Below, in pieces: positions 1 to 64,000 of a DNA stretch of 64,000 bases. Origin of the DNA: a virus. The DNA lies in IMG/VR virus record IMGVR_UViG_3300046001_005260, positions 4,036-68,035 of that record; one strand, written 5' to 3'. Each line of letters begins with the position of its first letter. Within the stretch, counting starts at the first letter, position 1. The notes beneath the pieces were generated by a model. The model saw only the letters and a program-made list of their open reading frames with translations, searched no databases and was not told the DNA's origin. A program made the position numbers and the translations under genes.

Positions 1-177
1 AACCGCATTCTGTCCGATGCGCAAAAATGGCGCTGGCGAGTCAATCAAATCGACGGTTTCAACCTTCTTGTCCAACTGCGGTTCTAACTCGTCACTTTCC
101 AGCATAGTGCCGAAATCGACAAGCACGGTGTTCGCGCCTGCCGGGTCGTATGTTAGTCGCCAATTGGATGATGTCAT
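1..177 (-). CDS. 5' part of a tail protein (homologue of 38576-40465), truncated by the window edge
   Basis: MTSSNWRLTYDPAGANTVLVDF matches MTSSQWRLTYDPAGANTVLVDF of phage B. Confidence 0.85.
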   Translation of the reverse strand, partial: MTSSNWRLTYDPAGANTVLVDFGTMLESDELEPQLDKKVETVDLIDSPAPFLRIGQNAV

Positions 178-190
178 TCGGTCGATTTGG

Positions 191-694
191 TTATACGCTC
201 AAAGATGCGGCTTGCTCAAACATATCGTTCACTTGCTCTTCCGACAGGCTCAGCGCAACGGCCAAGCTCAGGATCGTCGGCGATTGGCGCGGAAAATCCG
301 CGTTGTTGTCCCACGCGCTTTTGATGATTGTTCGCTGCGGTTCGTCCAGCGATTCAATCGCCGTTTCAGCGGCGGTCAGCAATCCCATGAGCGAAAGCAC
401 GGCCTTTGCCTGCCATGCCTTGATTGAGTCGGTTGGAGCTGGTTCCGTCGCGGAGGATTGCAACGCGGCAATCTCCGCCTCAAGCTCAGCAATGCGAGCG
501 AGCGCAGCGGCGTTTACCGATCCAAGGATCGACGCCGATAGCTCGGTCGGGATTGGCCGTGCCTGCCCCGGCTTTTCGGTTATCACTTCGCCGCTATCGT
601 CAATGTAGCGAGTCAATTCGACGTAATGAGCGCCAGCCAATTTGCCATCTTTGAAGCGCAAAAGGATTTCATCAGGTAGGTTTTGAGTGGTCAT
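191..694 (-). CDS. Tail-fibre-associated protein (possible chaperone)
   Basis: Follows the fibre gene; C-terminal W..A.DFPR.SP....LA.AL.LSEEQV.DMF..A motif typical of fibre-adjacent phage proteins. Confidence 0.55.
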   Translation of the reverse strand: MTTQNLPDEILLRFKDGKLAGAHYVELTRYIDDSGEVITEKPGQARPIPTELSASILGSVNAAALARIAELEAEIAALQSSATEPAPTDSIKAWQAKAVLSLMGLLTAAETAIESLDEPQRTIIKSAWDNNADFPRQSPTILSLAVALSLSEEQVNDMFEQAASLSV

Positions 695-697
695 AAG

Positions 698-1684
698 TTA
701 TGAAATTATTGCTCGGTCAGTTACTCTCCGCCAGTTGGTTCCGTCTGAAAAACATAGTACGGCTCCGCCAGATTCGTTGGATACATAGATGGTTGACCCG
801 GAGGAGATAGATGCAGATGGTACGGTGGCGACGGTGAACGATTTCAGTTGCACCGTGTTGTCGCAAATCAGGTTTGCTAGCTTTAACGAACCTGCGAAAC
901 TACCGTTAGCTCCAGTTCCTATTCCAAGGAGGCCAGCAGACAAACGGCTTAAACTTGTGTCTTTTGTAGATGTTGGAGTGCTAGAACTCCACGTTAAATA
1001 AAATGTATTTGCCAACAATAACACCCCGCCGGATGTTGTCACGAATCTTGCGTCGGCCCCATAAAACCCAGTCGATGCGTTGACTATTGTCAACGTCGGA
1101 CTATCGCCAGTCCCCAACCCCGCCGCGTTTCGCAGATTCGCCTTTGTCGTCGCGTCGGTGGTTAGCGTACCAGCTGTTAGCGTGCCGCTGATTGTACCGT
1201 TGGTTAGTGCGGCAGTGGCGGCGGCAGTGGCGGCGGTGTCCGCGTGGGACACGTTGGCTGTTAGGAGATCATCCGGCTGCACGGCGCTGTCGGCTTTAGC
1301 GCCTTGGGCGGCAGTGGCCGCTCCGATGTCGCCCGGGGCCGTGATCTTGCCTTGGAAGATCGTTGAAAAGTAGGTTCCAAGCGTGCTCTTGATCGCGGCC
1401 CAGGTGAACTTTTTCCAGCCGAAACTGGCGGCGCTGTCTGCCAGGCCGATCTCATCCGCGTCCACGGGCGCGCCCTTCGCATCCGCAGCATGGACGATTG
1501 CTGCGATGGCCGCAGCATCTACGGTGCCATTCCCGCCACCGGCAGCCCATTCCGCCTCTGTCATCGGCGGGTCATCGGTGGTGGTGGCGAGGTAGGATTG
1601 ATAGGCAGACTTCCCGACCGGGCCAATTTCCCGCGACACGGCCGTTGTCACTTCTACCGTTCTAACGACAACCCTATCACTCAT
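698..1684 (-). CDS. Tail fibre / receptor-binding protein
   Basis: Ala/Thr/Gly-rich; N-terminal segment shared with 41566-42483; C-terminal IYVSNESGGAVLCFSDGTNWRRV fibre-tip-like motif. Confidence 0.7.
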   Translation of the reverse strand: MSDRVVVRTVEVTTAVSREIGPVGKSAYQSYLATTTDDPPMTEAEWAAGGGNGTVDAAAIAAIVHAADAKGAPVDADEIGLADSAASFGWKKFTWAAIKSTLGTYFSTIFQGKITAPGDIGAATAAQGAKADSAVQPDDLLTANVSHADTAATAAATAALTNGTISGTLTAGTLTTDATTKANLRNAAGLGTGDSPTLTIVNASTGFYGADARFVTTSGGVLLLANTFYLTWSSSTPTSTKDTSLSRLSAGLLGIGTGANGSFAGSLKLANLICDNTVQLKSFTVATVPSASISSGSTIYVSNESGGAVLCFSDGTNWRRVTDRAIIS

Positions 1685-2022
1685 GCTTCCTCCGGTCTAG
1701 TTGATGGCGTGGTGATCTTGATTTGCTCGGTCGGGATTAGGAACGTGCGAACGCCGTCGATTTCAACAAGCAAATCCCAGATATAACAGCCTTCTGGCAA
1801 CGACCATGTGTCTGTCGTGTCTAGCTCGAAATCCACGATATTCTCCTCACCAGTCCGCAGCGTGAAAGCGGTTGAAATGTCGGCAATAACCGCGCCTGTC
1901 CTGTCCCGAATCTCCGCTAGAAATGTCCCGCCGGTTAGGTCATCCGCAACACCGGCAGGCGTGGTGACGGTAATTCCCTCGGTGTAGGTCAAACCGCGCG
2001 TGATAGTTGTTGGCGTTGCCAT
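1681..2022 (-). CDS. Small tail/baseplate adaptor protein
   Basis: Homologue of 42480-42812; beta-rich; lies just before the fibre gene. Confidence 0.55.
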   Translation of the reverse strand: MATPTTITRGLTYTEGITVTTPAGVADDLTGGTFLAEIRDRTGAVIADISTAFTLRTGEENIVDFELDTTDTWSLPEGCYIWDLLVEIDGVRTFLIPTEQIKITTPSTRPEEA

Positions 2023-2025
2023 TGG

Positions 2026-2499
2026 TCAAGGTGATGCGATGGTGTTTGGTGGGGGCGGCATGGAAACGGGAACGAATCCGGTCAGATTAACAACTGGCGT
2101 CCCTGTTGCCGGTGCCGTTGGTTTCCATGCGTTCGGGTTGGTTGTCGTATGCCATGCGCCAGGCGGAACTCGATCCGGCGTTTCAACGTCTGCTGTGCTG
2201 GTCCATGATGCTGTCGAGCTTGAAAGCGCCCAAACGTCTCCGTCACTTGCAATGCCATCTGAACCGCTTCCAAATGACGGGCGATCAAAAAGAACACCGG
2301 CAAAATCCAGATTGCTGAAAGCCTCCGGCGTGCTTCCATCGCTGGTCAGCGTGCCTGTGACGGTGGCATAAACCACCTGAGATGTCGGTTGCTCCGGCTC
2401 ATCCGGTGACAGTGGAGAATACGCCGCATTAACCGCCACTGGCGCGGCTGGCGACAATGGCGAGTATGGGGGCAATGGTTGATCCGGAGCGGCTGGCAT
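2026..2499 (-). CDS. Pro-rich virion protein
   Basis: Termini homologous to 42809-43267, middle region different. Confidence 0.55.
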   Translation of the reverse strand: MPAAPDQPLPPYSPLSPAAPVAVNAAYSPLSPDEPEQPTSQVVYATVTGTLTSDGSTPEAFSNLDFAGVLFDRPSFGSGSDGIASDGDVWALSSSTASWTSTADVETPDRVPPGAWHTTTNPNAWKPTAPATGTPVVNLTGFVPVSMPPPPNTIASP

Positions 2500-2511
2500 G
2501 GCGGATTACGG

Positions 2512-3072
2512 TTAGGAACCGGACGGGAAGTTGACGCTGTTAAGCGCGACGCCTTTGATTTCGGTAAAGCGTAGAACCGGCTCAACAATTTGCGCGTTGA
2601 ACTCGGCGGTTTCCTCCAATCGGCATTCGCACCAACAATCAATCACAAAGCGGTCAGTCCCGCCAAGTTGCCGCCCCTGGATGCGCAGCCATCCTTCAAT
2701 TTTGCGGTCATTCTGGATGAACGGCGTTTGAGCGGTTCCGGTGGCAATGGCCGATGCTAGGCCGAATTGCAAGCGGTGAACCAATTCGCCCATTTGAGCG
2801 GTTTTCAGGATCACCCAATCCTGAATCGTGATCATCTTGTTGATCTTGGTGTAACCTCCAGACGCGAGCGGAACGGTGCGCTGAATGTCAACCGTTTCCT
2901 TGTCGAATTTGAAGTTGAGAACGTCGCCGATGGTGTAGGCGGTCCAGTTGGTTGTCGGGTCGTTGTCAGGCTTGACCGTTTTCGAGACGGTCACTGAATC
3001 AACGGTGGTCCCCTCAGGGATGAAATAGGCGAATGCGCCAAGCATGATTTCGGTTAATGCGGGAACGGCCAT
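2512..3072 (-). CDS. Putative tail tube (major tail) protein
   Basis: 186 aa, strongly conserved with 43344-43904; follows the neck genes. Confidence 0.6.
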   Translation of the reverse strand: MAVPALTEIMLGAFAYFIPEGTTVDSVTVSKTVKPDNDPTTNWTAYTIGDVLNFKFDKETVDIQRTVPLASGGYTKINKMITIQDWVILKTAQMGELVHRLQFGLASAIATGTAQTPFIQNDRKIEGWLRIQGRQLGGTDRFVIDCWCECRLEETAEFNAQIVEPVLRFTEIKGVALNSVNFPSGS

Positions 3073-3090
3073 GGTGTTTTTTCTTTTTGG

Positions 3091-3522
3091 TTAGAGTGTG
3101 ATTGTGCAGGAAAGGTTTACGCGCAAGGCGAGCAATTCGGTGTCTTGAATCGGGTCGATCCCTTTGACGGCAACGCGGGAATGGAAATGGCCACCGGTTT
3201 CTGGAATCCATCCATGAAGCGACTTGCAAACCGCTTCAATGATTTCATCGGCTGGCGTCTCGTTGCGGTGAATAACTGGCTTGAAAAACCCGGTTGCTGT
3301 GAAGTTGGTTAGAATGCGGACAAGCGAGTTGTTTTCGTCGGCATTCTGACCGCCGGTCCATGTGATAACGATCACGCCTTGACCTGTCTGCTTGCCTATC
3401 GACTTGCGGAGTTCGCTCGCAATGTCGCGTTGCCGGTCAACCACGATCTCCACGCCATAAAGCGCAGCATCCGCTTGCAAGCGGGCGGCCATAGCGTCGG
3501 CAGTGTCGTAAAATGCGGACAT
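3091..3522 (-). CDS. Putative tail terminator / neck protein
   Basis: Position and size; homologue of 43923-44354. Confidence 0.55.
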   Translation of the reverse strand: MSAFYDTADAMAARLQADAALYGVEIVVDRQRDIASELRKSIGKQTGQGVIVITWTGGQNADENNSLVRILTNFTATGFFKPVIHRNETPADEIIEAVCKSLHGWIPETGGHFHSRVAVKGIDPIQDTELLALRVNLSCTITL

Positions 3523-3524
3523 GG

Positions 3525-3968
3525 TTAGAAGTCAAGCAAAGCGGCCCCGCCGTAAGACGGGTAGGATGTGGATGATTGAACGGCTTCTGGAATCGTGCCA
3601 TCCGGTGATTCAATCGTGACCTCGCACGATGCGATTGATGTCAGGAACTCATGAGCCTTGCGCAATTCCTCACGCCTAACCTCAGTTGATCCCTCAGACA
3701 GTGGCAGCGATCCGACAAGCGCGTCACGGGCAATTGTGCAAGCGGCAAACAGGCATTCGCTAGGGATAGTCCCGGCACTTCCCATCTTGGCGAGGTTGGC
3801 GCGGCAGGATGCGACTTTGCCGCGAACCATTGCAGTCACCTGCGCGATGATCCCGGCGATAGCGTCAACTCCTGATTCCGCCGGTTGCGCCGCGTCCACA
3901 TAGGCGCAAAGCTCGTCATTCGACAAGCGCGCTTTTATGTGATCGGAAGTAATGGCAAGCCAGGACAT
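3525..3968 (-). CDS. Head-tail adaptor (Mu gp36/DUF1320-like)
   Basis: Helical, about 147 aa, after the capsid genes; homologue of 44357-44791. Confidence 0.6.
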   Translation of the reverse strand: MSWLAITSDHIKARLSNDELCAYVDAAQPAESGVDAIAGIIAQVTAMVRGKVASCRANLAKMGSAGTIPSECLFAACTIARDALVGSLPLSEGSTEVRREELRKAHEFLTSIASCEVTIESPDGTIPEAVQSSTSYPSYGGAALLDF

Positions 3969-3980
3969 AAGTCAGAAAAT

Positions 3981-4017
3981 GAAAGTCCCCGCCCGCTTTC
4001 GACGGCGAGCGGGGACC
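3981..4017 (-). terminator. Intrinsic terminator after the capsid operon
   Basis: 12-bp stem GUCCCCGCUCGC/GCGGGCGGGGAC then a U-rich tract; the 37 nt are identical to 44802-44838. Confidence 0.8.
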
Positions 4018-4042
4018 GGACATGAACACGAACAACCAACAA

Positions 4043-4438
4043 TCAGAACAGCAGGGAAACAGTGAACGACTGTGCTAAGCTCGCGCCTAGCGTGTCGCCT
4101 GTTTGGGCGATACGGATATACCGGCGAGTATTTGGAGGGATCGGGAACTCGACCGTCTTCGCGCCAAGAACAGAATCGGCGGCAGTGATGGTCGTTGAAA
4201 CCTTCGGGTCAACCGCTGCAAATGAAGAGTTGTCAGCGGAATCGTGCAGCGTGTAGGTGCAGATTTTGCCAGTGGTGGCAACGTCGGCAGGGCTGACGAT
4301 TTCAACCAGCAACCCTTCAATCAATCCGCCAGTGACCTGCTCAAGATCAAATGACGCGGAAACTGCGGATGTGGTATGAATTGGAGTCGAATCAATGAAA
4401 TTAGCGTCCTTTTGGCGGCGGGAGTGTAGTTGGGCCAT
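4043..4438 (-). CDS. Capsid cement/decoration protein (BPP-1 Bbp16-like)
   Basis: Directly after the major capsid gene; beta-rich with a P...RRYIR motif; homologue of 44865-45266. Confidence 0.65.
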   Translation of the reverse strand: MAQLHSRRQKDANFIDSTPIHTTSAVSASFDLEQVTGGLIEGLLVEIVSPADVATTGKICTYTLHDSADNSSFAAVDPKVSTTITAADSVLGAKTVEFPIPPNTRRYIRIAQTGDTLGASLAQSFTVSLLF

Positions 4439-4472
4439 GGTAGTGAGTCAGTTAGTTTTGAATCAGGGTGGA

Positions 4473-5420
4473 TTAGGCGGCTCCGAGAGTTTCGGTGTCA
4501 ACGATGTTGTCAGTGACGATGATCGGGATTCCGCAAGCGTGAGTTGGAATCGGCGCTACGGTTCCTTCCGCGCCTCCGGTTGCGCCCATCTTGCCGTTGC
4601 CTTGCAGCGTGACGGTGCGGGAGTCCTGAAGCTGTTGCAGCGACCGGCGAGACATGAACCATGCGTCCGGCTTGTATCCGACTGGATACTTGTGGAATAG
4701 CGCGTTGAGCTTGGCGTCGGTGCAACCCTTGCCGCTATCTGCAGTGAGGTTGTAAAGGCGACCGATGGCGTATGGATGGACGCATTGCATACCGATCCAT
4801 GCGGTGAGGTTGCTCACATAGGCGTCGTATTGCCCGCCGTTTGCATCGGTGATGGATTGTTCCTTGAACGGTGGCAGGCTGAGAACGGAACCGCCGCCGT
4901 AGATCATTTGAACGAATTGCGGCCCGAATTTCACGCCATAAACGCTCGATCCGGTGGTTGCGGTAGTGCCGCCCGCGTCAACCTTGATAGCGGCAGGACA
5001 GAGAGCGCGAAGGCCTGGGAAACCCTTTGAATCTTCGTCCACGCCATACCATACCTGTTTGCCGATTTCAATACCGGCAGACATGCCGACGCCGGATGCT
5101 TCGATGGCTTGGAGAGCGGCGGGGCCGTCTTCGTTTGCCATTGCAACCGCCTTGTCAACGTTGATAGCACCACGGAAGATGAAGCATTCAACCGTCTTCA
5201 CAGCGAATGAAGACTTGCTAGGCGCGATGCCTTCGTTTGCGTTGGTGAATCCAGTCGTCGGGATGCTGGTCCGGTCAACCGTTTTGTATGAGGTGCCTGT
5301 GACCGTGCGAGCGCCGATTGCGAGCAATTCGGGGGCTGCGGTAACGATGGATTCGATGAGTCCGACTTCTTTGGCGTGGCCGCGAAGTTTGGCGATGTCG
5401 AGGAGATTGAGATTAGCCAT
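4473..5420 (-). CDS. Major capsid protein
   Basis: 315 aa after protease/scaffold; L.LLD.AK start and GIPII.TD.I..TE end typical of BPP-1-like capsids. Confidence 0.85.
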   Translation of the reverse strand: MANLNLLDIAKLRGHAKEVGLIESIVTAAPELLAIGARTVTGTSYKTVDRTSIPTTGFTNANEGIAPSKSSFAVKTVECFIFRGAINVDKAVAMANEDGPAALQAIEASGVGMSAGIEIGKQVWYGVDEDSKGFPGLRALCPAAIKVDAGGTTATTGSSVYGVKFGPQFVQMIYGGGSVLSLPPFKEQSITDANGGQYDAYVSNLTAWIGMQCVHPYAIGRLYNLTADSGKGCTDAKLNALFHKYPVGYKPDAWFMSRRSLQQLQDSRTVTLQGNGKMGATGGAEGTVAPIPTHACGIPIIVTDNIVDTETLGAA

Positions 5421-5457
5421 GGTATTGAGTGGTTAGGCGATGTGAGTGGTGGGTGGA

Positions 5458-5928
5458 TTATTTGGCGGCTGCGAGTTCTTCTGCGAGCGCGGCTTCCAAA
5501 AGTGCGATTCCTGTCTTGCCTTCGTATTTGTCGGCGGTTTTTGCAGTGACCGTTCCGGATGTGACAAACGGCTTGTCAAGTCCGACATGCTGCTTTGGCA
5601 TTCCTGCGAGGATTTCTTCAGCGAACGTGTCTCCAGCTTCGATCTTGGTGCGGAACTTGTCCTGTGTCGCTTCGTCCTTCGGCGCAAGACGCCCATCGGC
5701 AACCGCAGCTTTAACGAGAGTTTCGGCGCGATCCTTGGCGGCTGCGGCGCACTTGGCTTCTGCGGCGTCTTTACCTTTCTTCAGGTCGGCCAGTTCCGCT
5801 TCCAGTTCGGTAATCCGTTTCGCCTTGTCGTTCATCTCGCCATCCATGGCGGTGAGTTTGGCGAGTGCCGATTGTTCGGCGGTTTCGTGTGCCGGGTCGA
5901 TCCCGAGTTTGGCAAGCAGTAGTTTCAT
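5458..5928 (-). CDS. Scaffold protein from an internal in-frame start (Mu Z-like)
   Basis: MKLLLAKLGIDP is conserved in both phages after a variable linker; an internal promoter lies upstream. Confidence 0.6.
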   Translation of the reverse strand: MKLLLAKLGIDPAHETAEQSALAKLTAMDGEMNDKAKRITELEAELADLKKGKDAAEAKCAAAAKDRAETLVKAAVADGRLAPKDEATQDKFRTKIEAGDTFAEEILAGMPKQHVGLDKPFVTSGTVTAKTADKYEGKTGIALLEAALAEELAAAK

Positions 5929-6444
5929 GATCGGCTTTTTGTTTGGTGAGATTTCAACCGCATCACTTGCGGCGATACGCGGAATTTCGCGAAATGCAGG
6001 CTCATTGACAAGCGCCCCGAGTGGCCCCCGGTTTGGGAGTCCTGCGGGAATGCCGGATTCGTCAATCAGGAACGTGGGAGAGAAATAACTGAAGTCCTTT
6101 CCTTCGATGGCCTCTTTGCCCGCTCCGGTCCATTCTAGCGCGCACATGACGCCTTGCCCTGGTTCGTAGCGGAACCCGGTTGGAAGCGCGCTAGCCTTGC
6201 CTCCCTTATGCTCGAAATCAAACCATGCTCGCACGTTTGATTGCTTGCGCTGGTCGAGAGCGGTTTGAAGCGTGGCGGCGATGTCGCTGCCTTTGGCTGC
6301 TTCCACGTTGACCGTGATCGTTTGAGCCTTGCCGTCAACGTATGGCGTGATCGTATGACTACCTTCAGGCAGGTAAACAATCTCATTCGGCAATCCTCCA
6401 TCGGGAAGGATGCTGGCGAATGCGGTGACTAAGCGGTGGTTCAC
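5458..6444 (-). CDS. Mu-like prohead protease I with C-terminal scaffold
   Basis: DFEH, EWT..G...I....FSYFSP and ALVNEP motifs, then a coiled coil. Confidence 0.85.
   Translation of the reverse strand: MNHRLVTAFASILPDGGLPNEIVYLPEGSHTITPYVDGKAQTITVNVEAAKGSDIAATLQTALDQRKQSNVRAWFDFEHKGGKASALPTGFRYEPGQGVMCALEWTGAGKEAIEGKDFSYFSPTFLIDESGIPAGLPNRGPLGALVNEPAFREIPRIAASDAVEISPNKKPIMKLLLAKLGIDPAHETAEQSALAKLTAMDGEMNDKAKRITELEAELADLKKGKDAAEAKCAAAAKDRAETLVKAAVADGRLAPKDEATQDKFRTKIEAGDTFAEEILAGMPKQHVGLDKPFVTSGTVTAKTADKYEGKTGIALLEAALAEELAAAK
6020..6031 (-). promoter_or_regulatory. Late-promoter box inside the protease gene
   Basis: CCGGGGGCCACT-N8-TTGTCA-N17-GAAATT. Confidence 0.7.
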
Positions 6445-6487
6445 GCCGTCATAAAACCCCGGCGGATAGGCTTTGACAACCGGGACG

Positions 6488-6499
6488 AATGGCCCCCGG
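6488..6499 (-). promoter_or_regulatory. Late-promoter box for the protease gene
   Basis: CCGGGGGCCATT-N8-TTGTCA-N17-TTTTAT-N6-GTG. Confidence 0.75.
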
Positions 6500-6507
6500 T
6501 TTTGCGA

Positions 6508-7161
6508 TCACTCAAACGAGTCCACAAACTCCTTGATTGCCGCCACTGCTGCCGCTGAAATAACTGCGTCGCTTGGCAAAATGCCCTTGTCTGGTTTGTG
6601 CCTGGTGATGGTTCGCAAGGTGTAGAGCAAAGCCCCGCCAACTTTCGGCAGGATGATCGTTTTGCCCTTGTTTGGGCCGTGTTTTGCTTTGATTTTGACT
6701 CCTTCTACGAGGTAGCCGACCGTCTCACGGCCTCGGGCTGCGAAGATGAACGCCAACGTGCCGGAGTCCTGCGGACCTACCCGCCGCCCGTCCTTGACTC
6801 TGACCTTGCTGCTAGGAATGGCAAGCGCCCGCGTTGCTTTGCCTGTGTGACTCGATAGCGACTTTCCGGGCGTTACGTTGCCGCCGTGGTAGCGCAAGCT
6901 GATTCCACGCTCTGTGAGCGTAACCGTGGCGCTTGTGGCGGTTGCGTCCGCTTCGGTAGATTCAATTACTCGCTCCCAGAAACGGAGTCCGTCATGGTCG
7001 CGCGGAAGGTATTTTGACCGCAAGTGGTCATCGGTAACGTCAGAAACCCGCTTGGCTATGTCGCCGTTCATTCCGATCCTGTCTTGCACGGCCATCGTGA
7101 TAGCTCTCAGGCTGGCGTTAGCCGCTGCCGCGTCAATCTTTACTGTCAGGCTTAGACTCAT
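6508..7161 (-). CDS. Mu gpG-like virion morphogenesis protein
   Basis: Lies between MuF and protease; homologue of 48174-48827. Confidence 0.55.
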   Translation of the reverse strand: MSLSLTVKIDAAAANASLRAITMAVQDRIGMNGDIAKRVSDVTDDHLRSKYLPRDHDGLRFWERVIESTEADATATSATVTLTERGISLRYHGGNVTPGKSLSSHTGKATRALAIPSSKVRVKDGRRVGPQDSGTLAFIFAARGRETVGYLVEGVKIKAKHGPNKGKTIILPKVGGALLYTLRTITRHKPDKGILPSDAVISAAAVAAIKEFVDSFE

Positions 7162-8474
7162 TCGGTCAATTCCTCCAACATGATATTGATCGTCCGCTTG
7201 CCCTTGTCTGACGAGAAAAGCGCAACCTTGAACTCTGACCCGCCAACGTAAACGAACCCCGGCTTGCCAGGTCTAAGCGCGCCAACGTCAACCGCCTTCG
7301 ACCCGTTCCGAACCGCAACAAGGACTTTCCACCCGTCGCCTGTCAGGCCAATCGCCTTGTTCGCGGCGGTGATTGAATCGGCGAAATCCCACCCGGCAAC
7401 ATCGGGCGGGATGGTGAATCTCTTGGCGTAAAGCCCGCGAATGAATCCAGCGGCGTCACTCGCTGCGAGCTTGAAAGCGCGGAAGATTTGCGCCGGCAAT
7501 GATTCGGTTTCGATTCGGTCGAATAGTCGCCGCAAAGTAACCCGGTCGGCAATCTTCTCCTTGGCTCTTCCAGCCTTCCACTTTGCCAGCGCGTCCTTTT
7601 GGGTCAGGATGTCAAATTCAGGCGGTGCCGGTCGTTTCCATAGCGCGTCGAGTTCCTTCGCCGGGTATTTCTTCGTCCCGTCTGGATCGGTAAAAATCAA
7701 CTTGTCGCCGTCCCATTTGACCATACGGCCCATGGTTTTGTCGATTTGCTCGCGCAAGTCCTGATCCTTGATTGCTGGCGTGACTTCTAGCCCATCGTTC
7801 ATCGACCGAAAGAGCGGTTTTTGCATCGCGTCATTGTTCGGGTCAAGCTGGAATCCTAGCTCTTTCGCCCGTGTCCGACTTACCCCTTTGACGCTCATTC
7901 CGCTGCCCCAATCAAACGGCGGCCAAGGTTGACCAAATCGGGAAAGCGCAACCCATATCGGGTGATTCAACAATGCGATCTTGAGAGTAGGATGAACGCC
8001 TGGCGTTCCAGCGGTCTCCTTCTTTGCTTCATTCCATCGGGTTTCCCAATCACGCGGAACCATGCGATTTCCTAGGCGATAGAACTCTTGCGCTGGCGTT
8101 GTCCGAATCCCGGTTTGACTCCTTACCCATTTGGCATGACCGCGCGCCATGCGTAGGTTTGTCGTCAAAACCACGTTGATTCGGTCGAGACTGGAAAGGT
8201 CTTGTAATCCGCCTTCTTTGCCTTGTGGCGGCTGGTATCCCTTTTCGCCAAGCCACATTCCGATTTCTTTCCGAACGGTTGCTTGGTCCCGTTCATTTCT
8301 CGCCACTTGCTCGGCACCATCACGAAACCGCTGCAAAATCTCAGCCTCAGTCACCCGCGCCATGAAGAACGCCCGCTGTCGGATCTCCGATGGAATGGTT
8401 TCCCACTCCGCGCTTGTCAATTCGGCGGGTAGATTCTCGCGCTTGGCAAACGATTTGAAAGCGTCATTTGTCAT
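7158..8474 (-). CDS. MuF-like minor head protein with C-terminal extension
   Basis: RAFFMARV, R...V..TN and PPFDWG motifs; follows the portal gene. Confidence 0.7.
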   Translation of the reverse strand: MTNDAFKSFAKRENLPAELTSAEWETIPSEIRQRAFFMARVTEAEILQRFRDGAEQVARNERDQATVRKEIGMWLGEKGYQPPQGKEGGLQDLSSLDRINVVLTTNLRMARGHAKWVRSQTGIRTTPAQEFYRLGNRMVPRDWETRWNEAKKETAGTPGVHPTLKIALLNHPIWVALSRFGQPWPPFDWGSGMSVKGVSRTRAKELGFQLDPNNDAMQKPLFRSMNDGLEVTPAIKDQDLREQIDKTMGRMVKWDGDKLIFTDPDGTKKYPAKELDALWKRPAPPEFDILTQKDALAKWKAGRAKEKIADRVTLRRLFDRIETESLPAQIFRAFKLAASDAAGFIRGLYAKRFTIPPDVAGWDFADSITAANKAIGLTGDGWKVLVAVRNGSKAVDVGALRPGKPGFVYVGGSEFKVALFSSDKGKRTINIMLEELTE

Positions 8475-10110
8475 TGGTCGGTTCTTTCGCCCCGCTAACC
8501 CATGCCGCTCCAAGGAGCGCCGCCAATGAGTCTTCGTCGATTAGCTTGCCCTCTTTCACGGCTTTCTCAAGGTCTTTCATCCGCTCGCTTAGTGAGTCAA
8601 GCGCGGCAGCATCGGCGGCTTTGACGGGCTTCTTGCGCGCTCGCTTTGCCTTGACTGGCTTTGCGGGTGGTTCCGGTTCTTCGTCATCTCCCGGTTCGGT
8701 TTCAAGTTCTGGTTCCGTGCCGGTTTGCGGCGTGGCGATTTCATCCTGTTCTTCAGACTCCTCCACAAGCAATTCATCCCCTGCCGCCGGTTGCGGTATC
8801 CCGTGCCGCTCGTAAAACCAAGCGGACGCGACAGGCACGACGCCGGAGGTGATGCCAAGCGCAACATCGCGCTCAGCCATCGCTTTCTCATCCTTCGATT
8901 CTTCCGACCTTGCCCACATCTCAGGCAGGTCTGACCGCTCGCCGTAGTTGACCGCCACGATGGCTGGAATGAGTTGATGCGTGAGAATCCCACCAACGAA
9001 GTCAGCGACGCCGGAAACGACCGCGTTAAGCGTGTTTTCGTGAACCTCGCCAAGCGCGCGGCTGCCGGTGCCATCGGTTCCACTGGTCAGCGTTTGGCCT
9101 AAAATGAATTGCTCGCATTGACGGTCGGCCAGGTCTAGCAAAGCGGCTTGCGGGATAGCGTCGCCGCCTTTTGCCGCGTCCATGACGTTGACCTTGGTTC
9201 CGGAGTTGGTAATGACGTATCCCGCTGATCCGATGTCTGCCATCGCAGCCTGAACGGCGGAAACGTCGGAAGCGTCGGCAACCTCAACGTGGCGCCATGG
9301 CACGCCGTAAAGCTGAGTAAACGACATGAACCATTTCAGCCCATAGACCGCCGCCAACCAATACCCTACCAGCGCACGCAACGGTGCGGCAACGGATGGA
9401 TGCCCGTCATGGCCCGAATGAACGCCAATCAGGAAACGATTCGGTGCAAAGTCTTCATAAACCCGCGCTCCCATTGCACCGCTAGGATCAAACATGAGGC
9501 GGTCTTCTGCGTCATCTTTCGGGTCGTAATACGGGTAGCCATAATACCGCGCCGGAACCGCCTTGGTGCATCGTGGTTTCCATGTCCCGTCTGCGGATTT
9601 ATCCCATCGGATTTCTGCGACCCGATGCCCGTAGTAATACCCGCGCACTAGCCCGGAAATGGTAGATTCTAGACCATCCTCCATGCGTTCGGGGCGTGGT
9701 TTCATCCCCCAAACGATTGCTTCAATCTCCCGCGCCATGCGCTCCGCTGACTTCTTCGGCTTGTCGCCGCGTGGTGCGTATGGAATGACTTTCCACGGCG
9801 CTGTCACTACCATCCGCGAAACCTCGTCAATCGACTTTTGCAGCTTCGGCCAGGTGTCAATCATGGCCGTGAAAAGGAGGCTTTGCTGGTGCAAGTCGCC
9901 ATTAAGCGCAGCTGCGAGCGTCGCCTTTACGTCTGTTGGCTTTTGCTCCCGCTCGAAAATATCCCACATGCGATCCCGCGCCGCTGGCACGTTGATGGAA
10001 TTGGCCCAATCGTTGCGCTGCCTGCGGTTTTCAGCGGACGCGGCAGCGACAATGTCACGGCGTGGCGGCAAAGCAGCGCCAACGGGTCGGAATTGTGGGG
10101 AAATGTTCAT
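8464..10110 (-). CDS. Portal protein (DUF935 / Mu gp29-like)
   Basis: W..F...YG.PWR and ILGQTLTS...GSRALGEVH motifs. Confidence 0.9.
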   Translation of the reverse strand: MNISPQFRPVGAALPPRRDIVAAASAENRRQRNDWANSINVPAARDRMWDIFEREQKPTDVKATLAAALNGDLHQQSLLFTAMIDTWPKLQKSIDEVSRMVVTAPWKVIPYAPRGDKPKKSAERMAREIEAIVWGMKPRPERMEDGLESTISGLVRGYYYGHRVAEIRWDKSADGTWKPRCTKAVPARYYGYPYYDPKDDAEDRLMFDPSGAMGARVYEDFAPNRFLIGVHSGHDGHPSVAAPLRALVGYWLAAVYGLKWFMSFTQLYGVPWRHVEVADASDVSAVQAAMADIGSAGYVITNSGTKVNVMDAAKGGDAIPQAALLDLADRQCEQFILGQTLTSGTDGTGSRALGEVHENTLNAVVSGVADFVGGILTHQLIPAIVAVNYGERSDLPEMWARSEESKDEKAMAERDVALGITSGVVPVASAWFYERHGIPQPAAGDELLVEESEEQDEIATPQTGTEPELETEPGDDEEPEPPAKPVKAKRARKKPVKAADAAALDSLSERMKDLEKAVKEGKLIDEDSLAALLGAAWVSGAKEPTNDK

Positions 10111-10119
10111 GGTTCTTGA

Positions 10120-10485
10120 TTAGTCTTGCGTTGGCGTTGCTGTTTTCTTGCCTTGGCACCCAGCAATAACGGATTTCACCCCATCCATTGCAACGGTTGA
10201 CCTTTCGAGCGCGACAATCAATCGGTCCCGCTCATCCTTCGATTCCTTGTCCCGCGCAAGTTCCTTTGCTTCCGCCTTGGCCTCGGTGCGGTCAAGTCTT
10301 GCGCTCATCCATCTAAGCGCGATAGCAAGACCGACAAGCGCGCCAACCGGACCGACAAGCCAAGTCATCCAATCCGGCATGGGCGCGTTAGTAACGTCGG
10401 CAAGCATTCTCGTTGTCTTGCTTCCAAGTAGCGAGGCGGATACGGCGATAAATCCAGATGCGGCGGTTTCGATATTTGCGATCAT
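10120..10485 (-). CDS. Holin-like membrane protein
   Basis: Hydrophobic segments plus coiled coil; in the lysis cassette; nearly identical to 51741-52109. Confidence 0.5.
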   Translation of the reverse strand: MIANIETAASGFIAVSASLLGSKTTRMLADVTNAPMPDWMTWLVGPVGALVGLAIALRWMSARLDRTEAKAEAKELARDKESKDERDRLIVALERSTVAMDGVKSVIAGCQGKKTATPTQD

Positions 10486-10488
10486 GAG

Positions 10489-10635
10489 TCAGTATTTTTT
10501 GCGGCAGTTCGGGCAGATAGCGCAGCCCGACGGGAGGAAATTCAGGGTTGACCGGCAATCACGGCAGAATCCAAGCAACTTGCAGGCCTTGCCTAGCCAG
10601 TAGTGGATTCTCAGGTTAATGCGGCGGGCGATCAT
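10489..10635 (-). CDS. 48-aa Cys-rich zinc-ribbon protein (not in the ORF track)
   Basis: MIARRINLRIHYWLGKACKLLGFCRDCRSTLNFLPSGCAICPNCRKKY; conserved at 52113-52259. Confidence 0.75.
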   Translation of the reverse strand: MIARRINLRIHYWLGKACKLLGFCRDCRSTLNFLPSGCAICPNCRKKY

Positions 10636-10637
10636 AG

Positions 10638-11126
10638 TTAAATTGTAAATCTGATTCGTGAGCGTATTTTCGAGACTGGCCTGCGCTTGACCAGCACGGC
10701 CCCGCCTTCGCGTGATCCCTGCCCGTCCGTGTTGCCTTCGATGGTTTGCACCATTCCTTGCGTGGCTGGTCCTATGGCGATTCCGCAGTGCGAGAACGTG
10801 AAAACGAGAATATCACCCGCTTTGATGTCGCGTGGGGGCTTTTGGGTTCGAGTGGTGCCGTCTTGCGCCAAGCTCCAATGTTCTAGCGCCCATGCGACGG
10901 CAGTTGTCGGGCGGCGAAAAGTGGCTGTTTCCTCGACTCCGCAACGCTTCATAGCCTCGCGAACGCACCAACAAACAAACGCCGCGCACCATGGCCAGCC
11001 TTGCGACGGGTCGAGAGCGGTTGCGGACTTGTAGGCGTTGACCCTTGGCCCGCAGTTCGTGCCGTCGATTTCCTCAACGCCGATCTCTGCCGCCGCAACG
11101 TCAACGATGGATTGCGCTAGGGTCAT
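10638..11126 (-). CDS. CHAP-domain endolysin
   Basis: PWCAAFV, SHCGI and TIEGNT motifs. Confidence 0.85.
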   Translation of the reverse strand: MTLAQSIVDVAAAEIGVEEIDGTNCGPRVNAYKSATALDPSQGWPWCAAFVCWCVREAMKRCGVEETATFRRPTTAVAWALEHWSLAQDGTTRTQKPPRDIKAGDILVFTFSHCGIAIGPATQGMVQTIEGNTDGQGSREGGAVLVKRRPVSKIRSRIRFTI

Positions 11127-11129
11127 TTT

Positions 11130-11291
11130 TCAGTCTGAAAGGTGGATCATTAGGCCGAGGTTGATTACGAACGCCACTAACGCCACCACAAGGAGCCATC
11201 CAATGTCGTGAACGATGGCGTAAGGCATGGCGATGAATCCAGCGAGCGCAACAACCTCAAAAACATGGCGGTATTCCCAAGCAGTCGGCAT
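11130..11291 (-). CDS. 53-aa protein with two transmembrane helices (holin candidate; not in the ORF track)
   Basis: MPTAWEYRHVFEVVALAGFIAMPYAIVHDIGWLLVVALVAFVINLGLMIHLSD fills the gap in the lysis cassette. Confidence 0.6.
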   Translation of the reverse strand: MPTAWEYRHVFEVVALAGFIAMPYAIVHDIGWLLVVALVAFVINLGLMIHLSD

Positions 11292-11293
11292 TT

Positions 11294-11470
11294 TCATTTT
11301 TCAGCGAAGATTTGAGCGGCAACCAGCGCGGCGTTGACGCCGACAGCATCCGGCCCGGTCGTGGTGATCGTGGTGCCGTCCGGCAACTTCGTAACCGTCG
11401 TGGTGCAACTGGTCATCGACCAGCAAAGCAAGCCGAGAGCGGCAATGGCGAACAAATGGCGCGTTTTCAT
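11294..11470 (-). CDS. Small lipoprotein (spanin candidate)
   Basis: Signal peptide with lipobox MTSC; counterpart of 52747-52893. Confidence 0.65.
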   Translation of the reverse strand: MKTRHLFAIAALGLLCWSMTSCTTTVTKLPDGTTITTTGPDAVGVNAALVAAQIFAEK

Positions 11471-11514
11471 CGCGGCAATGTCGCCTTTCGTGGCCCCCGG
11501 ATGCAAGGTTAGGC

Positions 11515-11526
11515 AATGGCCCCCGA
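11515..11526 (-). promoter_or_regulatory. Late-promoter box for the lysis cassette
   Basis: TCGGGGGCCATT-N8-TTGCAT-N17-CGACAT-N7-ATG; a second partial box lies within the spacer. Confidence 0.7.
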
Positions 11527-12876
11527 TTACCATCCCGTTACAAGACCAGCACCGAACGGGTTATCGCTGACTGGTTGCCGGTGGAATGAATCGGCAGTGA
11601 CAGCACCGTTCATCCATGAACCGCAGCCGATGCAACCAAGAATCGCATCCGCCCGGTCGGGTGATCCAAGACCTCTCTTTGCCATGTCCTCTTTCGATTC
11701 CGCCTTTTTCTTGCCCTTTGCATCCCATTGAAACAACCTGGTTGTCAGTTGCCGCTTCGTCTCAGGATCAGGCTCGCCAATGTTGAAGTCTCCGCGTTGG
11801 ATACGGCGGCAACCTTGAATCCAAACCTCTGAAATCAGGTTGGAATAGTTCTCAGCGTCAAGCGGTTTTGACCCGCCGTGGAACTCATTGATTGGAAAAT
11901 TTTCATCGCGGAACTGGTCAACCATCGGCCCACCTAGCCCGTCTGCGTCGCCGTAGCATTGGTGCGGCTTGACGTTGTTTGAGTTGGCAAGGTGGATGAA
12001 CCGGCGCACGGCTTGAACCGTGTCACGCTGCCTCCATGCCTCAACAATCCGCACCCGATTACCACGGCGCAAAGCAAATACGTTCTCGTCCCCTCCACGG
12101 GCAAAGTCGAAAAACGCGACAGTCTCTCCGCCAATCTCGTTCGCGGTTGGCTGCAGTAGGATTGCCGCTTGGAGCGCTTCGGGGTCAATAATGAGAAATT
12201 GACCATCCATTGTAAACTCTGCCGAATGAGCGGATGCGAATTTATCCGGCGGCATTAGCTCCCGGTCTCGCTCGCGCTTCCACGCTGGAATGTGGGGGCA
12301 TTCATCGGATGGAACTTTGCGCGTCCAGTAGTATTTTTTCAGCGAATGGAAGCAGTCAAAGAACCGACCGACCGGAGGACCAGCGGACGAGATAATGAGC
12401 GAATAGGCAACGGTGCAACGGTCAAACGCCGTCCAGATTGCATCAGGCACCGTCTTTGCTTCGTCGATCAGGATCATAACCGGGTCAACGTCCGGTCCCT
12501 GCTTAGGATGCCAACCCTCGGCCCTGCCTGCGTCTTTTGTGCTAAATCCGATCCCCTCACCGCCGCCTGGCGCTTTGATTCGTAGCGGCGAGGATGCACG
12601 CCTAACCTCGAAATTGCCGGGTAGCTGCGTTGCCATGCTCGCCCATGTCTGGTTTTGGAGCTGATTGAAACTTGACGACGTGGCAACCAGCCATCCCTTC
12701 GGGTGCTTTGAGAAAAACCAATCGACTGCCGATGCTGCCAGCCATGTCTTGCCAGCTCCGTTCGCCGTTATCAGCGCCGTAGGGTATCCCCTGCCGAATG
12801 ACTCCAACGATTCAATCTGCCAGCCCATGAGCGTCTTTCCGCGCGCAATCGCCAGTTGCCACGGGGTCAGCTTCAT
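11527..12876 (-). CDS. terL: Terminase large subunit
   Basis: Walker A NGAGKT, Walker B ILIDE, nuclease motifs DFARGGD and SPDRADA. Confidence 0.92.
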   Translation of the reverse strand: MKLTPWQLAIARGKTLMGWQIESLESFGRGYPTALITANGAGKTWLAASAVDWFFSKHPKGWLVATSSSFNQLQNQTWASMATQLPGNFEVRRASSPLRIKAPGGGEGIGFSTKDAGRAEGWHPKQGPDVDPVMILIDEAKTVPDAIWTAFDRCTVAYSLIISSAGPPVGRFFDCFHSLKKYYWTRKVPSDECPHIPAWKRERDRELMPPDKFASAHSAEFTMDGQFLIIDPEALQAAILLQPTANEIGGETVAFFDFARGGDENVFALRRGNRVRIVEAWRQRDTVQAVRRFIHLANSNNVKPHQCYGDADGLGGPMVDQFRDENFPINEFHGGSKPLDAENYSNLISEVWIQGCRRIQRGDFNIGEPDPETKRQLTTRLFQWDAKGKKKAESKEDMAKRGLGSPDRADAILGCIGCGSWMNGAVTADSFHRQPVSDNPFGAGLVTGW

Positions 12877-13472
12877 TTGTCGGATTCCTCGCCACGGAAT
12901 GATGCAGGCGCGGAAACACCGGAGGCAATGCGGGCGGCATCGGACGCGCGGGAAAGAATCGCCTCTTGCATCTCCGGCGAAATCTCATGCGAGGATTGCG
13001 ATTGAATTGGCTTGCCGTCTGGTCCGCTGATTTCAGTGGCGATGCGGTCCCCGTAGCGTTTCGGGTCCCATTTAGCCAAGAGTTTCAACCGCGTCTCAAC
13101 CCGTAACTTGGTGCGCAGAATCCACTCCTTGTCTGGAATCTCAACCGTCTGCCCTGCCCGCTCAAATGCCACCGTATCAAGCTCGCTAGAGTCAGCGATA
13201 GCCATGGCGTCAAGCGCGATTCGGTCAAAACCTGCCTCCCTTGCGCGCGCGATTTGCCGGTAAAACTCCTCGTCTTCTTTCATCCACTCATAAACACAAT
13301 CACGATTCGGCATGTCCTCCGGTTCGCAGATGATAGTTAACGGAGTCCCTTGTGCCAACCCTGTCAAAATCCGGTCAACCACTTCCGGCACGAATTTCGA
13401 CGGTCTTCCCCTTGGTCTTTTTTCGACCCTGGTCAGCACTTCTGCCTTGGTTTTGTCGCTGTCCCGTTTCAT
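12873..13472 (-). CDS. terS: Terminase small subunit
   Basis: GRPSKF start, HTH-like segment, KLRVETRLKLLAKWDPKRYGD; directly upstream of terL. Confidence 0.85.
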   Translation of the reverse strand: MKRDSDKTKAEVLTRVEKRPRGRPSKFVPEVVDRILTGLAQGTPLTIICEPEDMPNRDCVYEWMKEDEEFYRQIARAREAGFDRIALDAMAIADSSELDTVAFERAGQTVEIPDKEWILRTKLRVETRLKLLAKWDPKRYGDRIATEISGPDGKPIQSQSSHEISPEMQEAILSRASDAARIASGVSAPASFRGEESDK

Positions 13473-13503
13473 GCCATCACTTTTCCGCGCGCGTGCGCCA
13501 TCG

Positions 13504-13767
13504 TCAAGCGTCCGAAATGGCCCCCGGCGTAGTTACTAGCCCAGCCTCCACAAACGCGGCCAGAAGCCTATCTCTGCGCAATCTTGCCTTATCCGCGGAA
13601 TGAGTCTTCATCCCGATCTTGATTCGGCTTCCGGTGAGCCCCTTGTCGCGTGTTATGGTTACGCGCATAACCCAATACCCGCTCGCGCGCCGGTGCAGGT
13701 GATGATTCGGGTCGTCCATTCGGGCGGCAGAGCATTCGACAAGGCGGAGTCTGGTTGGTGGTGTCAT
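13504..13767 (-). CDS. Small basic DPNHHL-motif protein (putative DNA binding)
   Basis: Homologue of 55010-55282 at the same position before terS. Confidence 0.7.
   Translation of the reverse strand: MTPPTRLRLVECSAARMDDPNHHLHRRASGYWVMRVTITRDKGLTGSRIKIGMKTHSADKARLRRDRLLAAFVEAGLVTTPGAISDA
13516..13527 (-). promoter_or_regulatory. Late-promoter box for terS
   Basis: CCGGGGGCCATT-N8-TTGACG-N17-AAAAGT-N6-ATG. Confidence 0.75.
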
Positions 13768-14063
13768 GGTTTTTTGCGTGATTTCCGGTAAGCGGCCATC
13801 TTGCACGATGACCGGCAAAACTTCTGTGTCTTCATCATGACCACGAATCTTGACCCGCATTCCCCACAGAATCGGACTTCCTCCGATGGCTCCTTGATCT
13901 CGCGCGGCTTGTAAGCGCCTCGTTTCTCCTTCTCCCGCGCCGCTTCCACGTTCCAGCTTTCCCGCTTCATGCCTCTGGTTGCCAGCCAGGCGTCGCACGC
14001 TCGCCCGACCGACTGGCTTAGGAATTTCATCGGCTGCGATTCGTCTATGTCAATGTCTCTCAT
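13764..14063 (-). CDS. Hypothetical protein with C-terminal zinc finger
   Basis: CGECG...FCRSSC; the VGRACD segment is shared with 56472-56657. Confidence 0.65.
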   Translation of the reverse strand: MRDIDIDESQPMKFLSQSVGRACDAWLATRGMKRESWNVEAAREKEKRGAYKPREIKEPSEEVRFCGECGSRFVVMMKTQKFCRSSCKMAAYRKSRKKP

Positions 14064-14136
14064 GGTGTTGGTTGGTGATGCGTCAAGGATTGCCAGATTG
14101 GCCCCGATGGCAAGCGGTTTTTCTAACCGTTGCAAA

Positions 14137-14389
14137 GTAACGGACTAGGTAACGGTCGCTGTTACCACGCAAGTCATTGGAATTCAAGCCTTTGCCCGCC
14201 TGAGAGAGAGAGTAACAGAAAAATGTACATAATAATAATATAGCGGGCGCGCCCGCGCCCACACACCCGCGCCCACACCCGCGCCCCCAAGCGCCTCTAC
14301 AGCGGACGGTGCTGTTACCGACCGATTCCGGCGCAAAAACACTGTGATTGCAACAAGTTACGAATAACAAAACCGGTTACGGTGGTAAC
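14137..14389. other. Putative replication origin of phage A
   Basis: Seven GTAAC/GTTAC pentamers, an AT-rich core and CCCGCGCCC repeats in a non-coding gap after the primase-helicase. Confidence 0.55.
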
Positions 14390-14423
14390 AAAAAGCCCCG
14401 AAATGCGCGTTGCACTCCGGGGC
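14390..14423 (-). terminator. Intrinsic terminator after the primase-helicase
   Basis: GCCCCG/CGGGGC stem followed by TTTTT on the minus strand. Confidence 0.65.
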
Positions 14424-14478
14424 GGTTTTGGTTCAAACGGTCGTTTGAAACTTTGTTTTGCTGCCGATTTTCCGAATT

Positions 14479-17118
14479 TCACACCGGAATTTCCACCGCC
14501 CGCTGCCTCACATGCGATCCAAAAGCCATCGTTTCCACCCGCTTTGCACCTTTGACGCGCTCCAATTGCAGCTTCCACTTTGCCCCTGCCCATGCCGTGT
14601 CGGTGAAGATTTTCTCCAATAACTGGTGACGGTTGGCGACAAATAGCGCCTCGCCTTCTAGCTTCATCCCGTGCCTGAGTAGGGTCTTTCGGAACTCATC
14701 ACGGCGGAAGTTCTCTGCCTCGACTGGCGTGTATTCCGGCAGCGCGTGAATCTCTGCGATGATCTCACTGACAGACATGGTTGCGCCGTGTCCTTGAATC
14801 TCAAACCGGATTGGAGCGGCGAACAGGTGAGCCAGGCATTGATTCTCGTCGTTGTCAACGTCTTCCGACCTGAAGCCGGACCAGTCCTGCTGTGCCATCC
14901 ATGAGCGCGCCGCCTGCTTCGTGATTTCCTTGCCGCTGGTCAACGAGTATGCACCGGCAAGTAGCGTGCCGATTTGGTCTGCGCTGCGCTTGTCGCCGGT
15001 GAATTCGACAGCGACCGATGAGAATGTTTCCGTGTTGGTGTTGATCGTTTTGGCATGCCTGAGTGACCGGCTTCGGATTCGCTCACAATAGCCATCTGAG
15101 CCGACCGTGTCACGCCATAGGGACTTGATGCGGTCGAAGTCCTCCTGCGCGTATGGACCTGTATTCTTGCGCAGCGGCAGCACCGTCACGCGGCTGGTGT
15201 CGGCTTTCTTGACCGCGGCGACGCCGATGCTGGCGAAAAGGAACATGGAACGGATCATGTAAGTGATTGACCCGCCCGATGCCGTCCCCTTGACGATTCC
15301 TGCGCCGGTTTCCGTTGACGCTTGGCGGGCGAGTTCTAAAACACCGTTAAACCGGATTTGGCTTGCTCGGTCTTCGCTCTCTGCCTCGTCAAATACCACC
15401 GGCAGCGCGTCGCTGCCCAAATGACCGCGTATCCCGGCCTCGCTGGTGTTGCCCTGAACATGCAGCGCGGTGCGCCCAACAAGCGGGTGAATGATGTTCG
15501 CCACCGTCCACGACTTGCCGCTGCCCGATGGACCAGTAACCCACAAATGCGGACGCCACCCGAGCGCCCCGCAGATAGGAGCGAGCGCAATCCACCCGGC
15601 AAGGAGTTTCCCGAATAGCGGTTGCTCCCAAGATAGCAACTCGCACAATTCAATCAGCCGGGCAGCTTGCGCGTTCGTGGCAACCTCGGCAGAATCCACG
15701 GGTATTTCCAGCGCGCCTTCGTAGATTGCCCGAACGGCGCTTGAAAACGTCGGTATGTCAACCTCGCGACCGTTAACAACCAGCTTATCCCCGGCGTGGA
15801 AAACCACGTCCGCGCCGTCAATCCAGCATCCGCGCCCGCGTATCCGGCGTGGGTCGAATTTCGGCAGGGTTTGACTGCGTTGGATCAGCGCGTTGGTTGC
15901 CGCGTCCCAGTCGGCACCCTGCTTCGTCGGGTATTCAGCCTCCCAGATTTGAAGCGGGGCTAGGCGCATGAGATTGTTTTTCGAGTGCGCTGAGGCTGAT
16001 AGACTCACGATTTGCTGCCCGCTGTCCGGCATGTAAAAAAATGAGTCACCGTCAACTCCCAAGAGCCGGAACGGCAAGTCTCCGATTCGGTCATCTTTCC
16101 ATTTGCGCTGTGGCGGCGCTGTGGTTGCCTCAACCGGCACGGCGGTATCATCAGGGCAGTTGTATCCCGGCGGAGGTTCAGGCGCGTCCTGTGTCGGCGT
16201 GGCGGGCGGTTTGAGCCATGCCAGCAACTTCGCGCTATCCCATCCCTCCGCCACCGCGTCGGCCAAGTCCCATCCCTCCGCAACTCCGGCGGGGGGCTGG
16301 ATGATACGAACCTTGCCGGCAATGCCGGAGAGCGCCCCGGCGATAGCCCGCGCCGCGTCATGCCCGGGCGCGTCGGCATCCGGCCAAATCAGCACTTTCC
16401 GACCTGCCAGCGGTTGCCAATCGACATACCGAACGGCCTTGGATCCTCCCGGCCACGTCACCACCACGCCGGGGCAGATAGTCCGCGCGGCGTCGGCGGC
16501 TTTCTCGCCCTCGACCACGATCACCCCGGCGTCGGGATTGTTGGCAAGCAAATCCAGCCCGTAAAGCGGGCGGGGTTTTGGGAATGATTGAAACCGCCAT
16601 TCGCGCCGATCCCCTGATTGGCAGTAGGTTTGCGGCAGAATATCCTTGTGGCCTTCCGGCAGGTTGAAGCGGTGAATGTATCCGATCACCCCACCATCAG
16701 CCGTCCGGTAGGCCCAGCTTGCCGATGGCGTCCCGTGCCGCTTGTGGCGAAACACAGGCGACGGGACGCCATCCGGCACCGGCACTATCGGCAGCCAATC
16801 CTGCTTCGTTGCCGCTGGTTGCCACTCAGGCGGCGCAAGGTTGGCTTGCAGGCGGGCGTCAATCTCCCGCGCAGCCTCGGCCATCGTGCATGACCGGATA
16901 GCGGCGAGCAATCCGATAGGATCGCTCCCGCCTTGTCCGCTGGCAAAATCCTTCCAAACCCCGGAGCGCAGATTGATGGACAATGAGCGCCCCGGTTCGC
17001 CGGACGTTGACCCTACCTTCAGTTCGTTGCCTTCGCGGTGTCCGTTAGGAAACCATTCAGCGAGGAGTGACGGAAGGGATTGCAGCGCGGCTGCGGCGAT
17101 GGCTTGGAAGTCGATCAT
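14479..17118 (-). CDS. TOPRIM primase / P-loop helicase fusion
   Basis: TOPRIM motifs VVEGEKAADA and WPDAD; Walker motifs GPSGSGKS and VVFDE. Confidence 0.85.
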   Translation of the reverse strand: MIDFQAIAAAALQSLPSLLAEWFPNGHREGNELKVGSTSGEPGRSLSINLRSGVWKDFASGQGGSDPIGLLAAIRSCTMAEAAREIDARLQANLAPPEWQPAATKQDWLPIVPVPDGVPSPVFRHKRHGTPSASWAYRTADGGVIGYIHRFNLPEGHKDILPQTYCQSGDRREWRFQSFPKPRPLYGLDLLANNPDAGVIVVEGEKAADAARTICPGVVVTWPGGSKAVRYVDWQPLAGRKVLIWPDADAPGHDAARAIAGALSGIAGKVRIIQPPAGVAEGWDLADAVAEGWDSAKLLAWLKPPATPTQDAPEPPPGYNCPDDTAVPVEATTAPPQRKWKDDRIGDLPFRLLGVDGDSFFYMPDSGQQIVSLSASAHSKNNLMRLAPLQIWEAEYPTKQGADWDAATNALIQRSQTLPKFDPRRIRGRGCWIDGADVVFHAGDKLVVNGREVDIPTFSSAVRAIYEGALEIPVDSAEVATNAQAARLIELCELLSWEQPLFGKLLAGWIALAPICGALGWRPHLWVTGPSGSGKSWTVANIIHPLVGRTALHVQGNTSEAGIRGHLGSDALPVVFDEAESEDRASQIRFNGVLELARQASTETGAGIVKGTASGGSITYMIRSMFLFASIGVAAVKKADTSRVTVLPLRKNTGPYAQEDFDRIKSLWRDTVGSDGYCERIRSRSLRHAKTINTNTETFSSVAVEFTGDKRSADQIGTLLAGAYSLTSGKEITKQAARSWMAQQDWSGFRSEDVDNDENQCLAHLFAAPIRFEIQGHGATMSVSEIIAEIHALPEYTPVEAENFRRDEFRKTLLRHGMKLEGEALFVANRHQLLEKIFTDTAWAGAKWKLQLERVKGAKRVETMAFGSHVRQRAVEIPV

Positions 17119-17132
17119 GGTTGGCGGGTTGG

Positions 17133-19853
17133 TTATTGTTGGCCCATTGGTTTTGCGCTCATAGACTCAAGCTCCGCCAAGTCGAACAGGCTCGGCATAG
17201 TTATCTCCGCTTCCGCCGCTTGGCAGTATGAGCAAGCGTCGAGGTAATAAGCGTGATTGAGTTCAAAGCCAATTCCTTTTCTGCCTTTCAGAATTGCACG
17301 GTAAGGCACGGTGCCGATCCCGGCGAACGGGTCAAACACAGTCTCACCCGGCATGGTGAATTGCTCAATGCATCGGTCAGCGATGTCGAATTGCATAGGG
17401 CAAAGGTGCATTTCCTTGCCATGACTCCACTGCGAGGCATTTAGCGTCATCATGCGAGTGATGTCTGTCCACACGTCATCGGACCAGCTTTGCGGCTGCA
17501 AAAGCATGAACGTCACCGGCAGCATTCCAAGCGCGTCAATCGCTTCGCCGAATTTGACGTGATTCTCAAACGAATAAACAGTGTCCAAGCTGTGCGCTTT
17601 GAAAAGCTGGAATATATCAGCGTGGGTTAGTCCTTTCAGGTCGTCACATGTAAGCGGACGGTCGCCACTGCTGCGGGTGAATCCATGTGCGTCAGTCTGC
17701 CAACGTGAGCGGCTATAAACCCGACTCTTGGTTTTCTTGTGGAATTTCACCGGAACAATGTCTCCGCCGCACTCGCACGTTTCCGATGTGAGTTTTGCCA
17801 TGTCTTTCTGAGTATATACCCGCCCGCATTCGTCGCAGATATGTTCACGGCCCGTGTATTTCACGACAGGCTCATCCGCGTAACTATCGCTCGTTTCAGT
17901 TGGTGGTTTCCGGAACATGAGCAGATACTCCGGCATTCCTACTCCCATCTTTGAGCCGTCCTTGCATTGCTCTGTCCAACCAAGGCGATAGGTTTGATTA
18001 TTCTCCCTCACCACGTCTGTTACAATGGTTTTCATGCCCATGTATGCAAAGCCATGCTTCACGAAATGGCGCGTGGTTTCCATGTGGAACGGATAGACGG
18101 TTTGAAAACCTAGCCCGGTCATGCCACCCGGCACGATGCGGTCCTTGACATGGATGATTGCCAAGCGACCAGGCTTCAATGCGCGAAGCAATGAAGGCGT
18201 CAAGTAATCCATTTGCCCGAAAAACTCTTCGTTTCCTTCGCTGTGTCCGAAGTCAGCGTAGTTCGGTGAGTATTCGTATTGAGTTGAGAACGGGATGGAT
18301 GTCAGAATCATGTCGAGACTATTCTCGGCAAGCTCAGCCGTGCCTTTCACTGTATCCTCATTGGTTAGAGCAAACCGCTCGCCTTTGCAGACAATGGCGC
18401 TATCAATGCCCATGCCTCTTGTCAGGTGTTGAGCCATTGCTGCCTGTGACAGCCCGAATTTTTGAATAATCTCAGTCATGTTCTTAACCATAATAATGTG
18501 TTGTTGCCATTTTCTTTCGAGTGTCTTTTTAACGGCATACTCGGCTTCCGTATAGATGATGTCTATTCTTACTTTCTTTGTTTGCAGGAATCGGTAAGTC
18601 CGGTGGATTGCTTGAATGAAATCCGCGAACTTGAACCCTATCCCCACAAAAATTTCCCATGCGCAAAACCTTTGGAAATTGCACCCACTCCCGGCGATAA
18701 CCGGCTTAGTTGATAGAGTTGCAAAGTCGCCGTTAGAGAATCCAATGATCCGACGCTCACGCTCGTCCATATCTTGGCACCCCCAGACAGCCAGAGAGTC
18801 CGGCAACGCATCTTGAATTGCTCGGCGCTCATCTTCCAAGTCATGCCATACCAAACAATGATCAAGCGGGTTAGATTTGCGAAGCTCTACCATCTTTTCA
18901 ATCCTCTTCGCCATGCTCGCCCGTTTTTCCGCGCTTGCATCTTGCACTCCAATAGCTGCGTCCCTCATGAGCTTGCCTTGCCCCATTTTGTCGAATCCAA
19001 GGTTAGAATAATCACTTTCCACGCAATGCCAATGAACATCCATCTCTGGCAATGAATAACCTTCATCCGTGAATCCAAGGTCGGAAGGCTTTTGCACGAA
19101 TAGCGCCCAGCTTGCTACCCATAGCCAGAACTCCTCCTCCTTATGAGCGTGCAACGTGAGCTTGTCGGCTTTAGTTGAGTCTCGTTTGAAGAATCTGGTC
19201 TTGGCTTGGCTAACGTCCATAATGCCCAAGAAATCAGCGTAGCAAAGAAGCTCGATGTATTCGTTAGGCGATGGCGTGGCAGTTGCGACAAACCGATATT
19301 TCACGGTCTTCTTGTCTCCGCGTGATCGTCCGGTTGGCCCGCCGTCTCCGGTGCATAGCAGCATGAACTCCCGAAAGGTCTTGCTGCCACCGAACCCGCG
19401 CAAGATTGCGGCCTCGTCAAGTGATACAACCAAGAACTCAGCGGGGTCCAGCTTGCCATCCCTAACGGTCTCATAGTTGGTTAGGTAGATTCCGGTTGGA
19501 CCGGCTTCTTCAATCCTGCGAATGAATTTAGGCGGTGTTTCCCATCCAAGAATCTCTGTCGCATCGCGGGCAAACTCTTGCCGCACTCCGAGCGGGCAGA
19601 CGATCAATCCGCGCCCTCCTTCGTTTTCCGTGATGATCCTGGTTGTTTCTAATTGCACCACGCTCTTTCCAAGCCCGAATGATGCAAAGCAAGCTCGCCG
19701 CCCGCCTTTTACCATCCATTCAACCATTGCTCGCTGGTGCGGCTTTAGGGCGTGATTGATTCCTGTCGCGTCGATTGTTACTCCGTCATCGCAAGCCATG
19801 CGGACTTTGCTTTTCAGGAATTGATCGTAGTCTGTGTTTTGTTTCGTTGTCAT
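17133..19853 (-). CDS. SNF2-like helicase / N4-N6 DNA methyltransferase fusion
   Basis: GLGKS, LDEA and TATP helicase motifs; TSIPF and DPFAGIGT methyltransferase motifs (beta-class order). Confidence 0.85.
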   Translation of the reverse strand: MTTKQNTDYDQFLKSKVRMACDDGVTIDATGINHALKPHQRAMVEWMVKGGRRACFASFGLGKSVVQLETTRIITENEGGRGLIVCPLGVRQEFARDATEILGWETPPKFIRRIEEAGPTGIYLTNYETVRDGKLDPAEFLVVSLDEAAILRGFGGSKTFREFMLLCTGDGGPTGRSRGDKKTVKYRFVATATPSPNEYIELLCYADFLGIMDVSQAKTRFFKRDSTKADKLTLHAHKEEEFWLWVASWALFVQKPSDLGFTDEGYSLPEMDVHWHCVESDYSNLGFDKMGQGKLMRDAAIGVQDASAEKRASMAKRIEKMVELRKSNPLDHCLVWHDLEDERRAIQDALPDSLAVWGCQDMDERERRIIGFSNGDFATLSTKPVIAGSGCNFQRFCAWEIFVGIGFKFADFIQAIHRTYRFLQTKKVRIDIIYTEAEYAVKKTLERKWQQHIIMVKNMTEIIQKFGLSQAAMAQHLTRGMGIDSAIVCKGERFALTNEDTVKGTAELAENSLDMILTSIPFSTQYEYSPNYADFGHSEGNEEFFGQMDYLTPSLLRALKPGRLAIIHVKDRIVPGGMTGLGFQTVYPFHMETTRHFVKHGFAYMGMKTIVTDVVRENNQTYRLGWTEQCKDGSKMGVGMPEYLLMFRKPPTETSDSYADEPVVKYTGREHICDECGRVYTQKDMAKLTSETCECGGDIVPVKFHKKTKSRVYSRSRWQTDAHGFTRSSGDRPLTCDDLKGLTHADIFQLFKAHSLDTVYSFENHVKFGEAIDALGMLPVTFMLLQPQSWSDDVWTDITRMMTLNASQWSHGKEMHLCPMQFDIADRCIEQFTMPGETVFDPFAGIGTVPYRAILKGRKGIGFELNHAYYLDACSYCQAAEAEITMPSLFDLAELESMSAKPMGQQ

Positions 19854-20424
19854 TGGTTGGTGTTTGTTTTGGGAGAATTTGCATCATACATCCTTGCATG
19901 TCCGATTACCCGGTGATCCGTCCCGAGTATCGCCATGCCTTGATATACCGCATGAGTAGCTCCGTGCGGTAGCCCCGTGGCGGTGGTGACGTAAAGAACT
20001 ATTCCGGTCTTGCCGTCGTGTTTTTCTAGGGCGGATTTGTCGATGTCGGACATGTAAAGGCGGATGCAAGTCGAATTGCTCGCCGCGCCGCGCTCGTATG
20101 CCTCCCATGCCAATTGCACTTCATATTCGCAGTAGTTGCCCGGCCATGCCTTGTCCGGTCCGTGGCGGTTGATTGACCTCTCAAACGGCGGCGCTGTAAT
20201 CCATTGCTCAAATGACTGGCGGGTTGTCATAGCTTTTCGGTGATTGATTTGATTCGTTCGTCCATGTCTTTTTTAAGTCGCATCAGTTGCGACAGAACTT
20301 CGCTTGCGTCATCATGGATTGCGCGTATTTGCCCCTCATGGACGATTGCCATATTTAGGCGAGCTTCGATTATGCGTTGATCTTGGCGAAGTATTTCTAA
20401 CGCGTTTTGCGCTGGCGTGTTCAT
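19850..20424 (-). CDS. Two small hypothetical proteins (19850-20230, 20227-20424)
   Basis: ATGA-coupled ORFs within the operon. Confidence 0.6.
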
Positions 20425-20765
20425 AGTGTGATGATTTCCTTGGCTTCCATGACTGAACGGGCGATTCCGGCAAACCCGCCATCGGCGCGCACTTTGTCGA
20501 GAAAGTTGATTTGCTCCGGCGTAGCTTTTCTCCCTGGTGCTTTGACCTCTACCGCCACGAACACAGCAACCCGGCGTCCGATCATGTCATGCGTGATTGT
20601 AATTGACCGATATCCTATCAGGTCACTCGATCCATTGCAAAGCCCGAACCTAACCAATCTCCCGGACTGGTCTTTAAGCGCGCCAGTCTGGTTGCGGAAA
20701 ATCCTAACAGCTGGGTCTTGCGATAGGCCAAGGCGGATTGATTGAAGGATTGCTGTTTCGTTCAT
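20421..20765 (-). CDS. VRR-NUC domain nuclease
   Basis: GSSDLIG...AVEVKAPG....PEQ..F motif. Confidence 0.85.
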   Translation of the reverse strand: MNETAILQSIRLGLSQDPAVRIFRNQTGALKDQSGRLVRFGLCNGSSDLIGYRSITITHDMIGRRVAVFVAVEVKAPGRKATPEQINFLDKVRADGGFAGIARSVMEAKEIITL

Positions 20766-22231
20766 GCTGGTTGTCTCCTTTGTTGTCTTGATCCCCAAAC
20801 GTATCTCGCCCACGCTGCCGGGTTTTTGTATCCCCTGGCCTTTCCTAGCGCAATCAAATCGTCAAGCGATTGCGCCTTTGATTGCTCTGCTTTGCGTTGG
20901 CGTGACGGGTCAACGAATAATCCGCAGCACGGGCATTTTATATCCCATCGTGAGTGGATTGTTGAGCAAGCGGAGCAAGCCCGATTATGCTCGTCAATGA
21001 TCCCGTCAACCATTTCAAGTGTCCCGTCACGGTGTTCAATCTCGCGCGCTTTGCGCTCATAGACATGCCCGCACTCTGGACACTCCGGCGCGGGGTCGTG
21101 GCAGCAATAGCAGTTCGGGCATTGGCAAACCTCCACATTCTCCTCTTGCGCCTTGCGCTTGCCTTTCGGTCGTCCTTCCAATCTCCATTCGCGTTCTGCC
21201 TCTGCCAGCCCGTGCCGCGCAAGGTTGCCGACGTGGTCGAGAATGACGGAGCGAGTCTTGCCTGGCGATGGCCTAAGCACCCGCCCGATTTGTTGCAGGT
21301 GTAAGCCTAGCGACATGGTTGGGCGCAGCAGGATTGCAGCCTCAACGATTGGCAGGTCAAATCCTTCATTGATTATCTCACACGATGTCAGCACGTTTAA
21401 GCGACCGTCGCCAAGCGCCCGCACGATGTCCCGGCGAGCCTCGCGTTCCATGTTCCCGTCAATCGTCCCGGCGTGGTATCCAGCGGAAGCAAACTGGTCG
21501 GCAACGTGTTGAGCGTGCGCCACAGACGCGCAGAATGCCACAGCAGGCGCGCCGTTGCAAATCCGGCGGTAATGGTCAACAGCGTCCCCGGTAATCGTCG
21601 CGCGGTCCATGGCTGCGGCGAGTTGGTCGGCGGCAAAGTCACCACCGCGCATTTTGACGCCGGAGAAATCCGCAGCCATCGGCGGGGCAAAATAGACCGG
21701 CGGCGCAAGGTGGCCAGCACGAATCAAATCCCTCACGGCTGGACCCATTATGAGCGCGTCGAACACTTCGCCAAGCCCTTTACCGTCTAACCGCTCCGGA
21801 GTCGCTGTGACGCCAAGCACGCGCGCCGATGGGTAAGCGGCAATCACTTTCAACCAACTGCCAGCCGTGGCGTGGTGTCCCTCGTCTGCGATGATCAAAG
21901 ACGGGTTGTAATGTGCCAACCTCCGCACCAATGTTTGCACGCTGGCAACTTGGACTAGGTGTGATCGGTCAGGCGTCCGACCAGCGGCAACCACGCCGTG
22001 AGCGACGCCGAATGCGTTGAGCGTTCGGCACGTTTGGTCAACCAACTCCTGCCGGTGAACGAGAATCAAAACCGGGTTGCCTATCTTCGCGGCATTTTGC
22101 GCGATGTAAGCGAAAAGCACGGTCTTTCCGCTGCCGGTCGGCGCAACGAATAGCGGGCGGCGTTTCCCGCGTCGGTAAGCGTCGCGGATGTCGGACGCTC
22201 CGGCTTGCTGGTAATCGCGGAGGGTTATCAT
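20762..22231 (-). CDS. SF2 DEAD/DEAH helicase (RadD/YejH-like) with zinc fingers
   Basis: LRDYQ, PTGSGKT, DEGHH, TATP, QQIGRVLR and CxxC pairs. Confidence 0.9.
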   Translation of the reverse strand: MITLRDYQQAGASDIRDAYRRGKRRPLFVAPTGSGKTVLFAYIAQNAAKIGNPVLILVHRQELVDQTCRTLNAFGVAHGVVAAGRTPDRSHLVQVASVQTLVRRLAHYNPSLIIADEGHHATAGSWLKVIAAYPSARVLGVTATPERLDGKGLGEVFDALIMGPAVRDLIRAGHLAPPVYFAPPMAADFSGVKMRGGDFAADQLAAAMDRATITGDAVDHYRRICNGAPAVAFCASVAHAQHVADQFASAGYHAGTIDGNMEREARRDIVRALGDGRLNVLTSCEIINEGFDLPIVEAAILLRPTMSLGLHLQQIGRVLRPSPGKTRSVILDHVGNLARHGLAEAEREWRLEGRPKGKRKAQEENVEVCQCPNCYCCHDPAPECPECGHVYERKAREIEHRDGTLEMVDGIIDEHNRACSACSTIHSRWDIKCPCCGLFVDPSRQRKAEQSKAQSLDDLIALGKARGYKNPAAWARYVWGSRQQRRQPA

Positions 22232-22443
22232 GGCTCGGCCCAAATGATTACGTCGTTGAAATCAGTGCAAGGAATCGAGCATTTCGACCCGTCATGCTTT
22301 GCGCCGTCCGGTGAATCGACTCCTTGACACCATAGATGCTCTCCGCAAGCGTCAAGGACTCGAAACGATGGCCAATCGCATCCTGTGTTATATGCCTTGT
22401 CAGTCCAAAGCACGATGATTCGTTTTCCGATTAAGTGATTCAT
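22228..22443 (-). CDS. Hypothetical protein, paralogue of 32488-32709
   Basis: Shared LIGKRIIVLWT...HLWCQGVDSPDGAKHDGSKCSI. Confidence 0.75.
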   Translation of the reverse strand: MNHLIGKRIIVLWTDKAYNTGCDWPSFRVLDACGEHLWCQGVDSPDGAKHDGSKCSIPCTDFNDVIIWAEP

Positions 22444-22631
22444 GGTTGGCGATGTCTTTTGGCTAGCTTCCGATAGGTTTCCTCAATCCTCGCGGCAGTC
22501 GCCGCCCGTGGTTGGTAGCGATGCGTTTTCCACCGCCACCATGTTGTCCGACCGACGCCGCAGAGTTTCAGGAATTCCAGCGGCTTTAGGTGTAAGCGCA
22601 TGGCGTAGATGTGGATTTTGTCGGTTGTCAT
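22440..22631 (-). CDS. Cro-like HTH protein
   Basis: EFLKLCGVGRTTWWRW HTH pattern. Confidence 0.6.
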   Translation of the reverse strand: MTTDKIHIYAMRLHLKPLEFLKLCGVGRTTWWRWKTHRYQPRAATAARIEETYRKLAKRHRQP

Positions 22632-23960
22632 TTCTTCAGTAGTTTTTCCGCCGCCGTGACGGCTTTGTATTGGCGCAAGCTCCCGTTCTCCGTGCGCCAT
22701 TTATCGCGGGTCGCGGCGACGAGTTCGGCGAGTGCTTCGATTAGCAAATCAGCATCACGGCAAAGCGTTGTAATCGCCTCACCTATCCTACTCGCCGTGT
22801 GCTTTGGTGGCTCCATTCCTTGCGATTTCCTCCAAGCGTTATGGTCGAGCAGGATGTCGATTGCTTTGGTGGTTTTCATGGCTTGCAGTTCTTCAGGGTG
22901 GTTTCAACGTCGTCGAGCATCCGGCAGCGTCCGCATACGTTTTCCGATTCAGGTCGGAAATCGCATAGGCATTGGCCGCATTGCAAATAATCCCGCACGG
23001 ATTCAAGGGTTGCCAGGCAGTCGCCAAGGTCGGATTCAAGGCGTCTTGCAAATTCTGACCCGACAACCTCAATGAATGTAATCGGCTCCGGATACGCTGC
23101 CGCGTCAGTCCTTGGCGTCTTGCTCATGGCTTCTTTTCCTCCTTGGCTCGGCATTTGTGGCAGCAATATGTCCACATGATATTTGCAAACCTATCAAGCT
23201 TAACAAGCTTGATGCTTGTTCGGTTCTGGTTGTTGATAGCGCAGCCGCAGAAATAGCAGAGTTTCTTTCCCTTGCTCATATCACCGCCTTTCTAACCGTC
23301 TTCTCCTTGTTGAATCGCTCCCAGCGTCCGATAGCAGCTTGCGCGTCTTGCGGGGTCTCGGCCCGAAAGCATTTGAGGCTCCCGTGCCGGGTTGGATCGC
23401 CAGGCGCAACGATGGCTTGTAAGTGAAGCTTCCCGACTGATGAAATCGGCTTGCCGTTGATGGTTGTTGGTTCGTTCATAATTCGTTCCACATTCTGAGG
23501 TTGGTTATTTTGGCAATAGCGAACAGCGCGTCATCCTCGGTAATGCCCTTGGCGGAGTAATCGCCACGGGTTGCCGTCCACGCCATGCCTTGAGAGCTTA
23601 CGCGCATTTCGGTGGTAATGCCGTTTGCTTCAATCCACCGCAGCCTAGGCGACTTCATGGCTGGGATTCCGGCGAATAGGTCGGGTTGGTCGGTCACTGT
23701 AGCTTGTATCCTTTCTTTTCTGGTATCCATCCGTCGTCAAGCTGGCGAACTATGATTTCCGCCTGTTCAAATGCCGTTTGGCGCTGGTCGGTTCTGGCGG
23801 TCAATCGCATAAACGACTTTCCTTTTTTGAGTCCTCTTTTGGCTTTGTTCTCCCATCGGAAAAATGAGATTGAGAATGTGCCAAAATGGCAGTTGTTTTC
23901 TTTCGGATCGCACGCGGATTGATATCCGTGCTGTCCTGCTTGTGTTGGTTTGCTTGTCAT
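22628..23960 (-). CDS. Run of six small early genes (22628-22879, 22876-23127, 23124-23279 zinc finger, 23276-23479, 23476-23697, 23694-23960)
   Basis: Stop/start-coupled ORFs; three have homologues in phage B (56654-56932, 57150-57356, 63370-63582). Confidence 0.7.
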
Positions 23961-23981
23961 TGTTTCGTTAGGTTGAGTAAT

Positions 23982-24055
23982 ACCGCGCCCCGCCGGACTG
24001 TCCACCGTTTTGCCACTCGGCAACCCGGCTGCGGGGCGCGGTTCCGTTACGGGGA
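23982..24055 (-). ncRNA. Conserved structured RNA element, copy A
   Basis: TCCCCGTAACGGA, a 12-bp outer stem and a GAGT-loop hairpin; covaries with 60540-60612. Confidence 0.6.
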
Positions 24056-24208
24056 TTATATCATGCCGCTAATGAGGATTGCGGCCAGGATTGTGGCAGC
24101 AGCTAACAGCGCCCGCTCTAGCCTGTTGGCGTGGATGGCTCTCAGCCGTTCTTCGTGTGTCTCCAGCGTCATCAGGCGCGCGGCTAGTTGGTGGTATGGG
24201 TCGGTCAT
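24056..24208 (-). CDS. Small protein with C-terminal transmembrane segment
   Basis: ORF after an AACC-rich leader; hydrophobic C-terminus. Confidence 0.55.
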   Translation of the reverse strand: MTDPYHQLAARLMTLETHEERLRAIHANRLERALLAAATILAAILISGMI

Positions 24209-24222
24209 GGTTGGGGTGATTT

Positions 24223-24241
24223 GCCGGGGATTGAACCCGGC
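24223..24241 (-). ncRNA. tRNA T-arm-like hairpin
   Basis: GCCGGG-TTCAATC-CCCGGC, after the stop codon of 24253-24459. Confidence 0.6.
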
Positions 24242-24252
24242 TGGCTTATTGG

Positions 24253-24459
24253 TTAGGCGGCTGCGATGGTGGCGTATTGAAAGTTCCAGAAGTCGTATCC
24301 TTCGATTGACCGGCCCCATGAGATGCCTTTCAGTATTGCTGTCCGCGCGTCTTTGCATGGCTCATTGAGCATTTGAGGGTTGGTCATTTCGGCAGCTCTG
24401 ATTGCCTTTTTTGCAAGTTCTGGTGGGAGGGTTTCGAGTAGTTCGCGGATTGTTTTCAT
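24253..24459 (-). CDS. Small early protein (first gene of operon)
   Basis: 68-aa ORF directly after a sigma70-like promoter. Confidence 0.7.
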   Translation of the reverse strand: MKTIRELLETLPPELAKKAIRAAEMTNPQMLNEPCKDARTAILKGISWGRSIEGYDFWNFQYATIAAA

Positions 24460-24495
24460 TGTCTTGGTTGGTTAGTCGCTCGCGGCGACAGGGGG

Positions 24496-24523
24496 AAATT
24501 ATCAAAATGTTTCACTTGTGCAA
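24496..24523 (-). promoter_or_regulatory. Early sigma70-like promoter
   Basis: TTGCAC-N16-TAATTT in an AT-rich gap. Confidence 0.6.
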
Positions 24524-24622
24524 CAAAAATATGCTAACTGATGCGATATTTTTTTCTTGGTTGCGCAAACCGCTTGCAATTCAATCGTTTATGGTTGTTT
24601 CTAACTTTTCAACTTGTGACAA

Positions 24623-25594
24623 TCAGCGTAATGCGGAATCGGTTATCGCTGCTTGGATGAATTGCGCGGCGACTTGCGGCACGATTGCATTGCCGTAGCC
24701 CCGCAAGAGTCCCACGCGACCGGGAAACCCATCAGCCAGCGGGAATGTCCCGCTCTCAACACGCCTCGCTTTTCCGTCTGTGCATAGGAGGATGTCGAAG
24801 GAATCCCAAGCGTTGCCTCGCAGTTCAACGGTAGCGAGTTCCTGTGGAATTGTGACGGGCCCGCATTGTTCGCCGAGTCCTGCACCGTTGGTGTTGCCCA
24901 CCCCACAAGGTCCGGCACATTCTGCGGCGTCATGCGTGGTCGGGCCCCTCCGTGATCTTTCCCGCGATTGGTCGAGTTGTTGGGCCCCTCGCTCGCCTGC
25001 GGCGTCGGCCACCCCGCTAGCTGTGCTGCTGTTTGCAGCGAGTCGCCGCCCTGTCTCGTTTCCGTCCAGCTTGCACCAGTCCCCTCGCTCGCCTGCGGCG
25101 TCGGCCACCCAGTAGAGTCTTTGGCGGATGTGGGGCGCGCCGACGCCCGCAGCGCACAGATCGGCACCCGCCGCGGCATATCCCATTGTTTCCAAGTTAG
25201 CGAATACTCCAGCGAGCCATTTACGTCCACCAGCGCTCGCAACCTGCTCTCCAAAGACGACTGAAGGGCTGCACCGATTGATGAGGCGACGGAACGCTGG
25301 CCATAGATGACGCGGATCATTTCGGCCCAACTGCTTCCCGGCGTGGCTGAATGGTTGGCACGGGCAGGAGCCTGTCCAAACGGGACGATCTTCGGGCCAT
25401 CCCGCCAGTTGAAGAGCGAGAGGCCATCCGCCGATCCCGGCGAAGAAGTGGCATTGAGTGTATTCGGTGAGTTCATTAGGTTCAATTTGTGTGATGGATC
25501 GTTCATCGACCACGCCGGGAGGAATCAGGCCGGCGGCGATTAGTTCGCGCAGCCATGCTGCGGCTTTCGGGTCAAATTCGTTGTAAAAGTTCAT
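24623..25594 (-). CDS. C5-cytosine DNA methyltransferase, alpha chain
   Basis: FFAGIGG, SCPCQPFS, GEQV, PHIRQRLY and LRGYGNAIV motifs; no motif IX in this frame. Confidence 0.88.
   Translation of the reverse strand: MNFYNEFDPKAAAWLRELIAAGLIPPGVVDERSITQIEPNELTEYTQCHFFAGIGGWPLALQLAGWPEDRPVWTGSCPCQPFSHAGKQLGRNDPRHLWPAFRRLINRCSPSVVFGEQVASAGGRKWLAGVFANLETMGYAAAGADLCAAGVGAPHIRQRLYWVADAAGERGDWCKLDGNETGRRLAANSSTASGVADAAGERGAQQLDQSRERSRRGPTTHDAAECAGPCGVGNTNGAGLGEQCGPVTIPQELATVELRGNAWDSFDILLCTDGKARRVESGTFPLADGFPGRVGLLRGYGNAIVPQVAAQFIQAAITDSALR
24643..25506 (-). CDS. Overlapping alternative-frame ORF: putative methyltransferase beta chain
   Basis: 287 open codons nested in the methyltransferase gene; GWPTP repeats and RWLMGFP (motif IX-like). 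Confidence 0.7.
   Translation of the reverse strand: MNDPSHKLNLMNSPNTLNATSSPGSADGLSLFNWRDGPKIVPFGQAPARANHSATPGSSWAEMIRVIYGQRSVASSIGAALQSSLESRLRALVDVNGSLEYSLTWKQWDMPRRVPICALRASARPTSAKDSTGWPTPQASEGTGASWTETRQGGDSLQTAAQLAGWPTPQASEGPNNSTNRGKDHGGARPRMTPQNVPDLVGWATPTVQDSANNAGPSQFHRNSLPLNCEATLGIPSTSSYAQTEKRGVLRAGHSRWLMGFPVAWDSCGATAMQSCRKSPRNSSKQR
24985..25110. repeat. 30-bp exact direct repeat (24985-25014 and 25081-25110)
   Basis: CCCCTCGCTCGCCTGCGGCGTCGGCCACCC occurs twice; encodes GWPTPQASEG in the nested frame. Confidence 0.9.
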
Positions 25595-27444
25595 TTATCA
25601 GGATTCCTCCGGTAAAACCTAGTATTGTATCCGTTGCCGGGTTTCTGCGTTCTAACGTCCACGCCTTTAAGCAACCAATCCGCGTGCCTGTCCTCGACGT
25701 TCTTGCGGCTTAGCCATTTCTCGCCGTAGATGTTTGAGACGAGGTATTTGCCCTCCACGGGGTCAAATCGGATGATGGTGTTTTCGTAAAACCGCGTGCC
25801 GTCCGGTAGCGGTGTGTTGTCGAATATGCTCATGGCTTTTCTTGTCCTATCGGTCTTCCGAAAATGTCAGTTATGGTTCCGTCAGCGTGCCAAACCTTGC
25901 CTTTTTCGACAATGACTTTCCCTCCGTAAACGGAAAACGATTGAAATACTACATGGCCTCTTTCGCTTTCCGTGGTTGACCCGATGACTCGGTATTCTCG
26001 CCCACCGATGGTTTTGATTTTCGATTTGTAACTCATGACTTCGTTAGTTTCGCAATCAGCGTTCTCAGTCTCGATTCAATCTCTCCGGCAGCGGCAACAC
26101 CCTCCGGCGTAATAACCCACTTCCGAAACCCTGGGAATTTAATCGCCCGCGCAAGTCCCCGGCCTACAAGTCCGTCCATCGTTGAGGGTGAGATTTGATA
26201 CCCGGTGGATTTTCGGACCTCGCACAATTTAACCGGCCCGGTGTAACGTGCCTGCCCTAACAGCGCGATAGTCGCCACGATTGGCAGGTCAGTGGTTTTT
26301 CGCGTGCGGATCTCGAGCTTGGTGCCGAGTTCGTCGCATGGGAGCGTTCGTATGTATTTCAGGAACTCCAACGGGGTGATTATGGGGGTGGCGGTCATTT
26401 GGATTCCTCCCACAGGTTTAGCGCTTTCAAGAATGCCTCGGCGCGTTGGGCGGCGGTTGCAAATATCCACCGTTGCGACATCGGCACGACCTTATCAAGC
26501 GATGCCTCGTAAGCGTGAAACTTCGGATCATTTGCTAGCGTCATCTCCGCCTCGTGCATCGCGTTTAGGTCGTTTAGGTAGTCGGGGGGATCGTTCCACG
26601 CGCCTCCTTGCGGAGCAATCCATTGACTCATTCTGTGATCGTTCCGTCTTTTCCACCCGCACGCTTGCGCAATCGCGATTCGTTGTTGCTCAGGGTTCAT
26701 TCTTCGTCCTCCTCGATCAGTGAGCGCAAATACAGCGTGTGATATTCCTCAGCGCTAGCAAACCGGAGCCATGCGTTAAACGCGCAGTATGCCGCCATGA
26801 TTCCGCACCAAATAGCGGTCTTAGGAAACCCATACATGACGGCGCAAACACAGGTAGCGATTGCAGCGATGCAAAGCGATGTTTGCAGGATGGCCCCAAA
26901 ACACGCGGAACGCCATTGGATGCGGTAATACTCGTTTGTGGGGATTCGTCGGGTGTTCATTTTCTGAGTTGCTTGTGTTCTTCAATTGTCATCGTTCCGG
27001 AGATTCCGGCTTTCTTTCCGTAGTATCGCGATTGGATTTCAGCATCGCGGCAGCATTCGCCGCACGGCAGGCAGACAAGCCCGCCAGCAATAAGCGACAT
27101 GGCTTTCGGTTCGCCTTCGATTTGTTCTACGCACAAGGCGCAAGGGGTGGCGATGTTGTTCATGGTTTGCAGTTGGTTAGGATGTTACCAACGATTTTCT
27201 GCCCGGCGACGCTGCGAGAAACAACCCGCTCGCCGTCTTCCGTGAACTGGATGCGAATAAGCTTCTTTGCTTTGAGTGCCTGGAGCCTCCCGTTTAGCGT
27301 CTGCAAGGCGATTCCAGCCGTTGCGGCGAGTCGCTGGGTGGTTTGCTCCCGGTCGCATAAAAAAAGGAGAGACGCCTCTTTCAGGCCCATCTTGTGCGAG
27401 TTGGCGAGGCGGGTTAGCGCGTCGATGAATTGTTGTTTTGTCAT
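25591..27444 (-). CDS. Run of seven small genes (25591-25833, 25830-26036, 26033-26398 wHTH-like, 26395-26700, 26697-26960 membrane, 26957-27163 Cys-rich, 27160-27444 wHTH-like)
   Basis: ATGA-coupled ORFs; 26033-26398 is homologous to 55826-56194. Confidence 0.65.
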
Positions 27445-27920
27445 TGGATTTCAAAGGTGAATTTTTCCATTGCCGCGATGATTTCGCTTGCCTCATTGAG
27501 AGCGGTCCACTTGCGGCGGAACGTCTCAACATCGGACTTGCACTTCCGGAGGACTTGCGCCCGGTAATGCTCGCTTGTCATGGCGTTATGAGTGCTGACA
27601 TAGATTCCCCGCGTGCCTGCGTCTGGATCTTCATCAGCGCATTCCCGGCGCTCTGGCGTGACGTTGACGAATGCCCGAACCTGCACGGTTTTTTCATCCG
27701 CAGTTTGGTAAGTTACCTTGATTCTGCGAATGAGGCAGGCGGCTTGAACGAGTCGGTATTGAGCGGCAGCTTTCGAGTTGTCCCACTGGAAAAAGCGGTG
27801 CAGCGGAGAGGTTTTCGCCTTTGCCGCTTCCAGCACGATTTCCGGCGTGAGTTGCCCGTGTTTTTCTGCGAGTTCGCGGATTGCGTCTGATGCTTTCGGT
27901 TTGTTTTCTATGTCAGTCAT
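27441..27920 (-). CDS. Conserved phage protein; candidate partner of the Cas7-like gene
   Basis: LTPE.V..A....SPLH..F.WD...AA..YRL.QA..LIR motif; directly after the downstream array. Confidence 0.75.
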   Translation of the reverse strand: MTDIENKPKASDAIRELAEKHGQLTPEIVLEAAKAKTSPLHRFFQWDNSKAAAQYRLVQAACLIRRIKVTYQTADEKTVQVRAFVNVTPERRECADEDPDAGTRGIYVSTHNAMTSEHYRAQVLRKCKSDVETFRRKWTALNEASEIIAAMEKFTFEIQ

Positions 27921-27948
27921 TGTTTTGTTTGGTTTGTGTTGGATGGGT

Positions 27949-28106
27949 GATTTATACCGCTCTCCCGTGCGGTTTGTGCCTGCGATGCCCTGCCACGCCC
28001 CGCCCCGCCCCGCCATTCCCAGCCTGCGATGCCTGGCCAATCCCGGCCCCGCCTTGCCGTTCCTGCGGTGCTGAGCCCTGCCTTGCCGGTCCATGCCGGG
28101 CCTGCG
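27949..28106 (-). ncRNA. Downstream GGH-NN pentamer array (three guide-like units plus terminal hairpin)
   Basis: CGCA-(GGCCC GGCAT GGACC GGCAA GGCAG GGCTC AGCAC)-CGCA-(7 periods)-CGCA-(8 periods)-CGCA GGCAC, then hairpin ACCGC/GCGGT and ATAAATC. Confidence 0.8.
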
Positions 28107-28164
28107 AAGGCTGGCAAAACATCGGCTTGGCTGGCGTTTGGCATTGGCTTGCGGTTGGTGAGTG

Positions 28165-28797
28165 TTAGGCCAGCTTGAAGGTTCCCCATCCCATCCCGGC
28201 GCTCATCTTGCTATCCGGCCTGCCTTCTCCGATCCCGACTTGCGCCCCGACTCGCGTCATAAGGTTTGCCGCGTCAGTCGCCGTGAATTGATCCGCATCG
28301 TATTGCACTCGCACGGTTGCCGACCATGGCCAGAACTTCGCACGAACCCGCAAGTCACAAACTCCGGTCGCGTTGCGAGCGTGCATCAGGTGGGATTCAG
28401 GCTCGCCTTCGATCTTGATTAGCGGCACGCCGTCCACCTTGTCAAACCCGTCTGGAAGGATGAAAACCGACAGCTTGGCCAGCGTCATCTTGAATCCAAC
28501 CAATCGACAAGCTGAAATCATAGCATTGCGAAATGCTGCCGCCGGTATGCCGTTCCATCCTTCATCGGATAGATGCTGCGCGCCGATGAAATCCGCGTGG
28601 AAATCCCGAGCTTCTTTCGCCTTTTTCTTGTTGGCTTGACTCCCTGCTTCGTGCTTGTCACGCATGGCGTTGATTGCCTTTTCGGAAAACCGCAACTGGA
28701 TATAAGGCGCGGTGCCGACGATTTGAAACTCCGCCGTATGGATGCGCGGTGCTGTGATGGATACGTTTTCGATTTGTTGCTTTTCTTTCGTGCTCAT
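28165..28797 (-). CDS. Stand-alone Cas7/RAMP-like protein
   Basis: First strand FQIVGTAPY; GIPAAAFRNAM (compare IPGSSLKGAL of Cas7-group RAMPs); C-terminal Gly-rich loop GIGEGRP...GMGWGTF. Confidence 0.7.
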   Translation of the reverse strand: MSTKEKQQIENVSITAPRIHTAEFQIVGTAPYIQLRFSEKAINAMRDKHEAGSQANKKKAKEARDFHADFIGAQHLSDEGWNGIPAAAFRNAMISACRLVGFKMTLAKLSVFILPDGFDKVDGVPLIKIEGEPESHLMHARNATGVCDLRVRAKFWPWSATVRVQYDADQFTATDAANLMTRVGAQVGIGEGRPDSKMSAGMGWGTFKLA

Positions 28798-28842
28798 GTT
28801 TGTATTTGGTTGGTGTTTTGTTTTGTCTGGGAGAATGCGGCG

Positions 28843-28999
28843 GATTTTATACCCCGGCCCGCCAACCGGATTTTGCTATGCCCGGCCCGGACCTGCCCTG
28901 CCATGCCTCGCCTGCGATGCCTTGTCTGGCCGTAGCTTGCCAAGTATCGCGATTCCTGCGGTGCCTTTATATGCCTCGCCTCGCCTAGCGATTCCTGCG
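28843..28999 (-). ncRNA. Upstream GGH-NN pentamer array (three guide-like units plus terminal hairpin)
   Basis: CGCA-delimited units of 7, 8 and 8 pentamers, then hairpin CCGGTT/GGCCGG and GGTATAAAATC. Confidence 0.75.
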
Positions 29000-29106
29000 G
29001 TGGCGGTCATGGTTTGGTATTGGTGAGAAAAACTGGCTTCTCTTTTTCACTGAGCCTGTCTAGGACCGGATTTAATGCCCGACGTCACCGGGCAGCCAGT
29101 GGGGGA

Positions 29107-29283
29107 TTATTTCGCGGCGATGGCGAGGAGTCGGAAAGTCTCGTTGATCTCGGCTGCGGCTTCTTTTGGCGAAACCTCGCCACGGTGGCAAGATGCCGCG
29201 AGCCGTTGGGTTGCCGCGTAGGCGATGCCCAGGGCGGTTGCTAGTTCGGTGATGCGGTCGATTGTGATGGTGTCTGCGGTCAT
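29107..29283 (-). CDS. 58-aa helical hypothetical protein (not in the ORF track)
   Basis: MTADTITIDRITELATALG...LLAIAAK after an AACC-rich leader. Confidence 0.65.
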   Translation of the reverse strand: MTADTITIDRITELATALGIAYAATQRLAASCHRGEVSPKEAAAEINETFRLLAIAAK

Positions 29284-29304
29284 TGGTTGGTGGTGGTTGA
29301 GGTT

Positions 29305-29321
29305 GCCGGGGTCGAACCGGC
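29305..29321 (-). ncRNA. tRNA T-arm-like hairpin
   Basis: GCCGG-TTCGACC-CCGGC, after the stop codon of 29330-29548. Confidence 0.6.
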
Positions 29322-29329
29322 GGGATTGG

Positions 29330-29548
29330 TTAGGCGATAGCGCGAAAGATTGGACACATTGAATATTTGCCCATCGCGTAAATGAATTCGCTGTCTCCGT
29401 CGTTCATGACCTTGACGCGCTTCGTGTTGCCTTGGACTTTCACGGTGGCGAATGATCCTTTGCGCTCAATCACTTGCGCGGTGAATACGCATTCATGGTC
29501 GCAAATGCTGCGAGCTTTCAGAGTTTGGCCGGATTTGATCGTTGTCAT
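29330..29548 (-). CDS. Small beta-rich early protein (first gene of operon)
   Basis: 72-aa ORF directly after a promoter. Confidence 0.75.
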   Translation of the reverse strand: MTTIKSGQTLKARSICDHECVFTAQVIERKGSFATVKVQGNTKRVKVMNDGDSEFIYAMGKYSMCPIFRAIA

Positions 29549-29586
29549 TTGATTTGGTTGGTTGCGTTGCGACTGGCAACGGCGTC

Positions 29587-29614
29587 AATTTAAGAAATTC
29601 CCGCGACTTCGCAA
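29587..29614 (-). promoter_or_regulatory. Early sigma70-like promoter heading the operon that contains the Cas7-like locus
   Basis: TTGCGA-N16-TAAATT with an AT-rich upstream element. Confidence 0.6.
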
Positions 29615-29688
29615 GAAAAATCTTTCTTATCGGAAATTTATTTTTGTTTTCCTGATACCTACAATGGAAAACGATACCCGGGAAAGGC

Positions 29689-29724
29689 AAAAAACCCGCC
29701 CCCGAACGTTCCGGAGACGGGTTT
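29689..29724 (-). terminator. Intrinsic terminator of the recombination operon
   Basis: AAACCCG...CGGGTTTTTT hairpin on the minus strand. Confidence 0.75.
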
Positions 29725-29742
29725 GGTGGTCTTGTTTGACGG

Positions 29743-30066
29743 TTATTTGACGGTTGTTTGATTGTGGCTTGCGAGCCATAACCCGGCTTTGGCTCTCGCA
29801 TTTTGCCCCCTGATTGTGACTAGCTTCGGATGGTTTTCCGCCACCTTGTCGGCATAGTTAGCAAGGCAAAATATGATTTTCGCAGCTTCGTCAATTTCCG
29901 AGTTTAGTTCGGCAACGCAGCGGTTGCCGTATTCAATCGCATAATTAAGCTTGGGCTCTAAGTCGCGTGAGAAATCGGACTGCAGGAAGTCGTCCCAGTC
30001 GCCTCCGCTCGCCATCTCTTTGACTTTGGCGTCTGTTTCTGGGGTTGGTCGATCTTCTAGTCTCAT
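29743..30066 (-). CDS. Hypothetical protein with TPETD N-terminal motif
   Basis: Motif shared with 22876-23127 and 32706-33065. Confidence 0.6.
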   Translation of the reverse strand: MRLEDRPTPETDAKVKEMASGGDWDDFLQSDFSRDLEPKLNYAIEYGNRCVAELNSEIDEAAKIIFCLANYADKVAENHPKLVTIRGQNARAKAGLWLASHNQTTVK

Positions 30067-30078
30067 GGCTTTGATTGG

Positions 30079-31017
30079 TTACGCATCAAACACGTCGTCC
30101 GCTGGCTTGGCTTCTACCGCATGTTCCGGTTCCGCTGGCGTATCGGTCGCTGGAGACGCCTTGCGCGCCCGTGTGGACGTCGTGGCGGCATTTGGCGGGG
30201 CGTCCAAGATGTCCGACGCTTCGCGCTCCGGCTTGGCTCCGCCGAACCAGTCGCCAGCTTTTGACATGCCGGATTTCAACGAGTTGAAAATCCCTTGCAG
30301 GTCGGCAATCTCATCGGGCAAGATGGTATCCAGCGAATGCGCTAAACGAGCCTCGATCATCGCGGCCGTCACGCCGAATTTGCCGAACGCCTTAATCATC
30401 TTCCGCGCCCGGTCCGCAATCGGCTCGTCATTGCCTCCGGCGAGCGTCCGGCGGCATTCGCTTAACGCAGCCTCCACGATGTCGGGCGGCAGGATGGACA
30501 GGATGCGAGCGCGCAACCTCCGCGCGCCCTGGTTGGCGGTGAGTTCGTAAATGTCGCGCTCGTCCTTCAACTCAATCCCTCCGCCCTTGGTATCGCGAAT
30601 GTGGCGAACGCTGAATTTCTGAGAGCTTGACGTGTTGGTTTCCAAGTCCCAAGCGTAAGCCTCCATTTCGCTCAACCCGTCCCGCCGCGATAGCTCCCGA
30701 ATGCCGTAGTCGATGTTGCCCCATACCCGCGCCAATTCCTCGGCAAGTCGGATGGATGGACCCGACACGGTTTGCCCGCCGCGTGGGAATGAATATGTGG
30801 CTTCTTCCGCCAGTCCGACCCGCTTGCATGAGTCGATGATTTTCGAGTAAGCGCGCGCCTCGTTTCGCGGGAATCGCTTGGCGATTACCAACTTGCCTTG
30901 AGCCTCCGCGACTGCCCGCGATGATTCGATTTCGACGGTCCCGGCGTTGACGTGTTCCGACAAGCTGCGGGCGAATGGATTGACCAGCGAGGTCGTGGTG
31001 GTTAATTCTGTGTTCAT
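30079..31017 (-). CDS. Putative ssDNA-annealing / recombination protein
   Basis: AKRFPR, YSFPRGG..V.GPSIRLAE and WGNI motifs; close to the exonuclease gene; disordered acidic tail. Confidence 0.6.
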   Translation of the reverse strand: MNTELTTTTSLVNPFARSLSEHVNAGTVEIESSRAVAEAQGKLVIAKRFPRNEARAYSKIIDSCKRVGLAEEATYSFPRGGQTVSGPSIRLAEELARVWGNIDYGIRELSRRDGLSEMEAYAWDLETNTSSSQKFSVRHIRDTKGGGIELKDERDIYELTANQGARRLRARILSILPPDIVEAALSECRRTLAGGNDEPIADRARKMIKAFGKFGVTAAMIEARLAHSLDTILPDEIADLQGIFNSLKSGMSKAGDWFGGAKPEREASDILDAPPNAATTSTRARKASPATDTPAEPEHAVEAKPADDVFDA

Positions 31018-31023
31018 GGTTGG

Positions 31024-31509
31024 TTAGTATGTTCGGTGTGGATTCTTGCGGACTTCGACCAGCGCCGCCGATAGGTCAAGCGAGGCGCGCTTCATGGCAG
31101 ATCGCTTACGGCATGGCCCGCTCTCGTTTTTGTTTTGGATTGCTTTCCTTGCCAGAGAAACAAACCTCTCAGCTTGTGATATGGCTTCTTTTACTGCGGT
31201 AAACTCGATGAGTGTCATGGTTTGTTATTGTTCGGATTCTAGGATTTCTCGGACGCGGATATGCTTGCGTGTTCCCATTCCGCTGCTTTGAAATAGTTCG
31301 CCATCATCAAGCCACATTCTCCACTCCCTCGGCTTTGGCGGTTCGGGCTTGCGGCGGTATTCGGCGCATGTTCTCCACTCTGGATGCGAATCCATCTTTC
31401 GCCAGTTTTTAGCTTCGTTCATTTTTGATTCCCACCGTTCCCACGGCGTCTCCGTTGTCATTGCATCCTTGGCGTATTCCGCCATCAATTCAGCGTGTTT
31501 GTGTTTCAT
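31024..31509 (-). CDS. Two small hypothetical proteins (31024-31218, 31225-31509)
   Basis: ORFs with A/C-rich leaders. Confidence 0.6.
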
Positions 31510-31526
31510 GTTTGGTTGGTGTTTTG

Positions 31527-32360
31527 TTAAGCCCATTTGGGCAGGTCTATTTCGGTTACTCCGCGCGTTAAACCCGGCCACTCGCCGGTTTCAAGACACC
31601 GCGCGTAGGTGTCGAGATCACGTTGATATTCCATCCGACCGCGCATTATCATCGCGTCGGTGGCTACATAGCAAGCGGATAGATAAGGAGGATCCTTCTC
31701 AATCGCTAAGAACATAAATCCACGCGGCATTTCTCCAAACGCCTCCGCGTATCCGTCGCTGTAAAACGCCGCCTGGACGTGGTAGCGAAACGCGGCTATT
31801 GACTTAGCGAACGGATCCGGCGCGGCGTCTCTGGTGGTTTTCAGGTCAAGGATCGCACCGCTGGTTAGAATCGCGTCTGGCCGGCACCGGCATTCTATGT
31901 CGTTTGACTTCCAGAAAATCGACGTTTCGGCGAGTTCGATTTGCGAAAGTGCCTTGCGTGCTATCGGATCGGCCCATGCGGCGTCACGGGTTGCGAGGAG
32001 TTCCGCGTGTTCATCAATCGTGATTGGTTCACGGTCGATCACCGCTGCGTCGAATGCCTGCCACCACGCAATCGCTTCAAGGGTTGCTGTGGATGGTTTC
32101 TTGGCTTCTCTCTGCTTCTTGGTCGGCCTGCTTGGCGCGTCATCAGGGATAATTATCACGCTGTCAGCGAACTTGTCCGGCTCCAAAATCGCCGTATGCA
32201 CCAAGCTGCCCCATCGCATCGCATCCGTGCGCGGCGTCGGGTTGTCGCGCCGGTAACGGTAAAGCGCCGGAGCGCGGGCGATTAGGTCTAGACCGGATTT
32301 CGAGATTGACGGGTTGGCGTGGTAGTCGGGGTTTGATATGTTTGGGTGGATGGTTGTCAT
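31527..32360 (-). CDS. PD-(D/E)XK exonuclease (RecE/ExoVIII C-terminal, DUF3799-like)
   Basis: YH....ISKSGL, GSLVH..ILEP, CRCRPD....DLKTT and YHVQAAFY motifs. Confidence 0.88.
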   Translation of the reverse strand: MTTIHPNISNPDYHANPSISKSGLDLIARAPALYRYRRDNPTPRTDAMRWGSLVHTAILEPDKFADSVIIIPDDAPSRPTKKQREAKKPSTATLEAIAWWQAFDAAVIDREPITIDEHAELLATRDAAWADPIARKALSQIELAETSIFWKSNDIECRCRPDAILTSGAILDLKTTRDAAPDPFAKSIAAFRYHVQAAFYSDGYAEAFGEMPRGFMFLAIEKDPPYLSACYVATDAMIMRGRMEYQRDLDTYARCLETGEWPGLTRGVTEIDLPKWA

Positions 32361-33580
32361 GGTTGGTTGATGTCGTAAGTTTCATTTTCAAAAAGACAAT
32401 CGCAACATATGGGCGTTCCATCGTCGTCAAAAACAACGTCGCGGTCATCACCGCAAACTGCGCACACAATTTTTTCTTCCGGGTCATTCATGGTTGCTCC
32501 TCCTTCCACTCTATAACGTCGTTGAAATCCGCAACCGCAATCGAGCATTTCGATCCGTCGTGTTTCGCGCCATCCGGCGAATCAACCCCTTGGCACCATA
32601 GATGCTCGTCCGTGGCGTCAAGCACTCGAAACGCTGGCCAGTCGCTCCCGGCTTCGTATGCCTTGGTGGTCCAAAGCACGATGATTCGTTTTCCGATTAG
32701 GTTTTTCATGGTTGGTTTCCTTTCGCTTTGCGTTCCCATTCCAGCGCGTCAGCTTGCCAGTTCGCCGCGTCTTTCGCTGCAATGACAAGGGCGGCTTTCA
32801 GCGTGGCGATTCGTTCGTTGGCGGCGGCGAGATCACTTTCAAGATCATGCCCAGCTTTCATAAGCCATGCGTTTTTCTCAATCTCGTCATGCAACAATCT
32901 TGTCCTTTCGGATGCGATGTTGGTTTCGCTTTTGAGCGTGTCCTTGAGCTTGTCGCGCTGCCTTTCCATGCCCCGCAATGCTGCCGCTAACTTTCTGACT
33001 GCAACGTCTCTCGGTTCGTGCGCAACCGATGCTAGTTGACCGTCTGTTTCGGGTGTGTCGCTCATGGCTTGCCTCCGATCCGGTAGGCGATTATGTCGCC
33101 TGGGTCTTCCTCTGTGTCATAAGTCCAATCCCAAGCGGCGAGGTCTGACCCGAATCCGCTGATGAAGCCGTCGCGCATTTTCACAGCTCCGGGAGTTCCT
33201 TTCGCGACTGGACATTCCCCGCCGTTCCATTCGATCCACTCCGGTTCCGCGTGCGGATTGCATCGCGGGCATGGCGTATTCATTACGTCATCATCCGGTT
33301 CTTTCCCGGCGATCATTCCGCAACCTCCGCAGTATTCGCAGCGTTGCTCCGCTGACTTTCTGGCGGCTATCATGGCGTCAGCAATCAAATATGCTCGCTC
33401 TCCAACTGCGTGATTGCACGGTCCCTTGCTGTAATTGTGAACGATTCCCATGGATTGCAAAGCCATCCCGGCGAACCAGTCGCGGAGGCTCATGCCCTGC
33501 AAATAATATCCCATGCGAACCGGGAACGCTGCCCCGCCGTCGTCAATGCGCGATTCCGCGCTGTGTTTTTCTTGTGTCAT
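32357..33580 (-). CDS. Four small early genes (32357-32491, 32488-32709, 32706-33065, 33062-33580)
   Basis: ATGA-coupled; the last has GG.AFP..GMSLRDWFAG and WIEWNGGECPV..DIIAYR phage motifs. Confidence 0.7.
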
Positions 33581-33683
33581 GTTGTGTTTGGTTGGTGAAA
33601 ATGCCGTCCGGTTGTGTGGCTGGCGCTCTCAGGATTTGCCGTCACTTAAGAGCGCCAGCGGGTCACCAACCAGATGACGAGCG

Positions 33684-33712
33684 AAATTTGCCCGATTTCT
33701 GGCGGTTGGCAA
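33684..33712 (-). promoter_or_regulatory. Early sigma70-like promoter with hairpin leader
   Basis: TTGCCA-N17-AAATTT; 11-bp stem GCTGGCGCTCT/AGAGCGCCAGC downstream. Confidence 0.55.
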
Positions 33713-33715
33713 GAA

Positions 33716-34414
33716 TTATTTTCTAGCGGTTATGGAAACAAGCTCGCGCATCCGGTTTGCAATCTGCTTTTCGCGGTTGATCCAACCAAGCTCCGGTGAG
33801 TTTCCAACGGTTAGAACGTCAAACCGTCTCGCAAAATCATCCGCGTCCGCATCCCATGGCAGCGAGGAAAACGGCCCGATTCCGGCAAGAAATTTACGTT
33901 CTGCAATCCATCCAAACTCTGCCGCCATTCGGTGAATCGTCAAATCCTCCGGCGCTGTCGGGTCAAGCTCTCCGGCGTCTAACGTGTCCGCTATCCGCTC
34001 GGCTGCGTCGCCGCTGATTCTGTATGCCATTCCGTATCCGCCAGGTCTATCGTCTGGACAGGTGAGCGCAACCAGCGCCGCGTCAGGGTCCGACATGAAC
34101 AGTCCCGCTCGCAGAATCACGGTGTCAACGTCCAGCTTGACCGCGTGTCCGTCAAACATGGCGGATGCAATCGCCAAGAATCGGCAAATGCCAGCGGCGC
34201 AATCCGTCCCGTTCAAGTTTCCCCGGCGCGGGAATGAAGACCGCCACAAGCGAACCTCGCGCCGTTCTAGCCATCCTCTGACATGCGCTGGCAATGGCGC
34301 GGCGACGTCTTCAATCACGATTGGCACCAATCCGGATTTTTGCGCTCCCATGACGCACCACGGCACGGCGGCAGCGTCGCCCCCGTAAGTGAAAATCACG
34401 GCTGGCAAAGTCAT
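33716..34414 (-). CDS. Glycosyltransferase-like protein (GT-A)
   Basis: VIFTY N-terminal strand, KLDVDT DxD motif, PED motif. Confidence 0.5.
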   Translation of the reverse strand: MTLPAVIFTYGGDAAAVPWCVMGAQKSGLVPIVIEDVAAPLPAHVRGWLERREVRLWRSSFPRRGNLNGTDCAAGICRFLAIASAMFDGHAVKLDVDTVILRAGLFMSDPDAALVALTCPDDRPGGYGMAYRISGDAAERIADTLDAGELDPTAPEDLTIHRMAAEFGWIAERKFLAGIGPFSSLPWDADADDFARRFDVLTVGNSPELGWINREKQIANRMRELVSITARK

Positions 34415-35358
34415 GGCCAAAGCACGGTCCCTGAATGCACTTGCTCGGGGGCATTCGCGCCATCGCAGTAGGCTATCGGGAAGGAATAGAGCGGGTCGGA
34501 CGGCGTCGGCAACGTGGCAGCGAAATGCGGCCCGGTGGCAGCGGTCAGCGTCCCGTCCGTGTCTTCGATTTCCAAGTAAACCCACCCGGCTTGCGGCACT
34601 ACCCGCGCAAGCGTCACAAATGCCCGCCATGGCTCTCCGCCGTTGAAATCCGTCTTTCCGTCCGCATTGGCTTCGTAAAGCCCGCTTGGGTCGTTTGTCG
34701 GACCTGCTGCCCGCTCTGCCATGGCGTCTCCCAAATATAGCAGTTGCGCGGTCCCATCGCTGGCAATTTCAACGGTCCAATCTGCGCTCGCGTCGCTGGT
34801 CCAAACGGTTTCCGACGTTGCGGAGAACACGCCGTCTTGCGCGGTTCCTGCCGAAATCGAAACATCGGCGTCGGGCAGGTCGTTAGGCGTTGCGCTCTCG
34901 GCTGCAACCACGATGGAAAACGCCGCCCCGCCGTTGTAGGTGGTTTGCCCGTATGCGGTTGAGGAATAGCTTCCGATTGGTGACGCTCCGGCAAGCGTGG
35001 CGATTATGTCTGTCGAGTCTGCAATCTCATATTGCCCGGTTCCAAGCGTGAGCAAGAAAGGTGTGTTTGCGTTGGAATAGATGCCGGTGAACTGCGGGAC
35101 ATAGAACCCGGTTGGAACGAGCGTGCTTGTGACTGTGCCGGATGCAACCAGATTCCGCCCGCTGCCGCCGATAAACCGCGTCCCGCGTCGCTGCGTGGCA
35201 GGCCAGAGATTCCCTTGCGCTGCCTCTTGCTGGTCCCCTTCAATCAGCGAACTACCGCCAACCGATAGAGCCGTTCCGGTCTTCGTTTGGATGATCCACC
35301 CGCCAACGGCAAGGAGGTTGCCGAATGGGTCAGATGAAATCTGAAATTGCGCTGTCAT
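34411..35358 (-). CDS. Tail/baseplate structural protein
   Basis: Ser/Thr/Gly-rich beta protein with an internal duplicated segment, at the end of the tail operon. Confidence 0.55.
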   Translation of the reverse strand: MTAQFQISSDPFGNLLAVGGWIIQTKTGTALSVGGSSLIEGDQQEAAQGNLWPATQRRGTRFIGGSGRNLVASGTVTSTLVPTGFYVPQFTGIYSNANTPFLLTLGTGQYEIADSTDIIATLAGASPIGSYSSTAYGQTTYNGGAAFSIVVAAESATPNDLPDADVSISAGTAQDGVFSATSETVWTSDASADWTVEIASDGTAQLLYLGDAMAERAAGPTNDPSGLYEANADGKTDFNGGEPWRAFVTLARVVPQAGWVYLEIEDTDGTLTAATGPHFAATLPTPSDPLYSFPIAYCDGANAPEQVHSGTVLWP

Positions 35359-37058
35359 AAATAAACGATGTTGTCTTGCGGTTCGCGCCTGATCCTGCTG
35401 ACAAGCGATCCAAAGTCAAGCCGTGCAGGCGCGCCAAGGTCGATTACGGTCCTGCCCCGTGCAAGCTCGTGCGTAACCCCCCGAGCAAGCGCGCCCATCG
35501 TCTCGCAGACTGGCAGCGTCCCGGCCAAGTTGTATTTTCGCGGCAGTAAGTTGTCGCCGCTGCAATCGTCTCCTACGAGCGTTAGTGGTCCTTCCCACGG
35601 CACCCAGTTTTGAGCGTCGCGCAAGGCGGCTGCGAGTCCTGCTGGCGGTGTCAAAAAGTCGTAGTCCCATGCCTTGTAAATCGCGGTTGGCGTAGCGAAT
35701 GCGGTGTTGACTACAAACGCTTGGAATGACCATTGGCGAACCGACCAGCGCGCCGTCCAGTCTTTACCCGTGCCGATGGTGTCTGAAAGCCGGAATCCTG
35801 AAAAGAAATTGGCACCCGTTGAAAGGTCATAGAAAACGGTCGGAATCGGAGAGTGCGAGCCGCTGCCGTCGAACGTGTCAAAACGCGAAATCCATGTCCC
35901 TGAAATCGTGACTTCCTCGCCGCCGTATTGTTCCAATACCCAATCAGGAACGTCATCAGTGGTGACAACGTGGCAATCGGCTATCTCGGCGGCGGTGTAA
36001 AACGTGCCGTCCTTGCGCTTGTAGTTGACGCCAGGGAAATACTCAACAACCGGGCTTTTCGGCCCGCTTGCCGTGCCGGTCCAGTAGTAAACCGCTGACC
36101 CGACGCCAACCGGAATCGACCCGTAAAGCGAGACGAGCTGCGCTAGGTAGCTGTCGCGATTGGCAACGAAGTTATCCGTCACGCTCGAAATCGTTTGGAT
36201 GGTAACGGTGGCAAAATCATCCTTCGGCAAGAAGTCCACGATCTCCGGCCCGCTGACCGTCACGATTTGCCGTTGCCCTGCTTCCGGTGTTCCTACGCTC
36301 GCTGTCTGGTTTGCCCACGCTGGCCTGCCAGTGGTTGCGCTGCGGGTGACATAGTTCAAATCGACAAGCTTAACCTCCAAGTCAAGGCGCGGCGTCAAGT
36401 CGCACAATTCGACCGCATCCGTTCCGATGGTGTAGGTGGTATCGGTCGCGCCCGAGCGCCTGGTCACGTTGAGCGCCGGAGTCGTGCCGGAGTAGTCAAA
36501 CCATGCGACAGCGTCGGGACACCACCCTAGCAGCGTCGATATTGCCGACGCGCAAGACTGCTCTGAAAGAGTCATATTCGGCACGTTGAACATGCTCGCA
36601 ACGGATCCAAGCGTAATCGGCGCGCCGTTGGTGATCGAACGGGTGATTACCGTTTCGAGATGCGTTTTGAGACTTCCGGTGGCGAGAACGTAGGTTGCCC
36701 GCTCCGCACTTCCGCTGACCGCCCCAGCGTATGGCAATACGTCCGATGTCAGGTTGATTCGATCCAGCCACCACCACGGACCCTCAACAGTGATTGAGAT
36801 TGACCTCATCCCGACTTTCGGAGCGGTCACATATCCCTTGAATTTCCTCGCCGAATCCCAAAAGAGTTCCACGATTTGCCCAATGTCCGGCACGATGGTT
36901 CCTGCCCCGGTGGCGTTTTCCGTTTCCGCACTCCAAGTCAGCGAGTCCCCGGCGAGTGATTGGAAACGCAAGGTTGCGCTGGAAATATTCAGGTCAGCGA
37001 AACTGCGCGGCGTTGCGTCGAGAGTCTTCCCGGTTTCTCCTTTGATGATCCAAGCCAT
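35355..37058 (-). CDS. Tail hub / baseplate protein
   Basis: 567 aa directly after the tape measure gene. Confidence 0.55.
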   Translation of the reverse strand: MAWIIKGETGKTLDATPRSFADLNISSATLRFQSLAGDSLTWSAETENATGAGTIVPDIGQIVELFWDSARKFKGYVTAPKVGMRSISITVEGPWWWLDRINLTSDVLPYAGAVSGSAERATYVLATGSLKTHLETVITRSITNGAPITLGSVASMFNVPNMTLSEQSCASAISTLLGWCPDAVAWFDYSGTTPALNVTRRSGATDTTYTIGTDAVELCDLTPRLDLEVKLVDLNYVTRSATTGRPAWANQTASVGTPEAGQRQIVTVSGPEIVDFLPKDDFATVTIQTISSVTDNFVANRDSYLAQLVSLYGSIPVGVGSAVYYWTGTASGPKSPVVEYFPGVNYKRKDGTFYTAAEIADCHVVTTDDVPDWVLEQYGGEEVTISGTWISRFDTFDGSGSHSPIPTVFYDLSTGANFFSGFRLSDTIGTGKDWTARWSVRQWSFQAFVVNTAFATPTAIYKAWDYDFLTPPAGLAAALRDAQNWVPWEGPLTLVGDDCSGDNLLPRKYNLAGTLPVCETMGALARGVTHELARGRTVIDLGAPARLDFGSLVSRIRREPQDNIVYL

Positions 37059-37059
37059 G

Positions 37060-38568
37060 TTATTTTCTCAGGTTGAGTGTTTTCATCGCTTGCTCGTAGC
37101 GGTCGTTAGTCGCTTTGATTTTCATCAATTCAGGATAAAGGACTTTCTGTTGCTCTTGAATCCTCATCACTTCCTTCATTATGTCGCCCATTCCTTTTGA
37201 TAACTGAAGCTGCCCGATAAGATTGCTCAGATTCTGGTTGAATCGGTCGTTTTCTCCAATCTGGATTTCAAGGTCGCCAGCCATCGTTTTCAGCGACCCT
37301 ACGGCATTCTTTGCCGCCTCTGAGGTTGGCGTGATTTTTTCGAGAACCGCAAGCGTGTCCTTGGCTTGCTGCTCGCTCATTTGGGCAACAGTTTCGAGCT
37401 TGGCGACCGTCTCTTGTTTCTTCGCGGTGTTCTCCAGTCTTTCGGTCGATTGCTCGATTGCTGCTTGCGTGTCAATTGCTGTTTGCGTCGCCTTCGATAG
37501 CGCGAGCTTGGCCATGTCGAGCGGGCCGCCAGGCTTGGCTTCTTTCTCTAGGTCGGCAGCGAGCTTGGATAGTTCCGCTTCAATTGCCGCCATTCGGTCA
37601 GTGACCGACTTATCGGAAACCATTCTTGCGGCAGCCTGTCTTGCTGGCGTCCCTGGCGTCTGCCCCCATCCTTGGCTCCGCCCTTCGTCAGTTGAAAGCA
37701 ATACTCTTGCCCTGACGAGTGCCGCCCGATCCTCGTCAAGGACGGCTTTCTTTTTTGCCATTTCCGCCCGCCGATTCTCCCGGTCTTGAATCATCAAGTC
37801 GAGGTCGTCTTGCGCCTTCTTGGCGATCTTGAACGCTTCTTCAGCCTGCTTCTTTTGGTCCTTAATCTGCTTTTCAAAGTCAGCGCGCCGAACCGCTTCC
37901 ATGCGATTTGCCGCCTGCTCGATTTGCTTCCACTTGTCCACTTGCTTTCCAAGCAATGAATCAACCAAGTCTTGCGCCTCTGCGACCGTTGCCGCGTCCT
38001 TAGCCATCGCTGCCGCTGCCGCTTGCGATGCTGCGTCAAGTAGTGGATACTGCCCTGTAAGCTCGCGGGCGGATTGCAGCGTGAAGGCGAGAGCTTGTTT
38101 CGCGTCGTCAAGTTTGGTGATCTCGATCTTGGTGATCTTCTCGCCCATCTGCTTGATTGACTCAGCGGCTTTGTCTGCCGCTTCTGAAGTCCCGAAAAGC
38201 ATGTCGCTGATTTTCGGCAAAGCGATTGCCAAGATGGGTAATGCCGCCCCGATTCCTGCAAAAGTCATGGCCGCTTTTCCAGACAAGACGCCCGCACTTG
38301 AAAGCGCGCCAGCCATCTGTCCGGCTTGCTGAGAGAATGCCCGCATGACCGGCGTTCCCATTTCGATCTGCGTAAAGAAATCCCCGACTTGGTACCCAGC
38401 TTGGTTCGTCAGCATTCCCATTTTGCCGACATTCTTCCCGGTGGTTTCCGTTTCTGTCCCTAGCTTTTTGACAACCGGGTTAAGGTTTTCAATCGACGCT
38501 TGTGCTTGTTTCGCCCCCGTCGTATCCGCCGTGGTCTTGATCTCGATTCCTACGTTTTTATCGGCCAT
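37060..38568 (-). CDS. Tape measure protein (short)
   Basis: QAGYQVGDFFTQI..GT....AFSQQ.GQ lambda-H-like motif; Ala/Gln/Lys-rich helical body. Confidence 0.75.
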   Translation of the reverse strand: MADKNVGIEIKTTADTTGAKQAQASIENLNPVVKKLGTETETTGKNVGKMGMLTNQAGYQVGDFFTQIEMGTPVMRAFSQQAGQMAGALSSAGVLSGKAAMTFAGIGAALPILAIALPKISDMLFGTSEAADKAAESIKQMGEKITKIEITKLDDAKQALAFTLQSARELTGQYPLLDAASQAAAAAMAKDAATVAEAQDLVDSLLGKQVDKWKQIEQAANRMEAVRRADFEKQIKDQKKQAEEAFKIAKKAQDDLDLMIQDRENRRAEMAKKKAVLDEDRAALVRARVLLSTDEGRSQGWGQTPGTPARQAAARMVSDKSVTDRMAAIEAELSKLAADLEKEAKPGGPLDMAKLALSKATQTAIDTQAAIEQSTERLENTAKKQETVAKLETVAQMSEQQAKDTLAVLEKITPTSEAAKNAVGSLKTMAGDLEIQIGENDRFNQNLSNLIGQLQLSKGMGDIMKEVMRIQEQQKVLYPELMKIKATNDRYEQAMKTLNLRK

Positions 38569-38575
38569 GGCTTGA

Positions 38576-40465
38576 TTATGCTTCAATTACTCCGCAAATG
38601 CCGATGTCAACTGTCCCGGCGCCGAACGACCAAACTGATAGCGTCGCCGATGTCGCCCCGGTTGGAACAAGCTCCGGCGGCGATAGCCAAGTGCCTTCAT
38701 GCGCGGGCAGTGTCACGGTGTAATCGGCGCTCGTCATGTTTTGCCCGTCGTCGATAGCCTCCAACGCGGCAATCTCGCCGCCCGGCCCGTTGAAGGTGAG
38801 TTTGACCCGAACGTTCTTGAAGCCTGCGGAAACCTTGAGCTTGGCGAGAATCCGCACCCGGTCGCCAGCAGTGACAGCTTGCCCGGTGAGATTGAAAACC
38901 GCCAGCTTGCACTCTGCCCCGCTTTGCGTGACGGTCAGGCGTTGCCATTGCCTCCCGTCGATCGTGACGAGTGACGGCGTGACGGTCGCGGACGGGTAAG
39001 CGGTTGGAGTTGACCAGCCGGTTGCAATGGTCGTGCCGCCAGTCATGTATGGGTTCGCGGTGATCCAATCGGCAGCGCCCGACGCCGGGAACTCAAACGG
39101 GAAATCAGAAATCAAGCGGTCGATTTCGGCAAGGACATGAGCGCCCATGATGCGACAGCCTGCCGGGTTCGGGTGGATTTCATCAACCTCGAACAAGTCA
39201 GCGTCGCCAACCGCGCCATCGTAAAGCGTGGCAGGCCATTCGATCCACTGCAAGCCGAGTGCTTCCGCTTCGACCTTCAAGAGTGCGTTAAGCGCATCCG
39301 TCGTGGTTTGGTTCGTTGAATCAGGCGTTGGCGGAACTTCGCACGGGATTACAGTGATTCCGGCGGCGGTCATAGCTTCCCACATTGCAACCCGGTTGGC
39401 GACGGTGGTTGCCGAGGACACAGCAAGCAAGACATCATTCGTGCCGCTCATCTCCACGACGATCTTTCCAGCGGCAAGAATGAGCAAGTCCGGCAGAGTG
39501 TATTGAATGATTCCGGCGGTAGTTAGCCCGGATTTTCCGAACGTCCACCCGCCCGCCAATAATGCCGGGTAAGTCGTAGGATTGAACCGAATCGGCTCAA
39601 ATTTGCCATTGGATAGAAGTTGCATCCATGCCGCGTAACCGTCTGCTGTCGTTGCCGTCTCTGGCGATAGGCTTTTCTCGCTTGCTGCTTGCGCCAGGTC
39701 GGTCGTGCCAAGCGTTCGGGCAAACAACCCATTGGCAATATAAGCGGCGTCTGCGTTGCAATACGCGACAACATCGGCAACGGTGGAAGTCACGACGCCA
39801 GCGCCATCGGTGGCAAGGTTGACCGTCACGGCGTCGCCAGTGATGGACACTGAAAGCGATTGGCTGACCCCGGCGTTGACATGGCGAACGGTGATTTCCA
39901 CCATCCCTGTTACTTCATAGCGAACCCGGTGATAAACTCCGTTAACGCCGGCTCCAAGCAATAGCTCGTAGCGCCATTCGCTCGCCGTCTCGGTGATGCT
40001 GTCTCCGATGAATGCGATGCTTGTGACTTTCTCGCGAGTCACTAAGTCAGTCGCTACAAAATCATGCTGCGTGACATTTGCGGGCGTGTCATACCCTAGC
40101 AACCGACGTGGCTTGTGCGATTTGATAGTGGCGTTGAAAAACTTCCAATATCGGTCTTCAATGCCGCTGACCTCGATTAGCAACGGCTTCTTCGTCGCCT
40201 CTTGCGCGTCAATCAACCCGTCAAGCATCGCCGCCCGCGCGGCGGCGTCGGTCGAATCTTCAGAAATCACCCGCACGGAGAAATTAACAACAGCGTTTTT
40301 TCCGACCCGTAGAAATGGCGATGCACCGTCAACGAGTTGCACGACCTCAACCGTCTTGTCTAGCTGCGGTTCCAACTCGTCGCTTTCAAGCATTGAATCG
40401 AAATCGACTAGCACGGTGTTTGCTCCGGCTGGATCGTAGGTCAAGCGCCATTGTGATGAGGTCAT
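38576..40465 (-). CDS. Tail protein fused to an SGNH/GDSL hydrolase and a C-terminal beta-sandwich
   Basis: GDSIT, G.SG, GTND and DEIHP blocks. Confidence 0.75.
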   Translation of the reverse strand: MTSSQWRLTYDPAGANTVLVDFDSMLESDELEPQLDKTVEVVQLVDGASPFLRVGKNAVVNFSVRVISEDSTDAAARAAMLDGLIDAQEATKKPLLIEVSGIEDRYWKFFNATIKSHKPRRLLGYDTPANVTQHDFVATDLVTREKVTSIAFIGDSITETASEWRYELLLGAGVNGVYHRVRYEVTGMVEITVRHVNAGVSQSLSVSITGDAVTVNLATDGAGVVTSTVADVVAYCNADAAYIANGLFARTLGTTDLAQAASEKSLSPETATTADGYAAWMQLLSNGKFEPIRFNPTTYPALLAGGWTFGKSGLTTAGIIQYTLPDLLILAAGKIVVEMSGTNDVLLAVSSATTVANRVAMWEAMTAAGITVIPCEVPPTPDSTNQTTTDALNALLKVEAEALGLQWIEWPATLYDGAVGDADLFEVDEIHPNPAGCRIMGAHVLAEIDRLISDFPFEFPASGAADWITANPYMTGGTTIATGWSTPTAYPSATVTPSLVTIDGRQWQRLTVTQSGAECKLAVFNLTGQAVTAGDRVRILAKLKVSAGFKNVRVKLTFNGPGGEIAALEAIDDGQNMTSADYTVTLPAHEGTWLSPPELVPTGATSATLSVWSFGAGTVDIGICGVIEA

Positions 40466-40914
40466 TCGGCTGGTTCTGGTTGCGGTTCTGGAATCGGAAT
40501 GGGGTTGCCCCACGCATCGAAGCCATCGGCGGGAGGCCCAAGCGACACTGTGCCGTCAGTGTTGGCGATGAGTTCACGCGGCGGTATGAAATGCTCTGGT
40601 GCGATTAGGTCGGTTAGGTCAACTTTCAGGATGGCGGCGATGTTCGCAAGCTGCCGAATATTTTCGCTCGCAAACGCCAGATAAACGCCACTCGCTGGCA
40701 CTTGCTCGCCGTTTGGCAGCGTGATAGTGTAAGCGTTCAGCGCGGCGATTCGCTCGTCAGGCGTCATGCCTGCGCCCCAGAATGCACGGAAGCTGTCACG
40801 GTGGTATGCGACGCGCTCCATGATTTTGGAAAGTAGCAGCGCCATCGTGTTTTCAGCTTCCATTTCGGATGCTGGCGGCTGCGGGCGGGATGGGAGTTGG
40901 AATGGGGATGGCAT
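40462..40914 (-). CDS. Hypothetical fibre-associated protein
   Basis: Occupies the slot of 191-694 but is not homologous to it. Confidence 0.55.
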   Translation of the reverse strand: MPSPFQLPSRPQPPASEMEAENTMALLLSKIMERVAYHRDSFRAFWGAGMTPDERIAALNAYTITLPNGEQVPASGVYLAFASENIRQLANIAAILKVDLTDLIAPEHFIPPRELIANTDGTVSLGPPADGFDAWGNPIPIPEPQPEPAE

Positions 40915-40924
40915 TGGAGTATTT

Positions 40925-41566
40925 TCAGATTGTTAGCAATGCGGATGATATGGCGGCGACTTCAGAAGCGGTTAAAACTCGATTGTAAAACGCAATGGCC
41001 TCAATTACGCTGTTCCATCCGTTTGCCCCGGGAACTCCTATATTTATCGTAGTTCCAGAGCCTATCCATGCCGGAATTGTTATTCCCTCGTCCGATCCGT
41101 TTCGATAGGCTTTTGTGCCAGCCACTGCCAAAACATGCGAACCGCTTGTGACGGCTGGTGTTTTCCCAGCGGATTGGCCGTTGTAATAAGCTATTGATCC
41201 GCCTGATGCGGTCCAGTTCGGGAGCGTTCCAACACTATTGCTTCCAGTGCCTGAGAGAAACGGGAATCTGTTTGTTGCTGATGATGCGGTTATTTTTACT
41301 ATCCAGCTTTTTTGAGATACTGGCGTGTATGCACAGTTTAGCTGATTGGACGAACCATTAAACGTCCAACCAATTCCAGCGGACCAAGTTGGAGCGTTTA
41401 CAACAGAAGCATCATAAGTGCCGGGATTCGCAAGATTGACATACGATGCCGCAAGGCTTGCGGCGTTTTTAGATTGGTACGCAACTAAACAATCAGCAGG
41501 AGCCAGTCCTCCAGAAAGCCACCATGGACCAGCGCTTATCCTCATCATTTTACCAGCGGCGAACAT
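40925..41566 (-). CDS. LamG/ConA-like receptor-binding domain protein
   Basis: WTFNGS..., AYRNG and IAFYNRVLTASEV motifs. Confidence 0.65.
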   Translation of the reverse strand: MFAAGKMMRISAGPWWLSGGLAPADCLVAYQSKNAASLAASYVNLANPGTYDASVVNAPTWSAGIGWTFNGSSNQLNCAYTPVSQKSWIVKITASSATNRFPFLSGTGSNSVGTLPNWTASGGSIAYYNGQSAGKTPAVTSGSHVLAVAGTKAYRNGSDEGITIPAWIGSGTTINIGVPGANGWNSVIEAIAFYNRVLTASEVAAISSALLTI

Positions 41567-42483
41567 CAGGTTGTGAATCCTTTCTGGTAAGCTCCGCGCC
41601 ATTTGTAGCCGCCGCTTGTCGCAGTGGACCAAAACGTCAAAGCGTCTTCTTTTCCTGCGGTCGCTGTCGCGGCGTAGGTTCCCGCGCCGCCCCAATCAAC
41701 GCCCGTAAAAATGGCGGTTCCGTTTCCGGTTGCGGCAGCTTGCTTGACGATCAGGATAAACGACTTGCCAAACGCTGCGGTTGGCATTGCAAACGTGCAA
41801 GGCGTGTTGGCTGTTAGCTGAACGCTCTGGTATGTGCTGGTTGCGATGTTTATCTCGTGAGCGTTAGTCGGCACGGTCCCGATCGCCGTGGCGTTTTCGG
41901 TGTAGCCGGAGACGGTGCCTTGCGTGAGTTTATCCGGCTCTCCTTGTGCATTTCCGGTCAGCGCGAGTGTGTTCGACGCATCAGGCAATCCATAGTTTTG
42001 GTTTTGACTGAGAGTGGTTTCGTTGAACGATCCTTGCTGGTCCGGCCCGCCGATCGTAACGCTTCCAGTCGCTTCAAGCGCGCTGATTTTGACCCGCCCG
42101 TTGGCGTCTGTTTTGAGTAGTTTTCCAGGATTGGTTGCGCCGTCTGTGGTGGCGGCGGTAACGTCATCATTCGGAAACGTTGTTGGCTTTCCAGCGAGCG
42201 TTGACCATGTAACCCCTGCCGCTTGATAGACCGCGTCAAAGTAGGTTTTCAGCGTCGCCTTGATTGCGGCCCATGTAAGCTTTTTCCAGCCGTAGCTTGC
42301 TGCGCTGTCAGCCAGTCCGATCTCGTCGGCGTCAACCGGCGTCGTCTTCGCTGTCGCCGCGTGCGTGATGGCGGCAATGGCGGCAGCGTCAACAGTCCCG
42401 CCGCCCCCGGTTCCAGCGGGACCAACGTTGCGCACGATCACCCGCGTTTCCGTCACTGTCCTTACAACGGTCCTGTCACTCAT
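41566..42483 (-). CDS. Tail fibre protein
   Basis: N-terminal segment shared with 698-1684; different C-terminus. Confidence 0.7.
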   Translation of the reverse strand: MSDRTVVRTVTETRVIVRNVGPAGTGGGGTVDAAAIAAITHAATAKTTPVDADEIGLADSAASYGWKKLTWAAIKATLKTYFDAVYQAAGVTWSTLAGKPTTFPNDDVTAATTDGATNPGKLLKTDANGRVKISALEATGSVTIGGPDQQGSFNETTLSQNQNYGLPDASNTLALTGNAQGEPDKLTQGTVSGYTENATAIGTVPTNAHEINIATSTYQSVQLTANTPCTFAMPTAAFGKSFILIVKQAAATGNGTAIFTGVDWGGAGTYAATATAGKEDALTFWSTATSGGYKWRGAYQKGFTT

Positions 42484-43267
42484 ACGGCTTCCGGCTGCGT
42501 CGCCGGGGTGTTGATTTTCATCGTTTCGGTCGGAATCAAGAACGTCCGAACTCCGTCAACCTCAACCAGCAAATCCCAGACAAGCGCGCCCATCGGAAGC
42601 GACCATGTATCCTCAGGCGCCAGCGAGAAATCCACGATGTTAGTTGACCCCGAGCGCAGCGTGAACGCGGCGGAAATGTCCGCCACTGCGTCGCCGTCGC
42701 GCTCGCGGATCTCCGCGTAGAACGTGCCGCCCGTTAGGTCATCAGCGACGCCTGCCGGTGTCGTTACGGTGATCGCCTCCGTGTGCGTCAATCCTCTTGT
42801 GATGGTCGTCATGGGGCGGCGATAGTGTTTGGCGGTGGTGTCATCGCTTCAGGCAGTGAACCGGTGAGCGTCAATACTGGCGTGCCGGTAGCTGGCGAGG
42901 TTGCTGTGAACGCGGCAAGCCATGGATAAGCGACATCATCGGCGGATTCAAACAGCGAGCCAATGCCGGATTTTTCGATCAACCACTTGTCATCTTCGGT
43001 TGACCAAAAAACCGACGTGTCGCCGTCTTCCGGGTCTGCAAACTTGACTCGCCCATTTTCCGACAGAACTCTCGAAAGAGCGGCAAATGAAACCGGCGAG
43101 CTTCCGTTGCTGGTCAGCGTCCCGGTGATCGTCAGGAAACACGCGCCCGGTGTCGGCTGGTCTGGAACGACTGGCGATGGCGCGGAGAACGCAGCAACCA
43201 CGGCAGGCGGTGCCGATGGCGTTGGCGCGGTAAAGGTTGGCAGTGGTTGGCCTGGTGCGTCGGGCAT
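42480..43267 (-). CDS. Two tail proteins (42480-42812, 42809-43267)
   Basis: Homologues of 1681-2022 and 2026-2499. Confidence 0.65.
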
Positions 43268-43343
43268 GGCGTGAGTGAGTGGAGCGCGGACGCCTGAAAC
43301 CCAGCCATGTGAGCCATGGCAAAATCACAAGCGCCTACGCATG

Positions 43344-43904
43344 TTATGCCGGGAAGTTGATGGAGTTGCCTTCGGTGCCTTTGACCTGCGTGAAGCGCAG
43401 CACTGGTTCTACAACCTTGTCGTTAAACTCGCCGGTTTCCTCAATCCGGCACTCTGCCCACCAGTCGAGAATGAATCGGTCGGTGCCGCCGAGTTGCCGA
43501 CCCTGCAAGCGCAGCCAGCCGAAGATTTTGCGGTCAAGCTCAAGGTGCGGAGTTTGAGCCGTGCCGGTGGCGATGGCGGCAGCGAGTCCGAATTGCAAGC
43601 GGTGAATGATTTCGCCCATCTGGCGAGTCTTCAGGGTAACGAAGTCCTGCACGACGATGGATTTGTTTTTCTTGGCGTAGCCGCCCGACGCCAGTGGGAC
43701 AAGCGATGCGATGTCCACCCGCTCGTCGCCAAACTTGAAATTCAGCACGTCGCCAATGCTGTATGCGGTCCAGTTTGTTGCCGGGTCGGTGTCGGGTTTG
43801 CCCGCGGAGCTTCCAGCGACGGTTGTTCCGTCGACTACGGTTCCGGCGGGGATGAAATATGCGAATCCACCAATGAGGATTTCAGTCTGAACAGGGACGG
43901 CCAT
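43344..43904 (-). CDS. Putative tail tube protein
   Basis: Homologue of 2512-3072. Confidence 0.6.
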   Translation of the reverse strand: MAVPVQTEILIGGFAYFIPAGTVVDGTTVAGSSAGKPDTDPATNWTAYSIGDVLNFKFGDERVDIASLVPLASGGYAKKNKSIVVQDFVTLKTRQMGEIIHRLQFGLAAAIATGTAQTPHLELDRKIFGWLRLQGRQLGGTDRFILDWWAECRIEETGEFNDKVVEPVLRFTQVKGTEGNSINFPA

Positions 43905-43922
43905 GGTATTTTTTCGGTTAGG

Positions 43923-44354
43923 TTAGAGAATGAGTTGAGCGGAGATTGAGACGCGCATCGCGAGCAATTCGGGATGCTGGATCGGGTCGATTGTTTTGAC
44001 TACAAGGCGGGAATGGAAATGATCGGCGCTGTCTTGCTTCCAGTCGTGCAGCGACTTGCAAACCGCTTCGATGATGTCATCGGCTGGCGTGTCATGACTG
44101 CGGAGAACCGGCTTGAAAAACCCGGTGATGGTATAGTCCGCTGCGATGTGCGGGGTTTCCTTCATCGTGTCAAAATTGTTGCCTCCGATCCAAGTGACAA
44201 CGAGCAATCCCTTGCCTTTTTGCATCCCGATCGCTTTCTTCAGTTCCGCGTCGAGATCCCGCTGCCGGTCAACCACCACGGCGACACCCGCAAGAGCGTC
44301 ATCCGCTTCAAGGCGGGCGGCGATGGCGTCGGCTGTTGAGTAGAATTTCGACAT
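43923..44354 (-). CDS. Putative tail terminator / neck protein
   Basis: Homologue of 3091-3522. Confidence 0.55.
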   Translation of the reverse strand: MSKFYSTADAIAARLEADDALAGVAVVVDRQRDLDAELKKAIGMQKGKGLLVVTWIGGNNFDTMKETPHIAADYTITGFFKPVLRSHDTPADDIIEAVCKSLHDWKQDSADHFHSRLVVKTIDPIQHPELLAMRVSISAQLIL

Positions 44355-44356
44355 GG

Positions 44357-44791
44357 TCAGAAGTCAAGGAGGGTTGCCCCGCCGTATGCGACTGAGCTTG
44401 AAGTGGATTCTGGAATCGTGCCGGATGGCGTCTCGATTCGGACGGAACACGATGCAACGGCGTCAAGGAACTCGTGCGCCTTGCGCAGTTCCTCGCGTCG
44501 CACTTCGCTTGCGCCCTCAGACAGTGGCAGCGACCCGACAAGCGCGTCTCTAGCAATCGTGCAAGCGGCAAACAGGCACTCGCTTGGAATGGTCCCGGCT
44601 GGCCCTAGCTTCGACAGGTTGGCGCGGCAGGATGCGACTTTTCCCCGCACCATTGCGGTTACTTGCGCGATGATACCAGCGATAGCGTCAACGCCTGATT
44701 CGGCAGATTGCGCCGCATCCACATAGCCCGCCAACTCGTCACTTGATAGACGAGCGTTGATGTGATCGGCGGTAATGGCGAGCCAAGACAT
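44357..44791 (-). CDS. Head-tail adaptor (Mu gp36-like)
   Basis: MSWLAIT start; homologue of 3525-3968. Confidence 0.6.
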   Translation of the reverse strand: MSWLAITADHINARLSSDELAGYVDAAQSAESGVDAIAGIIAQVTAMVRGKVASCRANLSKLGPAGTIPSECLFAACTIARDALVGSLPLSEGASEVRREELRKAHEFLDAVASCSVRIETPSGTIPESTSSSVAYGGATLLDF

Positions 44792-44801
44792 AAGCTTAAA
44801 A

Positions 44802-44838
44802 GAAAGTCCCCGCCCGCTTTCGACGGCGAGCGGGGACC
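44802..44838 (-). terminator. Intrinsic terminator after the capsid operon
   Basis: Identical to 3981-4017; followed by TTTCTTTT. Confidence 0.8.
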
Positions 44839-44864
44839 AATGACCAACAAGCAACCAATGCGAA

Positions 44865-45266
44865 TCAGAACAGTAGCGAGACGGTGAATGACCCGGCGAG
44901 CGTGCCTGGGGTGGCGGTAGCGGTTTGAGCGACGCGGATGTAACGGCGAGTGTTTGGGGGGAGTCGGAAGCGAACGGTTTTCGCAGCGCAGCCAGCCGAA
45001 CTTGCGCCGGTTTGCGTGGTGGAAATGAGCGGGTCAACCGCCGTGAAGTCGGTTCCGTTGGCGCTGTCTTCAAGCTTGAATGTTAGAACCTTCGTATCGG
45101 ACAGTCCAGCTTCAGCGGGCAAGCTCAATTCGACGGCCATTTGTTCAATCTCGCCGCCGATGGTCTGTTCAAGGTCGATGCCGTCCGAGTTGGCCCCGGC
45201 TGCGGCATTCGCCTTGGTGACGATCTTATTCAGGTCTTTCAGTGCGCGGGCAAATTCATTAGCCAT
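44865..45266 (-). CDS. Capsid cement/decoration protein
   Basis: Homologue of 4043-4438. Confidence 0.65.
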   Translation of the reverse strand: MANEFARALKDLNKIVTKANAAAGANSDGIDLEQTIGGEIEQMAVELSLPAEAGLSDTKVLTFKLEDSANGTDFTAVDPLISTTQTGASSAGCAAKTVRFRLPPNTRRYIRVAQTATATPGTLAGSFTVSLLF

Positions 45267-45294
45267 GATGTTTTGTCTTTCTTGGTGTTAGAGG

Positions 45295-46236
45295 TTAGGA
45301 AAGCGTTTCGGTGTTGAGAATCGAATCGGTAGCAATGATCGGAATCCCCTCGAAATCGGTTGGAGTCGGCGCGTAAACCGAGCTTCCGCCAGCTTCGCCT
45401 TTTTTGCCGGTGAGTTGCAGCGCAGCGACCGCAGAACGGGCGATTTGCAACTGCGAACGGCTGCGGCGGCTCATGTAAATCGCATCCGGCATGACTCCTG
45501 CTGGGAACAGCGCGAGTCCAGCGGCGAGCAACGCATCGGTCAGGCCTTTGCCGCTGTCGGTGGTCAAGTCGCGAATGCGGACGACGCTGTTCGGGTTGGT
45601 GCATTGGATGCCAGCCCAGCCGGTGAGGTGGGAAACGCGAGCATCGAACTTGCCGCCGCTGGCGTCTTCTGCGGTTTCATCGCGGAAGGCAGGGAGCGTA
45701 AGGACAGTGCCATTGCCAAAGATAACTTGCACGTCCTTGATGCCGTATTTCACGAAGTAAACCGAGCTTGCCACGTTGTCAGTGGTGCCGCCAGCGTCGA
45801 GAGTCATGGAGCTTCCGACAACGTCTTGCAGGCCGATATGGCCTTTGGCGTCGTATGCCTTGCCGTAGTAGATTTGACGGCCAAGCAGGCGCATCACAGC
45901 CTCGGTGACGCCCATTGACTCGTCTGTTTCGAGACTGGATTGGGAGTTGTCGGCGGAGATAAGCGCCTTGTCGATTTGGATCAGTGCCCGAATCGGGAAG
46001 CACTCAACCAGCTTGTTGGCGTAGGTTGATTTGCTCGCCGCTACGCCTTCATTCACATGAGTGAACGCGGCGGAAGGCAGGCCAGTGCGCAGCAACGTGT
46101 GGTAGCTGGTCCCCTTGATCGTGCGAGCCGGGAAGTTGGCAAGTTCGGGAGCGGACGAGAGATTGGCTTCAATCAAGCCAACTTCTTTGGAAGAGTTCTG
46201 GCGCTTGGCCAGGTCGAGCATGGTGAGAACGGACAT
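45295..46236 (-). CDS. Major capsid protein
   Basis: Homologue of 4473-5420. Confidence 0.85.
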   Translation of the reverse strand: MSVLTMLDLAKRQNSSKEVGLIEANLSSAPELANFPARTIKGTSYHTLLRTGLPSAAFTHVNEGVAASKSTYANKLVECFPIRALIQIDKALISADNSQSSLETDESMGVTEAVMRLLGRQIYYGKAYDAKGHIGLQDVVGSSMTLDAGGTTDNVASSVYFVKYGIKDVQVIFGNGTVLTLPAFRDETAEDASGGKFDARVSHLTGWAGIQCTNPNSVVRIRDLTTDSGKGLTDALLAAGLALFPAGVMPDAIYMSRRSRSQLQIARSAVAALQLTGKKGEAGGSSVYAPTPTDFEGIPIIATDSILNTETLS

Positions 46237-46262
46237 GATGTGCGGTTTCTATGGGTGAATGG

Positions 46263-47231
46263 TTAGGCTTTTTCTTCGGCGGCGATTGCGGCTTCGACCT
46301 TTTCGCGTGGGCTGAGTTCCTTTTCGGTGGCGTCGGCGGCTTTGACCGGCGCAATCGGCTGATCCAGCTTGTCAAACTTGGCAGGCAGCGCAGCGATGAA
46401 CTGAGCGCCGAGCGCTTCGTTGGCTTCAAGGAAAGAAAGCACTTGACCCTTGGTCGCTTCGTCTTTTGGGGCGATCTTGCCAGCGGCAACCGCAGCTTCT
46501 ACGATGGCGCCCAGGCGAGCCTTGTTAGCTTCTGCCAGTTTGGCTTCTGCCATGTCATTTGATTTCTTCAGTTCCGCCAACTCTGCTTCAAGTTCAGCGA
46601 TGCGCTTTGCTTTGTCGGTCATCTCGCCGTCCATGGCGGCAACCTTGGCGAGCGCGGATTGTTCGGCGGATTCATGGGCGGGGTCAATCCCGAGTTTGGC
46701 GAGCAATAGTTTCATTGTGCGGGGCGGTATAGGTGAGGATTCTGCCGCGTCACTTGCGGCGATGCGTGGAATTTCACGGAAAGCAGGCTCGTTCACAAGC
46801 GCTCCGAGTGGTCCCCGGTCTGGAAGCCCGGCGGGCGTGCCGTTTTCGTCCATCAGGAAGGTGGGCGAGAAGTAGGAAAAATCTTTGCCTTCGATGGCTG
46901 CGCGGCCCGCTCCGGTCCATTCCAGCGAGCACATGACACCCTTGCCGGGTTCGTAGCGGAATGACTGAGGAAGCGCGCTTGATTTGCCGCCTTTGTGTTC
47001 AAAGTCAAACCACGGGCGGACGTTTCCCGCCTGTCGCTTCATGAGGTCAGCTTGCAGGCTGGCGGCGATTTCCTCGCCACGTTCGGCAGGAATGCGAACG
47101 GTGATTTGCTTTGCCTTGCCGTTGACGAACGGGGTGATTGTATGCTCGCCCTCTGGCAAATACACGATTTCGCCAGTAGCCCCGCCATCAGGTAGGAGGC
47201 TAGCAAATGCGGTTACAAGGAGCGGCTTCAC
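46263..47231 (-). CDS. Mu-like prohead protease I / scaffold (internal start at 46715)
   Basis: Homologue of 5458-6444; GTG start fixed by alignment and promoter spacing. Confidence 0.85.
   Translation of the reverse strand: MKPLLVTAFASLLPDGGATGEIVYLPEGEHTITPFVNGKAKQITVRIPAERGEEIAASLQADLMKRQAGNVRPWFDFEHKGGKSSALPQSFRYEPGKGVMCSLEWTGAGRAAIEGKDFSYFSPTFLMDENGTPAGLPDRGPLGALVNEPAFREIPRIAASDAAESSPIPPRTMKLLLAKLGIDPAHESAEQSALAKVAAMDGEMTDKAKRIAELEAELAELKKSNDMAEAKLAEANKARLGAIVEAAVAAGKIAPKDEATKGQVLSFLEANEALGAQFIAALPAKFDKLDQPIAPVKAADATEKELSPREKVEAAIAAEEKA
46807..46818 (-). promoter_or_regulatory. Late-promoter box inside the protease gene
   Basis: CCGGGGACCACT-N8-TTGTGA-N17-GAAATT. Confidence 0.7.
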
Positions 47232-47274
47232 GTCGCAATGAAACACCCGCTTTGACGGGTTGGCTATCGCGGCG

Positions 47275-47286
47275 AGTGGTCCCCGG
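47275..47286 (-). promoter_or_regulatory. Late-promoter box for the protease gene
   Basis: CCGGGGACCACT-N8-TAGCCA-N17-TTTCAT-N6-GTG. Confidence 0.75.
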
Positions 47287-47328
47287 TTAGGCGATTTCAG
47301 GCAAAGTGAAAATAGTTTGAAAAACTTG

Positions 47329-47357
47329 TTGACGAAATCAGCGGATTGCAGTAATTT
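47329..47357 (+). promoter_or_regulatory. Sigma70-like promoter of the inserted cassette
   Basis: TTGACG-N17-TAATTT. Confidence 0.7.
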
Positions 47358-47384
47358 TCTCCCGGCAGCAAGCCACACCGCAAA

Positions 47385-47705
47385 ATGACAACTTCATTCA
47401 GCAAATTCCAAACCGCAACGCTTCCAGAAACCACTGCCGATGCAATCGGATTCTTTGAAGCCATCGCGCTTGCCGGACTTGAAAAACAATTCGTCAGAAT
47501 CCCGGTCGCAACCCAACGCCGCCACTTCGGAAGCGCCCCATTCGGAAAGCTCGCCGTGAAAGTCGAAAACTCAACCTGCCGCACAATCAAGGCAATGGAC
47601 TTTGGTCGCGACTTTGACACCCAAGAGGCATCATGGAGCATGGCAGACAGGGCGTGGCGGTCAGCAGATGGCGAGAGAATCCTTGAGTCATTCCCGAAAG
47701 CATAA
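47385..47705 (+). CDS. Hypothetical protein (moron gene 1)
   Basis: 106-aa ORF after the promoter; absent from phage A. Confidence 0.7.
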   Translation: MTTSFSKFQTATLPETTADAIGFFEAIALAGLEKQFVRIPVATQRRHFGSAPFGKLAVKVENSTCRTIKAMDFGRDFDTQEASWSMADRAWRSADGERILESFPKA

Positions 47706-47713
47706 CCAAAACG

Positions 47714-47730
47714 CGGGGTTCAATCCCCCG
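47714..47730 (+). ncRNA. tRNA T-arm-like hairpin
   Basis: CGGGG-TTCAATC-CCCCG, after the stop codon of 47385-47705. Confidence 0.6.
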
Positions 47731-47741
47731 ATATTAATCAA

Positions 47742-48002
47742 ATGAGAAACTTCAAAGAAGTCAGTCAATCGGACATTCAAGACGGACAATCGTATTTTTT
47801 GGCCCGCAAAATCAAAACTTCAATCTGGTTTTGGTCGCAGCCCAAAAACGGTCCAGAAAAATGGACATCAAAACCGGGGATTGCGGTTCATTTTGTTGGA
47901 GGGGATGATCTTCGGAAAGTCTTTGATAAAAACCGACAGGTTGAAATGGTTGCAATCGAAGTGCCCAGCGATCACGCAAAAAGATGGAGGGCGAGGAAAT
48001 AG
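47742..48002 (+). CDS. Hypothetical protein (moron gene 2)
   Basis: 86-aa ORF of lower GC content. Confidence 0.65.
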   Translation: MRNFKEVSQSDIQDGQSYFLARKIKTSIWFWSQPKNGPEKWTSKPGIAVHFVGGDDLRKVFDKNRQVEMVAIEVPSDHAKRWRARK

Positions 48003-48004
48003 CC

Positions 48005-48193
48005 ATGACCCCAAAACCAACCAAAGGCGGAAAACGCCCCGGCTCAGGCCGTAAGCCAAAACCAGACAAGCGGGTTACGCGGTCAATCAGCCTTCCGCCC
48101 GAGTCATGGGCCAAGCTGGACGATCTGGCGGCAAAGCGTGGCGCTTCCCGGTCGGAAGCGGTAAACGGGCTAATCACTCGAAAGAGTCGATAA
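48005..48193 (+). CDS. Ribbon-helix-helix (CopG-like) regulator with a GGKRPGSGRKP arm
   Basis: TRSISLPPE.W..LD.LA...G.SRSE.V pattern. Confidence 0.75.
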   Translation: MTPKPTKGGKRPGSGRKPKPDKRVTRSISLPPESWAKLDDLAAKRGASRSEAVNGLITRKSR

Positions 48194-48827
48194 AATCCTC
48201 AATCGCTTGCGCTGCCGCCGTGGTGATGGCTGCGACCGGTGGCAAAATCCCGCTGTCGCCACGATGCCGCGTGATCGTGCGCAGCGTGTAGAGCAATTTG
48301 CCGCCAACCTTCGGCAGCGTGATCTTTTTGCCCTTGTTTGGGCCATGTTTTGCGACAATTTCCACGCCTTCGACGAGGTATCCGACAGTCTCGCGCCCCC
48401 GTGCCGCGTGAATGAACGCTAGGATGCCGGATTGCGAGGGTTGAACGCGTCGCCCGTCCTTCACCATCACGGCCTTTGAAGGGATGGCAAGCGCCCGCGT
48501 GGGGCGTCCGGTGTAGGAACTGATTGACTTGCCCGGCGTGACTTCGCCGCCGTAGTAGCGCAAGGCAATGAACGATTCGCGCAGCGTGACGGTTGCGCGC
48601 TCGTTGTCGTGGTTTGCCTCTGCTGATTTCCAAACGTCACGCCAAAATGCCAACCCGTCCTTGTCGCGTGGAAAATACTTCGTTTCAAGATGATCTCTGA
48701 CAAGTTCCCGCGCAGCCGTGGCAATGACATCGTGCATTCCAACCCGGTCTTGCGTCGCCCGCGTAATCGCCCGCAAGCTAGCGTTGGCGGCTGCTGAATC
48801 AATCGAAACCGTAATGGACAGACTCAT
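48174..48827 (-). CDS. Mu gpG-like virion morphogenesis protein
   Basis: Homologue of 6508-7161. Confidence 0.55.
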   Translation of the reverse strand: MSLSITVSIDSAAANASLRAITRATQDRVGMHDVIATAARELVRDHLETKYFPRDKDGLAFWRDVWKSAEANHDNERATVTLRESFIALRYYGGEVTPGKSISSYTGRPTRALAIPSKAVMVKDGRRVQPSQSGILAFIHAARGRETVGYLVEGVEIVAKHGPNKGKKITLPKVGGKLLYTLRTITRHRGDSGILPPVAAITTAAAQAIEDFIDSFE

Positions 48828-50149
48828 AAGATTTCCTCCAGAACGATATTGATTGAACGCTTGCCCTTGTCGCTGGAAAAGATGGCAACCTTGAACTCTT
48901 TCCCTCCGACGTAAACAAACCCCGGCTTGCCCGGTCGCAGCGCTGAAATGTCGATTGCATTCGTTCCGTTGCGGACGTTTACAAGGACTTTCCACCCGTC
49001 GCCAATCTCGCCAAGAACCCGGTTGGCTTCGGTGATGGTTGAGACAAAATCCCACCCGGCGACGTTGGCGGGGATGGTCAGAACCTTCTGATAAAGCCCG
49101 CGAATGAACGCGGAAACATCGGACGCAGCGAGGCGGAATGCGCGGTAAAGCTGCGCAGGAACGCTCTCGGTTTCGATGCGGTCAAACAGCTTTCGCAGCG
49201 TCACCCGGTCATCCTGTCGGTCAGCCTTTAGCCCGCCTTTCCATGTCGCCAGCGCGTCGCGTTGGGTCAAGATGTCAAATTCTGGCGGGGCAGGCTTAGC
49301 CCATAGGTCGGCGAGCGCCTTCGCGGTGTAGGGTTTGCTGCCGTCCGGATCGGTAAAAATCAGCTTGTCGCCGTCCCATTGCGCAAGTCGCCCCATGCGT
49401 CGCCCGATATGCTCGCGTAAGTCCCCGTCGATGATTGCTGGCGTTACCATCAGCCCGTCATTCATGGACTTGAAAACGGGCTGCTGCATCGGGTTGTTGT
49501 TCGGGTCAAGCGGCAGTCCGAGCGCCTTTGCTCCCCGGCGTGACACAAGCTTGGTATCCATGCCGCTGCCAAAGTCGAACGGCGCCCATGGTTGATTGAA
49601 GCGCGACAACGCGGCCCAAATCGGGTGATTCGTTAGCGCGACTTTCTCAGTCGGGTGAACGCCTGGAATTGAAGCGGTTGCCGACTTGGCCATGGCCCAT
49701 CGGGTTTCCCAGTCTCGCGGCTCGCGCTTTGGCGTTAGCCGAAAGAATCGGCGGGCAGGGAATGCGCGGATTGCGGTCTGGTCCCTTACCCATTGAGCAT
49801 GACCGCGCGCCATGTTGAGGTTCGTCGAAAGAACTACGTTCACGCGGTCAAGGCTGGACAGGTCTTGCAGGCTCCCCTCTTTCCCGGCGGGCGGAGTGTA
49901 GCCGTATTCTTTGAGCCACATTTGCAACTCTTTCGACGCCGTGCCGCGGTCCCGCGTCCCCTTGGTCACTTCGTCCACGCTTTGCCTGAATCGCTGCAAA
50001 ATCTCCGCGTCGGTGACTCGCGACATGAAAAAAGCCCGCTGCCGTATCTCAGTCGGGACGCTCGCCCATTCGTCGCTTGTCAGCGCGGCGGGTAGGTTTT
50101 CCCGGCGTGCGAGCGATTGAAAAGCCTGGTTGTAGTCGCCATCGTTCAT
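48824..50149 (-). CDS. MuF-like minor head protein with C-terminal extension
   Basis: Homologue of 7158-8474. Confidence 0.7.
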   Translation of the reverse strand: MNDGDYNQAFQSLARRENLPAALTSDEWASVPTEIRQRAFFMSRVTDAEILQRFRQSVDEVTKGTRDRGTASKELQMWLKEYGYTPPAGKEGSLQDLSSLDRVNVVLSTNLNMARGHAQWVRDQTAIRAFPARRFFRLTPKREPRDWETRWAMAKSATASIPGVHPTEKVALTNHPIWAALSRFNQPWAPFDFGSGMDTKLVSRRGAKALGLPLDPNNNPMQQPVFKSMNDGLMVTPAIIDGDLREHIGRRMGRLAQWDGDKLIFTDPDGSKPYTAKALADLWAKPAPPEFDILTQRDALATWKGGLKADRQDDRVTLRKLFDRIETESVPAQLYRAFRLAASDVSAFIRGLYQKVLTIPANVAGWDFVSTITEANRVLGEIGDGWKVLVNVRNGTNAIDISALRPGKPGFVYVGGKEFKVAIFSSDKGKRSINIVLEEIL

Positions 50150-51684
50150 GCGGATTCTTTCGCGCCCGTGATCCACGCCGCCCCGAGCAGTGAAGCAATA
50201 TTCTCCTCGTCAATCAGGCTTCCGCGTTTCACGATGTCTTCCATTTTGGCAAGCAATTCCTCCACGCTTGCCCCTGTCGCGTCTGCGGCGGCAACGGCGG
50301 CAGTTTGTGCCACAGGAACACCCGGCGCGGCAGGCGACGGCGTAGCGGATGAAAGCAACCCCTCGCCATCGGCGGGAATAGGGATGCCGTGCCGCTCGTA
50401 AAACCATGCCTTAGAAACAGGCACCGAACCGGCGACGATTCCAAGAGCAACATCGCGCTCGGCCATGGCTTTATCGTCCTTGGCTTCCTCGGCCCGCGCC
50501 CACATCTCCGGCATGTTCGCGCCCGTCCCGTAGTTCGCGCCGATGATTGCCGGAATGAACTGATGGGTCAGGATTTCGCCAACGAAATCAGCGACCCCGG
50601 CAACCACCCCGTCAAGCGTCCCCTGGTGAACCTCGCCAAGCGCGCGGCTTCCGCTGCCATCGGTCCCGCTGGTCAGGGTTTGGCCCAAAATGAATTGTTC
50701 GCATTGCCGGTCAGCTAGCTCGAGCAAAGCAGATTGCGGCAAAGCGTCGGACCCCTTGGAGCTGTCTAGAACATTGATCTTAGCGCCAGGGCGGGTGACG
50801 ATGTATCCAAGCGAGCCAATCGTTGCCATCGCTGCTTTTACCGCGTTTTCGTCTTCAATGTCGCACTCTGCATGACGCCACGGGATGCCGTATAGCTGCG
50901 AAAAGTTCATGAACCATTTCAGCCCGTAAACCGCGGCGAGCCAGTATTGCGCCAATGCCCGCAGCGGCGCGGCTTGTGACGGGTGGCCCGAATGTCCCGC
51001 GTGAATCGCGATCAGGAAGCGCCCATCAGGGAAATCTTGGAATTGCCGTGAACCCATAGCTCCCTGCGGGTCATACATAAGCCGATCCTCGTTATCCGGC
51101 CCGGTTTGGTAGTCGGTCGGATAGCCGTAGAATCGGGCGGAAACCGGCTTGCAGGCTCGCGGCTCCCAGCCTCGCTGCGTCCGTTCCCATCGGATCTCTG
51201 AGACATGGTGGCCGTAGTAGTAGCCCCGAACGAGATTGCGGATTGTGCCTTCAATCCCGCATTCCAAGCGGGCGGTTCGCGGTTTCATCCCCCACGCCAT
51301 GCGCTCGGCGTCGGCAGCTAGCTGCTTGTCCTGGTCGGTCGGTTCCTCGTCGCCTTCCGCGTAGGGAATGACGGTCCACGGGGCGGCAATGACTAGGCGG
51401 GCAACTTCCTCAACCGACTTTTGCAGTTTGGGCCACGAGTCCATCATGGCCGTGAAAAGCAAGTCCTGGAAATGCAAGTCACCATTCAGCGCAGCCGCAA
51501 GAGTTGAGCGAACGTCGCCGGGTAGTTGCTCTCGTTCAAACACTTCCCACAAGCGATCACGCGCAGCCGCGACGTTTATTTGCTGCCCGTATGACGGCAC
51601 ACGGGGCGATGCTGCCGCGACCGTGGCTAGTGTGTCGCGTCGGGGTGGTAGGGCTGAGCCAATGGGGCGGAATCCGGTTGCCAT
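50146..51684 (-). CDS. Portal protein (DUF935)
   Basis: Homologue of 8464-10110. Confidence 0.9.
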   Translation of the reverse strand: MATGFRPIGSALPPRRDTLATVAAASPRVPSYGQQINVAAARDRLWEVFEREQLPGDVRSTLAAALNGDLHFQDLLFTAMMDSWPKLQKSVEEVARLVIAAPWTVIPYAEGDEEPTDQDKQLAADAERMAWGMKPRTARLECGIEGTIRNLVRGYYYGHHVSEIRWERTQRGWEPRACKPVSARFYGYPTDYQTGPDNEDRLMYDPQGAMGSRQFQDFPDGRFLIAIHAGHSGHPSQAAPLRALAQYWLAAVYGLKWFMNFSQLYGIPWRHAECDIEDENAVKAAMATIGSLGYIVTRPGAKINVLDSSKGSDALPQSALLELADRQCEQFILGQTLTSGTDGSGSRALGEVHQGTLDGVVAGVADFVGEILTHQFIPAIIGANYGTGANMPEMWARAEEAKDDKAMAERDVALGIVAGSVPVSKAWFYERHGIPIPADGEGLLSSATPSPAAPGVPVAQTAAVAAADATGASVEELLAKMEDIVKRGSLIDEENIASLLGAAWITGAKESA

Positions 51685-51727
51685 GGCGCAAGCGTGCCAC
51701 GGGCGGGGCGCGTTGGCATGTTTCGGG

Positions 51728-51739
51728 AGTGGTCCCCGG
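51728..51739 (-). promoter_or_regulatory. Late-promoter box for the portal gene
   Basis: CCGGGGACCACT-N8-ATGCCA-N17-CACGCT-N6-ATG. Confidence 0.7.
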
Positions 51740-51740
51740 T

Positions 51741-52109
51741 CTATTCCTCCGACTGCTTGCCGGTCAGTCTCTTTCCGTGGCAAGTCTCGATTACGGATTT
51801 AACCCCATCCATTGCCACGGTTGAGCGCTCAAGCGCGATGATTAGCCGGTCCCGCTCGTCCTTCGATTCCTTGTCCCGCGCAAGCTCCTTTGCTTCCGAC
51901 TTCGCCTCGGTTCGGTCAAGTCTAGCGCTCATCCATTTGAGCGCGATGACAAGCCCGACCAGCGCTCCAAGCGGACCAACTAGCCAAGTCATCCAATCCG
52001 GCATTGGCGCGTTGGTGACATCGGCAAGCATTCGGGTCGTCTTGCTCCCGAGTAGCGAGGCGGAAACGGCGATAAATCCAGAGGCGGCGGTTTCGATATT
52101 GGCGATCAT
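51741..52109 (-). CDS. Holin-like membrane protein
   Basis: Homologue of 10120-10485. Confidence 0.5.
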   Translation of the reverse strand: MIANIETAASGFIAVSASLLGSKTTRMLADVTNAPMPDWMTWLVGPLGALVGLVIALKWMSARLDRTEAKSEAKELARDKESKDERDRLIIALERSTVAMDGVKSVIETCHGKRLTGKQSEE

Positions 52110-52112
52110 GGG

Positions 52113-52259
52113 TCAGTATTTTTTGCGGCAGTTCGGACAGATAGCGCAGCCCGATGGAAGGAAATTCAGGGTTGAGCGGCAATCGCGACAAAACCCTAGC
52201 AACTTGCAGGTCTTGCCTAGCCAGTAGTGGATTATCAGGGATACGCGGCGGGCGGTCAT
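52113..52259 (-). CDS. 48-aa Cys-rich zinc-ribbon protein
   Basis: Homologue of 10489-10635. Confidence 0.75.
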   Translation of the reverse strand: MTARRVSLIIHYWLGKTCKLLGFCRDCRSTLNFLPSGCAICPNCRKKY

Positions 52260-52261
52260 GG

Positions 52262-52750
52262 CTAGATTGTGAAACGGATTCGGGAGCGGATTTTCGAGAC
52301 GGGGCGACGCTTTACCAGCACGGCCCCGCCTTCGCGTGTCCCTTGCCCGTCGGTGTTCCCTTCGATGGTTTGAACCATGCCGTTGGTGATCGGTCCAATG
52401 GCGATCCCGCAGTGGGAGAACGTAAAAATCACGATGTCGCCCGCCTTGATGTCTCGGGGCGGCTTCTGGGTTTGCGTGGTGGCGTCTTGTGCCAGACTCC
52501 AAAGTTCCAGCGCCCACGCGCCTGCAGTGGTCGGTCGGCGAAAGGTTGGCGTTTCGCTGACTCCGCATCGCGCCATAGCCTCGCGAACGACCCAACAAAC
52601 GAACGCAGCGCACCATGGCCAGCCTTGCGATGGGTCGAGCGAGGTTGCGCCTTTATAGGCGTCAACCCGTGGCCCGCAGTTGGTTCCGTTGAGTTCCTCA
52701 ACTCCGATCTCTGCCGCTGCAACGTCAACGATGGATTGCGCGAGTCTCAT
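52262..52750 (-). CDS. CHAP-domain endolysin
   Basis: PWCAAFV, SHCGI and TIEGNT motifs. Confidence 0.85.
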   Translation of the reverse strand: MRLAQSIVDVAAAEIGVEELNGTNCGPRVDAYKGATSLDPSQGWPWCAAFVCWVVREAMARCGVSETPTFRRPTTAGAWALELWSLAQDATTQTQKPPRDIKAGDIVIFTFSHCGIAIGPITNGMVQTIEGNTDGQGTREGGAVLVKRRPVSKIRSRIRFTI

Positions 52751-52893
52751 TTAGCTGAGCGGATAACTTTAGCGACCCCGTCGCCGTCCAGCGTTGCCGA
52801 GCGGTTCCCTGCGTCGTCCCATGTCACGGTGCAAGCGGTGAGCGAATACGCCAGCAAGGCCAGCGCGGCAGCGTATGCGATTCGGGTTTTCAT
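52747..52893 (-). CDS. Small lipoprotein (spanin candidate)
   Basis: Signal peptide with lipobox LTAC. Confidence 0.65.
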   Translation of the reverse strand: MKTRIAYAAALALLAYSLTACTVTWDDAGNRSATLDGDGVAKVIRSAK

Positions 52894-53021
52894 AGCGATT
52901 TCAGTATTGAGTTGATGGCGATGGCGACGCCGCAAAGAACGAGCGGAATCACAACCACGATCAGCGCGCAAATCATGGCGGCGGTTTCGGTGTTGTCGTT
53001 TGGTTGGCGCGGCAGGTTCAC
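52890..53021 (-). CDS. 43-aa single-transmembrane peptide (not in the ORF track)
   Basis: GTG start exactly 43 nt after the late box; VNLPRQPNDNTETAAMICALIVVVIPLVLCGVAIAINSILKSL; ATGA-coupled to the lipoprotein. Confidence 0.65.
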   Translation of the reverse strand: MNLPRQPNDNTETAAMICALIVVVIPLVLCGVAIAINSILKSL

Positions 53022-53064
53022 GCCCGCACCGTCGCCAGTCTAACCGCCGCCCGCAATTCTGGCG

Positions 53065-53076
53065 AGTGGTCCCCGG
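53065..53076 (-). promoter_or_regulatory. Late-promoter box for the lysis cassette
   Basis: CCGGGGACCACT-N8-TTGCGG-N17-GACGGT-N6-GTG. Confidence 0.7.
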
Positions 53077-54432
53077 TCAGAATCCGGTGACGAGTCCGCC
53101 TGAGAATGGGTTTTCGCTGCCTTTGGCTAGGCTCTTGGCGGTTAGCGCCCCGCTCATCTTCCCGCCGCAAGCGATAGCTCCCACAAAGGCGTCGGCCCGG
53201 TCAGGCGAGCGGATGCCCCTTGCTCTCATGTCATCCTTTGATTCAACCCGCAGCCTGCCCTTGCTGTCCCATTCAAGGCGCCGGGTGGTCAACTGCTCAA
53301 ATAAGCCAGGGTCGAAACGTTCACGCGGGCCAAGGTGGATCCGCCCGCGCTCGATGTCGCGACACGCTTCGATCCAGCATTCCGAAATGAGGTTGGCGTA
53401 GTTCTTCGGGTCTTGCGCCGGAATCCCGCCGTGAAACTCCCGAACGCGGAAACCCTCTTCCGCGAAATCTTTTATGATGACATTTCCTATCCCGTCAGCG
53501 TCGCCCCATACTTGGCCCGCGTGAAGCTGGCAGGCGTTGAAATGCTGCCGGAACTCCCGGCGCGCCTGCGTGGTGTTCGTGTCGCGCCAGAACGAATGAA
53601 GGCGGGCGACGTTTCCCCAGCGGTAGGCAAGCGAGTTCTCGTCCCCGCCCGCCGCGAAGTCGCAGAATCCGACTTTCTCGCCGTTGTTGTCTGCTGCCTC
53701 TTGGATGGCAAAAGCGGCTTCAAGCTTTTCGGGTGATAGGACAACGCGACCGTCAAGCGAAGTGAACTCGGCCAGGTGCATTGAGCGGAAAAGCGGGGAT
53801 TCTTCGCCATAGAATCTCCGATCCCTCTCGACCTTGCGCGGGTCAATGTGTGGGCATTTCGTCCAATCAACGCGCAACGTGTAGTAGTCGGATGCGAACT
53901 TGGTCAGGCAGTTGTAGAAGCGCCCGCTTGGAGGCCCCGAGCTTGAAATGTAAAGCTGGAATCGCCGCGTGCATCGGTCGAACGCCTCGAAAATCTCATC
54001 CGGAACGGTCTTGCACTCGTCCACAAGGATGCAAACCGGGTCAGTGTCCGGCCCGATTGTCGGGTGGAAGCCCTCGGCTTTGCCGGGGTCGTTAGTGGAA
54101 AACCCTATCCCTTTCCCACCTTGCGCCGTTGTGATGGTCAGCGGACTTGTGCCGCCTGTCACCCGTGCGGATCTCGGCAAGTGTTGCCGCACCGATGGCC
54201 AAAGCTGATTTTGAAGCTGGTTGAAGCTGCCCGAGGTCGCAACAAGCTTCCCCTGCGGGAACGCATAGAAAAACCAGTCAACCGCACGGGCGGCAATGAT
54301 TGCGGTCTTGCCTGCGCCGTTGCAGGTAAGAAGCGCCGTAGGCCATCCGTTGCCGAATGCTTCCAGCGCTTCGCATTGCCAGTCGTAAAGGACAGCGCCC
54401 TTTGCCAGCGCAAGCTCTGCGGGGGTCAGCAT
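53077..54432 (-). CDS. terL: Terminase large subunit
   Basis: NGAGKT, ILVDE, DFAAGGD and SPDRADA motifs. Confidence 0.92.
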   Translation of the reverse strand: MLTPAELALAKGAVLYDWQCEALEAFGNGWPTALLTCNGAGKTAIIAARAVDWFFYAFPQGKLVATSGSFNQLQNQLWPSVRQHLPRSARVTGGTSPLTITTAQGGKGIGFSTNDPGKAEGFHPTIGPDTDPVCILVDECKTVPDEIFEAFDRCTRRFQLYISSSGPPSGRFYNCLTKFASDYYTLRVDWTKCPHIDPRKVERDRRFYGEESPLFRSMHLAEFTSLDGRVVLSPEKLEAAFAIQEAADNNGEKVGFCDFAAGGDENSLAYRWGNVARLHSFWRDTNTTQARREFRQHFNACQLHAGQVWGDADGIGNVIIKDFAEEGFRVREFHGGIPAQDPKNYANLISECWIEACRDIERGRIHLGPRERFDPGLFEQLTTRRLEWDSKGRLRVESKDDMRARGIRSPDRADAFVGAIACGGKMSGALTAKSLAKGSENPFSGGLVTGF

Positions 54433-54977
54433 GACTCTGGCGGCGTCTCATAGCCGTGCGGCGGCGTCATTCCGACCCGCACCGCGCCAAGTCGTTTGAT
54501 TCGATCCTCAACCTCCGGCGTAATGGTTAGAGCATTCTCGATTGGCCCGCCGTCCGGTCCCGAGATTTCCTGCTTGTGATTTTCGGCAAGGCGTCGGTTG
54601 AGTCTGCCAATGACTTTGAGTCGGGTATCCACTCGCAGCTTTTCCGCCATGACTCGCGCCCCAGCTTCCCCGGTGCCGGGTTCTCCATAGGCTTTGGTTG
54701 GCGATTTGTCGGAAATGTCAATCGCTTGATCCAGCCATGCAAACGCCTGTTCTTCGCGGGCGCGTAAGAGGTTGTCGCGAAACTCGGGGTGTTTTTCCTG
54801 CCAAATCCACACGTTAGCCCGGTTAGGCATGTGAGCATCATCGCAGATGCTTGTGAGCGTTTCACCCTCCGCAACCCGGCGGCAAATCTCATCAGTCAGC
54901 GCGACCGAATACAGCGATGGACGCCCCATCGGACGCTTCGCAAGTATCGGTTTCGTTTTCGCTGCCGCTCGTTTCAT
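54426..54977 (-). CDS. terS: Terminase small subunit
   Basis: GRPSLY..EIC.R.AEG..L..IC and KLRVDTRL motifs. Confidence 0.85.
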   Translation of the reverse strand: MKRAAAKTKPILAKRPMGRPSLYSVALTDEICRRVAEGETLTSICDDAHMPNRANVWIWQEKHPEFRDNLLRAREEQAFAWLDQAIDISDKSPTKAYGEPGTGEAGARVMAEKLRVDTRLKVIGRLNRRLAENHKQEISGPDGGPIENALTITPEVEDRIKRLGAVRVGMTPPHGYETPPESC

Positions 54978-55009
54978 CTCTCCCGAATTATTCGCGCGCG
55001 CGACCCCCG

Positions 55010-55282
55010 TCAATCGTCGGCAGTGGTCCCCGCATGTATCACAAACTCCGGCCCAGCGATCAGCGCAGCCTTGCAAAGCGCGGCAATCACCAAGTCCCGG
55101 CGGATTCGCGCCTCTGTTTCGCTGTTGGTCCCCAGGCAAATCATAACCCGCTCACCGGTGTATTTTGGCCCCCGGTCAACTGTCACCCGCATTCGCCACC
55201 ATCCGAATTCATTGGTTGATAGGTGATGGTTGGGGTCATTCTCCTTCGCGGCGGATGCTTCGATTAGATAGAGTTTTCTCAT
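55010..55282 (-). CDS. Small basic DPNHHL-motif protein
   Basis: Homologue of 13504-13767. Confidence 0.7.
   Translation of the reverse strand: MRKLYLIEASAAKENDPNHHLSTNEFGWWRMRVTVDRGPKYTGERVMICLGTNSETEARIRRDLVIAALCKAALIAGPEFVIHAGTTADD
55022..55033 (-). promoter_or_regulatory. Late-promoter box for terS
   Basis: GCGGGGACCACT-N8-TTGACG-N17-TAATTC-N7-ATG. Confidence 0.75.
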
Positions 55283-57823
55283 TGTTTTTCTTCTTTCGTG
55301 ATGATTTTCGCAAGGTCCAGCGGCGTCTTGATTGGTCGCGTCTTGATTGCTTTGCCATTACGCATGACAACGGCGATACGTCCTCGCTCCCCGCATTGGT
55401 TTTCATAGATAAACCAAGCTATCCATCCGTTGCTGTCCACGCGGTCAAGCATCCGCTCAAACGCCTCCCAGATGGCTTTGAATAGCGGCCCGTTCACATC
55501 CATGCACCCGGCGTCTATGGCGGCGTCACAAGCTGCGTCAAGCGCCTTGTAGTCGGTGACGATGGCGGTGATTAGCGTTTTCCAATGTTTGATTCGTTGG
55601 TTGCGTGTCATTGTTCGGTGTGTTTGATTTGGTATCCAATGCGAAGGCGAAGGATGCTGATTTGAACCTCTCGAAACCTGGCGCAGTGAAAGCGATTGAA
55701 GTGAAACGGCTTCGCGAGCCCCATCCGCAAAACCCATCCGATCCCAGCGTGAAATCTTCCGATTGACGCGACGTATCCCTTCATGACGCCGCCCGAACTG
55801 CTTGTTACTGTGTGTGTTTTGATTCTCATTTTCTCGTTAGTTTGGTGATTAGCTTCGTCAAATCCGCCTCAATCTTCGCGGCGGCAGCAACTCCGGAGGG
55901 TGTGATTTGCCATGCCCGCAATCCGGTTCCGTTCACGACGCGGACCAACTCACGGCGAACTAGCCCGTCAATTGTGGCAGGCGTCAGGTTGTGATTCGTC
56001 ACTTTGTTGACCTCGCCCAGGCGGGTCGGTCCAGTGAACCTGCTAAGCCCGATCAGCGCGATTGTTGCGACCAATGGCAGCCCGCAAGTCTCGCGTGCTT
56101 TTTTGTCGAGCTTGGCCCCCATGCCGTCCATCGGGAGGGATAGGACGTAGTGAAGGAACTTGATTGGCGTTTCGATTGTTTCGGTGGTTTTCATCAGTTA
56201 GATTTGATTTGTTTGCAGACGGCGCGGTGCGCAATCCATGACCGTTTTGACCCGCAAGCACGGCCACAATCGCAAACCCTGTGAGGCTCAATCCGGCTTG
56301 CAAGCGTCCGCTCAAGCTTTGCGATGCTATCGGTGAGCAACGCTTCCACCCACGCGCTAACAGTCTCGCCACTGAACGCGGCGTATGCTTTTGCCTTTCC
56401 GATCAAATCTGGCGGCAAAGTGACAACCAAGCTTTTTCGGTGACTTTCTGGATTCATTCTTGGTCTTGGCATTAGATCGCTCCTTTCATCTTCTCAACTC
56501 TCGCGTCCCGTTGTTTCGCCCAGGTGCTCGATGTCATCTTCCGGCGTCGGAAAAACTCATCACAAGCCCGCCCGACAATTCCGGTTAGGCTGCGCATCTT
56601 TCGATCCGCCTCGTCGAGTCGCTGGATTTCGCGTTGTTCGTCGGTTAGGTCTTTCATGGCTTGCAGTTCGCTATGGTGGTTTCAACGTCCGCCAGCATCC
56701 GGCAGCGGGCGCAGATTGTTTCCGAATCGGGGAAAACAACGCATAAACACGTCCCCTGCTTCAGATAATCCCTCACCGATTCCAGCGTCGTGACACACTC
56801 GCCAAGGTCTTTTTCCATGCGGTCAAAATCTTCTGACGTTGCCGCCAGTTGGATGGTTCGCCTTCCGATCTTGCCGTAAAGTTTTCCGATATAGTTCATT
56901 TTTTGCTTATTTGGTTGGTATAGGTAAATCACGAATCACTTAAATGCTGTGGTTGCTCCCTGTAAAATGCTCCGACGTATTCCTTGAGTTTGCGAAGCTC
57001 GCACTCGGCAGGATTGTGGCCTGGTGTCAGCGCGATAAGCTTGCCGTCACGCTCTACCACGCTCGCCTTGACGATCGCAGGCGGAATGCCGTAGGAGAAT
57101 CGGATCGTGTCACCAGACCTAACCCATTTGCCGTCGCTGTCTTTTGTTCTCACAAAACCGCCTTTCTAACCAGTCCGCAGTTTTCCCTCGCTGCGAATTT
57201 CCTAGCCCGCTCATCCGCGCTGTCTGGGTCTGGATCGCGAAAGGCTTTGACGAGTCCGTTCTTCGTGTGGTCGGTCGGGTGGCGGAGTTCATAAATATGC
57301 AGGTCGCCGTCGGTGGTTAGCGTCTGCCCGTTTAGTATGGTTGGTTCTGGTTTCATTGGAATTGGTGAAATCTGTGCCTGTCTCGTTCTTGTTGTTCCAG
57401 CTTCTCTTTCGCCGCTTTCTCAAAAAGCGCCTTCGTGTAATCTCCGGCGACTTTCGCGCATCGCTTGTTCCATGCCTCTGTCCCGCCAGGCAAGCCCGCG
57501 ATGTGATCCAACTCCGCCTTGTCCGCCGTCATGAGCGCGAATAACTTGACCTTGAAGCGGTCCTCTTCCATGCCTGAAATCGCAGCCAAGCGCCAAAGCA
57601 TGTCGCCAAGGTTCGCGGCCTTCCCGGCCTTGCGGTCGATGGCGGTCTTTTTGAAATCCAGAAACGAGCAATTGCGCAAGCTCTCACCCAGTCCCTCGTA
57701 TTCACCCGGTCCCCAGTCGGCTTTGATAACGCCAAGCGCAAGGATCAGCGCGTGGCATAGCTGGCATTGATTGCCGCGTGTCGCTGGTTCGCGTTCGCAG
57801 AAGTCGCATGTTTTGTCGCTCAT
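55279..57823 (-). CDS. Run of small genes (55279-55611, 55608-55829, 55826-56194 wHTH-like, 56194-56472 RHH-like plus zinc finger, 56472-56657, 56654-56932, 56929-57153, 57150-57356, 57353-57823)
   Basis: Coupled ORFs; four have homologues in phage A. Confidence 0.65.
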
Positions 57824-58662
57824 TTCCAGATTCCTTCTTTCATGGGTGGTTTTTCAGAATGCCCGGTTTTCCCTGCCCACCTTTGCGCCGATGCAAACAC
57901 GTCCGGGAAAGTTTCGAGGAATTTCGACCGGTTGCGCGGTTGCCAGTATCCCGCCGCCTTGTCCACTGTCGCGGCAAGGTAGCTTTTCAGAAGCTCCCAA
58001 TCTTGCGGAGTTAGCTCGTAAAGCCCGCTGCAAGCGTCGTGGAACGCGTGCAACTCCGCTGCGGACCAATGTGACGGGCGAGCCCATTCGGGGCGCAAGG
58101 CGTTGATTGTGGTGATAATGGCGGCATGGTCCGGGAATCTTCTGCCGGAGGAAGCGACTTCTGGCAAATCCGGCTGGCTGGCTGGCTCGTCTTTTGGCTT
58201 AGCGGAAACCATTTGGTTTCCATTTGGTTCGTGAATAGGATAAGAAGAAGAGGAAGAGCAAGGGGAAGAAGAAGATTCTTCTTTAGTGGGTGTTGGGGGC
58301 TTTTCTTTTTTGGGTCTTCCGCCTTTCCATCCGTTATCCCACAGCTTCACAATTTGGTGCTGATGCTCGCTGAATCCATGGATCGCCCAAGTTCCGCCCT
58401 CTTCGGGGTCAAGCCATGGCGCGTCCGAATCAGTGAGAACGGAAAACAAATGGTTCTCGTCTCCTTTCCATTTGGTTTCCATTGCCAGCCGTCTCGGCGT
58501 GAATTTCAAACCGGAGAACTCGCGGCGGATTTGAGCGTTGCCCCAAAGCCGAAGAACCGCAACTACGCCATCGGCCCCAAGGTCGGCAATCAGCCGCTCG
58601 GTTTTCCAGTGATTGATAAAGCCGGGGTCAAGTTTCATTTTGATTCTAGGTAATTTCTCCAC
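57820..58662 (-). CDS. Putative replication initiator / replisome organizer
   Basis: MKLDPGF..H.K...L...LG.DG...VLRLW N-terminal domain, W.IHGF.EHQ, KGGRPKK, Ser-rich linker, internal DNA repeats. Confidence 0.6.
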   Translation of the reverse strand: MEKLPRIKMKLDPGFINHWKTERLIADLGADGVVAVLRLWGNAQIRREFSGLKFTPRRLAMETKWKGDENHLFSVLTDSDAPWLDPEEGGTWAIHGFSEHQHQIVKLWDNGWKGGRPKKEKPPTPTKEESSSSPCSSSSSYPIHEPNGNQMVSAKPKDEPASQPDLPEVASSGRRFPDHAAIITTINALRPEWARPSHWSAAELHAFHDACSGLYELTPQDWELLKSYLAATVDKAAGYWQPRNRSKFLETFPDVFASAQRWAGKTGHSEKPPMKEGIWK

Positions 58663-58940
58663 TTGGCAGAATCGCCTTTCCCGGTGTCGCCGGTTGCGGC
58701 AAGTGATCGCGCCGCCGCTTTGATTTTTCCGCCGTAGTGAATCGCGTCATGGCATCGGCGGTGAACGGCCATGAGGTTTTGAAGCGTGTCATTTCTTGGA
58801 TACCATCTATGATGCAAATCAAAACTTGCCATAGGGTTTCCGCAGAATTCACACCGTCCGCACGCTCGGCGCATTGCCGATGATCGGAGGCTTTCCCATC
58901 CTTGACTCTGGCGAGCGTGCGGAGATGCGTATTTCATCAC
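58635..58940 (-). CDS. HNH endonuclease
   Basis: CEFCG....DLHH..Y.......NL..V.R.CH..IH. Confidence 0.8.
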   Translation of the reverse strand: MMKYASPHARQSQGWESLRSSAMRRACGRCEFCGNPMASFDLHHRWYPRNDTLQNLMAVHRRCHDAIHYGGKIKAAARSLAATGDTGKGDSAKWRNYLESK

Positions 58941-59470
58941 AGGATGGCGTTTCCGTTTCCGTCGTCATAGTCGCCCAGCTTATCGCCGTCATCCATGCGG
59001 CTAGTGGCGTATCCAATCTGCTCCGCTTCGCACTTGTCAGCGGCTTCCAAGATTGCGATTTTCGCCGCTCTCTTTTCAGCGTTGATTCTGCGATGCTCGT
59101 TAAGGTGTCGCTTTTCCGCGAGTCGGAAAGAAATCACCGTGTTTTCGTCAATCTCGATAATCCCGCCATCGTCAAGAGGCAGCAAGAAAGCGAATTTCTC
59201 TTGCTTGGATTCTTGAATCTGCCGGTTGCTCTTGGCCTTGAACGCCCCGAACATGCGGCGGTATTGCATCGCCTGGTTGTTGCGATAACGCTCCGCTGCC
59301 TCCGAATCCGTAACGGTGTCAATTTGCGACATTTCGTCAACAAATTGATCCATTGTGAATTCCTCGCCATAGGAGCGAATCAGGTTGATTGCGGCCTCTT
59401 TCATCGACTTTGTTGCGCCGGTTGAAAGGGTTACTTCGATTTGGTCTTGTGTGTCAGCTTGCATTTGCAA
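58937..59470 (-). CDS. Hypothetical protein
   Basis: 177-aa ORF coupled to the ParB-like gene. Confidence 0.65.
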   Translation of the reverse strand: MQMQADTQDQIEVTLSTGATKSMKEAAINLIRSYGEEFTMDQFVDEMSQIDTVTDSEAAERYRNNQAMQYRRMFGAFKAKSNRQIQESKQEKFAFLLPLDDGGIIEIDENTVISFRLAEKRHLNEHRRINAEKRAAKIAILEAADKCEAEQIGYATSRMDDGDKLGDYDDGNGNAIL

Positions 59471-60350
59471 TGTTTGTTAGTATTTGTGCGACCTTCAATA
59501 ATTCATCCTTGCCAAGCGGTCGCTTACTTAGGTCGGAAATCAAATCTTCGCCTTCTGCCGGGTTGAAAAGGTCAACCATCATTTGGGTATCGGACGATTC
59601 AAAGTGTGAAAAGAAATAGGCGATGTTTTGAAACTGCTTGCGACCAATGGCACGACTGGCCGCTTCCGCCTCCATCCTTGCAACTTCCTCTTGATGCCTC
59701 TTGCGAAGCAGTGTAATCGCCTCTTCTAGCGCAAGGTTGTTGTTCGCCACCCGTTCACGAATGTCTGAGCTTGCAGGGTCTTCCAGTAGCTTCATATTCT
59801 GCCGCTTGGTCCTATCTTCCGCAACCCGGCTTTGATACGTCTTGTATGCCTCTGTCAGCCCGTTCTTCGCATCTTCCAGCAACTCGGGGGAGTGGTTCAA
59901 AATCGCCAATGCCTGCTTGGCGTAGGTTTCAGAAACCTTGAAGGATTGCTTGGCGAAGTCCTCAAAAGTATATTTTTGACCTTTTGCTTTCGTGTTCCCT
60001 CCCCGGTTTTCATCCGGCCAGAGCCTCTTCCAACTCTCCGCCGCTAGACACGCCCGCAGGCTCGATGTCATGTCACGCCGCATGGAATTGCAATCGGTGG
60101 CGATGGCCCATAGCTTTTCTTCAGGAACATCTTCGCCGTCTGGATTGATTATCGTGATGATTGGATCAACTCCGGCACGCTCGCAAGCAAGCCAGCGGTT
60201 TCGCCCGTCAATAATGGTCCCGTCTTTTAAGGCCATGATCGGCGTTCTCTGCCCGTTGGCTTTGATGCTTGCGGCCAATGGCTCGATGTCTGCTTCGTTA
60301 AGCGGATACATGTCCGCAACCCAATGTGTTTTCATTTTTTTCGTGGTCAT
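59454..60350 (-). CDS. ParB/Spo0J N-terminal domain protein
   Basis: L..SIK.NGQ..PI......IIDGRNR..AC and N..RR motifs, then an HTH. Confidence 0.8.
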   Translation of the reverse strand: MTTKKMKTHWVADMYPLNEADIEPLAASIKANGQRTPIMALKDGTIIDGRNRWLACERAGVDPIITIINPDGEDVPEEKLWAIATDCNSMRRDMTSSLRACLAAESWKRLWPDENRGGNTKAKGQKYTFEDFAKQSFKVSETYAKQALAILNHSPELLEDAKNGLTEAYKTYQSRVAEDRTKRQNMKLLEDPASSDIRERVANNNLALEEAITLLRKRHQEEVARMEAEAASRAIGRKQFQNIAYFFSHFESSDTQMMVDLFNPAEGEDLISDLSKRPLGKDELLKVAQILTNIANAS

Positions 60351-60491
60351 AAGGTATAAAAAGGACGCGCCCCGAAGCATGACCGGAGAAACCTCCCCAA
60401 CGGGGCGGCAGCCATGCGCACGGGGCGCGATTGATGTTTGTTTTGTGTTCATGCCGTTTCTCGCGGTATGGTCGCCACTGGCAACGCGCTA

Positions 60492-60520
60492 AATTTCATT
60501 CCATGTCTTCAGGTTTGCAA
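60492..60520 (-). promoter_or_regulatory. Sigma70-like promoter for the ParB/replication operon
   Basis: TTGCAA-N17-GAAATT. Confidence 0.5.
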
Positions 60521-60539
60521 CTGTCTTTTTCGAGAAAAT

Positions 60540-60612
60540 ACCGGGGGCGGGACCACTAGGCCGGGCCTGACACTCGTCAAACCCGTTCCCGCCCCCGGTT
60601 CCGTTACGGGGA
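60540..60612 (-). ncRNA. Conserved structured RNA element, copy B
   Basis: TCCCCGTAACGGA, a 13-bp outer stem and a GAGT-loop hairpin; covaries with 23982-24055. Confidence 0.6.
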
Positions 60613-60614
60613 GT

Positions 60615-62831
60615 CTAAAAAAGCGTTAGTTGAGCCTTCGCGCTTCCAAGGTTGCGACACGCCTGCTTGAAATACGACTCCTTCAATTCGCTGCCGATGA
60701 ATTTCCTGCCAAGCTCTAGCGACTTATGGCCCTCGCTTCCGATGCCGGTGAATGGCGAATAAACCAAGTCGCCAGGGTTCGACCAGAGCGTCACGGCGCG
60801 CTCGATTACGTCAAGCTGCAACGGGCAAAGGTGCTTTTCATCGGACGGTTCACGCGCCGCCCTGACGTTCAACACGTTCGTTTGTCTAATGTCCATCCAC
60901 ACCGGACTGGCCCATTGTTGCCACTGGTCAAGCGGGAAGTCTTCGCGATCATGCTTCACCGGGTTTTCTTTCATCTCGTCAACGTCGCCCCACTTGCGGA
61001 AAATCATCAGATATTCCGCCATCCCAGTTCGCGTGTATTTCGAGTTACCGCGCAACTGCTTGTATAGCAGCCCTTGCGCCTTCGTGCGCTGCATCTCGAT
61101 TACTGGGTCTTTCCAAATCGTGACTTCGGCATGATACGCCCAACCTAGCTCAACGTGAGCGCGGATGATCTCGCCCCGAAAGTCACGCATTCCCGCCATG
61201 CCGTCGCGGTTGGTATAGTTGACGAGGTTCTTGCAATGGACGGCCGACAGGCAACCCGGCTTTGTGATGCGCATCTTTTCGGCAATCAGGAACTTGTAGT
61301 GTTCCATAAACTCCTCATCGTTGGCGCAATTGCCCATGTCCTGACAGTCTGCCGAATAGATGTAAAGCGACGCGAAAGGCGGCGAATATATTGAGAAATC
61401 GATTGAGTTATCTTCCAGTGATTTCGCGAAGCGGACGCAATCCGCGTTTGCGACTGTCCACCCGTCGCCGGTTTCGATTGTAATATCTGTTTTCATTGTC
61501 AGTTGCTTGTCGTTTTCATTCCTGAGATATTTCGCGGCTTGCTTCATTGCCTGTTGCATCCGCTTGTGAGCTTCGATCTTGGCGTTCACAACAGCGAGGA
61601 TTGATTGCTCGTTGCGCCCCTGAATGACATGCGCGGTGACTGGCTTCTTTTGGCCGAATCGGTAGGACCGGCGCAGCGCCTGATAGAACTCTTCAAACGA
61701 GTAGGTTAGGCCGACGAATATGACGTTGCTGCAATGTTGCCAATTCAAGCCGTGGCCTGCGAGTCCTGGCTTTGTGATGATAACGCGAACCTCGCCGTTT
61801 GTGAATGAATCCAAGTCGCGTTCCTTGCTCGCTGCCGTGTCACTTCCGCGAACTTCAACCGCTTCAGGAATGAGTCTTTTCAATTCGTCGGCCTCATAGT
61901 TGGTATTGCACCAAACAATAACTGGCCCTTCCGATTCCGCCACGATTCGCGCAGCTTCCTTGCATCGCTCGGGACACGAAAGGCGCATCTCCTTGTGAAT
62001 TGAAGTCGCATTCAACTCTGGATTGCGGAATAACTCGCCTTCCGCCGCTCCTTCTGCTTCGTCAATCTGCACGAATATCGGATTGATCGTTAGCTCAGGC
62101 AGGATGTATTTCGACCCGTCATAACCAATGTCGGCAGGATTGGAAACGCACGCAGCCCATGAACTAACCCACTTCCAGAAGTCCGCTTCAGCGTGTCCCT
62201 TCAAGCGGTAACTTCCAAAGTTCATCGTGTCGTTAATGAACCAGCGGGAAAGCATCTCGTTGGATGGCATAACGCCAAGGAACTCGGCATGCTGCCCGAA
62301 CTCCATGTAATCGTTAGGCGCTGGCGTAGCAGTGCAACAAAGCCGGTATTTGTGATTCACAAACGTATCAGTCAGCGTCTTGCGCATCTTTCCAGTGAAG
62401 TTTTTCAGAATGCTCGATTCGTCCAAAACTACACCGATGAACTCGCTTGCGTTGAAGTGTTCTAACTTCTCGTAGTTCGTGATATAGATTCCCGGTTCGC
62501 CGCAATCTGCTTGCGACTTGGCAACGCTTGCAACGATTCCGAATTTCTCAGCTTCGTGATTGGTTTGGTGAGCGACCGCCAGCGGCGTCAGAATCAGGAC
62601 TTTCGATCCTGGTTCATGCTGGCAAATCTGATGCGCCCATTCAAGCTGCTGCAAAGTCTTGCCAAGTCCGCAATCTTCAAAGAGCGCGGCGCGGCCTTGC
62701 CTTGTTGCCCATCTGACAACGTGAGCTTGCCAGTCGAACAATGGCGCGGTGATTGGTAGCGGTTCAAATCCATGGCTATTTGCAAGCCGTGTTTTGCCGA
62801 TGATAAATTCGTCGTAGTCTATGCTTTTCAT
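60615..62831 (-). CDS. SNF2-like helicase / N4-N6 DNA methyltransferase fusion
   Basis: GLGKT, LDES and TATP helicase motifs; SPPF and SPFTGIGS methyltransferase motifs. Confidence 0.85.
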   Translation of the reverse strand: MKSIDYDEFIIGKTRLANSHGFEPLPITAPLFDWQAHVVRWATRQGRAALFEDCGLGKTLQQLEWAHQICQHEPGSKVLILTPLAVAHQTNHEAEKFGIVASVAKSQADCGEPGIYITNYEKLEHFNASEFIGVVLDESSILKNFTGKMRKTLTDTFVNHKYRLCCTATPAPNDYMEFGQHAEFLGVMPSNEMLSRWFINDTMNFGSYRLKGHAEADFWKWVSSWAACVSNPADIGYDGSKYILPELTINPIFVQIDEAEGAAEGELFRNPELNATSIHKEMRLSCPERCKEAARIVAESEGPVIVWCNTNYEADELKRLIPEAVEVRGSDTAASKERDLDSFTNGEVRVIITKPGLAGHGLNWQHCSNVIFVGLTYSFEEFYQALRRSYRFGQKKPVTAHVIQGRNEQSILAVVNAKIEAHKRMQQAMKQAAKYLRNENDKQLTMKTDITIETGDGWTVANADCVRFAKSLEDNSIDFSIYSPPFASLYIYSADCQDMGNCANDEEFMEHYKFLIAEKMRITKPGCLSAVHCKNLVNYTNRDGMAGMRDFRGEIIRAHVELGWAYHAEVTIWKDPVIEMQRTKAQGLLYKQLRGNSKYTRTGMAEYLMIFRKWGDVDEMKENPVKHDREDFPLDQWQQWASPVWMDIRQTNVLNVRAAREPSDEKHLCPLQLDVIERAVTLWSNPGDLVYSPFTGIGSEGHKSLELGRKFIGSELKESYFKQACRNLGSAKAQLTLF

Positions 62832-62840
62832 GTGTTGGTT

Positions 62841-63760
62841 CTATTTCTTGATCTTCGCTTCCCAATGGATACACCCGAACATCGGGCCGGGCGAAACAAC
62901 CTCGCTAGGATTTAGGTCGTCTCTTTTCCAGTTGGCGCTCTTCACTTTTGGGTGATCACAGAATCCCCAGTGATTGTCCCGCTTGTCCCAGTATTTGCAG
63001 TCTTTACATTTTCCGATTGTTTTCATGTTTTCTTGTTGGTTGGTATATCAAAACGGCGGATTGTCGCCATCGTCGAAATGTTCAGGCGCAAACCCATCCG
63101 CCTTAGCCTGCTCATGCCGTTGCCGTTCAGGCGGTTGGCGATGCGCTGGCGCTGGTCGCTGCTGCTCCTTATTCGCCGGGTAAAGCGACAGCCAACCGGA
63201 CCAGTCCGGCCCGACAGGTATCGTTGTCAGCTTCAAGCTGATTCGCCCCTGGTCATCGGTGAACGCCTTGCCTACGTTGGTGTATTGTTTCTTTTTGTCG
63301 CCGGTTTGCCGGTCGGTGTATTCGCCAGTAGTGGCTACGATGTCATGAGTGTATTGTGATGCCATATTGTTATTGATTCCAAAGTTTGATGTTCATTCTG
63401 ATTGCGAGCGCAACAAGCGCATCGTGTTCGTTGTCGGCGTTCTCTGTGATTCCGCCGCTAGTGGCGGTATAAACCGGCCCTTGGCTTGTGGCTTTGCGCT
63501 CCGTGGTTATCCCGTGTTTTTCCATCCAAAGCAGCCTTGGCGACTTCATTGGTGGCATTCCGGCGAATAAGTCATCTGTCATTTTTCTTTTTCTCTCTGG
63601 TTAGTTGTCCGCGTGTCTTTGCAAGCTCTTTGCGCAGCGTGTCGATTTCCTCGTCCATTTTGACGCAGTGAGCGAAAAGCATTTCCTTTGCTGATGTTGC
63701 CGGGTATGCGTCCCACGTCTCGCAGTAGCGCTCCCATTTCTTCATGTATTTTTCGCTCAT
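62841..63760 (-). CDS. Small genes (62841-63026 Cys-rich, 63048-63365 SSB-like, 63370-63582, 63572-63760)
   Basis: 63048-63365 is beta-rich with an acidic DDGDNPPF tail; 63370-63582 is homologous to 23476-23697. Confidence 0.65.
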
Positions 63761-64000
63761 GATTCTTGTCTCCTTCCGTATTCGGCTATTAGCAATGCGT
63801 CGCTGGTCGCATGAGTGCATTTCATAGCCGGAAATAGCTCCTGCGCCTTGCGCTTGGAAACGTTCTTGTCGCCCCCCGTGCGGCACCCTAGCTCTTTCTG
63901 CCACCGTTGCGGACTAACCCGCTCAAACGGTATCCCGGCGGCAGTGAGCGCCATTTCCAAGCGTCCGAATCCCTGCCCGAAAGTGAAAGCTGATTTGACG
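63757..64000 (-). CDS. RuvC-like Holliday junction resolvase (5' end truncated)
   Basis: F.FGQ.FG, V.PQ.WQK, DK......A..LFP and DALLIA motifs. Confidence 0.75.
   Translation of the reverse strand, partial: VKSAFTFGQGFGRLEMALTAAGIPFERVSPQRWQKELGCRTGGDKNVSKRKAQELFPAMKCTHATSDALLIAEYGRRQES

What the first reader, a model, noticed from the sequence alone, without database searches (positions are those of the whole stretch)
27949..28999. Candidate RNA-guided system: lone Cas7/RAMP-like gene between two GGH-NN pentamer arrays (non-contiguous guide code)
Seen in sequence (minus strand): both flanks of 28165-28797 have a strict 5-nt period made of a near-constant triplet (mostly GGC, sometimes GGA or a variant) and a variable dinucleotide. 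A CGCA linker cuts them into units. Upstream: U1 28995-28961, NN = AT TA GA GA AT AA AC; U2 28956-28917, AT GA TT AA AC CA AA AT; U3 28912-28873, GA AT AG AG CG CG AT AA. Downstream: D1 28102-28068, CC AT CC AA AG TC AC; D2 28063-28029, AC AA GG CG TT CA AT; D3 28024-27985, TG AT GG GG GG GT AG AT. Established knowledge: the protein has the RAMP/Cas7 hallmarks (first strand IVGTAP, IPxxxFRxAM helix, C-terminal Gly-rich loop GIGxxRP...GWGxF), and Cas7 proteins polymerise along guide RNA at a fixed number of nucleotides per subunit. There is no cas1/2/3/5/6 and no repeat-spacer CRISPR in the window. Inference: each subunit grips one GGH triplet and displays the NN bases, so each unit is a guide spelling a 12-16-base, probably gapped, target, perhaps used to silence a competing phage or host genes. 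This matches my recollection of recently reported viral VIPR loci (GGY/NN guide RNAs); I cannot verify that here.
Basis: partly seen in the sequence, partly recalled or inferred. Interest (0 to 1): 0.97.

Follow-up and report, generated by a model that had tools for sequence, protein, structure and literature searches.

The report
VIPR guide-RNA locus in a lake phage
This is a phage-borne VIPR system, a small Cas7-like protein flanked by GGC-NN repeat guide RNAs of a kind first described in 2026 preprints, so it is a real and well-read example of a known system, not a new one.

Summary
On the minus strand, two GGC-NN pentamer arrays cut by 4-nt CGCA junctions flank ORF 28165-28797; they are the only such arrays in the 64 kb.

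- **Protein:** it models confidently (pLDDT 94) as a single-domain Cas7/Csm3-type RAMP (Z 11.4). Its only significant sequence relative in the PDB is the SUSP1 Vipr protein (profile E 1.3e-6; HHalign 95%, 175 columns).
- **Relatives:** 39 of 40 related loci carry arrays on the vipr strand and none on the other. In 163 unique units GGY is fixed and NN is near-random.
- **Array ends:** arrays end in a conserved tail whose two helices covary as a pseudoknot.
- **Partner gene:** the 159-aa gene at 27441-27920 is conserved beside vipr, so the RAMP is not "lone".
- **Context:** no Cas1, Cas2 or CRISPR array; the record is a lake-water phage.

This fits the VIPR systems of four 2026 preprints, including their "staggered arrays with 1-nt overlap". 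Differences from the studied SUSP1 type are multi-unit arrays with one tail, shorter units, a G-loop insertion and an accessory protein unrelated to vap1. I found no natural targets and no RNA data. Verdict: new member of a known kind.

The parts
29000..29036 (-). Conserved leader just upstream of the first array (TCTCACCAATACCAAACCATGACC..CAC); a possible transcription start region, with no consensus promoter found
   Evidence: Nearly identical in the closest relative L002 while the array interior differs. No sigma-70-like site was found in 27300-29400.
28873..28999 (-). Upstream vrRNA array: CGCA + U1 (28995-28961, 7 pentamers), CGCA + U2 (28956-28917, 8), CGCA + U3 (28912-28873, 8). U1 and U2 have degenerate triplets.
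   Evidence: U2 is conserved as the first unit of L002's array.
28837..28872 (-). 3' tail of the upstream array, a proposed H-type pseudoknot: S1 CCGG 28869-28866 with CCGG 28857-28854; S2 GGCGG 28863-28859 with CCGCC 28843-28839; loop GGTATAAAAT
   Evidence: Covariation across 22 distinct tails and alignment A2. Nested-fold energy is no better than shuffles.
28165..28797 (-). vipr: 210-aa single-domain RAMP (Cas7/Csm3-like) protein
   Evidence: AF2 pLDDT 94. Foldseek and VIA-align hit Csm3 and type VII Cas7, Z up to 11.4. The family profile hits SUSP1 Vipr at E 1.3e-6 and HHalign gives 95.2%. phrog_4652.
27981..28106 (-). Downstream vrRNA array: CGCA + D1 (28102-28068, 7 pentamers), CGCA + D2 (28063-28029, 7), CGCA + D3 (28024-27985, 8), then a terminal CGCA
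27945..27980 (-). 3' tail of the downstream array: GGCAC AAA, S1 CCGC 27972-27969 with GCGG 27960-27957, TATAAA, and a weak S2 (GGG 27966-27964 with CCC 27947-27945)
   Evidence: This copy has the weakest S2 but one of the 22 tails.
27441..27920 (-). vap-like accessory gene, 159 aa (phrog_15946). Its N-terminal ~110 residues weakly resemble winged-helix DNA-binding domains.
   Evidence: Beside vipr in 35 of 40 related loci and in 33 phage records. AF2 pLDDT 83.8. VIA-align wide Z 4.4-5.6, nearly all winged-helix chains. No similarity to SUSP1 vap1.

Best explanation
The locus is a VIPR (Viral Interference Programmable Repeat) system of the 'staggered array' architecture, carried in the early region of a lake-water phage. 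The minus strand reads: leader, array U1-U3, tail, vipr, array D1-D3, tail, vap-like gene.

Proposed mechanism, by analogy with the characterised SUSP1 system:
1. The arrays are transcribed with the genes.
2. Vipr protomers bind the RNA one per pentamer, sequester each GGC and display the two variable bases.
3. The 4-nt [C/G]GCA junction shifts the 5-nt register by -1 and so delimits units of 7-8 protomers.
4. A pseudoknot caps the 3' end of each array.
5. Each ribonucleoprotein binds double-stranded DNA whose sequence reads NNxNNx... (one skipped base per repeat) and blocks transcription of a competing phage, satellite or prophage gene.
6. The winged-helix-like partner assists on DNA.

Shown here: the sequence anatomy, the RAMP fold, homology to SUSP1 Vipr, conservation of GGY against near-random NN in relatives, strand specificity, tail covariation, the conserved partner gene, and the phage context without cas genes.

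Inferred: transcription, unit processing, RNP assembly, the 1-nt skip rule for this clade, DNA rather than RNA as target, silencing as the outcome, and any role of the partner.
For: **Anatomy.**

**Protein.**
- AF2 model: pLDDT 94.0, pTM 0.87.
- Foldseek: 42 PDB matches at E <= 0.001, the listed ones chains of type III Csm/Cmr, Cas7-11 and type VII effector complexes.
- VIA-align: Z 11.4, rmsd 3.2, 147 residues aligned over residues 17-210. Entries titled Csm3 score Z 10.2-10.8 (5yjd_A, 6nbt_B, 6ae2_A).
- A profile of 65 family members against all PDB sequences finds one significant chain, 36pp_D 'SUSP1 Vipr protein', at E 1.3e-6.
- HHalign of that profile against the SUSP1 vipr gene product: probability 95.2%, E 2.8e-8, 175 columns covering nearly the whole protein.
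- SUSP1's GGY-contact residues R138, D177 and R179 align to R152, E191 and R193. R152 is nearly invariant and R193 invariant in the family.

**Relatives.**
- 38 IMG/VR loci and 2 genome contigs encode 51-97% identical proteins.
- 39 of 40 have arrays of at least 6 perfect GGY pentamers on the vipr strand, and 0 of 40 on the other strand.
- All 41 loci, window included, have junction-delimited units. Across 163 unique units the entropy is 0.27, 0.27 and 0.60 bits at positions 1-3 and 1.92 and 1.97 bits at positions 4-5. The junction is GGCA in 103 and CGCA in 60.
- The closest relative (97% protein identity) keeps leader and tail nearly identical but has a different number and content of units.

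**Tail.** In 22 distinct tails S1 always pairs, in two compensating versions (13 and 9). S2 uses at least 8 different complementary sequences.

**Partner.**

**Context.** The record is an IMG/VR virus record with a RecE-like exonuclease and a C5 methyltransferase nearby. There is no Cas1, Cas2, Pfam RAMPs match or CRISPR repeat.

**Literature.** The Fig. [quoted passage not shown] That is what a 4-nt junction in a 5-nt lattice gives.
Against: - **No expression or binding data.** No listed sequencing run holding this DNA is on record as RNA.
- **No target found.**
  - Self-matches in the window are at null level for skips 0, 1 and 2.
  - Exact 1-nt-skip matches in IMG/VR number 7 for D3 and 7 for U3, against 3 and 12 for composition-matched controls.
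  - 136 guides of the clade show no preference among skip rules on about 300 kb.
- **Short guides.** Units carry only 12-16 variable bases, fewer than the 9-16 repeats of the studied type.
- **G-loop differences.** SUSP1's W178, which stacks on G2, aligns to an invariant glycine here, and the G-loop has an 8-residue insertion. GGY recognition may therefore differ in detail.
- **Accessory protein.** It shows no similarity to SUSP1 vap1 (HHalign probability 0.14%).
- **Degenerate parts.** U1 and U2 have degenerate triplets, and the downstream tail has a weak S2.
- **Staggered arrays unconfirmed.** The discovery preprint's main text says only ribozyme-interspersed and single-vrRNA architectures were confirmed by small-RNA sequencing.
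Confidence: 0.85

Rival explanations
1. It is the same VIPR family, but each array works as one long, segmented vrRNA and is not cut into units. The 4-nt junctions would act as hinges between consecutive short filaments, so that one RNA reads several short target segments or bridges sites.
For: There is only one pseudoknot tail per array, whereas every SUSP1 vrRNA has its own tail. No nuclease, ribozyme (Rfam: nothing) or internal promoter or terminator is visible between units. By the main text, staggered arrays were not among the architectures confirmed by small-RNA sequencing.
Against: The Fig. S18 legend speaks of 'individual processed vrRNAs'; I could not see the figure or its data. Units vary in number and order between close relatives like independent cassettes.
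Confidence: 0.15
2. The locus is a decaying or non-targeting VIPR copy. The guides no longer match anything, or serve as decoys, and the system is no longer used for interference.
For: U1 and U2 have degenerate triplets, the downstream tail has a weak S2, and no targets were found.
Against: - The vipr and vap-like reading frames are intact.
- The degenerate unit U2 is itself conserved in the 97%-identical relative, which argues for selection and against decay.
- D1-D3 are nearly regular.
- The target searches were badly underpowered, because the host and its resident elements are unknown.
Confidence: 0.07
3. The protein is an RNA-targeting Csm3-like effector that uses the arrays to bind or cut transcripts, not DNA.
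For: The nearest solved folds are Csm3 and type VII Cas7, which act on RNA.
Against: In sequence it is related to SUSP1 Vipr and to no Cas7, and SUSP1 Vipr binds double-stranded DNA. No Cas10 or other effector partner is present.
Confidence: 0.04
4. The pentamer arrays are DNA-level elements, such as binding-site arrays for the winged-helix-like protein, and not guide RNAs.
For: A DNA-binding-like protein is encoded beside them.
Against: - Arrays lie on the vipr strand in 39 of 40 loci and never on the other strand.
- The variable bases are near-random, unlike operator repeats.
- The tail shows compensatory changes, which implies selection on an RNA structure.
- The same repeat type co-purifies as RNA with Vipr in SUSP1.
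Confidence: 0.03

Closest known systems
Type II VIPR of Escherichia phage SUSP1 and the Pseudomonas fulva prophage (bioRxiv 10.64898/2026.04.26.720920 and 10.64898/2026.04.26.720927)
   Same: - A small single-RRM RAMP protein, homologous over nearly its full length (HHalign 95.2%).
- GGY/NN pentamer RNA genes on both sides of vipr, on the same strand.
- A 3' tail with a pseudoknot.
- A two-gene module in a phage, with no cas genes.
   Different: - SUSP1 has separate vrRNA genes of about 100 nt, each with GGT-rich repeats and its own tail (read). Here several units of 7-8 GGC repeats are joined by 4-nt junctions and share one tail.
- The gene order differs: SUSP1 has vipr-vap1 and then the array; here the array sits between vipr and the accessory gene.
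- The accessory proteins are unrelated in sequence.
- The G-loop has an 8-residue insertion, and a glycine stands where SUSP1 has W178.
'Staggered vrRNA arrays' VIPR architecture (Fig. S18 legend of the discovery preprint)
   Same: Units abut with a one-base overlap of the pentamer lattice. Here and in all 40 relatives this appears as GGCA[A/T/C]-[C/G]GCA-GGC.
   Different: I could read only the legend; the figure and supplementary tables are closed. I therefore cannot say which of the seven types it belongs to, or whether this clade is among the 667 catalogued systems. By the main text, this architecture was not among those confirmed by small-RNA sequencing.
Csm3 / Cas7 of type III and type VII CRISPR-Cas
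   Same: The RRM core, thumb and glycine-rich loop fold (Z 10-11.4 over residues 16-210). Polymerisation along a guide RNA at a fixed step is established knowledge for Cas7.
   Different: - No sequence-level membership: Pfam RAMPs, NCBIfam and PADLOC give nothing.
- No Cas10, Cas6, Cas1 or Cas2, and no repeat-spacer array.
- The step is 5 nt with three bases sequestered, against the 6-nt step of Cas7.
VIPR-like 5-nt-period clusters recovered by a genomic language model (bioRxiv 10.64898/2026.10.21.760802; passages read)
   Same: Canonical GGY/NN arrays co-located with a Vipr-like fold in metagenomes. That study reports 99 such clusters.
   Different: It reports clusters, not this locus. Its non-canonical motifs (GAC/NN and others) are not what is seen here.

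Membership tests
VIPR system | Vipr protein: minimal single-RRM RAMP fold with a thumb and a glycine-rich loop | tested here: met
   AF2 pLDDT 94. Foldseek and VIA-align match Csm3 and type VII Cas7, Z up to 11.4 over residues 16-210. The G-loop GIGEGRP...GMGWG is in the sequence.
VIPR system | Sequence homology to an experimentally characterised Vipr (SUSP1) | tested here: met
   Family profile against the PDB: 36pp_D at E 1.3e-6, the only significant hit. HHalign 95.2%, E 2.8e-8, 175 columns. The single sequence alone gives only E 0.65.
VIPR system | YNNGG / GGY-NN tandem repeats (at least 4 units) in intergenic DNA flanking vipr | tested here: met
   Six units of 7-8 pentamers on both sides of the gene.
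VIPR system | GGY conserved and NN hypervariable across related loci | tested here: met
   163 unique units from 41 loci: entropy 0.27/0.27/0.60 bits at positions 1-3 against 1.92/1.97 bits at positions 4-5. The arrays of a 97%-identical relative differ in content.
VIPR system | Invariable 3' tail with a conserved structure (a pseudoknot in the SUSP1 clade) | tested here: met
   A conserved tail follows the arrays in most relatives. Both helices covary across 22 distinct tails. Support comes from covariation only: the energy test is negative, and the tail sequence is unlike SUSP1's.
VIPR system | Minimal non-CRISPR locus: no CRISPR array and no adaptation or other cas genes | tested here: met
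VIPR system | A vipr-accessory (vap) gene in the operon | tested here: inconclusive
   A conserved partner gene exists (35 of 40 loci; 33 phage records). It is unrelated to SUSP1 vap1 and its winged-helix likeness is weak (Z 4.4-5.6).
VIPR system | Residues that grip GGY (SUSP1 H17, R138, D177, W178, R179) | tested here: inconclusive
   R138, D177 and R179 align to R152, E191 and R193. W178 aligns to the invariant G192. The position of H17 is not reliably aligned.
VIPR system | vrRNAs are expressed and co-purify with Vipr | not testable with these tools
   This needs small-RNA sequencing and pull-down.
VIPR system | Targets obey the 1-nt skip rule (NNx), typically in competing mobile elements | tested here: inconclusive
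   No enrichment over controls. The guides are short and the host is unknown.
CRISPR-Cas type III (Csm3/Cas7) | Match to Cas7/RAMP sequence families | tested here: not met
   Pfam gave no RAMP hit for the protein. PF03787 found no match in the record although its controls rang. NCBIfam and PADLOC gave none.
CRISPR-Cas type III (Csm3/Cas7) | CRISPR repeat-spacer array and companion cas genes | tested here: not met
   No repeat-spacer array and no Cas1 or Cas2. Cas10 and Cas6 were not searched one by one.

The most novel reading that the evidence does not exclude
In this clade the guide boundaries are set by the lattice itself. The 4-nt [C/G]GCA junction breaks the 5-nt register of the Vipr filament, so each array self-partitions into short guides of 7-10 protomers without a Cas6-like nuclease or ribozyme. 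Only the last guide is capped by a pseudoknot, and a partner protein unrelated to vap1 acts with them. That would be a guide-maturation principle not yet shown experimentally for any RNA-guided system, in a VIPR branch that is abundant in lake phages and also present in Mycobacterium, Gordonia and cyanobacterial phages.
Probability: 0.25. Interest if true: 0.6.

Novelty: new member of a known kind. Interest (0 to 1): 0.4.

Why it matters
VIPR is a very recently described way of reading DNA with RNA, proposed as older than CRISPR. This locus adds a clean, fully annotated example from an uncultured lake phage.

It shows that the staggered multi-unit array is conserved across a whole clade: 41 of 41 loci have junction-delimited units with a defined junction consensus, GGCA[A/T/C]-[C/G]GCA-G. 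It gives that architecture a covariation-supported pseudoknot tail and a conserved partner gene unlike vap1.

It also points to culturable phages that carry the same gene pair and are annotated only as hypothetical: Mycobacterium and Gordonia phages and Cyanophage Cy-LDV1. In those the unconfirmed processing of staggered arrays could be tested. It does not change what is known about how VIPR works.

Tried and rejected
**Family libraries.** Pfam, NCBIfam and PADLOC gave nothing for either protein. PHROGs gave only unknown-function families.

**RNA signals.**
- Rfam at E <= 1 over 27700-29200 gave one sub-threshold chance hit inside the gene, with no hammerhead.
- Nested RNA folding of both tails is no better than shuffles.
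- The promoter and terminator scan found nothing on the minus strand.
- GGTATAAA is not a general promoter motif of the phage. Its two other copies lie in unrelated contexts.

**Target searches.**
- Self-targets in the window were at null level. The perfect skip-3 hits are the arrays themselves.
- IMG/VR exact scans of D3 and U3 gave 7 hits each, against 3 and 12 for controls with the dinucleotide order reversed. The counts are indistinguishable from chance.
- Three of the 7 D3 hits (L044-L046, one element family) lie 26 codons upstream of, and in frame with, a C5-methyltransferase gene homologous to the window's own. This was noticed after the fact, in high-GC contigs related only through that gene, and the other guides do not converge on it. 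I keep it as a lead only.
- 136 clade guides against about 300 kb showed no difference between skips 0, 1 and 2.
- A 16-base seed from an 11-repeat guide of L002 gave 5 hits, none extending beyond 3 of 6 further bases.

**Accessory protein.** Foldseek found no match at E <= 0.001. VIA-align wide gave only Z 4.4-5.6. The ESM Atlas returned only unnamed viral clusters.

**Sequencing runs.**
- 20 runs were listed and no RNA holder is on record. Two wastewater runs guessed as RNA hold small shares that I did not lay.
- Contigs of four lake-water DNA runs laid on 27400-29300 show the same phage with 0 differences in places, and much deeper, diverged relatives over the conserved core of vipr. They give no information on transcripts or array variation.

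**Host.** The only two genome-contig relatives are metagenome bins labelled Acidobacteria and Verrucomicrobia. I do not trust bins to assign phage contigs, so the host is unknown.

**Not run.** I did not run complex prediction, because I make no claim that the two proteins bind each other. The supplementary figures and tables of the preprints are closed. They may list this clade, its type and its vap class.
Full report
**The observation.**

Read on the minus strand, ORF 28165-28797 is flanked by two stretches with a strict 5-nt lattice.

| Unit | Pentamers |
|---|---|
| U1 | GGAAT CGCTA GGCGA GGCGA GGCAT ATAAA GGCAC |
| U2 | GGAAT CGCGA TACTT GGCAA GCTAC GGCCA GACAA GGCAT |
| U3 | GGCGA GGCAT GGCAG GGCAG GTCCG GGCCG GGCAT AGCAA |
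| D1 | GGCCC GGCAT GGACC GGCAA GGCAG GGCTC AGCAC |
| D2 | GGAAC GGCAA GGCGG GGCCG GGATT GGCCA GGCAT |
| D3 | GGCTG GGAAT GGCGG GGCGG GGCGG GGCGT GGCAG GGCAT |

Each unit is preceded by CGCA. A scan of both strands of the 64 kb for at least 6 of 7 GG at 5-nt spacing finds only these two places, both on the minus strand. Twenty shuffles gave 0-2 short hits each. The upstream units U1 and U2 are clearly degenerate. A stricter criterion and Tandem Repeats Finder keep only part of D3.

**The protein.**

The 210-aa product has no Pfam, NCBIfam or PADLOC family and only an unknown-function PHROG, phrog_4652. It belongs to a very large family:
- 7905 of 8000 scored candidates passed E <= 0.001 in the word-indexed search.
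- 2303 representatives of 50%-identity clusters passed in the exhaustive search.

With an alignment of 65 members, AlphaFold2 gives pLDDT 94.0 and pTM 0.87. Foldseek against the PDB returns 42 matches at E <= 0.001; the listed ones are chains of type III Csm/Cmr, Cas7-11 and type VII effector complexes. VIA-align gives Z up to 11.4 (rmsd 3.2, 147 aligned) over residues 16-210, and entries explicitly titled Csm3 score Z 10.2-10.8.

In sequence it is not a Cas7: the Pfam RAMPs model finds nothing in the record while its controls ring. The only PDB chain it matches is 36pp_D, 'SUSP1 Vipr protein'. The match is weak for the single sequence (E 0.65) and significant for the family profile (E 1.3e-6).

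I fetched phage SUSP1 (KT454805). HHalign of the profile against its vipr gene product gives probability 95.2%, E 2.8e-8 and 175 aligned columns, nearly the full length. In that alignment SUSP1's G-loop GVGDWRPR--------FGRF lies over GIGEGRPDSKMSAGMGWGTF. So R179 and R138 have conserved counterparts (R193 invariant, R152 nearly invariant in the family), D177 becomes E191, W178 falls on an invariant glycine, and this clade has an 8-residue insertion.

**What is published.**

A full-text search finds four 2026 preprints.

- **Discovery paper** (10.64898/2026.04.26.720920). I read the Results, Discussion, four methods sections and figure-legend passages. It defines VIPR as a phage-encoded minimal RAMP (Vipr), usually with one accessory gene (vap), flanked by vrRNAs of 9-16 GGY/NN repeats that end in an invariable 3' tail. 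The variable dinucleotides pair with double-stranded DNA that skips one base per repeat, and the outcome is transcriptional silencing of competing phages or satellites. It names seven types and notes 'staggered arrays with overlapping vrRNAs'. The Fig. [quoted passage not shown] - **Cryo-EM paper** (10.64898/2026.04.26.720927; sections 5 and 6). It shows one protomer per repeat, GGY sequestered by two neighbouring protomers, and a 3' pseudoknot cap.
- **Third paper** (10.64898/2026.10.15.759431). I saw only the abstract and outline.
- **Fourth paper** (10.64898/2026.10.21.760802; passages). It recovers 99 VIPR-like 5-nt-period clusters from metagenomes.

**Relatives carry the same architecture.**

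38 IMG/VR loci (51-97% protein identity) and two metagenome-bin contigs were fetched.
- By a strict criterion, 39 of 40 have GGY arrays on the vipr strand and 0 of 40 on the opposite strand. The arrays lie downstream only in 32 loci and on both sides in 7.
- All 41 loci, including the window, have units delimited by the junction.
- Across 163 unique units the lengths are mostly 7-10 pentamers. Positions 1-3 are G (0.96), G (0.97) and C (0.90) or T (0.07), with 0.27, 0.27 and 0.60 bits of entropy. Positions 4 and 5 carry 1.92 and 1.97 bits.
- The junction is GGCA (103) or CGCA (60). The pentamer before it is GGCA[A/T/C] in 131 of 163.

A 4-nt step in a 5-nt lattice is exactly a one-base overlap of consecutive units, which is the published 'stagger'. 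The closest relative (97% protein identity) shares a nearly identical leader and tail, but its array has a different number and content of units. Its first unit equals the window's degenerate U2. The degeneracy of U2 is therefore conserved and is not fresh decay.

**The tail.**

Most arrays end ...GGCAT AGCA(C/A) AAACCG..., followed by a GGGTATAAA motif. In 22 distinct tails the first helix always pairs and exists in two compensating versions: CCGC/GCGG in 13 and CCGG/CCGG in 9. A second helix joins the loop of the first to the bases after TATAAA. It uses at least eight different complementary sequences, for example GCGAT/ATCGC, TGGCGG/CCGCCA, TGGAGCG/CGCTCCA, ACTGG/CCAGT and GCTGGC/GCCAGC. 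That is the pattern of an H-type pseudoknot.

Nested-structure energies are no better than shuffles, and per-sequence shuffle tests are weak, so the support is covariation alone. The window's upstream tail fits well (5-7 pairs in S2); its downstream tail has only GGG/CCC.

Unlike SUSP1, where each roughly 100-nt vrRNA gene has its own tail, there is one tail per multi-unit array here.

**The partner gene.**

The 159-aa gene at 27441-27920 (phrog_15946) is found on the same strand beside vipr in 35 of 40 related loci. Two of the five misses are loci that end inside the array.

In the phage collection the Vipr homologue and this protein each hit 33 records: 27 Mycobacterium, 5 Gordonia and 1 cyanophage. 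All 30 records listed for Vipr recur in the partner's list, with the two genes adjacent.

Its model (pLDDT 83.8) has no Foldseek match at E <= 0.001. An exhaustive structural comparison gives only Z 4.4-5.6 over the N-terminal 110 residues or so, though nearly all of those rows are winged-helix DNA-binding domains. I treat that as a hint. It shows no similarity to SUSP1 vap1.

**Context.**

The window is part of a 68-kb IMG/VR virus record. The locus sits among early genes on the minus strand, including a RecE-like exonuclease, a phrog_3657 protein and a C5 methyltransferase. No Cas1, Cas2 or CRISPR-type repeat is present. Lake-water metagenome runs hold the same DNA.

**Targets.**

I applied the published 1-nt skip rule.
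- Nothing in the window exceeds the null.
- Exact scans of IMG/VR gave 7 hits each for D3 and U3, against 3 and 12 for reversed-order controls.
- Three D3 hits fall just upstream of, and in frame with, a methyltransferase gene homologous to the window's own. They are one element family, seen after the fact, so this is only a lead.
- 136 guides of the clade show no skip-rule preference on the 300 kb I hold.
- A seed-and-extend test with a long guide of the closest relative failed.

With 12-16 informative bases per unit and an unknown host, these searches cannot decide anything.

**Verdict.**

The locus meets every VIPR criterion that sequence analysis can test. It differs from the characterised type II systems in array architecture, unit length, G-loop detail and accessory protein. 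Expression, processing, binding and targets are inferred, not shown. It is a new member of a known kind. It is interesting mainly as a clean example of the staggered architecture, whose maturation has not been demonstrated, and as a pointer to culturable phages where that could be tested.

Noticed in passing
window 1-40288 versus 40289-64000: The window holds two related, colinear phage genomes in tandem. tblastx matches run in order from about 1-19700 to about 40289-62700 at 30-88% identity. The second copy is cut off by the end of the record before its early region, so whether it has a VIPR locus cannot be told. This may be an assembly join of two related phages.
   Followed up: partly
window 24623-25594 (minus strand): A C5 cytosine methyltransferase gene (PF00145, phrog_363) with a second long overlapping frame (24643-25506) and an exact 30-bp direct repeat at 24985-25014 and 25081-25110.
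   Followed up: no
L044:7490-7512, L045:3073-3095, L046:382-404: An exact 1-nt-skip match to guide D3 lies 26 codons upstream of, and in frame with, a C5 methyltransferase gene homologous to the window's. It begins at an ATG, and every skipped base falls on a third codon position (MLTPPPMH). This may be chance in high-GC DNA.
   Followed up: partly
phage records such as NC_051664.1 (37213-38205), MW534375.1 (10352-11590) and BK059895.1 (30927-32107): Mycobacterium phages (27 records), Gordonia phages (5) and Cyanophage Cy-LDV1 carry the same vipr plus partner gene pair, annotated only as hypothetical proteins. Their flanks were not examined for arrays.
   Followed up: no
window 28296-28551: In four lake-water runs the conserved core of vipr is covered by diverged contigs at summed depths of hundreds to about 1400 per 64-base bin (about 2000 at single positions), against about 3-12 for the phage itself. 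Vipr relatives therefore seem abundant in those waters.
   Followed up: no
window 27921-27944 and 28798-28836 (minus strand): The leaders before the two start codons are A/C-rich (such as CAAAACAAAACACCAACCAAATACAAAC) with no Shine-Dalgarno-like purine run. Similar leaders occur in the relatives.
   Followed up: no
window 30079-32360 (minus strand): A recombination module: a RecE/exonuclease VIII-like PD-(D/E)XK protein (31527-32360, DUF3799, phrog_412) followed by a phrog_3657 protein of unknown function (30079-31017).
   Followed up: no
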